DNA from: Bugula neritina
Lineage: Eukaryota; Animalia; Bryozoa
Direction: 5' to 3'
Assembly (NCBI GenBank): GCA_964035545.1
Contig: OZ037767.1
Span: 26,366,628 to 26,430,627 of the forward strand
Length of the DNA: 64,000 bases
Shown: piece after piece, positions 1 to 64,000 of the stretch
Layout of the letters: the number at the start of each line of letters is the position of its first letter
Position numbering within the stretch: the stretch's first letter is position 1
Notes under the pieces: generated by a model
What the model saw: the letters and a program-made list of their open reading frames with translations, nothing else
Database searches by the model: none
What the model was told of the DNA's origin: nothing
Made by a program: the position numbers and the translations under genes

Positions 1-1153
1 ATAATAACAATATTATTATATTTATCAAAAAAGGTAAACATGCACATTATTTGTATCAGAAAAGCAATATTAAACAATACTGGCCAGCCTTTGACTGCAT
101 CAATATTAACGTTTAAGTCAGCATTCTGTATATGATTTACAAACAGCTCGGCAGCATAATATCCTATGTTTGTATCATCTTGCTTCTTGGTTTTAAGTAA
201 ATCATAGAATTAAGCTTCACATACTGTTGTAAGTTGGCAATAAGTGGTAAGTTCAACTCACAAAGTTGTCTTGCTAAATATTGAATTAGTTATTCAAATG
301 TTGCTGAAAGTAGCATGTCTTCTAAAAGCAAATGTTTGGAAATGAGGCTAGACTAAGCAGATTTGAGCATCTGTTGATGTAATTTACGAATTCATATTTT
401 TCTAATTCATGCTTGTTAGATTTGTTAACGTGATTTGTTTTATGTTTAATTTCTGCATGGGGTTGCGGCATCGCTAACGGAGTTGTAGTGTCTTGGAGCT
501 TTATAATAACTTTCACAACATAATACAATGTCACAACTTCTGCTGCAGATACTTATAGGGGAGGTTGGGGGTATACTTCTCACAGTCACTAGAGTATAAT
601 TTCTTGTTCTTTCGGTATAAGTGAGAATGGCAGTAGATTGCTTGAATATGATGCAACAAAATAGTAAGTTGTATTCAAGTGAGATAAATCTGTATATTTT
701 GACTAATGAGTGTATTAGAATTTTTCTTTGGAATTTAAATGGTTTTTTCTATTTCACAAGTGGACAACTCCTAACACTTCAATTATCTGGAAAACTATTC
801 GATAAACAGCTACTCTGCTATTATTCTGACAGCTCAACAGTGTCAGTATGAAATAGAGAGCAGGCAACTCTGAACATGCTGCTTCATTATAACTGATAAT
901 AGTATTATGTATGTAGAGTATGTGAATAATGAGTAAACAACTTCAACAGAAATTTTATGTAACACACTACAAGTGGCAGACGCGTTGGTCCTGATACTAA
1001 GATACTTTCTACATCACAAACTAAATCCATAATTGATACATCAGCTATTAATTAACATTGTATTTTGTAGCATGAATTACAGCATAGAAACAATTGTGCA
1101 AACAATATACAACAAATGATCATTAATACTACTGTAGATGTATAACAATGTTC

Positions 1154-4100
1154 CTATTTGTATCCTTTAAATGGCCGATTTCCATAAACAATCTTAAGAA
1201 CTTCAGGGTGCTTCCTCCACCACTTCTCCTTGTCTACTATTTTAATATGGGCTAGATCATAGGCCTTAGAGCCACTGTTGCCAGGGTAACCTACAAACAA
1301 ACCAATTACATCATGTGGATAAGTGTAGAAAGTGCCAGTAAAGACTGAGATAATAGAATTTATAATAAAAGAGAACGGGTATCCACCCATTACTTGTATA
1401 TAAGCTGTCAACTTACAGAAGTATAAAATGTATCAACTACTGTTAGATTGCTTGTTCACTTATTGAGAGATAACTTAGCCATGCAACCCCCTTGTGAGGA
1501 GGTTGCCGTGTGAGAAGTATATGATATAAATGCACACTTTCACTGGAGTGTAATACAATATAGTTTTTATAAATTGGCAACATTGATAATTTGTAATTAA
1601 ATGGTAAAACAGCATCTGTGATCAGTTTCATTCTGTTTAGTAGAGGACCATTGAGAATCTGAATATCCATACATCAACTTTAACATTAAATGCATCAATT
1701 TTCACACTCCAGACTGGCTGAAAATAAAGCAACTATTTAAACTTTCTCTCTAATCACTCAGATTGTAGCCAGTGACGCAAAAATGCTTTTAGCATACACC
1801 ATCTAACCTACAACTGACCTATATTCAACCTACATCTGACCTATATCTGACCTACATCTAACGTATGTACACTTGACCTACGTGTGACCTATATCTGACC
1901 TACATCTTCAATAAAACAACATTTCAACTGAAAAAGTTCCACACAGAAAGTGTCTATTTGGCAGAAGTCAGAAAAAGGAAGAATAGTTACTACAATATAC
2001 ATTGGTAAGAAAACTCTCGATTTAAGCATAAAAATATGAAAAATAGTGTAAATAAAAAATATAACAGTATGCATGCAATGTATAGCAATTCTAACGCATA
2101 AATGTGAGATGAATAGAATAACCTATCTGCTCAATTATTTAATTATCACACACCTGTGTTTATTTGGCTGGATTTCAATTCCTCCGCCTCCTTTAGGAGT
2201 TCATCTCTATGCTGACTGATAGCTTTCATTATCTGCAAGATAAATTCCATCAGTTGATTTATCATTACATACATGCAGAACTAGGGTCACGAAGGCAGCA
2301 GCATCAGCAGTGGTAGCAGGAGGATGTTTTAGGCTATTAATAACATTCATAAATATTTTTATTTATAATGCAAGAAATTTTTTCATCAAAACAAGCAGAG
2401 ACTGAGAATTTAACAGAACCACAAGAAACAATTTCACATCCTGTCCAGTTATAGTGGAGTTTAGACTATAAATCTAGTAATTTGGCTTAGCAACATTCAC
2501 TTTGCTTTTCAGAGCACGGCAGAGTTTAGGTAACAGAGTCATGTATAAAGAAATTCTAGAAAAATCTGGTAATGAAACCTAATGATGAAATTTAATTACA
2601 AACTATTCAATCAGCTTGAAGCATCAAAATTTTAATTGGTTGGTATGAAAACAGAATTAAATTTGAGCAAATTTTACACTGCAGACACCTGATGAATTTA
2701 CTGCAGTGGGGTGTGACAACCATTCAAGTACATATGAAGGCTGTTCATATCTATAATACCATTAGTATCACTTTAAATATCTAGAAAACAACCTACTGAA
2801 ATATGTGTTTACAGAGAAACCTGAAAAAGGAAATGACCTAGTACCAGTTGATTGGTCACTATAGCAACGGAAAAAAGGTATAAGTAGCTTCAGCTCTTGA
2901 AAATCCACGAATTTTTCACAAAAGATGCTCATTGGAAATTTCTAAGGGCTAAAGTAAGTCAATAATTTAAATATTTATAGCTGAGTAGTCTCGAAATATC
3001 TGTCTCTAAGACAGCTCAATCTTAGAGACAGAGTTGCGTTTAATAAAAGAACACTTTGCTAAGATCAATATGGCACTCGGGCCAAGACTGAAGACGGAAC
3101 GTACTTCTGACTTCTTAGCATAATATTCTTTCCTCTCCACGGCCAGAGACTGTTTCAACTCGTTCAACTTTGACTCCTTGAGCTCTAGCATCTCTGTAAT
3201 GGCAGCACCTCTGACCTTTGACCTTTTAGGCAAGGGCCTGGTATATCTGTAAACAGTTGATATAATAATCAACAGCATTCAAAATTATTGTATGCATAAA
3301 AATTGTAATTATGCATATCTACATGTAAAGAGTGAAAACAAATGCAGCTATAAAGTAGCCTAAAAACTGGGTTTAGTGCAGCCTAAATAGTGTCGGACAA
3401 ATCACGCAACATCTTTTAATAAAATAATCAGAGAATTTGAGGCTAAAACATTATCTGAACATAAAAGAAACTTCCTTAGTTGAAAAAAGTTGAGAGTGGG
3501 TTTTTAATAGCACCAAAATATTAGAAAATTGTTGGAGTGACACAAGTTTATACTTTAGCAAATAGCTAAGTACATATTCAAATAGTTTTGATAAACGTCT
3601 TTTTTGGTAGCATTAGAAACTTTAAAACTCATTAAATCTACCCAGCATAGATACGTGCATCAAAAAAGTAAACTTCATAAGTAGAAAAAAACTAGTCCAT
3701 AAATTGCAATTACACCTCTCATGTTATAAAACCTGCTTATACACAATTCATGGATATTGGTTAAAGTAAACAAATAAAACAATTCTCTCATGGTCAAACA
3801 TGGCTTGCACTTACTCTAGCTATGATGACGCATAATTCCAACTTACTCTAGCTATGATGACACATAATCTCAACTTACTGCGGATATGGAATATACGTGA
3901 GGTTGAGTTCTTTACAGACCCACTCAAACCGCTCAATATCGTAGGCTTGAAGCTGTTTGAGTAGAGATCTCCTTTTCTGTATTACTTCAACCAACTTGCT
4001 TTTGTTTATCTTGTCCTACAAATCACACAGGCTTCACATATAAAGCTGAGAAGAAGACTAAAGCAAATTACTAAAGCAAATCAGAGGCAGTCTGCTCAAC

Positions 4101-4626
4101 TCAAGTAGAATTTATTCCGTAGTATGCTTCAGAAACTGGGTATAAAAAGCTTATTTTCCTTCCTATTTGCAATAGAATATAATTTCTGGGTTTAAAGGCT
4201 TTAAATCAGCTTTTGATCATCAAATTGAATCAACACTACTATTTATCATTCTGTGCTAATCATTAGTGTCAGTAGGTAGTTTTAAAAGCTGTTAACTAAA
4301 TCACACAGTTGCTCTCCAAAAGAGTCTCACACTCATGTCATTATTATCCAAGACACACTTAACCTACAAACAGACAGTCTTTACATCATATACTATTTAA
4401 AAACAAGTATTGAAACAGAAATTCATATTGTGAGAGTTTGAAAATATTGTATATATATATAGTTAATACTGATCCTACATCAATTCAAATAAATAAAATG
4501 AAACTTACTTTGGGATAGGCTTGCACGTGTCGAATGAGATTACGAGTTCGGAGTGTGAGCAAAGCAACTGAAAACAAATTGAAAGATACACTACAGAACA
4601 TTAGAGTATTATTGTCATATGACTTG

Positions 4627-4681
<55 letters not shown>

Positions 4682-6431
4682 AATACACTTGGCAGATAAT
4701 ATGCTGCCAAATACATTACTATTCATATAAAAGAGAGTTAGCTAGTTAAATTAAAGATTTAGGTGCAGTAATGGAAGAATGAAAAAAGCCTGTGTTCTAG
4801 ATTAGAAATGTAGCATAAGAAGTTATGTTCAATTTCAACCCGCGTCCCAAAGCAAAATTTAATAAAAAATTAAAGAGCTTAGGCTATCTCAATTTCTTCA
4901 CTACTGCTCCTAAATGAAATTAAACCGTCAATCATTTTTCTTTGTGAATGTTCATTGATAAAACTACACAGTCAATACCCTGAACAAAAAAAATCAAAAT
5001 TATTTTCTTGAAACTCATCAGGTTATAAAAAGTTTCTTAGATTTACCAAACCCCTACTACATTTATATATAAACACAAAAAGATCACAACTTCTAAAAAC
5101 ATAACCTTGTGGCTGTTCAGCTAGACTACGCTGAATAGAGTATATGAATGTATATCATCACAAAATGAATACATTACCTTTCAATTCCAGTGAGCTGTCA
5201 TCAGTCTCATCTCTACCAAACTTCTCCTTCACTTTATCAACCAACAGTTTCATTTGATCTTTCTAGTAATACAAGTACATTTCATTGAGATACCAGTAAG
5301 CACAGTGTGCACATTACAGTAACTACAGTATGTACACTACACTCACTACAGTAACTACAGTAGCAAATGAAATTAGAGGAGTTGTTAGACATTTCTTAAG
5401 CCATAATGACTTGTTTTAAAAACTAATCATGAACCAAAACCATATATAACTAAATGAATAAACATTACTACTTGAAGGTGCTTGAACCAACCTTGTCTGC
5501 ATTCTGTACAGAGAACAATGGATGGTTTGCAGAGTCAATCCTACAGAATACAACAGCTCACATCACATCCACAAAAATCACTTAGAAAAAGTTAGCTAGC
5601 TCTACGGAGTTTGAGGGCAACAGAACAATATTGATGACAATCGTTTAAAAAAAGTGCAATATAGGCTACATGGTTAAAATCTTCATTTTAATTTTTGGCA
5701 TTTATTAAATACAATATATACTTACTCAGACTGATCTATGTTTAACTTGGTGAAAATACTTTCATCGTCTTTAAATTCAGCTGGCAGATTCAAATCGTTG
5801 TCACCTAATAGAAAAACCACAATATGCATATACAGTAGATATATAGATACAGTAGATCATATACATATATACCTTTCAGTAACAAGGTACCCAGCAGAGT
5901 ACCTGCGGACACAGAGGTTAGTATTCACTTCTACACATTCAAACTCAACTACCTGAATAGTCAAATGAAGGTACAGCAGGGGGAAACTTTGCCTTTAATT
6001 TTTCCCATTTGTTTCTAGACTTCCATCGACATTGAATGGATTGTAAGGGTTCTGGGAAATAAAAATATTAAATCTTCAGAGTTCCAAGCAATATTAAAAA
6101 TATGGCAAAAACAATAAATATCCACTTGGAAAAATAAAAAAACTTGAGAACTGCAACACTAGGCAACAGCAACATGTCGAGAAAACTTTAAACCAAATGA
6201 AACTTACAAACAAAATTGAACTGATTTTGTTAGTTTGATGTTATATTTGCAAGTTGAGGTTAATTTAAACTATATTATTTTCCTACCTAAAGGCAGAAGC
6301 ATAGCGGTAGGCACCCGCACAGGGCTAGTGACCGTGAGAGTGAGTGTGCTAAATTTCGTTTTAGTCAGGGTCTGCTTCAATGCAAATGATGTCATACATG
6401 TTGCTTGCTTAAGAGAATTAGACAAATGCAT
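1154..6431 (-). CDS. MRPS15: Mitochondrial ribosomal protein S15 (uS15m), multi-exon
   Basis: Phase-consistent GT-AG exons 6287-6431, 5953-6051, 5726-5804, 5492-5540, 5178-5262, 4509-4567, 3879-4015, 3105-3246 and 2154-2232, then a terminal exon at 1154-1290 (336 aa) or 1695-1717 (298 aa). The N-terminus is Ser/Thr/Lys-rich and acid-free, like a mitochondrial presequence. The S15 core reads SLELKVALLTLRTRNLIRHVQAYPKDKINKSKLVEVIQKRRSLLKQLQAYDIERFEWVCKELNLTY. Confidence 0.88.
1800..1906. repeat. Degenerate ~11-bp tandem repeat (ACATCTGACCT-like)
   Basis: About 9 imperfect copies inside an MRPS15 intron. Confidence 0.8.
3809..3878. repeat. 32-bp tandem duplication overlapping an MRPS15 5' splice site
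   Basis: ACTTAC (GTAAGT on the - strand) occurs at 3809, 3841 and 3873; unit ACTTACTCTAGCTATGATGACRCATAAT... Confidence 0.85.
4628..4678. repeat. (TA)n microsatellite
   Basis: Perfect TA run of about 50 bp. Confidence 0.98.
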
Positions 6432-6499
6432 AGTTCAAACAATTCAAATGATGAAACTAACAATTTTCAATAAGTGTTTAGTAAATTTTAGGTGGACTT

Positions 6500-6960
6500 C
6501 AATTCCTTAGAGGATCTCCTAGTCAAAGTTATACGATGTGTGAGAAAATCGCAAATGAGGAACTCGATAAAAGATGTTCTAGCTTGAAGTGTTAAAGCAA
6601 AGTTTTATAACCTAACATTTTTATTATTTTTGCGAGGAGTTTGCGCAATACCCAGTATATAACTAAACAGACTTTAAAATGTTATTTTACGTACAATCAT
6701 TTTTAGTTTAGAGTTATCCTATTATGATCAGTGTTAGAAAGTTTGGAGTAGACAACCCTTGCGTTAAAATTGTTGCGCGTTCGTTGAAAAACGACAACTC
6801 GAGCATTTCCCGAGGCGATGATTGTTGTTATTGTTTTATACGAGTTACTATCATTGGTCGAGTATTGTGTAGTTATAACAACCTGTCGTCATTTCCGTTA
6901 AATAATCGGGTTGCCTAACAACCAGATATACACTGTGCATAGAAACTCTGAGCAGGTATT
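6500..6960. promoter_or_regulatory. Putative bidirectional promoter MRPS15/PACRG with RFX X-box-like site GTTGCCTAACAAC (6910-6922)
   Basis: The divergent ATGs at 6431 (-) and 6998 (+) are under 600 bp apart. CpG is visibly retained locally. The motif is one mismatch from GTNRCC-N(0-3)-RGYAAC and lies upstream of a ciliary gene. Confidence 0.6.
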
Positions 6961-6997
6961 TTGATAGTACAACTTGCTCATTAGACATATTTTTGTT

Positions 6998-8897
6998 ATG
7001 GCAAGTGCTGTTGTTAGCAGACCACACGAAAACTGTAAATCTCTGCAAATGAAAGGACAAACAGTAAAAGCTATGGCTACTCCAACAGATGCTTTTACAA
7101 TTAAATCTTACCAGAAGAACTCAAAGGTAATACTAATAGTAACTCTAACTTACTAACTTTATAATCAAATTGAAAAAAATATTATATTTATGAGACAATG
7201 CTCTTATAGACGAATTTGCACAAATTTATTACATTTTTTTACAGTCCTTATTTATGGCAATTATGCTCATTTAATAATTGATTGTTTAGTGTTATAATGA
7301 CGTGAATTTTAGTCCTGAGCGTATGCCTATTGCATGCCTAGTTTTTTAAATAACTCTAATTAACACAAACCTGCTATTCATAGTTACAGTCTGAATGACA
7401 CAAGATATGTCATTAAATTTATAAATTTGATTTTAAGTAATACATTTACATATAATGCCTATTGTAAAAATGCTTCATATGCTCTATTACTATATTACTC
7501 GGTTTGTTAATATAATAATTGGTTGGAAATGAGTACTGCGTGGTTACCAATATTTTACTTCAAGTTTATGTTTGCTTATGTTGTTTTTTTTTTTGTTAAA
7601 GATATCTGGACCAACTGCAGCTGGAGCTTTTATTGAAAGGCCAACTGGCCCAACATCATTCAGAAAATTCTATGAAAGAGGTGATTTCCCCATTGCTTTA
7701 GAACATGATACCAAAGGAAACAAAATAGCTTGGAAAGTAGAAATAGAAAAATTGGATTACCATCATTATCTACCCTTGTTCTTTGATGGACTGTGTGAAA
7801 CTGAGCATCCGTATGAGTTCTTTGCCAGGCAAGGAGTCCATGATATGTTGGAGCACGGTGGATCAAAGATCTTACCAGTCATTCCACAACTCATCATCCC
7901 AATTAAAAGTGAGCATATACTTATTTAATTTATAAAACAGAGATCTCAGCTGAGTTAATTTGTCATTTTGTTTGTCTCACAGGCAGTTTACAGGTTTAAT
8001 AACAAGGTTGAAAGTTTATTTCTATATCACCTAGCCCAAGTGATTTTCATCCAGAAGTCTGTAGATGGAAAAATTGGTGTTGATTAAATAAATTTGATAT
8101 GATAGATGAGCTTTTGATTAGGTGATTTTAGGTATAGATGGTGTAACATTGAACTAAGTTATTCTTTGTAAAAATTGCAGATGCTTTAAACAAAAGAAAC
8201 AGACAGGTTATGTGCACGACCCTCAAAGTTCTTCAGCATCTGGTAGTATCAGCAGATATGGTGGGAGAAGCGTTAGTGCCATACTACAGACAGATACTGC
8301 CAATATTGAACATATTCAAAAATATGAACTGTAAGTACACATGAACTAAATTCATCCTTTGATGTTTTAAAATGTTTTCCATAAACCCAAGTTTTATCAA
8401 AAATACTTTATTCCAAGCTATTCAACTTGAGCTGTTACTACATGCCAACAACTAAAATGAGATAATAAATTGAAAAACTATTTTGTAAAATCACTACTTG
8501 TTACTTGCTGTAGTGTCAACAAAATAGTAATTTTTATTTAGTTACTAATAGACAGACATAAGTAGAAGAATTGAAATATATTTTGAGTTTAAAAAAACTC
8601 TTCAATTTACAGACTTTCCTCCCTACCTTATATTAAATCTAGCAATATTTAAAAAAAACAAGTAATTTTTTTGCTAGCTTGGCTTATGTAATGTTCTAAC
8701 TTTCCTGTTAAAACATCAATGTTTCATTTCCTGTAGTGAATTCTGGTGATGGGATTGACTACAGTCAGCAGAAGAGAGAGAATATTGGAGACTTGATTCA
8801 GGAAACTTTAGAAGCATTTGAGAGACATGGAGGAGAAGATGCATTCATCAACATCAAGTACATGGTACCCACCTACGAATCTTGCATGCTCAACTAG
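6998..8897 (+). CDS. PACRG: Parkin co-regulated gene protein (axonemal inner-junction protein), 4 exons, 248 aa
   Basis: Exons 6998-7126, 7602-7908, 8181-8330 and 8737-8897. Hallmark sequence [45 protein letters not shown]...[13 protein letters not shown]...[22 protein letters not shown]. Confidence 0.98.
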
Positions 8898-10061
8898 ATG
8901 TCTTCGGCATCTATTCACATCTTATCAAACCAGGAAAGAATCTATAATTTTTGTAACAAACTGAACCATTGGCTTAAATAAGCCAAAGAATCAGAAATCG
9001 ACCAATGATAACGTTTTACTAGTTATAAGAGTGCTCTTGACTCAGTTTTTATTAGGCGACCTTGGAGTAAAACATGTACAGTACAGCTTCTTACTAAAAT
9101 CAATCATTATAAAGCGCAACAGAGTAGAAAGTTACTTTTATGTTAGACAATGCACTTTAAGAACTCAATTCATACTATGTGCAGTTTTATTGATTAGGTA
9201 AACACAATGTGTTGTATTTTAAAAACTCAACTAATAAAGTATGTGTTAGTTTTTGTGGATAAATTACTACTGAACTTTCATACACCAATTATTTTCCTTA
9301 AAAATATTGTAATATCTGGAATCTATTAAATATAATCAGATAGAAAATATTACAAGTGGTTTTGTATGATATGGTAGGAAGAGGGTTGCAATGTGAAGCT
9401 GAATAAGACAAGATAACACAATATTGCATGTTTTTCAGTTTGTATATATTACAGCTATACCATGTTTAAAGATAAATAAATCCAACAATATAATACAAGT
9501 CTATAAAGCTTATTTGCTCATCAATGATGTTACTTTCACCTCTTCATCAGTAAATAATATTCCTACTTTATTCGCTATAAAAGAAGCAAAATTAACATTA
9601 AATGCTGTATTTATGCATTAAGGTTAGGAGATCATAAAAGGTGTGTATCTGTATGTTCCCAGGTGTCAAGGCATCTGCAGTAGTGCAATGATGCGATATA
9701 CAGTATTTGATTAAACACAAAACAATAGCTACATAAAAGAATTTCATTCAGTGCCACCAGCCAAATAATTGTATTAATATATTTACTCTTCATTAGAATT
9801 CAGCCAACAGGTTATTTATTATAAGTAAATAATTAAATGTGCAACCTTCAAAAACTTAACAATGAGTGATTAATATACATTTTCTACCAACATCCTTACA
9901 AAGCATTTCTTCACATAAACGTATAAGGAAAACTAAAACATTCGGACAAATACTATATTTTAATTATTTATATGTATTACGTAATAATTTTCTCAGCATA
10001 TGCAAGACAAATACAACTCCAAGTGCTGAAGTTTGAGAAGTAGATGCAGCCACTGACTAGT

Positions 10062-13000
10062 TTAATTATCTCCGTCATATTCGAATTCACTATTATCATC
10101 GCTAGAGCTTCCCTCTTCTGAACCTGATTCATCGTCGTGTTCCTCATCGTCAGACATGTCGTCCCACTGTGGGTGGTTCTCCACCACCTTCTGCTCTTTA
10201 ACATCAAACTACAACGAAAATTACAACACATTTCATCCACTCCGAGTAAAATACATTATGGAAAATATATAATCCAGAATGAGTTAATTAAATGCCTTTA
10301 CAATGCCTCCTGATGCTACAGAATATGCTACACAATACATGATCCACTCCATTATGAAAAATGTATATTTCACAATGGGTGAATTGAACGCATCTTACAC
10401 AATTAAATTCTTATATAACGCTTGGTGCTATAGACTTACCTTGAGGTTCTGAAACAGATCCATATCTACATAGCTGTCAGACTTCAAGCACATGGTGTAC
10501 GTATACACACCAGGTTTCTTGGGCGCTGGAAATTTCACATCTATTTCTTGTTTGTCGACGAGATTTGTCACACGAACAGGAACAGTGATCAAATCCGACT
10601 TCTTCTTGTCACAGAGATACAGCCACCAGTACTCCTATAGCAGGCGGAGTGTGTGAATAGTAATAGTGACAATAGTGAAACACACAGTAACCACATTAGT
10701 CTTGGTTATTCATACCAGAAGCTACGCTAGAAAGTTATAGTTTAAACACAATAATGCAATACCTGCTTGTCAGATGGGAAAAACGGACAGTGAACAGAGT
10801 GAGAGACTAAAGATGTAGCCTCAAGCTTAGCGTGTTTCTTGCTCTCCATCTCAAACTCCTCCCAGTCATCGTCTTCCTCGTCCACCTAAAGTTATATAAA
10901 TATAAATTTACAATATGAAGTATATATTATAGGTTACCTATATACGTGCAATCTATGTACCTAATATAGGTTATAGATTATAACCCATTTATATGAAAAT
11001 ATATACAGTAAGTAGCACGTATTAGCGCTGTTCTAAGCATACTTAGACCTACCAGTTAAAGGAGGAAGTACTAACCTGGGGAGGGGGCGGGGAAGGAGCT
11101 GTAGTCAAATCGTGTTCTACATCACTATCCTGTGCAGTATCCGATTCGTCATCTGACTTTCCTACAGTTTCAGCAACTTCATCCCCCTGCTTCACTACAA
11201 CCTAGACAAGATAAACAAACTCAACATTACCACTATGAAACTTTTAGTACCACCTATTTACCGCCTAGTACCGCCCACTTACTGCCTAGTACCACCTACT
11301 TACCGCCTAGTACCGCCTACTTACCGCCTAGTACCGCCTACTTACTGCCTAGTACCGCCTACTTATCACCTAGTACCGCCCACTTATCACCTAGTACCAC
11401 CTAGTATCACCTACTTATCACCTAGTACCGCCTACTTACTGCCTAGTACCACCTACTTACCGCCTACTTATCACCTAGTACCACCTACTTATCACCTAGT
11501 ACCGCCTACTTATCACCTAGTACTGCCTACTTATCACCAAGTACCTCCTACATATATTCCTTTTCACCACCAACAGTCAGAAAATCAGAAAGTAAAGACA
11601 GACATACAATGAAGCTATATTGAATGCACAGTGTTTGCAAGAGATATGCTGACCACCACCACCTGGACATATGACTCAATAACAGGTAAACTTCCCTACA
11701 CTGGTTATAACCAAGAGTCCAATAATAAAATCAATAACTCAGACCGAAGTTCCAACCTAATCTATAACTAAACCCAACAAGCTTTAAGACCACATTGGTT
11801 GATAGAAATAATCACCGAGCTCACACCATGGAGTCTAGCAGACGAACAAAACTACCAGCTACTGCCAAATAACTTCACAAGCAAAACCCGTGAAGTCTGC
11901 ACATATATGTTTTAGTAAGCGATGTTACTGTGTAACTAACATTTATTGTTAAAAACCTGCCACAGTTAAGCCATTAGAAATAGTGAGTTAGGTTTAACCT
12001 ATGTACACCTTGAAACAAGAGTAGTTTTACCTCATCAGTGGTGGTGACTTCTTCGTCTTCCTAGAATGTATAGGTTTACACTAGACTTACGCCCACACTA
12101 GGCTAAATACATGTATAGCTATAGCTAAATTATATATAATTATTGCATAGTGTGACACACGCTTATACTAAGCTAAAACACATATCCAAACTATACTAAC
12201 ACACATACACTATACTAACACACATACACTATACTAACACATACTAACACACATACACTATACTAACGCTATTTACATGCAGGTAATATGAAAAGCAACT
12301 CACGCCATTGCTTTTCTTGTCAACTGCAGCACCAGCCACACCATTCGCAGATGTCTGCTTAGCCTTGGGTTTATAAGGTACAGATGCCGCAGGTTTCTTT
12401 TTCTTTGCACCCCCCTTTGACTTTTTGCCTTTATTCTTCTCCCACGGCTACGGCAGATATGATGAAAACTTATAGTTTATTAAAGAAAATTGAAAAGTAA
12501 CACTACAACTACAGACTACACTTACACATATCTACACTATACTGACACATATCTACACTATACTGACACATATCTACTTTTTACTGACACATATCTATTC
12601 TACACTGACACATATCTACACTATACTGACACACATCTACTTTATACTGACACATATATACACTATACTGACACATATCTACACTACACTGACCTATAAC
12701 ACTAACACGCTGTCGTCATTGTATTACTATGATATTAATGTACCTTAGACGACTTCTTCTTCTCTTCTACTTCCTCTTCCTGCATGTCAGGATCATCAGC
12801 TGGTGTCTCGTCTTCCAAAGCTATTTCTGCATCCTCACCTGAGAATGGAGCACACGACTGAATACGTGACGTAGTACCTAACTTACAATGCTTTCTTAAA
12901 AGTAGGGTACACTGTTCCTTAGCAAGCATATGACATGGCTAAGTTAAGTGGAACATACTGTGGTAAAGATATTGAATGTTGTTCATTACATGTAATGCAT

Positions 13001-16000
13001 AGAACACTCAATATAAGCAGAGTGGAGGATGGAGAGAGAAGACATACCTTCGGCAGCCGGCCAATCGGCAGCATTGGTTAGAGAGCCAGGGTCTGAACCA
13101 TACTTGCTGAGCATGCTCTCTCTCGTCAGGGTAACCATGACCGTCACTATGGCATTGGCTGTAATACTGTTATCTTCATCGTCCAGTACTGCATAACAAA
13201 GGACAACACATTTCTTGTAATTCACAAATATAGTTATTCACAAGTATAACTAATGGAGAGCTAGAAATGAGTGTGCAGTGAAATTCTTCTTCTATTGGTT
13301 TCAGGGGATCAGATATCAATTGTCTCAACAATAATCAAGTAAAACTTATTGAAGTGCATTGCTAAAATTAGGCCAAAATAGGCTGTGAAAATTGCCCATT
13401 ACTATTAAAACCCATTAATTGAGATCTAAACGCTTCACCTTTCATGTCACATTGCATTGCCACAGCTGGTATAGATCTCAATGTATTTATAATATTGTTA
13501 TATTCCTGGTCTTCCAGATGTTTGACGAGACTTCGTCTGTCTTCGTCGGCCAGTTGACAAAACTGCTTGAGATTACGTATAGCTCTCTGTAAAATATACG
13601 TACAAGTATATAGTATAACTTCATACACAGCACACATAACATACAAGTATATGGCATAGTTTCATATACAGCACACATAACATACAAGTATATGGCATAG
13701 TTTCATACACAGCACACATAACATACAAGTATATGGCATAGTTTCATACACAGCACACATAACATGCAGTGTGTAAACTGAAGCATCAGTCATATGGAAA
13801 GAAAATATATCATAATGTTTACAAAAATGGATAGAATTTTATGTAATACACATGCATATACTACACAGCAGTAGCATGTACTGTATTTAACAACTTAGAG
13901 TGAATGGTGCATGGCCAACAATTTATTAAAAGTCTTCAGTCGCTTAAATTTCCCATATAATTTAAAAAGTTGAGTATTTTTTTAAGTTACCTGACATAAA
14001 ATATACACAATAAAAAATAAAATTAGTCTGAAGCCTTCAATAAAATAAAAATGGCAGATGGCAGAATACCTTTATAGAGTACATAAATCCAAACTCACTT
14101 TTTTATTAACAAAATGCTTGAGTTGTTGTTCTGAAATATGTGGAAGCATGAGTAGTGGGGAGTTGTTTTCCCACAGACCTTGGACAAGCAGTGGACACAT
14201 CTTCATAATGTTTTCCAGGGTTTCCAACCTTGGCTTAGTAGCTACAACATATATTATGTAACCATGTAAATAGACAATGCTAGAGTTACTGAGTTATAAT
14301 ATACAATAGTATATCAAATTATTAAACCTGAAGAAAGGTGAGATGCTATATTGGCAGCACCAGTCATTTTCAGCAGCGAATTATAATAATATGTTGAAAA
14401 GTACTTGAAAAGTAGTTAAAAAGTTTTTTACCATCATGATACATAATCAAGGAAAAGCTACTAATTTCATTCCAATGGCCAAGTTGTGTGCCTGTACCAA
14501 CTCTCAAAAATCATTAAACAAACACTAAACTCACTGCAAGGTTGGAGTTATAAAAACTAAAACTTGTAATAAAATAAAATTAGGAAATCTGACAAAAACA
14601 AACTTCCCTTATATTGTGTCAAGCAATAGTGCAGATGTCTTAATAATTAATTACCATGACTTTGTATAAAATAGTATACCTATATTGCATGTCTGAATAC
14701 ACAACAAAATACAAATGATATACATAATATCCAGTAATACAAGTACATATACAAGTAATACTATGCTAAACACTATTGAATTATATAATTATAAACTTCC
14801 ACTTGTACAAAACCAAGTGTGCCAATCAGGTGTAATGCATATAACACAGAGTTCAGTATTTAAACTTGTAAGACTGGAGATATCTAGTAAATACTAACCG
14901 TGGCCAGCTTTAGACATGGCAGTCAGTTGCGCGCATATCTGCACCATCTCGTTAATGAGTGTGGGGCATTTGCTGAGCAGATGGAGCAGATCGCTATGAA
15001 GATGTGTGGAAGGCAGCTGCAATCTCTGCATGTGAGCCAATAGCAAGGCTCGTGCTTTTACACTGTATGGAAAGCATAGCGGTTGTTCTCGGTTCTTTTC
15101 ATTGAGATAGGTAGAGCTGACGTCCCTCATTAGCTGTGAGTAAGTTGGGAAACATGTGTTAGTTCTAAACTATGCATTAGTATTCATAGTAATATATACG
15201 TATTTACTTTTCATGTGGAAGGCTGGTGGTAGTTACGTCACAGTAAGGGACGATCACCCACCTGCCGAACCTCTTCGTCATCCGTGGGTCGCTCCACCAC
15301 TTCATTGTTGTGTCTTTTCCAGAACTCAAAAGAAGCAGCGAGGATCATAAACGCTCCTATAATTAAAGAGAACAAATTTACCACAGACTTTGTATAATAT
15401 GCATGCTGTATATTAGTTGAATTATCAGAGCACAAATCAGTTAAGAACTGTTAAACACAGGCAGAAAAAGCGTTGACAATGGTGGTGGTAGTGATACCCT
15501 GCGTACACTTGCATACAGTTTCTACTTGCATACAGTTTCTACTTGCATACAGTTTCTAATTGAATATTGTTTTAGAAGAGAAATCTGCTTACGACTCACT
15601 CTTAAACACCATGTTGGGGGTTTTATTGATGAAATAGTAATAGAGCTGAGTGGTTGGCAGGAGTATCTTATCTCCACTATACTTGATCGACTTGTACCAC
15701 CAGGTGCCCTGCAACATAGCACAGTATTAAGTGAACACAACTCCAAAATATCAGAGTAGCAATATAAAGATACAGCAGTAGTAATAATACAACGTATGAT
15801 TCTCACATCTTTGAAGTCTTACCGGAATATGAAAAAGGTGTTAATGCTTATACTTGATATATTAAAATATTACAACATACAACCATATTCTCTCTACCAT
15901 AAAAACCAATCATATAAAGCAGCATGTCTCACACACAGAGTTAGAAAGTTCTATATGATGGGGTACCGAGAGGAAAAACACACTTTAACGGCAAACACAC

Positions 16001-19000
16001 AACTACTTGTACTGAAGAGGCTAAACTAAATTTTCAACCATAGTTGAAGTTTTTGCCTCATATTGTTCCTTAAATAGCAACAGACTAGCTGGTATAAGGG
16101 TTAATGTCATAAATAGCAATAATAATTATGATAATAATAATAATTGTGATTTAAAGACAACCAGATGTTTTAGACTTGTTACAATAATATGATTGCTGAG
16201 AAATAAAACATTCTAAATGCAGGCAGGTTGAGCTTATATAATAGTGTAAATAATTTAAACACACATAACATCAAGGATTATAACATATATCTCACCACTA
16301 CAGCTGGCAGTATAACCATAAACACAATAACGTAGGACATGAGAACCCATATAGATGTGTTTCCTTCCACCAACCACTTGGGTAAAGCTATCCCAAACTG
16401 CATTGCACCTGGCCCGTCAGGATTTCCATATTCCTCCCAATTCTTTCTCGACTCTGCATCTGTTAGACTGTAAGAAAATATCACAATTACAAGAATATGT
16501 GTTCATTGAAGTCAATATAGTATTATATTACTAGTAAAGTAATATCATTAGTAACATAATATTGTATTATATATAGAAAACAGTAAAACTGCATTATATA
16601 GTATTACATATATATGCTATGCTACTATTACATTGCAGTAATACTGAATTACATAAAATTTATAATACTGTATTACCATGTAATAGAGTATATTACTAGT
16701 ATCAAGCTACAAGCCAACTGCACAATATTATTATTATTTACACAATATTACAATAAATGACACTGCTGGATACCACGACTACCGCCTACACTACCTCACT
16801 TCAACATCAACTTACGCGGCGTATGCCTTGGCAATCCTTAAGAACATAGTGTCATCTCCGCCACTCTTATCGGGATGGTGGACTTTACTCAGATCTCGAT
16901 ATTGCTGTCTAATTTCTTTGTCTGATGATCCCTGCAAGATGTTATTAAATGCATCAAACAAAACTACAATACAGTTTAATCTCAATTCTGGGAACATACA
17001 ACCCCATTTCTAACAGTAGTTACCTCAGAATACCGAACAGTGCTACAACTACTTCCTGTATAAATGCAAAGCACGATCTCGGCAACTTTGATCTCAGGAA
17101 TTTCCTAAAATCCTAAAAGTTTGAAGTTGTCTTATTTCTATGTTTTAATATAATTGGCCAAGCTTGTGCATACAAACTATACTTCTGAGTTAAATTGTAA
17201 AGTTTGTAAAGTTTTGGTAAATTACCTCAGACATTCAACAGTACATACAAAATGTGACATTCCAAAACAGTGTATAATTAACACATGAAAGCAGGTGTTC
17301 CCTATTGTTACTTCAAATAAACAAGAGAAAACAAAGACCCAGCAGCGTCCACACATTATAACAGATGTCAATCAAAATAACCAAGACTTGTGGAAACTGG
17401 AACTTCAAATCATGAAATCAGTGAAAGTATCTCCTCATTCCAAAAAATCAAGAACGGGCACCCCACCAGAGCAACACAGAATAACAACTCAAATTTGAAG
17501 CCCAGAATCTGCAACTCAAATAACCACTTAAGTCCTCATTAAGGGTCGAGAATCTGGCATTTAGATAGTACAGAGAAAAAATCTCAGATATTAGGATATC
17601 AGATTTTAGAGTGCAGATAATTATAAAGGTTGCAATTTGATGTAAATTTATGAGTTATTTTACCAGTGCTTTATCGGTTAAATGTAGCTATACATTTTAT
17701 TAGGGAAAACCCAAGGATAAGTTTTCTAATGATTATACAATTAGACAGATGTGGCAGTGATAACAAGAAACTACTGGAAGCTTATTATGCACACCACGTG
17801 TACCAACTCATCCTCTACACCACGTGTACCCACCGCTTCTAGAACATTCCCAAACAAATTTGATGTCTAAAATCAAGGCTGGTGCAGTCAAGCATTTTGA
17901 AAATCTGATTGATTGCAGTAACTTCCTATACGCGACTGACGTGTACACCTGCCATTGTGCAACAGAGCATAGTGATATACTATATATATTCCACGTTCCA
18001 CTTCAACTCTTTTTACATATAAATTGCAATATAATAAGGCAATAGTGGAAGGAAACAATGACTTTTAATCAGTGATTCAGCAAATAACCATAAGTTTGAG
18101 CATATAGAGATCTTACCCTGTCTATACCCAGCACTTCGTAAGGATCATACTCCACATGGTCAGTTTTTATCTGAGCCACTTTATATGCAGCCCAGGCAAA
18201 GAGTATCCACCCTACTATCACCACTATATACCTGAAACACAACACAAACCATACAGCACAAATATATCATCATTTAAGATGAAATACATTCAATTCACGA
18301 TCATAACTTACAATATTTTTTGAATAAATCTCTCTTTTGGTTTTGAAGCATGCAATCTTCTGTTTTTGGCCTGGCATGCCTCACAATGACATATTGTTTT
18401 GTCTTTATCTTTAGGATCTACAACATAAATCATACTTATTGTCTGATAGATATATCCTACTAGCAAAGAATTATACGCTCGTGATACTTATATAACAATA
18501 ATTATAGAAGACAATAATACATATTGTAAGCTGCTGAAGCAAATTTTGAACTAGTTACACAATGCGATAAATTTTTTAAACTAGCATTTATCATTTTATT
18601 GTGAAAATAAAATATATAACAAAATTTAAGAATAAAAGGTTAAATGGCATCTTTGTTATTGGTAGATTGAGCTAAAGTTTGAGTTAGATCTAAAATATGT
18701 GCAGAAAGATACTCTCACTGCTTTTATAACATCAAAAAGATGATAAAACGGTGAGCTTTTTCTAGGAATTCTTATGAGCTTTGGTTGAGCTGTCAGCAAG
18801 TAGGTTAAATACTTGGAGCAAACGAAAATACTAAACATTACTGAAAATAAAACATGTAATTTAAAAAATTCCATATCCTTTTCCAACAAGTTTGCTAGTC
18901 CAGTTGAAACAATGGCAACATTTAAAATAGTAAAGCTGATTATTCAGCATTCACATAACTATCACTACTGTTAGTGTTACACAACCATAACTTATTCTTA

Positions 19001-19665
19001 TAAAATAATTAGAAACCCAGTGGTAGCCTAATCGGTAATCATAACCATAATGGTTATACCAGCTTTAACAAATCAACTCAGAGTCTAACTCACGGTATGC
19101 TAAAAAAAATACTTAACACATTTCTTTTTTCATTATATTTTTTCACTTACAATTGATCCCCAACCACACAATAAGTTTAACTTTAAAGAAACCAAGCTTA
19201 TTGCCTACGGCTATTGCCATTGGTCTTAAATCAATAATTGAACTTAACTGCTTGTTTTTTGATGTTTACGAAACGACCTGAAAAAAGTGGGCACGAAGCG
19301 ACTTGTGTACTAAATCAAAATGACTTAAATCATAAAATTAAATCATAATAATAGTCATAATGATAACGATTATCATTATTATTATGGTATTGATATTCAA
19401 TTTGAAATTCATATTCATATTCATATTGATATTGATTATTAATAATTATAATGATAAATAATATTATTATATAACTATTCATTTATAATCAATAATTATA
19501 TTTTAATTTTTATTGACTTAAATTTAAAAATATAAACATACCTTTATCTTCTTTTGCTCTAAAGACCCATATAGAAAATGGTATTAAAGCTAATGCATAA
19601 AATGACACTAAAAAGTAATAAAATGTGCTGCCAGTCTCATCATACTGGAAATTCATTCCAGCCAT
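10062..19665 (-). CDS. SEC63: Translocation protein SEC63 homolog (J-domain, 3 TM, Sec63/Brl domain, acidic tail), about 18 exons
   Basis: Starts [19 protein letters not shown] (19542-19665). J domain [10 protein letters not shown]...[12 protein letters not shown]...[44 protein letters not shown]. Also [17 protein letters not shown] and [22 protein letters not shown]. The acidic C-terminus ends with TAA at 10062-10064. Confidence 0.97.
11245..11552. repeat. 21-bp minisatellite (CTAGTACCRCCTACTTAYCRC) in a SEC63 intron
   Basis: About 14 copies; accounts for the spurious LVPPTYH and PSTAYLL ORFs. Confidence 0.95.
12190..12268. repeat. 19-bp tandem repeat (CTATACTAACACACATACA)
   Basis: About 4 copies, intronic. 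Confidence 0.85.
12515..12700. repeat. 21-bp minisatellite (TACACTATACTGACACATATC)
   Basis: About 8 copies, intronic. Confidence 0.92.
13600..13765. repeat. 41-bp tandem repeat next to a SEC63 acceptor
   Basis: About 4 copies of GTTTCATACACAGCACACATAACATACAAGTATATGGCATA. Confidence 0.92.
15507..15558. repeat. 17-bp tandem repeat (ACTTGCATACAGTTTCT) x3
   Basis: Three perfect copies. Confidence 0.9.
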
Positions 19666-19669
19666 CCTC

Positions 19670-19990
19670 TTCTCCGGATGTTTAAATAACGCAGACCGTT
19701 TCAGAAACCTAATGAACAGAAAATGTGTATGAAGTGCAAAGGTAGTTTCACTATTCCTACTTGCTGTCCAACTAGACTATCATAAACGTGTTACAACCTA
19801 TTTGTCAACCTTTTATACATCGGTTAGAAACTGAATTTATAAAGATCATTTCTTTGCATTTTATGTCGTAGTTGTAGGTAAACAGCGAGCCCTGTTATAA
19901 TCGCTAGGGACGCCCAGGATAAGAATTTTCGTTTCAAATTCCTGAAATCAACACGCTTTGGGTTCGTCGAAAATGTTATTTTATCTCAAC
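19670..19990. promoter_or_regulatory. Putative shared promoter SEC63/TMEM107
   Basis: CpG-retaining island between divergent genes, flanked by very AT-rich low-complexity tracts. Candidate 5'UTR donor TAG|GTAAAC near 19877 and an acceptor at 20948 just before the TMEM107 ATG. Confidence 0.5.
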
Positions 19991-20956
19991 AGCTGCAAAA
20001 TGCCCCATTAATATAAATAGTTATTTTTAAAGTGTTTATAAAAAAAAGTTTTGCATTTTTCATACATTGTGGCATAAACGCTGGAATCAGTATAAATAAA
20101 AATTAGAAACATCGAAAATAAACTTAAAGGTAAACTTAAAATTAAACATAAACTTAAAGTTTAACTGTTAAAGCTATCATAATGACAATTAAATTGATTA
20201 TCATTATAATTATGTCATCATTAAAATTGAAAGATTTTTATTATGGATATAAATACTATGATTCTATTGATATTAATGGTAGTTAGATACTCCGAGGTTA
20301 TTGTTGGTCTCATACATAATCACCATCACTACACTCAAGCTCATGTTGATCTTATTATTATTTATTTCAATCACAATGATACTATTAATATTTATTTTGT
20401 AATTGATATTACCTACTATATTTTAAGTTTAACAAATGAAAATAAGAATATTCAGACAGTGAAAATCAAATCAACTTCAAATCAATTTTAAATGTTTTAT
20501 TGTATCACAGTGAAATCCTTAAATAATATTTCTTGCAGTGTTTTAAAAAATGCTCATCTAATACTGAATCAGTAAATTAAAAAGTGTAGAACATATTTTC
20601 CATATATTACTAAAATTGCTCATTTTTTCGTGGTTAGATATTTTGACATAGTATAAGTATAGAGCTTGTTATTAAACTAAACTAATCAATATCCTGAATC
20701 ATTTGGAATAAGCCTGCAAAAATTAAACATGAAACAAAAGACTAAATGATAACAATAAAAATTTAACAATATTATGGTTCAACGTAAAATAAAGTTGTAC
20801 AACAGTGCCCAAAGACAGCGTTCATTTGTTTTGTAACCTCACAATGTTATCACTTATAAATTTATCAAACTATACCTATCATTATATAAATGAGTAAAAT
20901 CTATTTAGACATTCAAAGTTTATGAATTCAAAGTTTTAAACATTGTAGATTGAAGA

Positions 20957-22507
20957 ATGAGGTTGAATGGACTGATACCAGCCAGGTTTATGCTTCTCGT
21001 AGCCCACCTTGTACTAGCCATCATTCTCTTCTCTTCTATTGTAAGTACCAGGGCTAAACTCCACATTTATTACCAGTGACTATTTCCTCTATGTCACAGC
21101 AGTTTTCAAATAAATGTTTTGTCAAAGTTCAAATCATTTATGAAAAATAATCATCACCAAGAATTTAATATATGGTATACATAAGAGTGTCAGTATAACC
21201 TGTTTTGTATACATTTTGCCCTGAATTTGTGTTGCATGTTTTATTTAAATACTTGTTCATAAAATTGTATATTTCATTTTGTATATTTGTACTCTGAAAT
21301 ACTATTGCTTAACAGTTATATCATACTGCCTTCACTCACAGGTGTTCTTGAAAGCAGAGTGTTATCTTTGTTAGTCCTAGTTTGATAAATGGCACCATAT
21401 GCTAGCTGCTCGCTCATACATCTATCAAGATTGTTTATCTTTTGGGGGCCAAAAAGATATAATTTATTTTGTTATAAAAAGTGTGTGTATCATAGATATG
21501 TTACTCTGTCTCATTGTGATATCAATCTGGAATGTTCCGCAGGAAGAAAACATAGTAGCCTGTTTACCGGAAGGTTCTACGATCACAGATGCTAAACGCA
21601 CAGAGTAAGTCTAGTGTTGAAATGATAAATATGCATATTATTTGGAGAAAAGGCAAGTTTTCCTATCAACAAATAATATGTTCTCTTGATATGAAATGTT
21701 TTGCTATGTTATTATTAGCTCGTTTTACTATGGTTGTTAAAAACATACAAGTATATTTTGTAAACTAATGTGTAAATAAAACTACAGATAGTGAATTGTG
21801 TATATTATAGTTACTGTTTTGTGTTATTAGATTCATAGTGGGATTAGCTTTAACAATTGGACTAATATCTATAGAGCTGCTTGGCTTTATCTCTGGAGTC
21901 AGCATGTTTATGCCAACTCAAGATATGATTTGTATCCTTTGCTCTACATCACTGAGAGATATGTATTGCATTCTATTGCCGTATGTGCTGTGTATAGTTC
22001 TAAGCTACAATTGTCCAAGTACATTTAGTGCACATCAGAATATACTATTAATCTGCCTACACTATTTTTACTCAGGCTAAAACTTTGAATGAATTTTATC
22101 TATATAATATTTACTGATGTTGTTGATCTTTCATATTGGCATGTGACCAGATTTACCTTTTTCTAGGGTATTTTCTATTTGATTTCAATAATTTTATTCT
22201 AAAATATAAAGGCCTGCTAGTAATAGTATGCAAGACCTTTCTCTTTGCATTGTAGATTTTTGGAAAACAATTACTTCAATTATGGTGTTCTTGTTTAAGT
22301 GTGTTCCTTCTGTTTCTATTTAATATCCTTAACCGGAACTATGTAGCCATATTTGCACACTGCTCTGGTACTGTTGCTTTAGCTTTCTTCATCTTCGAAG
22401 CTTGGCCGTGTACAACTTTCTGGTGGATATTCGGGTTCTGCAGCGTCTTCCCAGCCTTCACAGAAATTCTTGCTATTCTTGGATTTGTGTTGAATTGGAA
22501 TCTATGA
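20957..22507 (+). CDS. TMEM107: Transmembrane protein 107 (ciliary transition zone), 4 exons, 135 aa
   Basis: Exons 20957-21040, 21543-21604, 21831-21931 and 22347-22507. MRLNGLIPARFMLLVAHLV...NIVACLP...IELLGFISGVSMF...SIFAHCSGTVALAFFIFEAWPCTTFWWIFGFCSVFPAFTE matches the TMEM107 family as I recall it. Confidence 0.96.
21932..22346 (+). other. U12-type (minor spliceosome) GT-AG intron
   Basis: 5' site GTATCCTTT; branch site TCCTTAAC at 22326-22333, 13 nt before the exon; no polypyrimidine tract. Splicing restores the reading frame (T|CC = Ser). Confidence 0.93.
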
Positions 22508-24499
22508 TTTTGTTGAAGTAATGTTGTGTTACGTTTATTTTAATATACACTGTAACATATTTGTAAGTAGCCTTTGCACAATGAGATCTTCTCTTCATAT
22601 TCTATCTCTACATTCTGCTGCTGCTGCTGCTACTTCTAAAAATATCTTGGTTAAAAACTATCCGTCAATCATTTTTGGAGTTGTCACTTCCTATTGCTGG
22701 CACATCACTATAAGGTCACAAAATGTAAGTACATGTATGCTTTATGAGGTTGAAAAATGGTTTTCTGTCTTTAATATCTTATGTAATTCATTGAATTATT
22801 GACTCTCACTACTGTATTTTACTGTTTTTTTACTTTTTTAGCATAAAATATTTAGCATGTTTCATTTGATATCATTTAAAGCATCTCGTAAATTTAACTG
22901 TCCTATACTCAAAAGTAGAAAAAAATTGGCAACTTTATTGAAAGAAGTTGCGTTGTTAATAAGACACTAATTTGGTAATTAGTCTTCGAAGCCTATAATT
23001 TGCTGTTATTAAATGATTGACCATTGAAAATGTAATAAGTCAAAGTTAATTTGTACAAATATTTTATTTCATTTGTATATCATTAAAGTTCTGTCACAGT
23101 ATTTTTGTGAAAAGTCGCCGCAAATTGTTTTAGAACTTAAAATTTCAAATAATTGTAAAATTAAGTACATCTGATATTTTATTTCGTGTATAAACATCCA
23201 CATTAGATTTGTACTTTTCACAACTCAGTACATTGCATGTGCTATAACCTGGCATCAAAACAATTCAAAACTTTGTATCTATTGTTGGGTTGGGTTTTTA
23301 AAAGATATTGTAGACACGTGCTTAGTATACAATATTAGCGTCCATTAATTCCATCCATTAGTTGTGTTATATTAACTATATAGCTTGTGATGATCATCAA
23401 TTTTATACTCTTGTGTGTCTATTGCCAAATATATTATCTGAATTTCACTGCTCAGACTGTTTCTCTTATATACTCAGATAAAAAATATATGCAATAGAAT
23501 TTAATCATGGAGTTGTCCCTCCTCAGGATTCTTTGCCTTCAGCAGGTATATGCTATGTTATTCATAGTAGGGCACAGTTTTGATAGGTAGAATTACATTT
23601 ATTATTAACAAACTTAGAGCTTTATCTGCAGATGTTGGCAAATATAGCTTCTGCTTGCTATACTAAACGTAAAAATGAAATTTAATAATTTATATGTCAG
23701 AAAGTATAATATAAAATAATATGCTTCGATTATTGTGCAAAATATTAATAATATCAACAACATTATGAGATTATACTTTTCATTATAATAATTGCGTGTA
23801 AGTAATATGCTATCTGTATTATATACATTGCATGTTGCAATAAGCATTCATTATAAGCATACAGCATATATAATTTGTTACAAAATATTGGTTTAGGCAG
23901 TCCTACCGTACGAAATTACTTTAGTTTAGGGCAACCAGTCCTATAATATAGCCTATATTGAATATAGGTTGATTTCATGACTTCTAGGATAATATAATTA
24001 AAATAATACATACTGTACACTATAACGATGTACAGTATATGTCAGCTTAAGCTAGTATATATAAGCTTGTTTACATTATGCTTAAACAAATATCATTGCA
24101 GATTAGTTATTGCATGTTTTATTCTTACTTTTACCCAAACTGTCACCAGCGTATTAAAAAAATCTACCCATTTCATTATCGCTGGCTTGGTAGTATACAT
24201 CTAAGCAGTTTCACATAAATCAAATTTGCACTACAAAACATAATAGCATATATAATATAGCAATAACATTAATATACCAGGAACTAACACACTTACATAA
24301 CAACAACCACAACCTAAAACTTTTCTCTTTAAACTTCATTATAATTTTTAACTCTGCATATTTTAATGTAGCTCTTTTCTAAAGCAGCTCTAATCTATTT
24401 ACATTTTAATATCTATTTAACCTCTTGCTTTCTTATTTAGTTTACTTACCTTCATATCTCACTGTAGGAATATATATGCTAGTGTAGCCACCAGTTTGC

Positions 24500-24630
24500 A
24501 ATTAATTAATACAAGAGAGCAACGTTGGCCTAGCGTACAATCTTATCGTGACACAGGTCATAAATTCAGTGTAGGTTGTTGGTGATGACAGGAAGAGCAT
24601 TCAACCGTGACTGCCCCTGTGCTACTTGGG
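24500..24630 (+). mobile_element. Possible degenerate SINE core
   Basis: GTTGGTGATGACAGGAAGAGCATTCAACCGT resembles the GGCGACAGGAAGGGCATCCGGCCGT core I recall from invertebrate SINEs; a weakly similar copy lies on the - strand at about 42205-42275. Confidence 0.3.
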
Positions 24631-26348
24631 AAATTATTTAAACTACAATGCCAAGATTATGAAAGCACAGTCTTTAGCTCTTCCAATCATGAGTCCTCAC
24701 TGGATAGATATTGCAAAACAAACTCGAGTTGTTTGTTATCAATGATTGCAATCTCCCAGGTATAAAGTGTATTGAAAGTAGTTGATTGATAAATTAATTC
24801 TGAAATAGTTCAAAAACTGTTTGAGATTACAATTATTATATTATCATAATGGTAGTACGCTATGGCATTATAAACCGAACATTAAATATCTTCATATCTA
24901 TATCTGTAGGAATTCAAAGGTTTAATAGCTAATGAGGTTGAAAGGTCTCTTATTTTTGTGCTTTTTTTGCTTTATGATAGCCTATTTGAAGAAATTTTGA
25001 AAAAACCCTCTCAAGCTTTTTTATAACCTTTACAAAAAGTAAAAGTCCTAAAAAAGAGAAAGAATATAATTATATATTTCTTTATCTAATAAAAATTTTC
25101 TAGAATCAGAGCACTATAATAACTATAAAAATATTTATATGTTATGTTAAATGCATGATGATTTTAATGTTGCTAGGGAAGATTATTAAACATAAATGAT
25201 ATCAATTGCCGGTATTGTCAGTTCTATAGAAGTATCAATAATATATCTATTCTGTTGCATGTAATATACCTTATACTTGATCAAATTATAAGCTAATGAA
25301 AGATAATGCGGTGTATATTTTATATATGATTCTCTCAACTGTGCGCTACTACGCAATATAACTACACAATACTGTCGGAGTATTGTAATTATATACACTT
25401 AAGCTGAGAAAGCTGGTATATCTAAAATACTCTTTAGCTCAGCATTTGCAATTACTCCTTAAGCAAGTAAACAGGTCAGTCGAGAATAATCACATACTTG
25501 TAGGTGTATTCTGCATATATTTTAGACACTAGTGATTGGTTTTATAGATATTTACTTTATTTTACTTAGTTTGTGAAGGTTAGTGAAAGTATATTGAAAT
25601 TATTAACCTGTTGCTTGCAGTAAATACTACTTACTGTTGTAATACTGAGTAAGTTACTAACTTGTAAGTAGTGCATGTAAATGGTAACTGAGTAAAGTTT
25701 CATGTCCAAAGCCTAATATAGCAGCTACAGACACTAGATTTTAGATTTAATCCATTATAATATAAACTAGTTATTTGTTCATTTGTAGTAATATTTCATA
25801 TGTCACTCGCTAAATCGTAAGCTCTGCATTTTGACACCAGCTGATCATACAAAATCACTTCAATATAATATCTGATGGCTAAAGCTATAATAAAGTTACT
25901 TAAGGTTTATTTGCTGTTAGTTATTGCAAATTTACTGGAACAACTGTCATATTGTGGTTGGCCGTTAGCAGTTCGCATACAACTATTTAAATTCCAAGCT
26001 TAATAATGAATTTCTGCAGAGATATATAACAATACTAACTAGCTGTAGCTAATTAATAATATAAAACCTGAAGTACAACTAGTCATGTATATAGTATGGC
26101 TCCTCAGATGTTACAAAAGTCTAAAAATTTAGCGTACCAAACTGCATACCCCTATATAATATCACTGTGTTTAACTTGAATTATAAATTCATAGTGATAT
26201 CTGTTATATGCTGCCATAATAATGCAAATATTTAAAAGATCAAGTGATTGCAACAAATCTAAATGCTGAAAATATCATTAGTGTAAGCTGTTTATAATGT
26301 TAAATTAGTGTAACTGAATTATGATAAGAGAAATGTTGTATGTTTCAG

Positions 26349-26912
26349 ATGTTATTTTGGAAGAAGATGTTATCCTTAGCACTGCTTGTTCATAGTTTTG
26401 TACTTCTGGTTGCAACCAGCGAATTACCGACAATCTCTTTAGACACTTCAAAAAGACACATAAACAGCCTAGAATTTAAGTTAAACATCAATGACTCCAG
26501 TCAAGCAATAGAATCTTATGAAATAAAAGTTGAAGATACATTATCAACTGGTTTTATTACATATGAAGGGGATAGATACATCAACCTAGATGACCAAATA
26601 GCAAGAGTGGCAGTACCTGAGGCTAACCAAGCATATAATATCTGTATAATTGCTACACTCAAACAGAATGCATCAGAAGAATTAGGTGTTACCACGGTAA
26701 CAGACTGTATAGAAGAGTATACCATCAAGAAGATGTTGGCTAGTAGCGTAATTGCACTCTCTCTGACTGTGCTTATTTTCCTTGCCTGCATTATTATAGG
26801 CTATATTTCCTGGAAATGTGCAGCTAGAAGGTTGTACAAAAGAGACGAGTATGATAGATCAGATGCTACAGGGAGTGGAGATATTATACCATTAAACCAA
26901 ATTGAAGAGTAG
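26349..26912 (+). CDS. Small type I membrane protein: signal peptide, one FN3-like domain, TM helix, short tail
   Basis: Long open frame in AT-rich DNA, preceded by acceptor TTTCAG|ATG at 26349 (alternative Met at 26367). Hydrophobic signal MLSLALLVHSFVLLVATS; FN3-like pattern (YEIKV...NQAYNICIIA...DCIEEYT); TM SSVIALSLTVLIFLACIIIGYISW followed by basic KCAARR. Confidence 0.75.
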   Translation: MLFWKKMLSLALLVHSFVLLVATSELPTISLDTSKRHINSLEFKLNINDSSQAIESYEIKVEDTLSTGFITYEGDRYINLDDQIARVAVPEANQAYNICIIATLKQNASEELGVTTVTDCIEEYTIKKMLASSVIALSLTVLIFLACIIIGYISWKCAARRLYKRDEYDRSDATGSGDIIPLNQIEE

Positions 26913-29520
26913 GTTGAATAAAAGAAACACATACTAAGTTATTGGAATTATAGAGAAGACGATTACAACAGCTAAACAGTTTTATATGTAGGTAGAACCC
27001 AGAGTTATGATTATATGTTCAATTACATTGTGCTTGGCCCTTATATTGCATTTTATATTATATAGTAGTATTATATTCTCAAATTATATTGAAAACAACC
27101 CACACTATCCCTAAAGCTATGCCTAATGCAAGTGTTACTTGGTAAATGGTACCCTGGATTTACCAAGCTGTCTTTTAACCTTTAAATATACACATATTTG
27201 GCTATCATGATTATGGAGATATATGCAAACATCTTTAACTTCATTTTCAAAAGTCTATGAGCTGTTAGAGAATAACATGTAAATAAAATGTATAAAAAAT
27301 TATTACAATGTTGTATTATTCTGCTATCAATTATAGTTACAGTTATAATGAACCAATTAACATTGGCATTGTTATTAGCTGCAGGACTAATTTATTTAAT
27401 TTTATGTTTCGTTTAATGAATTGTGCCAATTAACATTACTTTTTACATTGTTACTTTTAACAGAGAATTTTTTAACTGTAGATTCATTAGTTTTCTAGCA
27501 TACATATAATTTAAAAAATAATGTCAAATTATAGCCAAAGCAAAATTGCCAAAGGTGACCTTATCAATGAATGGTTTTGCTACTTTAAATTATTTTGGAT
27601 TAATCACATTCAATCATTTCAAAAAACAAATAAATATATCAACCTGCTTGAAAATTTCAAAGTCAAGTGATCAAATTATACAATTTCCATACATTTTGTA
27701 TTCTATTGCGTGCAGAGTTAGCTTTCATTGTTAGAACTAATGATTCTATGTGTAAAAATCTCAAGTATTGTAAAAATCATTCTGAATGAACATCAAACTA
27801 GTAGCACTGCTAGGCCTAATTGCTGCAATGTTAGTATACAGTCACAGCAAGCATGCTGCTGTACTTACTGCAAGGAAGGGTTCAACACTGCATACAGATA
27901 GTAAATATCCATCTGACATAGTAGACTGTAGAAGATCAATACAATTTATGTTCACTCTATCACTATGGAGCAACATTAATCATCACTTTACAGCTCTTTT
28001 ATATCATTTTAATGCAACCTGCAATATTTTTACTTTATATATCTGAATGCTATTTTGCATTCGATACAAATCATGCTATGTTATCATGCAATTTTTTCTT
28101 TCATCAAGTTGTTTCAATTTACATTCATAAGGTTTTGCTGCATAAGTGTAAATAAACATTTCGTGTAACTATATAATATTTGGTCTAAAAATAGTTTATC
28201 ATCAGTTGAGCCAACCCTTTCAGTTGCAAGTATCTGTCTATGTACACTGAATAAACCTCAATAACTATTAGTAATTTAAATGCTATAGAATAGTACATAA
28301 TTATGCACAATTGGAATGCATGTATAGACAGCACTGCAGGTAATACTGCTGCTACATACAGCAAGCATAATGAAGCTAATTGTCACTAATTAGCACATTC
28401 TAGGCTCTCAGTAGATAACAAATCACTTTCAGCTTTACTATTTGGGCTAGTGTCGGTTGTGTTGATTGGTCAATAAAATACTGCAATACTGGCAGGTTTG
28501 ACATGAACATACGATATAAAGTATATAATATAGATACTTGTTGAGCTGATTACTCTGTATTCATATATCCACATATATGGAACTTGTATAACACTATATT
28601 ACCAATTATAATAAAATATTGCTAGTGGAGTATCCAGAGAAAAAGACAAAACTCACAATTACAATGCCACATAGGAACTAAAATAGCAACAAAACTAGAA
28701 TTGTTATAATTCAACAATAATTCAACATATTAGAAAATATAAATATACTGAGAATAAAGAAAGGGCTATACTAATACATAAGTAACTCTACAAAAAAAAA
28801 ACAAAGATAGAAAGTGGGACCACTTATATTTAGAATGTATTGTCAATAAAGAAAGCCTACTGATTACTGTCCATAAAATAAAAACTATTACACAACAAAG
28901 TGAACTACTGCAAAAACAGTGACATTGGGTGGCCGATTAACGCTGGCAAAACATGAGGCACAGAGGTTAAGTTGGTTAACTAGAGTGCAGAATATTGAGC
29001 AGAAAAGATTATAGAAATTTGGCTAAAGGCAGTACTAAGCTACAGCAGTGTTCTTTATAAGTTCAACACTTTAGTAAAACTCTCAGCAATATTACATATG
29101 ATTTACATTAATAATGTAAACTGTTGTTTGAATCATGAGACTGTAGACCTATAGAAACTACACATTCAGACGCAATTTTCCCTTGCAAGTGGGGACAACT
29201 CAAAGTAGACCTGAAGTGCATTATAATAGGAATGTACAAGGAATTAGAAAAGCATGATAGGAATTCTCAAGGTGTTGTACAAATATAAACTTCCTTAAAG
29301 GGGTGGATGTGCAAATAAAATAAAATAACAAAAAATAACATAGAGAAAAAAATTTAAATTAAAAAAAGTTAATTGGCAGTAATCCTAGTAAGTTAATGTA
29401 GAGTTTATTTCCCACTATATTAACTAAAGTGTAATTAATAGGTGTTAACCTGGTGTGTAAAATAACAGAGTTACAACGTAAAGGAAATATTATGAAGATG
29501 AGAAAATGAAGTTATGCGAC

Positions 29521-29633
29521 AAGAACTGGCTAGTGGAGAGAAGCCAGAACTGGCTAGTGAAGAGAAGCCAGAACTGGCTAGTGAAGAGAAACCAGAACTG
29601 GCTAGCGAGGAGAAACTAGAGCTGGCTAGCGAG
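29521..29633. repeat. 21-bp tandem repeat spanning the intersectin stop codon
   Basis: About 5 copies of AGAACTGGCTAGYGRAGAGAARCC-like units. Confidence 0.92.
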
Positions 29634-32600
29634 GCAGTCGAATGCTGGGAACAGGATGTTGTGAACTGTTGTACAGCTGCAAGTCTAACTTGACAACAAT
29701 GTCACCAGTATTCACTTCCTGTAGCCGAGCATATTTCATCACCGGCCCTCTCTTCTCCCGAGTCTCTCGTAATATGTCTTTAACTCTAAGCTCAGTTCGA
29801 CCAAGAAAATCTGCAAAACAATAGCAAGGAATAACAAACTGTGAGAAACTGAAGCTATGTTGCCACTACAGGTTTATAAAACAGAAGCTATACAGAGATA
29901 TTGCCACTACAAAAAAAAAACTTAAAACAAAAAATACTTGCTGAAAGTAAATTTTTTAACAAATAAATGATTGAGTTTTAAGCATTCCCTTACAGCATGG
30001 TTTAAAACTTTACGGCACCAAATAACTTAGCACTATCTGATGTAATTATAAAACGTTCAAATCCCTCTAGAAGCAAAATCTCTTTCCAAATAATATGACC
30101 ATTATTTTATGGTTTGTTCTGGTAGTATGGTGAGAAATCATGTCCCCCAATAGGCAAAGACTCTCCAGCTCAATATAATTAACTTGCTTATATTCTAATA
30201 AATAATAATATATAAATATAAAATCTTTTAATGAGTAAAAAGAGATTTCGGTAAGTAAGAATTATAGCAATCAAGTACCATTAGGAGAAAATCTGTCCTG
30301 ATCAAAGACTGTGAAGCAGAGTACATCGTCTTCTACACTCTTTATAGGAAACTGCATACTGGAGTTCCACTTTGGATTCAGAGTATTTGGTATGACTTTA
30401 GTCTTATGTAGTGTAGTCCCCATACTCACTTCACAGTACGGGTCACTCTTTCCTGTAATATAATATATTTTATAAACATATTCAAGCTACCTTATTCAGT
30501 TATTTGTTTAAAAAAGTGCTTAATTTTTTCATTTCACGAAAAAAAAACAAAGCATCCAACAAAAAACAATTTGATCACCAAAGTAAACGCAGCTTAATTG
30601 TCTGATTACTTTAATAACATGCCTTAAAAATGATGATAAATTTTGTCCCTTTTACTAATGCCCTCAGTCATAATTATAAAGCTCAATAACTGATAAGACT
30701 AATGCATATAAATGCAATGTAAAAACTTGTATTGTATGAAAATACTTTAACCAAACTATACAATATAAGTAAAGCAAGCCACAGTTGAAAATGAAAAAAA
30801 TAACTAAAGCCATGAATTATCAGAAATTATATGATATTTAAAAATTAAAACATGGGACTTGGCAAAAGTTAGGAATCTTTGCAATATTTTAGGTATAGCA
30901 ATTAGAGTTACTTGAAAAAACGAAAGCCGATTGTTTTACTCTTGTTTACTAAAGTTGCAAATCAACGCTATCCTGACAATATTTCAACTGATAGTTAATT
31001 TGCACCAATTTATTGCTTATACAGAATGAAGAATAGAAATATAAAGAATATAAGAAGAAGATGTTAGTATTGTAGTAAGTATACCAGTAGTAGGTTTTAC
31101 ACCAGCCACATCCACTGCTTCTTTTAGAACTAATACTAATCTTCCTACAGGAGATCTGCTCAGAGCTGCCACAACACAAACCAATAAAGTCATCAAATCA
31201 AGCAAAGCACTGTACAACTGCATAGTCTGACGTATCTAGAACTCAGACGTCTCTTGGCCATTTGTTAGAACCAAGGCCATTTGTTAAACAAATTTCAAGA
31301 ATTTGGCGAAAATTCTAGATGATTCACAAACTGCACAGCATAAAACTGTATTGAATTGTATAAACTGCACAGTAATATATCAATTTAAACTTTTCCCAAC
31401 AAAATTTAAAAGTTGAATTCAATACGACTTTTTCCACGACAAAGTTGAAATATTCAGAGACATTGCCTGGGTTCTTAGATAATCAGACTGTGGGTGAGGG
31501 GAGCAAAGTAATGCAAAGCTAGCAAACACATGTCCTGCACAAGGATCTCTTACCATTGGCGTCTGACGCCGTCAGGCCGACGCCTTCCATGACTATGACT
31601 AGTAATCTACCAATTCCTTTGTGGCCAGGGCTGGTCACCACTGTAGCATTTGGTATATTGCACTCATACATGTGTGTATACAGAAAACAGGACGTAATAG
31701 CAGTGACTAATGCAAGAGAATAGCTTGTAGCTCTCAAGAAGATATACATTCTGGTAACATTTGAAAAAAGTCAAGCATGTTTCATGGCAAAGTGACAGTA
31801 TAGCGAACAGCCTATTTTTGGTACACACCCTTAACAAACAGTGTCCCATAAAACAGTGAAACAGTGAAGTTAAAAGCGTGTAGATGTTTTGTAGATGCAA
31901 CACGGTGCGAACTTATGTAAAGAGTCTGTGCCAGTGAATTTAGTTGAGACACTGTTTGAAGCTGAGAGAACTAATCAACTCTTACTAGTTACACTAGAAT
32001 TGCCAATTTTATAAAAGAAGCAAACAAATAACTAGTAATACAGCCAGTAGCTTTGCCAAAAAAAAACAAGTTTCATTTATTTAGCTATTAAATGGATGAT
32101 AAATTTACTAGCAGAGTTGGGAGTAGCAGGTTTTTGTGCTAGTTATATTTACTATATATTGAAGGTAAAAGTGTCTAAACAAGAGACATGACATGACATA
32201 GTGGTGCCTCAGTAGCTGCCTTTATGCCTGCTATCTGTAATTTCGACTTCAATTTCTTGGTTTTTTCAGATCTTGTTGTTTAAAATGGAAGCTGACTATA
32301 AGAGTTTTGAAAAATCACAAAACTGCACATAATTTTCTTTTGGAGCGAAAGATATTTTGGGAGTGAGATGATTAAACTTCACAAAAGCTGCCTTACAATT
32401 TACATTACTCCAATACTACAACTACTACAGCTGCTGCTACTGTTGCTAATGCTGCTATTGTTGCTGCTGCTACAACCGCAACTAAAATCAACTAGTGCCA
32501 CTATAACTACTGAGCTGCTATTACTAGTTCAGTCACAAGATTTTCTGCAACAGATAAAATAATTTTAGCCCTTACATGATTTGGCACGTTCTCTCTTCAC

Positions 32601-35600
32601 TTTCTCCATGGACAGAGCAGTTTCAAAAGCATTGGTTAGTCTTTTCATCCAGGCATTTCTATAAAACATTAATACAGTACTAGCACTTGTATGGTATCAA
32701 ATGGTCAATCCACGCTATAAACGCTATATAACAAAGCAATGCTAAAACAACAACAGTTCATTGCAAAAGATCCAACAACACGAATTTTCAACAAGAATGT
32801 GACTAAAGACTACTATGGAGTTATCAGAATCCCTGTCTCTCTTCAAATACGCCGACAACATGAGTGTTACCTTCAGTTGCTATGGTCTACGTAAGCATAT
32901 GTGCTGATCCCAAATGAAATAACAACATATTATCAAAGAAAATTAACATTTAGTCTAGATACAATTATCTGAAGTATTATATGCTACCCGTATGGCAGGA
33001 GCACTCACTTTTCTGTGGTACTGCTACACTTGAGGTCTATTATATTTTCAATATGGATTAGCTGGAAGCACACATTATCAGTATCGGGCTTCTCCAAGTT
33101 TACTGGTTCTCTCACACTGATTTCATTGAGGAACACAGGCTAAAATTTATATATATAGAATTGAATCAAATTAGCTTAGAATATGATCTTAATTCCTCTG
33201 ACTAGAAATTAGCCCTTGAAATAATTCTCAGCTTTAAGATGTTTTCACTTACAAACTAAAACAAAGATTAACTGTTTACTTTCATGGTGTACAGCTGAGC
33301 TTTTCTACCCATTAAATTCACTATACGTATTTCAACTGCGAGTGTTCCCTTTATCTCTACATAAGTGCAGCAAACATACACATGTGTAAATAATTGGAGT
33401 TTGCTGCTCTTGAAAAGTGTCTTAACATAAATTTGTTACAGAATTTTCAATTTCAAAATACTCAACAACATTGATATCCCAAAAGAAACAGTTATATATA
33501 ATCGGTAACAAAGCACTTGCTTCAGCTTTATACTATGCTTTCAAACTACAAACCATTTTATACATCTTGAATAATACTCCTTTAGCCTCTGGACGAAAAA
33601 CTTTGTCTGTGGAACTGTTGGATACCGGAGTTGTGAAGAGAAGAAAATCATTAAATAAGAAGGTGTAGAGCTCACGGTTTGACCTTGTCTATAACAATGA
33701 AAAGAGTCAGACATCAATGTGCAGCTGCAGTTGAATATATAATGTATGCAAAGCAAAAAAACATGAAATAGCAAAACTTATAAATAACATTCTTAAAAAG
33801 TAACCTAATGAGTATATATTTACTAAAATAATTTCTTTTATAAAATACTTTTTTTCTGCTCGAAACTTAAACATGAAAAGTAGTTATTTTTAAGTTTTAA
33901 CTATGCATTATGTTTTTTATTTTTAACATTTTGACAAGGCCTTGAATGAAATATTTAGTCAATACTATAACAAGTAAATATTCCACAGCTGTGTTAATTA
34001 TATTTGCTTAAAGTTGAAATAATTTTTAGACATGTGAGAACAATGTTTATAGACAAATAATATTTTAAAAATACAAATAAAATTAAAAGAGTATACTGAT
34101 AGGTTTATGACAATTCTAGAAAAAAGTCAACTTTTCTACATGGCTATAGTACTTGGTATATACCTTATAGTACTTGGTACATACCTTATAGTACTTGGTA
34201 CATACCATATAGTACTTGGTACATACCTTATAGTACTTGGTATATACCTTATAGTACTTGGTACATACCTTATAGTACTTGGTATATACCTTATAGTACT
34301 TGGTACATACCTTATAGTACTTGGTACATACCTTATAGTACTTGGTACATACCTTATTCAAAACTCCACTGTATATAAACTTTCTCTGGCCCAGTGCATT
34401 GGTAAGGGAATTGAAATTTATGTGCTAAAATAAAAGTAAATTAATAAATTATACTGGAGATATTTTGGCTATTGCTCAATCTGAACTTTCTACAAACACT
34501 GTAACCATTTATATAGATGAAAAATAAGACAACCATCCCATCCTATAGTAATTTATACTCGACTAATGCGTTGAACGAAACAACTAAAGCTACAGTATAC
34601 CTCAGTTAGACCTTCACAGGACACATGATTCTGAACCCACTCCAACTTGTCGGAGTTGTCTTTCTCTCGCACACCTTCATTCACCTGATTGGCCAATTCC
34701 TGGGCTTTGGTAGAAGCCTCGGTTATATGCTGATAGTCAGGGTGGGTGCTGGGAGTGTATTTCTCTATCTAATTATTAGCCAATCAAATAATTTAATAAA
34801 ATCTATATTAAAGAATGCCTGTAACACTGACATTAAGCTTATTAGGTTTGTTAGCCTTAACTGAAACAACATAAAACACATTAGAACTTACCACAGATTT
34901 AAAATAGTATAAATATTTAATTTGTTGTAAAGAGAGAAGAGAAATTAGAATTAAAAGAAATTTAGTGAAAGCTGCAACACCAAATCAGACTTATGAGAAA
35001 ACGCCATTATCTGTCAGAAAATGAGTGAACAGATAACCAGGCAATTAGTCTTTGATTCTAATCTTACCCTGCTGACTAGAAGTGGGTACTTGGTGATGCG
35101 CTGCATAGGTTTAAGAATATAGCTACTTAACGGCATACCATGCACTCTACTGTCCTGTTGACATTTCTACAAAAACACCAAAAATATCTGCTATTATTCA
35201 TTTTTAGAACATCCTAATAATAAGAAATCTACGTTTAAAATAAACTTAATTTCACGTAGTATTTAAATTTAAATTGATTAAAACTGAATTATATTTTGGC
35301 TTTACTCGAAGCATATTACTTATATTAAACAATTTAGTTATTAGGCTAAAAGAGAGAACAGAGCAACTAGGTAAAGTTTAAAACCTGTTTCAGAATATGA
35401 TGAGTCATGCATAAATAGTTGACTGCCTGAGCACCAATCACAATGAAGCAAATTACTTACTGATATGAATTGTCTCGCCTCACCGTCTGTTTCTACTCTA
35501 CTTTGTAAAAGCTGAGCAGCATGGAGTTGTCTGCTACAGAACCTTATGTATGGAGTCATGTTGGGAAACTGCAACATAATCTATCTACTGTATTAATACA

Positions 35601-38600
35601 ATCCAGTATACCTCATGTCACATGCGACACCAGCTTGTCATGGTGAGATAACTTCTTCAATACCAACAATTGGTTTTACAACTTGTAAACTACACCTTGA
35701 AAAAAGGTACAACATTGAAAAAATCTTCAAACATATTACTTATTTTAAAGAATAAACTATACCTATATGAAAACAAAGATGATGCTCCAGTAAAAATTTC
35801 AACTATAATATGTTAAAGTTTAGTATATGGAACAATATTTTTAGTGCAGCCTCATGATGATTGCCTGTCAAAACCAACCAAGCATCAGTTCTGTTCAACA
35901 TAACAATTTTTTTATTTTGCTCTGTTAATCCACTTTCGTTATGAGACAAAAAACTGCAATGACCATAACAGTTCAATATTACAAGACACAAGAGAGCATG
36001 CACGTATCTCATGCAAAGTCCATCCTTACATTCTCAATAAGAATATCACCAATAACATCCACAGGCTTGTCTTGGCCACATGTGTTCTTCCTCACTTTGA
36101 ATGCACTGCAAACAAAAGGAATTACCTGTATATATAGATAGAATATTATAGTTTCACAATCTTGCATGAAGCCAGAGATAATGATCAGTATCTGTTGGGA
36201 CATTACATGAGCTTGGCAAACTTTTGTTAAATCATTATAGCTTTAATTGCATTCTCATAGCTATGTTAGCTACATTATGTTTTTCTCTGTTGTGATTGGT
36301 TGATATACACCGATTTTGGCTACTACAAAAAAGCTATCTTTTTAGACTATTATAAACCCAGCACTTTCTGTTATTCATCCTCTTTTTTTCATTCAGTTTT
36401 TGATAATAAATACGCATCTATATTTCAAACACAACAGTATCAAACTATTTCAGAGAGAAGGCAAATATTGTCTCCCTCCGCGTATTATAACACGCCCATA
36501 TTATACACTAGTATCAAGTAATCACGAATAGAATCATGGGATTGGTAAGCTACACACTTGACTAGCTTCCTGTTACAGTGAATGAGCTCCCTCCAGTTAA
36601 CAAATATGGCCTCCAGTTCACTTTCCGGCATAGCTTTGCTTTCTTTCAGCGGCTTGTAAAACACCTTTGAATAAAAATTTTAAAGTGAAATAGCGCATAG
36701 GTCTGACTAAGCTTTAGGTACAATTAATTCGATTTGAAAGGAGTTACCTCTTCTCATGCAGAAGACGAGCTAGGAAAAATGTGTTGAAAATTAAAGTATT
36801 AGTGGTATACGAGTATTTCAAAATTAATTAAATTTTATCTGTGGGAGATTTAAACGGCCTCTAAACGAAACGACCTCTTTTCACTGACCTCTAAAGCTAT
36901 GACCATATCCTCAACATATGTTTTTTCTGTATTAATGAGCTCTTCAATAGCTTGCTGTCTCTTCTTCTCATCTTCTGTTACTAATTTGATAAGAGGTAAA
37001 GCAAGCATGTTACACTTCATATTATGGAGTTATCTCACCAGTGTTAATAAACAAGTGCCTCCAGGACACGATACATGGAACTAAGCCAGTTCTCAATCCA
37101 TAAGTCAGTGCTTAGACTACCTAAAGCATGGCAGATTACAGCAGGTACTCTATACCACCCTATCTAATAACTTTGTTTGGAAATAGTTTAGTTGGGCAAC
37201 TCAAGATATTTGGCTGATTTCAGCAACCGACAACCCATTAATAATATCCACATGATAAAATCATGTTTAAATTGTCTACCATACTGCATTCAAGAATTCT
37301 ATAGGACATTGTATTTGAATCTGTAAAACGGTATAGTTAACATAAAACATTGACTAAACATAAACTCAAAAGGAATTTTACACCATGTTTAAAAGACTAT
37401 TATTTGGTCAATAAAATTATATCGTGCATACAATAAAAGTCCTCATCACACATATATTATGCCAGATTTAATATAGTATTGTATTCCATCACCAGCAACT
37501 TAGACATTTTACGAGTAAATAATAATAAAAGCAGATAATCCATAAAACTGTAAATATAAGGAGTAGAATATATTTAGGGACAACATCAATAATTCTCCAG
37601 CTATATAATATAAACCGCTCTATTGAGAATATGACTTCTACCGTACTCAGTGCCATGTTACCTTTCAGTTCAACAAGAACATTTTAGTTGATCTATTAGT
37701 TGTCAAGTCAAGATTTTACAGACCGTCGTTAGAAGAAAGGTTAGTTTTGAAATCGGCAACAGACTTTAAGGTTAAAGAAGTCAGACTCACAATAGAGAGT
37801 GCAATAAAACCCATCATGTTAGGAAGTCAAATAGGGATTGCGAGTGAAAGTTACATACGCTAAGCAATTATAGTTCTTCTTTCAGAACAATTTATAGAAG
37901 ATGACTTTAGTGGAACTGAAAGCGAGACCGGAATACAGTCAACATTCTACTCACAACCCATATTTGCTCAATAAGCAGACCAATATCGTTAACTAACTCA
38001 ATTAACCATAAAAAATAACAAGCATTATTCAAGAGCAAAAATAATTGCAAACCAATAGTTGCATCTTTGGACAAAAGCTGATGATATTTAGTGTATGAAC
38101 TTATTTTACACGAGTGTAAAGGAAGGGGCGTATTACAGTTTATTTTATAAAACATTATCTTGCCAAATGAGCAAATATGATTGGCAGCTTTAGACCAATC
38201 AGAATGAAGTTGAGTAGAATGTGAACCAATCACAGCCCCGACACAGCATCCGCTAAAGTTTCCTCACCACAGTTTAAGCTACAAAATTATGAGTGTGAGT
38301 GATAAGCAGTGTGAAAAAAGTGAAACCGAAAAATTTGGTGTATGTGTGTATAAATATTGGACCAACAAAACAGAAGAAAAGACCAACTCACATGGTTCTG
38401 TGTACATTTGAACGTAATTGGCCGGAAAAACACCGGAGACATCGCCTAATTGGCCCATCCACCAATCAGGGTCGTTTTTATTGAGTATAGTAATAACATC
38501 TCCTTGGTTGAAAGTCAGCTCATCATCATTCTGTGCAGTATAGGGGTAGGAAGCCACAACTTTAGCTACAAGAATTACTTGGTTATGATACACGAGGGCC

Positions 38601-41600
38601 AAGAAACTGCAAGTACTGGTGCTAAGATCAAATATATAGTAGAAGTACTAGCACTAGTACAAGTACAAGTGTTATTATCAACATATCTTATACTGCGACA
38701 TAGTGAGTATAATACTTTCATTACATGAATGCATTGTAATCAGCATAGAAAAAATTCAAAATAAAATTTAGTAAAATAATAAAAAATTAAATACAAATTT
38801 TGAGCTATACATTACTTATGAATGAGCGATGAAACTCGAATATGTTTAAACATTGTTAATATTTGAGGATATAGAAGAAACTGTTTTCACTTCAAAGGGT
38901 ACTAGTAGTTTGTCATAAATTCTCTTAGTATTTACTATTTGAAATAAGAACATTGGCTAAGTATCTGTGGCATACAATTTGAATGGAGCAATTGCTTGGA
39001 AAAAAACATGTTTGTATTATAACAGTTACAATGTATTCTGTGAAAAATGGCTGTACTTCTGAGGAAATGTACTTTATAGCATGAATATATATAGCAGTGA
39101 TATTATCACTGCACTTTTAATTAAGGAAATGTATATTATATATATTGCAGATTTAAGAGATCACTATATGGTAAAATTTAACGTCAATATACATTTATAC
39201 ATATAACATTTAAACTTTAGCGAATGACAATTTAATAACTGAGGCTCTGCATTACCTTGTGGAGCTACTGCAGGTACTGCAGCCAAAGAGATGTTCTGCT
39301 GGATCCTGGGAGACTCAGGATCTGGTGTAGCAGGAGTGGAGGGTCGGGAGGACTTGATGCCTGACGTGGGCAATAACTTAACGTAATCCTTTGGAAACCA
39401 GCCTATCTGTTTCTTTTGACCTTTAGCCTACATGGTGACATGCATAAGCTATATACCATAGTGAGAAATTACATTAATAATGTGGAATATAAAAAAAACC
39501 ATAAACATGTATATAAAAACAGTGGCTCTTAGTTGAAAAGTTAAAATGCTGTTTTCAAATAAAACTAAAAATAATTGTTCAGAGAACTCTACAACTCATA
39601 CAAATTAGCATGTGGTTTAAAACTTTACAATAACTTTTTAGAACACTTGTATAATTGTATATTTTAATAAAATAAATAAACAAAACATAGGGCAAGGTTC
39701 TGGAAAGTTCCTGAGTATTACATACCACCAACTCTCCCTCCCACCAGCCAGACGCCGACTTCTTCTTCACTTGAATCAGTTGATTAAGTTTAAGGGACAG
39801 TTGCTCGGGCCCCGTAGCCTCATACGCTGCAATCACCTTCCCTATCTCCTTAGCCTGAGCACCCGATGGTGTTGGGTTGGGTGGTGCTGCAGGCGCCAAT
39901 GCTGGGCTACTTGTCTACACAAATAGTACATGACAAACATACATATTGCATGCAACCCTTTGATTTTAGATGTTAACAAAGGCTAGAAAAGGATAGAGAG
40001 TTGAAATACCAGACACCCGCCAAAAGAACGGTAAAGCAAGAAATAAACACACTAAGCAAGACACGTTGGGTAAGCTACATCTACTAACTGACTGGTTTAG
40101 CAAAGAACTGCAAATCCACTAATCAAATAAACAAATAACTATAACTTATGAAAAAAAGGTACACCAATAAATTATACATCCCATAGCTAGTTATTAGATA
40201 CAAAAGCGGTAGAATATTAAAAAGCAAACGAAACAGAAAAAAGCATAAGCAAACACATAGCATACTTTTATTGGGGTGTCAGTGGGTTTTCGAGGGGCAG
40301 CCCGTGGATGTTTCCTAGCCTCGTTGAAAGGACTAGTCGATGAGGTTGGGAATGCAGAGTTGTGAGATGGTGGGGTGAGTGGAGATGATGACACAGGTGC
40401 TAGAGACGCATTTGTTGGCATTGTGGGTAAAGTGAAAGTTGGGTGTGATACCAGCGCAGTAGGGTTAGACTGAGTGGGGGAGTTAATTGCTGGGTGATTA
40501 GGTGGCTGGGGTGGGGGGCTAGTGGCGCCCTCCTCAAACTGAAACATAAGCAACTAAATGAAGCACAGAAAGCACACAACATGCATTTATAAACTCAGTT
40601 ATAAAATATGAGCACAATGCTGTAAAATGAGCAGTTCATGTCAAAAAATATATGTTAATATTTTATATACAATATTGATGCAAAATGAACTGCTCACCAC
40701 TGCCATAGCATGTTTAGTGTTACTGACAGAAACATGTAAACATTCAAGCAGGCAACATGAAGAGCCAGCGAGAAACAACACACGTTAGATTATTACTTTA
40801 GCTATACTAGCATATCATACTAACACACTACAATAGCATACTGTACTAGCATACTCTACTAGCATACTGTACTAGCATACTGTACTAGCATACTGTACTA
40901 GCATACTGTACTAGCATACTGTACTAGCATACTGTACTAGCATACTGTACTAGCATACTGTACTAGCATACTGTACTAGCATACTGTACTAGCATACTGT
41001 ACTAGCATACTGTACTAGCATACTGTACTAGCATATTATACTAGCATACTCTACTAGCATACTGTACTAGCATACTATACTAGCATACTATACTAGCATA
41101 CTCTACTAGCACCCTATACTAGCATACTGTACTGGCATACTGTACTAGCATACTCTACTAGCATACTGTACTAGCATACTGTACTAGCATACTGTACTAG
41201 CATACTGTACTAGCATACTGTACTAGCATACTATACTAGCATATTAGGACAGAAAAATCCTCCAAACTCTTTGACACTAGAAAGGAAAGGGACTAAACCC
41301 TGACATTTGTTACTTGCAAGACTTTAGCCAAAATGAATTAGTTTGTTTTGTCAACATAGTGCATGCATTTGGAGAATTTGAGTCTCAGAAACAAACTATA
41401 AACAACACAACAACCTGTACATAACAACTCGTTGAAAGACTTAACGTAGCGCAACAAATACCCTAGCCTGATCTGTAGAGGTCCCGACATAGTTAGCGGG
41501 AAATATACCACTCCTGCTGCCGATGCTGCCCGTCCACCATTCACCACCTTCCTTGCTGCTCACCAGGATCAGCTCACCAACAGTGAAAGTCAAATCACCT

Positions 41601-44600
41601 TCAACATCTGACTGATAGTCGTGCATTGCTACATATCTCTCCGCTACCTGTATACATAATATTAAGGTGACTAGAGCGTATTACAGCAGAAGCAGTGTTT
41701 GTATATTGTATTATACAGAATAAATTATATCATACAGAAATAATATAGTATAATTTACAGAGGTAATATAGTTTATAAGACAGAACTAATACAGTATATT
41801 ATACAAAAATAATACAGTATATTATAGAGTAGTTATATAGCATAATATACAGAAGTAGTACAGTGTGCTATACAACAACTAACACAAGCAACACATGTAT
41901 ATACAACAATAATACCTATTGTATACAGTAATATACCATACCTGTTGCTTATTTGATTCTGGTGTGGCTACAGCCGCAGTGGTATCCCCAGGCACCTGGT
42001 CATAATACCTTGAAGCTGGTGCATCCTCTGATATAGAAGGTACTTTATCATAAAACCTGGAGCTATCCACAGCTGGCCTGCACAAAACACTCGTGTATTA
42101 GACAACTATAAACTCTCACAAGCTTATGACTTCAATGAAAACCCTTGTTGATTAAATATGTATTAATTTTTATCTAATCGATGATGCAATATTACACCGC
42201 AAACACAATTGTAACTGAGCGCCCCTTCCATCACCCCTAATGACCTTAACAAGAATCATGCTCATGTTTCTGGGAACGCAGGAGCCTTTACATTGCACCT
42301 CTCTACCCACATACAGCAATATATTAATTCATATACAGTGTGCATACTATTGAAGGGTCAACACTTATTGAAATTGCAAAGCAGTTATTCTATCAAAACA
42401 ATAGATTATTAATAAAGCTGGTAGAAAAAACTTCCACCAGAACTTACTTGGGCTCGGATTGGTTGTTAGAAGAGGATGTAGAATCTGTAACCTTGACATA
42501 TGCACTAGGGAACCAGCCCTGTTCTCCATTAGACAGCTTACCTTGCCACCACATGTCTTGCTGCATCAGAACTTTGATTGTGTCACCCTGAAATAAACTG
42601 CTAATTAGAGATCCTAACAAACCCCTTGTTTAGGCCTGGCTTAGACACATAACTTCAACATTTAGTTACAGATATCAAGTGCCTTCATCACTTATTTTAA
42701 TGATGCTAATAATTGCAATAATATAATAATGACAAAGATCTTTCCCTTTCACGATCAGCACATGATTAGTTATATTGCTGATAAAGAATAGAAGGCTGGA
42801 ATGGTATGAGTATGTAAGCAGGAGATAAAAAAGAAGACGTAAAGAGGCTGAGCAAGTGTTGGAGACAAGAGAGAAAAAGACCAAACATCGATGGATAGAT
42901 ACCATAAGAACGGATATGAAAGTGTAAAAAATTAATAGCAAGGACACAAGCAACAGAGTTAGACGCAAATCACTTAGTGTGTTGGCTATGCAGAACCCGT
43001 GACCCACAAGGACTGATACAGAAAAGGTGAGAAACGGGGAGAAACATGATCAGTTACAGTAGCTTACCTCATTAAATGATAGATGATTACTCTTTTTGGC
43101 TCTCCAGGGATACATGGCAACACAAGTAAGTCCAGCCGGGGCCGGGTCACCTGCGTCCAGTGTCGGAGAGGATGCTCTAACCTCGTCGAATGCTGACTCA
43201 CTAAAAATAATAAATAACAAGTTGTATCCAACCACATCAATTCTTGCCATGACAGATAAAATAAACGACCAATTAGAGAGACATACAGCCAAGCACTAGA
43301 GCTCACATTTCCAATAATATAGCTAAATCTACAGTTTTGTGGTGGGAGATATTTTTCATTTCATTTTTATAAAACATCACCGTAGTATAATTATTGACTT
43401 TAAATAAGGACAGAATAAGGCATATTGCAAGTGATGAGAATGTATATTAGTAACCTTCTAGACATAGCAGATGTGACAGCTGCCACAGGTGCTGCCACAG
43501 GTGCTACTGCAGGTGCTGCCACAGGTGCTGCTACAGGTGCTGATGCAGGTGCTGCTACAGGTGCTGAAACAGGAGTTTTTTCACCAGAAGCAATTGGTTC
43601 ATATACTTCTCTTTGTTTAGTTACATAATTAGCAGGAAATATTCCACATTTGTCTCCTTTCCAGCCAGCCAACCAGCCAGGTTCTGAAGACCCTTGCTCG
43701 TCTGGGTACACCTGTATAGAATAATTAACCACAGGTATAGCCATTAACACAAAATATCATTGGCTACAAATCACATGTTTTGAAATGGTAGTCATTTTTC
43801 TTAAATAGTTATGAGCCAATAGCGCACCATTGGTCACACAAATATTCAGTAGGAGTTTCAAACTAGAGAAGACAAATCTTAATGAGCAATGTGTCATCGG
43901 CAACATGAAAATGTTATTGACTCTGAAGACACAGTCTCGTGGTTTTGCTTCAGTTCGATAATTTTATTACAACCTGCAGAGTTGCTGGTAAGTAATCTAA
44001 TTCAGACTAGTAGAATATTAGATTGTTTAGAATATTGACGGGCTTTTATATTGAGTTATTTTGTGAATATACTTTTAAAATGCTAATTATTGGAATTTAG
44101 TAAATGCTAAACCAAATGAATTTAATCAATTCAAAACATCTAAAGGTCAAAAAATTATACATTATTATATTTGCATATTACAGAAAAAATAATAAATATG
44201 AAATATAGCTTCATTAATGCTTACAATTTAGAATCCAATACTCACCTTTACTTTATCTTCCATAACCAAGTCTAGTTCATCCGCATTTCTAGAAGCAAAG
44301 TCGTACTGAACTTCATAGATTTCTACTTTTCTCGTAGATGGCTGAGAGACAGTTTTTACAGGTGAGGCTCTAGCTGGGAGTTGCCCTACCATACTCTGAC
44401 TCGGAGTAGATACCTCGGTGTTACCAAAAGCTGTTTCTTTCTTCTTAGGAGGGGGAAGCAAGGCAGTAGTCTTCTTAACTGGTTCAACTGAAGGTTTATC
44501 CCAGGCAGATTCAGAAGGGGTAGGGTTTCCCCAAGACTTGTTAGCAAAAGCATCTGTGCTACTGGTTGTTCCCCACAGAGAATTCTGGTTACCACCAGAG

Positions 44601-47600
44601 GTGGTTACAGCTGGCTGACTAGACCAGAGGTCTGCAGAGAGAGAGTCGGAAGTGGCCCAGCCAGTGGAGCCTGTGGAGCCCCACGCACTGCCCGACTGAT
44701 CTGTTGGTTCACTGGCAATCGGTGCAGCAGAGGTGGCAGGAACACTGAAGTCAATGTCTTTAAAGGCCGACCATTTATCTTCTACATAAAGCATCATTGC
44801 CATGACAACATGATGTAAACAACTATAGAGAAATATAACACATCTGTATATAGTTTGGTGTGTACAGAGATAACATCAAACAGACCTTCTTTTTTCTTCT
44901 TCTCTTCTTCTATTTTACGCTTCCTCTCCTCTTCCTCCTTCCTTTGCTGCTCTTTATCAGCCCTGTTAGTGTAAATAACTCATTCAGATATGCTAGTAAC
45001 AACACACATACACAACAGCTGATACTACTGACACATACACAACAGCTTACACTACTGACACATACACAACAGCTTATACTACTGACACATACACAACAGC
45101 TTATACTACTGATACATACACAACAGCTTATTCTACTGATACATACACAACAGCTGATGCAATCAAAGCCTATCATTTGCTCAACTGAGATGGGGCAGGC
45201 ACTAATGAGAGTATGAGATTACTAATAATGTGATTTGAGTTGCTTTATGCTTAAATATACTCCTTTGTAATGTGCCTATGTCCTACATAGTATTACAATG
45301 CGGCACGTATATTATGTTATATAATCACCATTGCTGACGATATATTATGAGTGTAGCTAGTGCTCATTTGTTCTGTATTGAATAGCAGAACTGCAGTGTT
45401 AATCAGTAGACCAGTGCAAAACGGAGCAGTTCACTAGAAGTATGCTATTGCATATCTTCAGTTAGACACAGACCTATACCAACGACCATTCCAGAACACA
45501 ATCTATACATTTAAATACAAACCGAATCTTTTCATCCACCCTCCTTCTCTTCTCCTTGTCCCACTCAGCTCTCTTATTCTGTAGACGAGATCGAACCTGA
45601 GACTGTGAACTCGTCAACTGACTCACCGATTCCTTTAAACTCTGAAAGGAGCAAAACAAACAGAGCGTGCAGTGCGAGACATGCTCATACTGTACAACTA
45701 TATAGCAGGTGGGGTATATGTTAGTGTGTAAGCATTGTGTGCACTGGTTAGTTTTACAGGTAAGATACATACGGCTAGCGTTTCTTTGTCCGGATTAGTT
45801 GAAGATTTATTGCTTTCTATTTCCGCCAGTTGCTGCCTTAACTTCTCAACCTAAAATAATGAAAATATAATACTACAGCACCACAATTGGTAAAACTAGA
45901 ATATGCACATAGTGACGGTCGGCAAATTTAAATTAGCTAAATAATAAGGAAAAAACATAGGAATTCAAGCAAAATTAAAAAAAAACATTGATAATTTAGT
46001 TGTATCTTTTAAATTTTTATTAGTTTAAAGCAAAAACCCACATACATCAGCAGCTAAATTGTGAAAAATAGCTAAAGACTGAAGATTTCGAGTGTGTACT
46101 AAATTACATAGAGCCCTGTACAATCTGAAAATACGATAAGCAATCAGGTAAACAGTTAGCAGAGAGGCAAGGAGAGCTGACCTGCTGCGTCTTGCTGGTG
46201 TGCAAACTCTGCTGCTGTTTAAAACTCTCCGACACAGGATTCTGGGACTGCCGTGTTTGCAGCAGCTGAGAAACATGTGAGAAGTCAGCGCATAGTTTAT
46301 TGTATAATTTCTCATCTTCCTAGAAAACAAGAGCAGAGAGTGTAGATAACTCCTCGGACCTGATATATTATGAGATGACCAAGTCTGAACTAAAAAATTC
46401 TTGTGATGAGGAACTGTCGTGTGATAGCCTGAGTGAACATATGCTATTTTATAAACAAATGCTGGAAACAAACAAAAAAGAAAAATCAGGCAAAACCTCA
46501 TCATTAGAAAGTGCAGATACTACCATACTACACTACATGAGTGCCATACTACACTACATGAGTGCTGGCTTTTAACAAATAAAATTGAGTAATCTATTAG
46601 TGGCTTCCTGGCAATGCATTGAGTTTGAAAACCAGGTCTGGTAAAAGTATAATACTTTGCTAATGCTACTTACACTTTTAGAACTTTCATTGGCCGAGAC
46701 TGAAGCTATCAAACTGTCCCTAGTGGCCCTCATGTCATCAATGTAGCCTGTGTTCCGTATAACATTCTCTTTGCCTTCGGCTATCCGGGCAACCAACTCA
46801 TTCTTTTTGTTGTCCATAGTTTCTATTTCATACTTGAGATTGTTTACTTGACTTTCTAACATCTGCACAGCTTCCTGATTAAAAGTATTGGTATGAGAAA
46901 AACATTGAGATAGTCTAAGTCAGGACTGTCCAACAGGCAGCTCTAGGGCCGGATGTGGCCCCTAGCCTACATTTATGTGGTTCTCAAAAGCATAAAGCTC
47001 AAGTTATTTTTCACAGTGCACAAGAATTAGAGTGAAAAGCCACCTTTTGAATGTCTTTTTATACAGGCTGGACACCCCTGGCCTAAGTTCTTTATTTTAT
47101 TATTAAATTTTGGTTTGGGGCGTGGGTTTAAATTTTTGCAAAAACACAACTTCTTTTGCTACATTTTTCATCTAGAACACAGGCTTTTCTCAATTTCTCC
47201 ATTACTGCACCTACCTCCAGCAAAATAGTTCAACAATAAAAATATCTACCAGAAACATTATTCATCTATGATACTTTTCAAAAGTTGCTGGAATTAGTTC
47301 AATGCATGTATTCACTGATAACTGTAAACATATTTTTCACTATCAATTACCTCATGTCTTTTCTTCTCTGCCAATAATGTCAGTTTCCTCTGCCTCTCCC
47401 ATTCCTGCTGACGCTGGCGTTCCATCTCTTTACGAGCTGTTTCCTTGGCCTATCATAACCAACAAATAAACACATTATTTTACCACTAATGGTAAATTAC
47501 TACTGTGCACAGCAAAGATCACAACTCAGCTCTTAAGCCTGGCTGCTGATGAAGTGACATATGTATATTCTCACAGACCTCCAGAGCTTTTCTCCTTTGC

Positions 47601-49832
47601 TCTTCCCTCTCAGCCTCTAGCTGTCGCTGTCTCTCCAACATCTTTTCCTGTTCGGCTAATCGCTTTCTTTCCTGTTCCCTCCTGTATTTACAAACAGACA
47701 TACATACATACATGTAACACGTGTATGTATGTATAAAATCACACATACATGTAATTGGTATATGTATAATACACACATACATGTAATACGTATATGCATA
47801 ATACATATATACATGTAATTGGTATATGTATAATACATATATACATGTAACACGTATATGTATAATACATACATCTACATGTATATGTTGTACATATAAC
47901 AGCACTTGAAAATAAAAAATATGAAGAGTAGTTAGTTCAAAGTTTAGTAATGCTTCATTTTCAGTCTCTATTCAATTGATCACCTGATAGCTTCACGCTT
48001 CTCCTGTTCAGCTCTTTCCTTGGCCAGCCGAGCTTCTTCTTCCTTCCTCTGCTGATCTCTAAGCTCCGCCCTCCTCCTCTCCAACTCAGCATTTCCTTTA
48101 ACACAAACACTATGAACTAAAAACTACTCTATTTAAACAATAAACAACACAATAGTTTCAATAGTCTTATTATTGTAATCTAACTGAACACATATAATGC
48201 ACGCTACTACCTTTGGCAAAGTTCTCGCGCCGTTTATCCTCTAGAGTTAAATTAGTAATCGGCGCAACTTCTTCTATGAGTTGAGGAGCTGCCTGAGACT
48301 GGACACCAAATCCACCCGGAATCAAGTCTCCGAAAGAATCGGCAGGACGGCTGGCAGCAACTGCAACTACAGAGACCACTGTTACACATTAATTCTGATC
48401 AAAACACATTGAAAAGTTAGTTTCCAAACTCACAAGAAAAGTCTACATGTGATTTAATAATAATTTGAAACATTCTTTTCTGGCCGAGAATGGCTAATTA
48501 CTGCAGAGTAAGACAAGCTGCATAAAAACATGCTTCAAAATTTCTATTGATTTGAGCAACCTACTTTTTCATGACAGAATTATTATGATTACTATAGCAA
48601 CATGATGTACCATTTATTGGGGCCGCAGTTACGGCACCACTATTAGATCGAGATCGAGACCTCAGGCTAGGAGGAATAAAATTGGGTGGTAAAGCAGCTG
48701 GCAAAGGCTGTCCCAACTTTGCCATGTCAGCTAAGAACATTGCTAATGAGAATTCTTCTGAAGTTAATTTACCATCACCATCCACGTCAGCTAAACTCCT
48801 AAACAAAATAAAAGAAAATGAAACCTCACAATGAACTGATTACAATATTAATTAGCAATATTATTAGAACTATTTCAAAACACCATTTACCTATTATCAA
48901 GTTAGATAAACTAAACCCACCATATTTGAGCCAGTATGTTATGAGGTAAGCCGCTAGATAAGAGCAGTTGCCTGGCATCCAATCCAGTCAAATAACCAGT
49001 ACGTTTTCTGTCCTCTTTGTTAAACATCTGATTATACTTTAGTCTGCTAGCCTGTGGAACTGCCCAATCAGTTGGCCCGTCAACAGATCTAAATCAAATA
49101 TGAGATAAAATATTAAAAGTAAAAAAGTAATAACATAGACTTCCAAAAATCCCATACAAGCAAATGTATTTATTATCTCACCTTGCAGGAGAGTGAGGGG
49201 CGGCAAGAGCTGGATTAGCTGAGGGGGGTAATCTAGCTGGTAATGTAGCTGAAGACATCATAGAGAAACTACCACCTGTCATACCCATGGGAAAACCACC
49301 TGCTGAAGGTGTCATTCCATGAGGCAATGTGCCAGATGCACTGGGCATTAGAGGCTCAAGTAACATGCTATGAGGCAGCACATTAGGTATTTGATGACCG
49401 GTCAGTTTCCTTTTTATTAACGTCATGGCAATAGAAAATTCTTTTCTGTCCATTTTACCGTCAGCTGTGAGATCAGATAACCCCCTGTAATATAACGTTC
49501 ATTTTTAGCAGTAAAACATCGAAACAATAAAATTAAAGTGGAGTTTTTAACTCATCAATTGAATCAAAAATGAAAACATATATTAACTTACCATATCTGC
49601 CCTAAAACTGTTTGGGGCAAATTAGACTGTATGAAGAAACCCCTCGCCTGTTCTCCTACAAAAGAAAGTCCAAAAAATTTATCTTGTTCAGCTTTTTAAT
49701 AAAATTTACATTACAATCACATTTCAGATGAAAAGGGCATGGCTTACCAGTTATGAAAGGTCCATGAGTAAGAGTCGCAAACTGGGAGTCATGCTTGGCT
49801 CGCTCCTCTGCTGTTATAGTCCAAACATCCAT
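29626..49832 (-). CDS. ITSN1: Intersectin, long form (2 EH, coiled coil, 5 SH3, DH, PH, C2)
   Basis: Starts [18 protein letters not shown] (ATG 49832). EH motifs [13 protein letters not shown] and [18 protein letters not shown]; [13 protein letters not shown] plus a KELRQ-type coiled coil; five SH3 domains (e.g. [18 protein letters not shown]); [24 protein letters not shown]...[18 protein letters not shown]; PH LFNDFLL; C2 [12 protein letters not shown]...[12 protein letters not shown]; TAG at 29626-29628. Probably co-orthologous to vertebrate ITSN1 and ITSN2. Confidence 0.97.
31085..31165 (-). CDS. Alternative (duplicated) intersectin C2 strand-1 exon B
   Basis: GGCAG|CT...ACTG|GTATAC, 81 nt, phase 1-1. 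Encodes [27 protein letters not shown](G), homologous to exon A at 31554-31640. Confidence 0.75.
34145..34357. repeat. 21-bp minisatellite x10 containing the intersectin PH-exon 5' splice site
   Basis: Unit on the - strand is AAG|GTATGTACCAAGTACTAT; the first donor GT is at 34352-34351. Confidence 0.97.
38139..38278 (-). other. Putative alternative terminal exon for short intersectin isoform
   Basis: Pyrimidine-rich acceptor TTTTGTAG|CT TAA after a 113-nt intron from the SH3E donor; AATAAA on the - strand at 38144-38139. Confidence 0.6.
40835..41243. repeat. 13-bp minisatellite (TACTAGCATACTG)
   Basis: About 30 near-perfect copies in an intersectin intron. Confidence 0.98.
42775..43030 (+). 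mobile_element. Degenerate 3' end of an RTE-clade non-LTR retrotransposon, antisense in an intersectin intron
   Basis: Translates as [15 protein letters not shown] ... (RP)[14 protein letters not shown] ... RDP. This matches the RTE ORF C-terminal pattern RRLRWxGHVxRR...GRPKxRWxDxIxxD...ADP, disrupted by stops and a frameshift. Confidence 0.65.
43478..43566 (-). repeat. Coding 12-bp repeat (APVA)n in the SH3A-SH3B linker
   Basis: GCACCTGTRGCA-type units lie inside the exon at about 43455-43711. Confidence 0.9.
45003..45157. repeat. 27-bp minisatellite (ACACATACACAACAGCTTATACTACTG)
   Basis: About 6 copies, intronic; accounts for the spurious Cys-rich ORF. Confidence 0.93.
46921..47080. mobile_element. 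Non-autonomous hAT (Charlie-like) MITE, 160 bp
   Basis: TIRs CAGGACTGTCCAAC and GCTGGACACCCCTG (11 of 14 complementary). 8-bp TSD GTCTAAGT (46913-46920) and GCCTAAGT (47081-47088). Subterminal GGGCCGGATGTGGCCC motif. Confidence 0.85.
47698..47898. repeat. Degenerate CATA/TATG-rich tandem repeat
   Basis: Imperfect ~35-bp units (ACATACATGTAAYWSGTATATGTATAAT) next to an intersectin acceptor. Confidence 0.8.
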
Positions 49833-50274
49833 TGAATAGAATTACAAGTTAAAGCTCGTTAAAATGATATATCTGTCAAGAAAAATCAATACCAACTGTC
49901 CATTTATAAATCTACAAAAAAGATTATGTTATTGCATTGTCATATAATAACTCTTGTAACATAAACAACATGTAGAACTTGCTATCTGCAAATGAGTACA
50001 TATAAAATTTAGTAGTTGTAGCATTACAAATTACAGCAATAAGCTAATAACTGTTGGCTATCAAACTTCAGATTTGTATTGTGAGTGATTTATTGAAAAA
50101 ATGGCAACGTAAGGCTTAGAGCCAAAATTAATTTTGTTAGAAAACATTGAAAATAATTGTTTAGAAATTATGATAAAAAAATCTTCAAAAACATTGCTCA
50201 TGGCAATTGAAAGTACTAATTAATCACAAATAAATTTTAGGCTAAAAATAATGAAAATGATATTTATTTATTAA

Positions 50275-50485
50275 TAACTAGTAGTAGCAGTAGCAGTAGA
50301 CGTAGTACCAGTAGTAGTACTAGTAGTAGTAGTAGTAGCAGTAGTAGTACTAGTGGCAGTACTAGTAGTAGTAGTACTACTACTAGTACTACTACTACTA
50401 TTTAAATTTGCTAGTACTAGTAGTAGTAGTACTACTACTAGTACTATTACTATTACTATTAGTATTAGCAAATTTAAATTTAAAT
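50275..50485. repeat. (GTA)n/(TAC)n microsatellite with palindromic arrangement
   Basis: GTA runs switch to CTA/TAC runs around AGTACT centres. Confidence 0.9.
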
Positions 50486-50639
50486 TATAAATATATTGCT
50501 TTTTCGGTGGTGCATTTAAAAGGTCAAATAAAAAAGTCAAATCAAAATGAAAATATTAAACTAAATATAAGTAGAGAAAAAATGAACAAACGTGAGATTT
50601 TTATCATACTAAAATCATACTGATAGCCAGTTAATCTAA

Positions 50640-50885
50640 TTGCGTTACCATTTTTTCGAAACCGATTTCCTATGCGAAGAAATTATGAACCGGAAAAGCC
50701 CTAGACTCTAATCTTAATTTTTTGTAAACGGCTGTACACTGAGCTGGAATAGAGTTCGATGCGGCTGTAAATTTGAGCACCAACACCGACTGTTGTTGTA
50801 TAGCTGTTTAACAGGCTATTAAAGGTCAATAAAAAGAGACGCCCACTGAAGTAGTTCCGGTCTAGAAATAATAAACCACGAATTC
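50640..50885 (-). promoter_or_regulatory. Putative intersectin promoter / non-coding first exon
   Basis: CpG-retaining block; donor ATG|GTAACG at 50648; acceptor near 49873 upstream of the ATG. Confidence 0.45.
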
Positions 50886-52475
50886 TAACAATTTAGTAGG
50901 TAATATTGAAATTAGGAGGCTTAGTAAAACTTACCACCTTGATCTAAAGGATATTTTCAATTGTATTTATTGACATAATTTTATTTTGAATATATAATAA
51001 ATAGATATATTACAATTTATAACAAGAAATACTGTTTTGATCTTGTAATTTTGTGACCTCTAGAGATAGAGTTATCATCTCCTAAAAATAACAGTGCTTC
51101 ATATAGTTTGTGGTGGCAATATATAATAATATTATAATATTGTATGATATGGTAGCCACCCAAAATATGCAAAGATATCTGGTGCAATTAAATTTTGATA
51201 GCTGCACAGAAAAAACTATAACAAAATTATCCTCTTTCATACACTAACAATGTGACAAAAAGCCAAAAATACATAAAAGTGACATATTCATGCACCATAT
51301 TAGTATTGGAAAATGGTGAATGTCAGCTGCAACAAAATGAAGAAGTGAAGGCAAAATACCGTATTAAAGTTCTATATTGTGTCACATTTTGGTATAGGCT
51401 ATAGGTATATACAGTGCTCATATGCTCCTTACAAGATAACAGCTGTACAAATATCTCTCTTAAAGCCCTGAGAGCACAGGAATAATTTTGTAACGCTTAA
51501 ACTAAAGATCTGTTACATGAAAATTATAGTAACCTATAACTTTAAAACAAGTTTCAAAGATAATAGCAAGACTACAATACAATTTTTGTCATTATATAAT
51601 CACAATATATTTTAAATTGTCTTGTGTATGCACCACTGAGAACACAAAACTTCAACGAAACAAAATGAGTGAACAATTCCAAAAAGAAGGCATTGCAATT
51701 TGGGGATTGTGTAGAATTTGCAGCTTGTTGAACTAAAACAGTTGAGCCTCCAACACAAACTTTGATGTAATAAGAACCTAAAAGAACCTAAACTGAGCAA
51801 ACATTGTACAAAATTTTTAAATATTTTAAGCAATATTTAACTAAATACTATTTAAAATTAAAAAAAAAACTATTTATTGACCCACCATAGAAACTACGAT
51901 TCTTTAAAAATTAGTAAATAACTTTTCCAAATTATAAGAAATACTGTGTTGTATCAAACTCATTTTTTATAGTAAATAATATCACTTTATAACATAGTGT
52001 AATAACTTGGACAAGTTTGATAATAGGTTTTAATAATTGGTTTAAATTTTTTTATATTTTAAAATTAATAAATTGCTTCTAGCAAACCATGTGTAGTCCA
52101 TAAATCTTTAGTAGCTAATAATAAGCTGGTGTAAAATTTGATATACATGCACTATTAGTACACTACTAATTGTTCCTCATATACTTTATAATAAATATGG
52201 CTACTAATCAGCAAGCAATCATCACTGTAACGTCCACAAATAATTCATTATGATCATTCAATACACTAAAAAATTGTGAAACAAATAATAGAAAACATTA
52301 TATGTAAATCTACTTTATAAGGAAAAGTTGAAAAAATAAATTACAAGCATTTGGCTTAAAATGATATATACATGAACGACATGCATAACCATAGTTGTTA
52401 GGGGCTCATAAGTGACAGCCACAACTTAACCACACAGCAGAACATTAGATACAGCATTATATTGCATCTGCTGAT

Positions 52476-54140
52476 TTAGAGCTTCCCTCTAATTAAACCT
52501 TCTTGCATTACAGTAGCTACTAGTTCACCAGAGTCTGTCCAGATACGACCTTGACACAGTGATCTGCTGTTTGCCATGTTGTCACATACAGCTTCATATA
52601 GAACCCATTCATCAACCTGAAACAAAGTACAGATATATAGAATAATAAAATAATAGCAACAACAGTGGAACCACCAAAATACTTACGGCTTCACGTAAAC
52701 TTCCATTAAATTTTCATGTCACAAATATTAAAAATAAAAGTTTTAGAAAGATCACAAGTCTGCAGGTACATTATGAATCATCATAAGTGTATCGAGGGAG
52801 CTTCCTGCTCACAAAGTCAAACAAGCAGGTTTTGAAATAAAGTATACACCATTTCCATTAGTATTTTTCTCATTAAGTAATGTGTTTAGGGCAGAATCTA
52901 ATAACTCACTTCACTTTAGGCATGTAGTCATACTTAAAATTGCTTGCTTGCTCACTGTAAATTCAATCAACTTACTACAGTCACATTCTAATGTTTTTGG
53001 ACATCAACAGACATAGCAGTTCTCACCCTGAAAGGTCTGTGGAACCAGATGCTGTGATCTAAGGATACCATCATGCTTATGGGGGCTTTACTCTGGTGAG
53101 CTGTAGAAGAGTACAGCAGTGACCAGTCAGAGATATATGATGCTGCAGCTCGGTGCTCATTTTGATTGTCTCCTACAAAAACATGTATTGTCATACATGC
53201 TTAATAAATGTGCTTGCTTAGCTGAAGTTTTAATTTCAATTTTATATTCAGTATTCAAGCTTAAACTTCAGAACATATAAGCAATTACGGTCTCTAACTA
53301 CGATGTAAATTAGCGTATCTATAAACCTAATTCAATTCAATTTGTCATGGTTTTGACCTGACTTCACCAGGCACATAACGCTTTGGCTGGCAAAAGAAAA
53401 GTTAAAAGTTTATTATTTTCTGTTAGGCTGAATTAAAAGACTGTTATTTAATTTTTTTATGTCAGCAAATAAATTTATATTTCATCTTTACTACACTAAC
53501 CTATGGGATTTCGAACTTTAAACCATGATGTTATATTATTGGTGCTGTTGGACTTATTCCCCATGTATACTTCTATGTCAAGAGGTTTAATGTCAATTGG
53601 CATGTAGTTCATGAAGTTCCTAACTTTCTCAGCTTGATTTGAGTCTTTCTCAAAGCTAGATAGAAGCAAAGCAAGATATTCATGAAGACTTGATAACTGG
53701 CTATGATGTGCTACTTTAGGCATTGCAACCTGATAGTCAAAAATATTAGTTTTTTCCGCTGCTTCATTATGGAATGATGCTTGAAGAGTGAGTATAGGTT
53801 TTCCTTTCTGTATAGCAGATATTGATCTAGAACTGAAGCTACCACCATCTCTTGTACGAGACACTTTGTATATAACTGGAGAGTTGGGATCTCCGGGTCG
53901 TAGAAAATAGCTGTGAATACTATGCAAATTCAGATTGTCTGCAACTGTCCTACTTGCAGACATCAAAGCTTGGCCAATAATTTGTCCACCAAAGGTTCCA
54001 CGAGCCCTTTGAGCTTTCCAAAATTTATCTGCTATGTATAGATCAGTGTCTAACTCTTTTACACCTAGAACATCTGAAACAAGATCAAGCACTTTAATCT
54101 CTTCTTTTGTAGGCTCATCATCTAACATCTTTAATGCCAT
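52476..54140 (-). CDS. ACOT8: Acyl-CoA thioesterase 8 (TesB family), 308 aa
   Basis: Exons 53501-54140, 53027-53172 and 52476-52616. Motifs FGGQIIGQAL, HSIHSYFLRPGD, RTRDGGSFSSR, YISD, MVSLDHSIWFH and MQEGLIRGKL*. Confidence 0.95.
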
Positions 54141-55149
54141 TTCAAATTAACTTGGTTACCTAAAACAAAAGACTTTAAGATTTTATTCACACAAAGAGGC
54201 TGCAATAAATGCTAAAAACATTCTATAAAGCTCTCATTAAAAAGAACATCCTGTAATTTGATAAAAAGTGCTTCAAGTTTACATATAGTTGTAAGTTAAC
54301 TTGTGTGTGAAATTCAACACTGACAGAATAGAGGGAATTCAGTCATCTGTACATAAAGAAAAGCTTATTTTTAATCATCAAAACTGTCTATATAACAAAA
54401 TTATTGAAATAGTTTCAATTTTTAAGTCAACAGTAGAGCGAACACTTTGCTTATAATTGATTTAGTTTTGTGTGCAATTAAATCAATATTTATCATACTG
54501 AACCTAAATTTATTAAATTTTGGTACAGCTAGTTACATACTGTAACTTATGGTCGGACTACACAGCTAAAAGCCATGCTCTTATTTAAAACCTTTTCATC
54601 TTTGTGAAAAACATGGCAACAGCAAAAATGTTAAGTAGAACCAACCTAATGAATGTAATAATTTACATGCAAAAGAAGCACAAGTGCATTTGTAATAAGC
54701 AGAACAATAAATCGGTACTTTCATAATCCTTTACATGCAATTATTTATTCATTATTGCCACCAATCATCATTATACAGCTTGATATAAATAATAAAAGGT
54801 TATATTAGTTGCCACTCAATATAGTCAACTTGGCAACATGTTTCAGAAATTTAGAAATCTGTAAATTTAATAGTGTCAACAAGCTAAAAAATTAAAATAT
54901 TTTTAATATTCCAACAAAGAGGATAACTAAGCTATAACAACAGATACAAAGTTTTGCATGCTAAACTAATGGAAGTTCATTGATGAAAATATAAATTTCT
55001 TATTATATCATGAATTGTATAAAAAAAAATAATTTATCAGCTAAAATACTTCATTATATTTACGATAAAAAGGGAAATAAAATATAAAATCCGCAAGTTT
55101 CATAAAATATGATGTATACTGTATTTCAGAGAAATATTGGCTTTGGGCT

Positions 55150-56307
55150 TCAAAGTTTTCCTCTAAACAGAGCTTGCTGAGTAACAGTTGCTAGCAAGTG
55201 ACCGTCTTCTGACCAGAAGAGCCCATGAATCAAAGCACGGCCATTAGCCATGGTTGACAATTCCAAACAATATAATATCCAATCATCTACCTAAGTAAAA
55301 AGACATATATTACAACTGCAATTCAATATAAATCAACTGAGATGTCATTTAAAATAATTTATTATGAACAACTATGCATTAATGATGATTACTACCTTTG
55401 AATTCTTATGAAACCAAATAGAATGCTCCAAAGAGGTTTGAAGATCATATTTAGTTTCTGAACTAGCAGAGATCACACATTCTAGACTTCGTATGTCAGA
55501 AGCAAATCCAAGAGCACATCTGTGAAAATTTTGAATACTCCCTGTATAAAACAAAAATTTTGTGAGTGATTAGGTAAGACGGATAAAAATAGATATAGTG
55601 TAAAAAATTTGCCAGAATTGAATTTCAATGCACAAGCTTGAAAAATAATGCTTAACCAGTAAAACTTATGGTAGCCAAAATCGTTTACAAACTCATATGA
55701 CAAAAATTAATACATATTAATGCACTATTAACAGAATCATTTAAAACTTACCAATATTTCCCATGACTTTAATCCACATAGCCACTTTTCCATCGATGAG
55801 CTTTAGTTGAAAAGGAATCTCTTTTGCAAGACAGTTGTATATTACTTCATTATTGAAACAAATGGATTTTGTGAGTAAAATTTCCTCCAATGTCATTAGT
55901 TGACTGTGATGAGGAACAAGAGGCATTGGTGGTTGATAGCTCATCACACTTGGCCATTCTGCGGCTTCATTGTGAAAAGATATTTGAAAAAATGATACAG
56001 ATTTGCCATCTTGAACTGCTGTTACTATTCTGTGACATAAGGTTTTTCCATCTTTTTTGTAAGATACATGATACTCCATGGCTTCATTGGCTTTCCCCAG
56101 TTTTAGAAAATAACAATGAAGGCTGTGTACAATCATTTCTGGCTTGACTGTGCTAGATGCTGCCATAAGAGCTTGGCTAACTAAATGGCCACCGAAAGAT
56201 CCTTTTAAAAAATTATCAACTGTCCATGTCCAAGGAAATATAAACCTGTCATCAGATAATTGCTTCATTGCATGGAAATCTTCAATAAATCTCCGACCAG
56301 AAGCCAT
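55150..56307 (-). CDS. Divergent ACOT8-like paralog, 280 aa
   Basis: Exons 55752-56307, 55396-55541 and 55150-55290, with the same intron phases and the same exon 2 and 3 sizes as its neighbour. Motifs FGGHLVSQAL, HSLHCYF, ASD, TSLEHSIWFH and TQQALFRGKL*. Confidence 0.92.
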
Positions 56308-57685
56308 TTTAATCAGTAACTAATTCAAAATAAAAGTCCGTAATTAAAGATTGTTCAGGGCCACAAAGTAGATGCATAAAGCCTAAATTGCAATAAGGTT
56401 CATCTATGCTTTAAAGTACAAGATTTCAAAATAATCAATTCTGAAAACAGTAGCAGCAACATTTCTAACTCTTAGAAATTTAATGCTTGTTAAATTTGCA
56501 TTGCTTCAGTAAATCTAGGAACTTGATTAAAAAATAGAAGTCTAAGCAGGAACAGTCATCTTAAATATTAACTTGTATACAAACAGGGTTGTAATTTGGC
56601 TAGATTGGCATTATTTATGCACGAGATTTCTAAACTATTATGAACTTAGCAGAGCAGTGGTAAAACTGCCAAATAACATAGAACACTATTATACTACTAA
56701 AATATGTAGCTTCTATTTAAAAACATTGGTTTAAACCATGGTATAACAGTTTAAAGTTAATAAATAGATAACAACGAAATTTTATGGGCATAAAATATAC
56801 ATATGCTCACTAGGCACTAACGCATAAAGAGTTATTAGAGAGACAAAACGAATTAGTAGCAAAACCATCACCAGTGGTTATACACCTGTGCACAAATTTT
56901 GAGTAATTGATAGTTTGTATTAATATTGTCTTACTCTATTATTAAGTAAATGCCAATGACTTTCATATTAAAATATTTGACATTATTCACAAGTTTGCTC
57001 TTGCATTGATTTTGTTTTTTTTCACCATAAACTTTCCCTAACTATTTGATATTACAGTGTCTGCCAAAGTCTCTACTATCCTTTTCTTTTACTGCAATAC
57101 AAAGTGCTTTTGCTTAAAGCAAAGTTTAATTTATATTGTTGTAGTACTAAACTTTGTAGAAATTCTTTGGGTATAACACAAAAACAAATTCGAAATCCTG
57201 CCCAGCCAAATCGATTACATAATGCATTTTGTGCACATACGTGTTCAATCAATTTGATTTCATCAGATTGAGCAACCTGATTGTAATTTGGGAGTCTGAT
57301 GGAGAGTATAGTGGCAAAAACTATTGTCAACATGAACATGACATTCAGCAATTATAGCCAGCTAAAACGTTGTGACAAATATAACTCTACTCAATCGGTT
57401 TTGTGTGCTGGAGTCACTTACAGCTACAGTGTCAGTATGACTATCACTATGAGTATAGATTTGATTATTGTCTATAAATTATAATCTTAATCAATATAAT
57501 TTAAATTATGATGATTAAATTTAATATCATAACAATAACTTTTTTAAATAATTATATTATTATTTATAAAATAAATATTAATATAATTATAAAATTAGAT
57601 AATCATAAAAATAATACTAATAGAAATTGAACTTAAAGTTAATCATTAATGATTAATGCTATTTTATAGAATTAAATATCAATAT

Positions 57686-57870
57686 GAGTATTACTATTAC
57701 TATTACTAATAGTAATACTGTATTACTATTAGTATTACTATTAGTATTACTATTACTATTAGTAATACTATTAGTATTACTATTAGTATTACTATTAGTA
57801 TTAGTATTACTATTACTATTAGTATAAATATTAGTATAAATATTAGAATTACTATTGCTATTAGTATAAC
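57686..57870. repeat. (TATTAC/TATTAG)n low-complexity repeat
   Basis: Directly visible hexamer repeats. Confidence 0.9.
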
Positions 57871-58199
57871 TATAAGCATAAGTATTATATTTATTAATTA
57901 TTATAATTATTATTTATTATTTGTGATCATCATTATGATATTGATTAAATTTATTTTTAATAATACCTGACTCCTGAGGCTGATACTGTGATAGTCATAG
58001 TCATAGTCATAGTGATACCAACAATCATCACTTAGTTGGTGACTAGGCCCAAAGCTGTAAGTGTAAGTGTAAAAAGGTGTATTGACACTTGCATTATCAC
58101 TATGATTGTGTTTCGAGCAATTATAATTGTGCTCAAAATGAAAATGAAAATGAAAATGAAGTAGACATTAAAATAATAAACTTCTACAAACTTGAAGCG

Positions 58200-58275
58200 T
58201 TTATTTCAAAGGGTTAAAGTTCACGCTGATTTATTTCCGGAGGGTGGGGCGTAGACGCTCTGTGATTGGCAAGTG
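58200..58275 (-). promoter_or_regulatory. Putative promoter with GC-box and CCAAT box
   Basis: GGGTGGGGCGT (about 58243-58252) and GATTGGC (CCAAT on the - strand, about 58264-58270) in a CpG-retaining spot upstream of the ACOT8 pair. Confidence 0.45.
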
Positions 58276-59447
58276 ACTTTAAATTGTTCTATAAGCAGCT
58301 CCGAGTTGGGAGTGACTGATGCAGAGGTTTGGGGCTCTCAAGTTTGGAGTTAGGTCCCCCAACCCCAAACCTTGATAATCTGGGTAGACATGAATATTAT
58401 AGAGACTCATAGTAATAATAATACTACATTCAATTCAGTTGTGGGAATTATTTTAGCTGAATAAAAGTATTTCTCATAAAATATCAAACACAAAGTATAC
58501 ACATAATATAGGCATGAAAAATCAGCTCTCGAGTTTAGCAGAAAATAAATTAGAGGTATGTTCAACACATACTCAAAGAGTTCAGTGTTTTATATGCCTA
58601 ATCCTGCAAGTGCTTTAATTTGGGAATTGAGGCTAGTGTAGCTTAGTTTCTTCAATCTACAACCTGCTGCAAAGGAATACATCAACTAAAATATTATATA
58701 ATTAGCAAACATGGGGTCTCTTTACACATGCCCAGCTGCAGTATTTAGTTACTATACATAAAAGAGAGAGTAGTGGGTTTGCAACCTGCGTGATTATAAT
58801 TTGCATTCCATAGGCTTTTACTTACAAAAGCAGTAAGTAATTCACTTTCTAGAAACTGTCCCTCTACTTGTTTAACTTGATAAAACCCTGATGAAAATAA
58901 TCAAGATTTTAAAAAAAAATTAATTGGCCTACTTTCCATTTCACTGCTTATATGTGTTTTGGTAGGTATACTTTTTCTATACAGTAATATATTTGCTAGA
59001 TTAGCAATTGATGAATATATAACTTTAATATTTCATATCTCTACCTCAGATTCAGCTATAAAGTAAATGTTCGTAATTCGTAGCATTAGCAGAGTAGCGG
59101 CAGCTAACTAGATGTTATTGGCTAATGGCAAAGTAATCATCCTATGACCATCTAGAATACATGTCCGATTATACACTAGTTTGGCTGCAGGTCAGAAGAT
59201 GGGGAAGACTCAATAAGGAGCAGCAATTCTATTGATACTGCCAAGTTGGATGTTTACTAAATAAATATTTATTTTTCAGATAAAATAAATCAAAAATAAT
59301 ATAATCACTCAAAACTAACACAAATTCTATTGTTTTCAATATTTTAATCATATTTCGGCAATAGCAGAGGAACAACTCTAAAGTGACAACATAGCTCTTA
59401 CAACAAATAAATAAAAAATGACAATCAGATGATGATCTCTTGACTGT

Positions 59448-60404
59448 TTAACTGTCATCAGGTTGAACCTGATTAGAGCATTTATCAATTCTTAAAATTC
59501 TCTTTATTTTGCTGACATACTTTGGATGGAAATAAGCAAATAACATTACATTTGCTATGCCATATAAATTAACACAAAATGTAGCAAAAATATCTGCTAT
59601 GAACAAGAAAGTTGAAAAGTTCGTAAACTGCAGCGCCGTTAAAATGATGAGCAGAAAGTTTGATATTTGATGCATCACGTATATCCATATAATATATCTA
59701 CTTGCAGCCAACAATGTTTTATTGCTTTGTCCACTAATCGGCTTCTTTATCATAATTCTCAACTTTCTCCAGACTTTCACCAGAAGAATTGTGATCACCA
59801 GTGACTCGATACTAACTGGTATTGCTAGCAAAACATTTCCTATTATTAGAGATCTACCAGGAGCAGACATGACCTTCAGTTGTGACCAGCAAAGCTCTGG
59901 CAAGTACATTGCACAAGCAAGAGATGAATATATAAGTGTCAAAGCTATTGCGAATCCAAAACATATCTTTATCTTCCTGACAATGTAGTTTGTTTTGTAT
60001 TCGTGTGGTCTGCAAACAGCAATGTATCTTTCTATGCTTGTTATTAATAGCACAGAATACCTGGAAATTACAGCAAATCCAATCAAGGCTTGAGCTGTGC
60101 AAAACAGCATGTAGATGGCAATAGAGGAAAGTTTGAAAATGGCAATACGAAGTTCGCAGCTGAAATACAAAGAACTAATGACGCTGGTTGTGATGTCAGA
60201 AAGGGTTACATTTACTAAAATCCAAAAATACTTTGTAGTTTTCAGCTCTGCCATCTGACGCAGTACAAGTAGATGTAGGATATTCAAAATGAAAGAAACC
60301 GAGTTTATAGCATTATTAGTCCGGTTGAACGGCTGGTAACACGTCTCTGTATCATTCTGAACGCATGGTAAGACTTCAAAGTTAGTAGAGCCGTAGTTTC
60401 CCAT
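59448..60404 (-). CDS. Intronless atypical class A GPCR (orphan, chemoreceptor-like), copy 1, 318 aa
   Basis: Seven hydrophobic segments; N1.50 (ILN), NVTLSD (D2.50), SIERYIAVCRP (DRY variant); N-glycosylation sequons NDT and NRT; NPxxY degenerate (NVMLF). Confidence 0.9.
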   Translation of the reverse strand: MGNYGSTNFEVLPCVQNDTETCYQPFNRTNNAINSVSFILNILHLLVLRQMAELKTTKYFWILVNVTLSDITTSVISSLYFSCELRIAIFKLSSIAIYMLFCTAQALIGFAVISRYSVLLITSIERYIAVCRPHEYKTNYIVRKIKICFGFAIALTLIYSSLACAMYLPELCWSQLKVMSAPGRSLIIGNVLLAIPVSIESLVITILLVKVWRKLRIMIKKPISGQSNKTLLAASRYIIWIYVMHQISNFLLIILTALQFTNFSTFLFIADIFATFCVNLYGIANVMLFAYFHPKYVSKIKRILRIDKCSNQVQPDDS

Positions 60405-61859
60405 AGTTCTCTGTTATCTAGCCAAGAAATGTCAACTATATATGTTATATATCAGTTACTCTAAGGAGAGATAAGTTGACTAGTATAGACTGTCAACCAT
60501 AGAAGCAGTGTTAAATTGAAAAGTAGCAAAATTCTCATTTATAATATTTTGCTAATACAATAACTTTTACAAGTATAAATCTATAAACAAGGAATATATG
60601 GTTTATTTCAAGATACGTTATAATCGATAAACCTATTTAAGCTATTTCTAGTGAAATTAAATGAAAAAGAAATTTTTAATCAATTTTGCAATTAAACTGT
60701 AATAATGCAGTAATGTATTATATTATACATTCATTGCGAAAAAGCTATATAACATTTTAACCTCGGAAAGTTGACCTGCTGTTTTATTTTCTCAAAACTC
60801 CATGAAGCTAGAACAGTTCAGTGACATGCAGCTCATGCTGATGCTATGGTAATTGTTCACTTTCTTTATAATACACCCACACTGCTAGCTATGCTGCACA
60901 TTGAGTTTGGTTAAATGCAATACTAACTGCTGCCAATGGTGCAGCCAACATCCTAAAATCTAAAAGCAGCAACAAAGGAAGTAGAGCAGTTGCTCTAAAA
61001 CATATCTGCTTGAAGCTACTGCATCTGAACACATGTATATGGATAAGTATATGCATCAGCATACAGCTTTGAAAAAAGGTTATTGCATGCATAGCCCATA
61101 TGAAAAAGCAACAATACAGAAATTAACATCAATTCACATGAAAACAATTTGCTGTTTTCCAAAATCATTTAGGTAATATTTGCATTTGCAAAAGTTTAAA
61201 GGAAAATCAAGTCAATATTTTAGATCCCTCTTTCCTTATACTAGAAGTGCAATGAGTAAACATGAATATTATACAGAATCATAGTAGGTATAGTAATAAT
61301 ATAATATTGCACTAATGTCAATTGTTGTGAGAGTTCTTTCAGCTGAATAAAATATTTAGTATTTGATCATTTCTTCCAAAATATCAAACACAAAGTATAC
61401 ACATAATAATTTAAGCATGAAAAATCAGCTTTCTGGTTTAGAGGGAAATAAGTTAGAGGTGTGTTTAACACCTGCTCAAACGGATTAGTGTCTTATATGC
61501 ATTTTCGTTACAGACTTATCCTGCAAGAATTCTTCAATTTGAAAGCTGAGGCTAGTGTAGCCTAGTTTCCTCAATCTGCAACATTAAAGGGTTTATTGTT
61601 GTTGTGAGGAAATGCACAAAATATACTGAATGATTGTCAAACATGGAGTCTCTTCACACATGCCCAGCTGGTATTTAGTTAATATATATGAATGAAGAAT
61701 TGAAGTGGGTTTGTAACCTGCATGATGATGACATGCACTCCACTAAATGCACTACATAGCTTCTTCTGCTACATTTATAACTTTTTACCTTTACATCATC
61801 GTATGACACTAATATGCATAAATCCTACATGTGATGATATACACTGACCATTGCAATGT

Positions 61860-62130
61860 GGTGTCTATAATATGCTGTAGTGTGACACATATACTGTAGT
61901 GTGACACTTATATACTGTAGTATGACACCTATATGCTGTAGTGTGACACATATACTGTAGTGTGAGACCTATATACTGCAATGTGACACATATATGCTGT
62001 AGTGTGACACATATACTGTAGTGCGACACTTATATACTGCAATGTGACACCTATATGTTGTAGTGTGACACATATACTGTAGTGTGACACCTATATACTG
62101 TAGTGTGACACCTATATACTGTAGTGCGAT
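61860..62130. repeat. 19-21-bp minisatellite (ATATACTGTAGTGTGACAC[CT])
   Basis: About 13 copies. Confidence 0.93.
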
Positions 62131-62957
62131 ACTTAATGTATACATATAATGAAAGGTTGTGTATTGTATGATATTTGTATTCTTTAATGGAATATCAACC
62201 AGTATGCTGCTTGTACAATTTCAGAGTTGTGTGTCTAAAGAAATTAATTTTATATATATAATCCCAATTAGTAGATCTGCTCCATTATTATGTTGTCATT
62301 TCTATACAATACACAACTTATTATAGCATAGTATTGTAGCCTATATATTTAAATACCCACTTAAGTAACTATATAGATAACAGATTATAGCAGTTGTGTT
62401 GCTCTTCTCATTTAACTAAAAAAGGATCAGCTATATTTTGATTGCTAGAAGGTATTTTTAGTCACTAAACTTGTAGAAACTGATGTGTATATTTGCCGAA
62501 AGATGAGGTGGTGTGTTCGACTTTCCCAGTTTCAATTTTTTAGCTGCCAGATATTAGTGAATTCTTCCAGCAGTACTATAGCTTTAAAAATATGAAACTT
62601 ATCAATTATTCAATTCCTGTAACAAATTGTATTTGACTTTTCCACAGCTCAAAGATGACATGTGTCTTGGTAAGCGTTTGTGCTATATGTTCCCGCTATA
62701 AAATAAAAAGTAATATTATATTGTATTTCTATACTGCATTTCTCAGATTCCGATATTTAGGTATTTATTTATTATAGCTAACATCAAACACAAAGCTTAA
62801 AAACACAAACAAAACCAAGTAGAGATTAGCTGTGTTCATTAAATATATAATCATTATTCCAAAGCAAACAATGCCAGAGGGACAACTCTAAAGTGACAAC
62901 ACAGTTTTTATGACAAATAAATCAAGATAGCCAATCGGGTGATGGTTTCTTAACTGT

Positions 62958-63914
62958 TTAACTGGCATCAGGTTGGACCTGATTAGAGCATCTATCAATT
63001 CTTAAAATACTCTTTATTTTAGTGACATATTTTGGATGAAAATAAGCAAATAAAACTACATTGGCTATACCATAAAGGTTGACACTAAGTGTAGCAACAA
63101 TCTCTACTATGAATATGAAAGTTGAAAAGATTGAAAATTGGAGCACTACCAAAATTGCTAACAAAGAGTTCAATAGTTGATGCATCACGTATATCCATAT
63201 GATGTATTTACTTGCAGCCAACAATTTTTTATTGCGTTGTCTACCAATCGGATTCTTTATCATAATTCTTAACTTTCTCCAGACTTTCACCAGAAGAACC
63301 GTGATAACCACAGATGTGCTACAGATCGGTATCGCTAGCAAAACAGATGCTAGTATTGAAGATTTGCCGGAAACAGACATAACCTTTAGCTGTGACCAGC
63401 AAAGCTCTGGTAAGTGTGTTGCCCAAGTAGTAAATGAATATATAAATGTCAAAGCCATTGCGAATCCAAAACATATCTTTATCTTCCTGACAATGTAGTT
63501 TGTTTTGTAGTCGTGTGGTTTGCAAACAGCAACGTATCTTTCTATGCTTGCTATTAATAGCACAGAATACCTAGAAATCACTGCAAATCTCATCAAGATT
63601 TGAACAGCAAGAAATAGCGAGTATGTGGCAAAGGAGGAAAGTTTGAAAATGGCTACACGGAGTTCGTAGCTGAAATACAACATAGTAATGACACTGTTTA
63701 CGATATCAGATAGAGTTATATTTACTAGAATCCAGGAATACTTTGTCGCTTTCAACTCCACTATTTGACACAGTACAAGCAGATGTAGGATATTTAAAAT
63801 GAAAGAAACCGAGTTTATAGCATTGTTAGCCTGGTTGAACGGCTGGTAACATGTCTCTGTATCATTCTGAACGCATGGTAAGACTTCAAAGTTAGTAGAA
63901 ATGTAGTTTCCCAT
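62958..63914 (-). CDS. Intronless atypical class A GPCR, copy 2 (tandem paralog), 318 aa
   Basis: Colinear and gap-free with copy 1 (SIERYVAVCKP); the flanking non-coding DNA is also homologous. Confidence 0.9.
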   Translation of the reverse strand: MGNYISTNFEVLPCVQNDTETCYQPFNQANNAINSVSFILNILHLLVLCQIVELKATKYSWILVNITLSDIVNSVITMLYFSYELRVAIFKLSSFATYSLFLAVQILMRFAVISRYSVLLIASIERYVAVCKPHDYKTNYIVRKIKICFGFAMALTFIYSFTTWATHLPELCWSQLKVMSVSGKSSILASVLLAIPICSTSVVITVLLVKVWRKLRIMIKNPIGRQRNKKLLAASKYIIWIYVMHQLLNSLLAILVVLQFSIFSTFIFIVEIVATLSVNLYGIANVVLFAYFHPKYVTKIKSILRIDRCSNQVQPDAS

Positions 63915-64000
63915 GGTTGTCTGCTATCTAGCTACAAAGTGTCGACTGTATATATTTGAAATATCAGTTACTTGAGCTCTGATGTAAGAGGTATATTTAC

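What the first reader, a model, noticed from the sequence alone, without database searches (positions are those of the whole stretch)
31085..31640. Duplicated, probably mutually exclusive exons that switch the intersectin C2 domain between Ca2+-competent and Ca2+-deficient forms
Seen: two phase 1-1 exons lie between the PH-end exon and the KSDPY exon. Exon A (31554-31640, 87 nt) encodes [29 protein letters not shown](G). Exon B (31085-31165, 81 nt) encodes [27 protein letters not shown](G). Both carry the GRL-hydrophobic-E strand 1 of a C2 domain. Established: canonical C2 domains use five aspartates for Ca2+ binding. With exon A all five are present (SDANG, KSDPY, VFD, QDR, NDF); exon B replaces the first with a KP-containing loop, reminiscent of the basic loops I recall in vertebrate intersectins. 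Inference: splicing toggles Ca2+/lipid sensing of a Cdc42-GEF endocytic scaffold. I know of no description of this for intersectin.
Basis: partly seen in the sequence, partly recalled or inferred. Interest (0 to 1): 0.85.

Follow-up and report, generated by a model that had tools for sequence, protein, structure and literature searches.

The report
Swappable calcium-loop exons in intersectin
In this bryozoan, and in many other invertebrates, the gene for the endocytosis scaffold intersectin carries two alternative copies of one small exon, so cells can build its C2 domain with or without a key calcium-binding residue; the splice choice is real and old, but its effect on calcium binding has not been measured.

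Summary
The genome matches Bugula neritina (216 Mb, 321 pieces). Exons A (31554-31640) and B (31085-31165) each encode strand 1 and loop 1 of the intersectin-L C2 domain. RNA contigs join the upstream exon to A (4/4 runs) or to B (2/4), and each to the KSDPY exon. No A-to-B joint and no double skip were listed; a form retaining the A-B intron is present in all four. Both exons are kept under purifying selection in two related loci with unalignable introns. Alternative copies of this exon also occur in molluscs, brachiopod, nemerteans (up to three copies), arthropods and amphioxus. Most such species pair one exon with the first Ca2+-ligand Asp with one lacking it; which copy holds it differs by lineage. 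Ca2+ switching is inferred: B keeps four of five Asp, and nothing was assayed. The kind is known (dysferlin C2A/C2Av1; Syt1, Syt34, Esyt2 exons); I found no report for intersectin. The scan had not noted it on other DNA.

The parts
31554..31640 (-). Exon A: C2 strand 1 + loop 1 with the first Ca2+-ligand Asp (SDANG); strong donor GTAAGA
   Evidence: RNA joints on both sides in 4/4 runs; conserved in L001, L004
31085..31165 (-). Exon B: alternative strand 1 + loop 1 without Asp (VKPTTG); weaker donor GTATAC
   Evidence: joints in runs X1 and X8; pN/pS 0.11/0.69 and 0.17/0.87 against L004 and L001
31166..31553 (-). A-B intron (388 nt); retained in some transcripts, with an in-frame stop about 11 codons after A
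   Evidence: contigs across it in 4/4 runs; frame check
32576..32658 (-). Upstream constitutive exon (end of PH domain, C-terminal helix)
30279..30452 (-). Downstream constitutive exon (KSDPY...SPN): Asp 2, 3 and 4 of the C2 site
   Evidence: Pfam C2 4.8e-18; best PDB hit human intersectin 2, 3JZY
29626..29810 (-). Last coding exon (Asp 5, rest of C2, stop)
29626..49700 (-). Host gene, intersectin long form (EH, EH, coiled coil, SH3 repeats, DH, PH, C2); upper bound approximate
   Evidence: single copy of the C2 exon in the genome

Best explanation
A tandem exon duplication gives intersectin-L two interchangeable versions of C2 strand 1 plus Ca2+-binding loop 1. The spliceosome joins the PH-end exon to A or to B, then to the KSDPY exon (shown). 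Skipping both creates a stop at the joint (shown in sequence). The A form has the full five-Asp site and should bind Ca2+ and membranes in a Ca2+-dependent way (inferred from the canonical motif). The B form has an Asp-free, Lys-bearing loop and should bind less or no Ca2+, possibly with the Lys filling the pocket as basic residues do in dysferlin C2Av1 (inferred). Cell- or stage-specific choice would then set whether this Cdc42-GEF scaffold responds to Ca2+ (inferred; the A:B balance differs between runs). What enforces exclusivity is not identified; protein splicing factors acting on a strong A donor and a weak B donor are the default guess.
For: Joints PH-A, A-K, PH-B, B-K present; A-B and double skip not listed. 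Purifying selection on both exons with synonymous sites near saturation, and VKP.TG invariant in three loci. One exon with Asp at the canonical position plus at least one without in 3 bryozoan-type loci, L009, Lineus, Lingula, 14 of 15 molluscs and amphioxus. Cnidarian proteins have the Asp, so loss is derived. The two amphioxus exons are sisters (UFBoot 98), i.e. a separate duplication that again gave Asp/non-Asp. A B-type natural isoform (Lineus) models as a complete C2, rmsd 1.0 to 3JZY. Precedent: dysferlin C2Av1 (PMC3898210; bioRxiv 2022.01.18.476802).
Against: No binding data. B keeps four Asp. 11 of 14 mollusc 'non-Asp' exons have another acidic residue one or two places away. Some species have Asp in both copies (Folsomia, Tubulanus) or neither (Tachypleus, Centruroides, L008). 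The Asp is also lost without any duplication in echinoderms and vertebrates. Many database models of other species include both exons in tandem, so exclusivity may be leaky there. Contigs drop rare forms, so a rare A-B joint is not excluded here.
Confidence: 0.6

Rival explanations
1. The exons tune rather than switch: both forms bind Ca2+ (or neither does in vivo), and the swap changes lipid preference, Ca2+ affinity, or the PH-C2 linker and partner binding, since each exon also sets the length and sequence of the linker.
For: Four Asp remain with B; linker length differs consistently (upstream copies 7-9 residues before the strand, downstream copies 5-6); pairs persist in chelicerates where neither copy has the Asp and in Folsomia where both do.
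Against: The Asp/non-Asp pairing recurs in most lophotrochozoans and in amphioxus; the bryozoan B loop has no acidic residue at all.
Confidence: 0.27
2. The exons are two cassette exons that are not strictly exclusive: co-inclusion happens, the downstream copy then forms strand 1 and the upstream copy becomes linker, so the real choice is whether the downstream exon is included.
For: Co-inclusion is in frame; tandem models in oysters, Octopus, chiton, Lingula, Tubulanus, Tachypleus and others; in the model of the Lingula tandem form the second copy makes the strand and the first is disordered (the alignment biases this).
Against: No A-B joint in four runs here although the intron between them is visibly retained; no tandem form among listed isoforms of Lineus, amphioxus, Mytilus, Centruroides. 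Tandem models can be annotation artefacts.
Confidence: 0.1
3. B is a decaying duplicate or splicing noise.
For: B joints were assembled in only 2 of 4 runs; its donor is weak.
Against: pN far below pS in all three comparisons; three of three strain differences synonymous; homologous exon in other phyla.
Confidence: 0.03

Closest known systems
Dysferlin C2A / C2Av1
   Same: Alternative exons replace the first strand region of a C2 domain and give a Ca2+-binding and a non-binding form; basic residues block the pocket in the variant (PMC3898210; bioRxiv 2022.01.18.476802).
   Different: From my own knowledge those are alternative first exons at the N-terminus of a ferlin, in mammals; here an internal tandem pair in a Cdc42-GEF endocytic scaffold, and Ca2+ behaviour is unmeasured.
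Mutually exclusive C2 exons of invertebrate Syt1, Syt34 and Esyt2
   Same: Tandem duplicated, mutually exclusive exons altering a C2 domain, arisen several times in invertebrates (PMC2823689).
   Different: Different genes; the Syt1 exon alters the central part of C2B. Here loop 1 and its Asp are swapped.
Vertebrate ITSN1-L / ITSN2-L
   Same: Same architecture; C2 folds onto 3JZY; known splicing makes short and long forms and alters EH, SH3 and DH parts (PMC3645719).
   Different: One exon at this position in all vertebrate proteins seen, with Arg/Lys for Asp 1 and Asn for Asp 2; no C2 exon choice described in the reviews read.
Piccolo C2A splice variants (from memory, not checked)
   Same: Splicing changes Ca2+ affinity of a C2 domain.
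   Different: A short insert, not a duplicated exon pair.

Membership tests
Intersectin long form | EH domains, coiled coil, SH3 repeats, DH-PH-C2 in one gene | tested here: met
   Pfam EH, SH3, RhoGEF, PH_13, C2, searched exon by exon; best PDB hit intersectin 2
Mutually exclusive exon cluster | Tandem homologous exons with the same phases and similar length | tested here: met
   87 and 81 nt, phase 1-1
Mutually exclusive exon cluster | Each exon joined to both flanking exons in RNA | tested here: met
Mutually exclusive exon cluster | No co-inclusion and no double skipping | tested here: inconclusive
   Neither joint listed in four runs, but contigs drop rare forms; the A-B intron is retained in some RNA; tandem models exist for other species
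Mutually exclusive exon cluster | Both exons conserved under purifying selection | tested here: met
Ca2+-binding C2 domain (form A) | Five acidic ligands at canonical spacing in loops 1 and 3 | tested here: met
Ca2+-binding C2 domain (form A) | Measured Ca2+ binding or Ca2+-dependent lipid binding | not testable with these tools
   needs protein
Ca2+-independent C2 variant (form B, like C2Av1) | Loss of Ca2+ binding; basic residue in the pocket | not testable with these tools
   Asp 1 absent and a Lys present; joined form not folded; side-chain positions not returned by the tool
Docking-site/selector clusters (Dscam type) | Conserved competing intronic base pairing | tested here: inconclusive
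   No intron-intron helix better than shuffles in three loci, best 35/200; no conserved intron motif; short stems would be missed
Steric-hindrance clusters (alpha-tropomyosin type) | Branch point of the second exon very near the donor of the first, with a long AG-free zone | tested here: not met
   Intron 346-478 nt; AG-free zone before B only 40-44 nt
Frameshift/NMD-enforced clusters | Co-inclusion breaks the frame | tested here: not met
   A+B is in frame; only the double skip makes a stop

The most novel reading that the evidence does not exclude
Intersectin-L has carried a splice-controlled Ca2+ switch since the protostome ancestor, and the pairing of one Asp exon with one Asp-free exon arose at least three times: upstream copy with Asp in bryozoans, brachiopods and nemerteans; downstream copy with Asp in molluscs; a separate duplication in amphioxus. 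Vertebrates are fixed in the Asp-free state, so the human C2 domain, often called Ca2+-binding, would be the 'off' form.
Probability: 0.35. Interest if true: 0.75.

Novelty: new member of a known kind. Interest (0 to 1): 0.58.

Why it matters
Reviews suggest that a Ca2+-binding C2 domain lets intersectin-L couple exo- and endocytosis (PMC3753573), yet the vertebrate domains lack the two loop-1 Asp residues. These invertebrate genes supply natural matched pairs that differ only in strand 1 and loop 1, so the question of whether and when this domain senses Ca2+ becomes directly testable, including in molluscs used in neurobiology. It also adds an old, apparently convergent case to the known habit of re-tuning C2 domains by exon duplication, and it flags that many database models that string both exons together may be wrong.

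Tried and rejected
Competing RNA pairing: a first scan hinted at stems around A (8 shuffles); a lenient scanner was uninformative; the stricter test gave nothing. Distant branch point: not met. Minor-spliceosome incompatibility: B's GTAT donor resembles the U12 start, but no U12 branch sequence precedes the KSDPY exon (read) and other species have GTAG there. RBFOX motifs: not conserved. A third exon between PH-end and A in the window: none. Orthology by similarity scores: equivocal. Tree without loop columns: too few columns. No annotated bryozoan intersectin protein appeared among the listed hits. Look-ups of Dreissena and amphioxus loci failed, so amphioxus exon order is unknown. L015/L016 showed no strand-1 exon within the DNA held. 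Fuson 2014 and Nakhost 2003 could not be read. Atlas search for taxonomy was uninformative. As the operators asked, the spliced model was searched exon by exon by reference; the joined A and B proteins were not sent to any search or folding tool (exons were joined only inside local scripts for frame and score checks), so natural isoforms of other species stood in for folding.

Full report
Source and gene. The window's genome has 216,009,554 bases in 321 pieces, which fits the Bugula neritina assembly of 216.00 Mb in 320 scaffolds plus a mitochondrion (PMC11480708); I take it as that bryozoan (inference). The minus strand from about 49,700 to 29,626 holds intersectin-L: EH, SH3, RhoGEF, PH and C2 matches exon by exon, with human intersectin 2 (3JZY) as best solved relative. 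The C2 exon is single-copy.

Observation. Exons A (31554-31640) and B (31085-31165) are as described, phase 1-1, between the PH-end exon (32576-32658) and the KSDPY exon (30279-30452). Either gives an open frame to the stop. Both together are also in frame; skipping both makes TGA at the joint. With A the five Asp are at canonical spacing; with B loop 1 is one residue longer, has no acidic residue and holds a Lys.

RNA. Contigs of four runs from four studies were laid on 29630-34050. PH-to-A and A-to-K joints are in all four. B-to-K is in X1 and X8, and in the same two runs a loose end at 32576 matches the first 30 nt of B (27/30; next best 18/30), which is the PH-to-B joint. No A-to-B joint and no double skip is listed. 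Contigs across the A-B intron are present in all four runs; that form meets a stop about 11 codons after A and is either a stalled intermediate, an NMD target or a C2-less product. Limits: these are contigs, so depth is no measure of level and rare joints are lost; the animals differ from the reference by a few percent (the species is a complex of cryptic types, PMC11480708). The three differences in B are all synonymous, while the intron carries many substitutions and indels.

Near relatives. Two further loci with 93-97% identical KSDPY exons (L001, L004; bryozoan by inference) hold A then B. Their introns align no better than shuffles, synonymous sites are near saturation, and pN/pS is 0.11/0.69, 0.17/0.87 and 0.11/0.90 for B and 0.09/0.90, 0.35/1.02 and 0.33/0.82 for A. 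The B loop VKP.TG is invariant. B is not a dead duplicate.

Wider distribution. Genomic loci show two copies in L008 (bivalve-like) and L009, and three in Lineus and Lingula, in the order non-Asp, Asp, non-Asp. Annotated isoforms show alternative copies in gastropods, bivalves, Octopus, a chiton, an annelid model, horseshoe crab, scorpion, ticks, a springtail and amphioxus. Vertebrate, echinoderm and hemichordate proteins showed one version each; a cnidarian-like genomic ORF has no intron at this place, and cnidarian proteins have the Asp. One copy with the canonical Asp and at least one without is the state in the three bryozoan-type loci, L009, Lineus, Lingula, 14 of 15 molluscs and amphioxus. 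Exceptions: both with Asp (Folsomia, Tubulanus), neither (Tachypleus, Centruroides, L008). In molluscs the downstream copy has the Asp; in bryozoans, Lingula and nemerteans the copy before B has it (order seen in loci and tandem models, inferred for separate isoforms).

History. On only 26-28 columns, exon A groups with the Asp-free upstream mollusc exons (96/88), and forcing all Asp exons together costs 20.9 log units, p-AU 0.053. Reciprocal loss is therefore favoured but not shown; a three-exon ancestor with different losses also fits, and similarity scores were equivocal. The two amphioxus exons are sisters (98), pointing to a separate duplication. Vertebrate exons do not group with B, so the KP likeness to ITSN2 is probably convergent. 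The last copy has a weaker donor (GTAT or GTAG) in 7 of 7 loci, the earlier copies GTAAG or GTGAG.

Mechanism. Shown: alternative use of A or B. Inferred: A gives a five-Asp Ca2+ site, B a weakened or blocked one. In dysferlin C2Av1 basic residues salt-bridge to the Ca2+ ligands (bioRxiv 2022.01.18.476802), which offers a role for B's conserved Lys. Caution: four Asp remain, residue counts do not settle binding, and 11 of 14 mollusc Asp-free exons have an acidic residue nearby. A natural B-type isoform from Lineus models as a full C2 domain (pLDDT 87.9; rmsd 1.0 to 3JZY). How exclusivity is enforced is open: no frame penalty, no distant branch point, no significant intron pairing. Many database models of other species carry both copies in tandem; they may be artefacts or real leakiness, and in a model of the Lingula tandem form the second copy makes the strand (biased by the alignment).

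Known and new. Exon choice in C2 domains is a known kind: dysferlin C2A/C2Av1 (PMC3898210) and mutually exclusive exons of Syt1, Syt34 and Esyt2 (PMC2823689). Searches for intersectin with such exons found nothing relevant, and the reviews read list splice variants in EH, SH3 and DH only (PMC3645719) or simply call the C2 domain Ca2+-binding (PMC3753573). The library lacks most subscription papers, so absence is not proven. The alternative sequences already sit, uncommented, in automatic annotations. The scan's earlier notes hold nothing on this for other DNA in this genome.

Left out. The joined spliced proteins were not sent to any search or folding tool; searches were exon by exon by reference.

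Verdict. Real, expressed, conserved exon pair; new member of a known kind; Ca2+ switch likely (about 0.6) but untested. Interest 0.58.

Noticed in passing
window 34145-34357: Minisatellite of 21-nt units, each holding a donor-like site. In all four RNA runs the contig joins the exon ending at 34353 (the first donor) to the exon starting at 33688; no use of later donors was seen, but these strains may lack the repeat.
   Followed up: partly
window 31166-31553: The A-B intron is covered by RNA contigs in all four runs while the neighbouring introns are mostly empty; in X2 the contig runs on past B's donor.
   Followed up: partly
L010 36389-40571; L011 34197-36514: Lineus and Lingula have three copies of the strand-1 exon; the Lingula RefSeq model strings two together and omits the first.
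   Followed up: yes
P0232, P0242, 3JZY: Vertebrate intersectin C2 domains have Arg/Lys and Asn at the two loop-1 Asp positions although reviews call the domain Ca2+-binding.
   Followed up: partly
P0398, P0404, P0409 (ticks): Tick intersectins keep the exon pair but have a degenerate loop 3 (Asn and Glu at Asp 3 and 4).
   Followed up: no
window 29520-29625: 30-nt tandem repeat starting right after the intersectin stop codon.
   Followed up: no
window 52479-55290 (minus strand): Acyl-CoA thioesterase (tesB/ACOT8-like) gene just upstream of intersectin.
   Followed up: partly
window 31261-31270; L001 3610-3619: A CTAAC branch-like motif lies about 103 nt before B's acceptor in both loci (71 nt in L004); the shared 10-mer scores no better than shuffles.
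   Followed up: partly
P0394, P0395 (Dreissena); P0404 (tick): Models with a few extra residues between loop 1 and the KSDPY exon, suggesting a further micro-exon or alternative splice site in the same loop.
   Followed up: no
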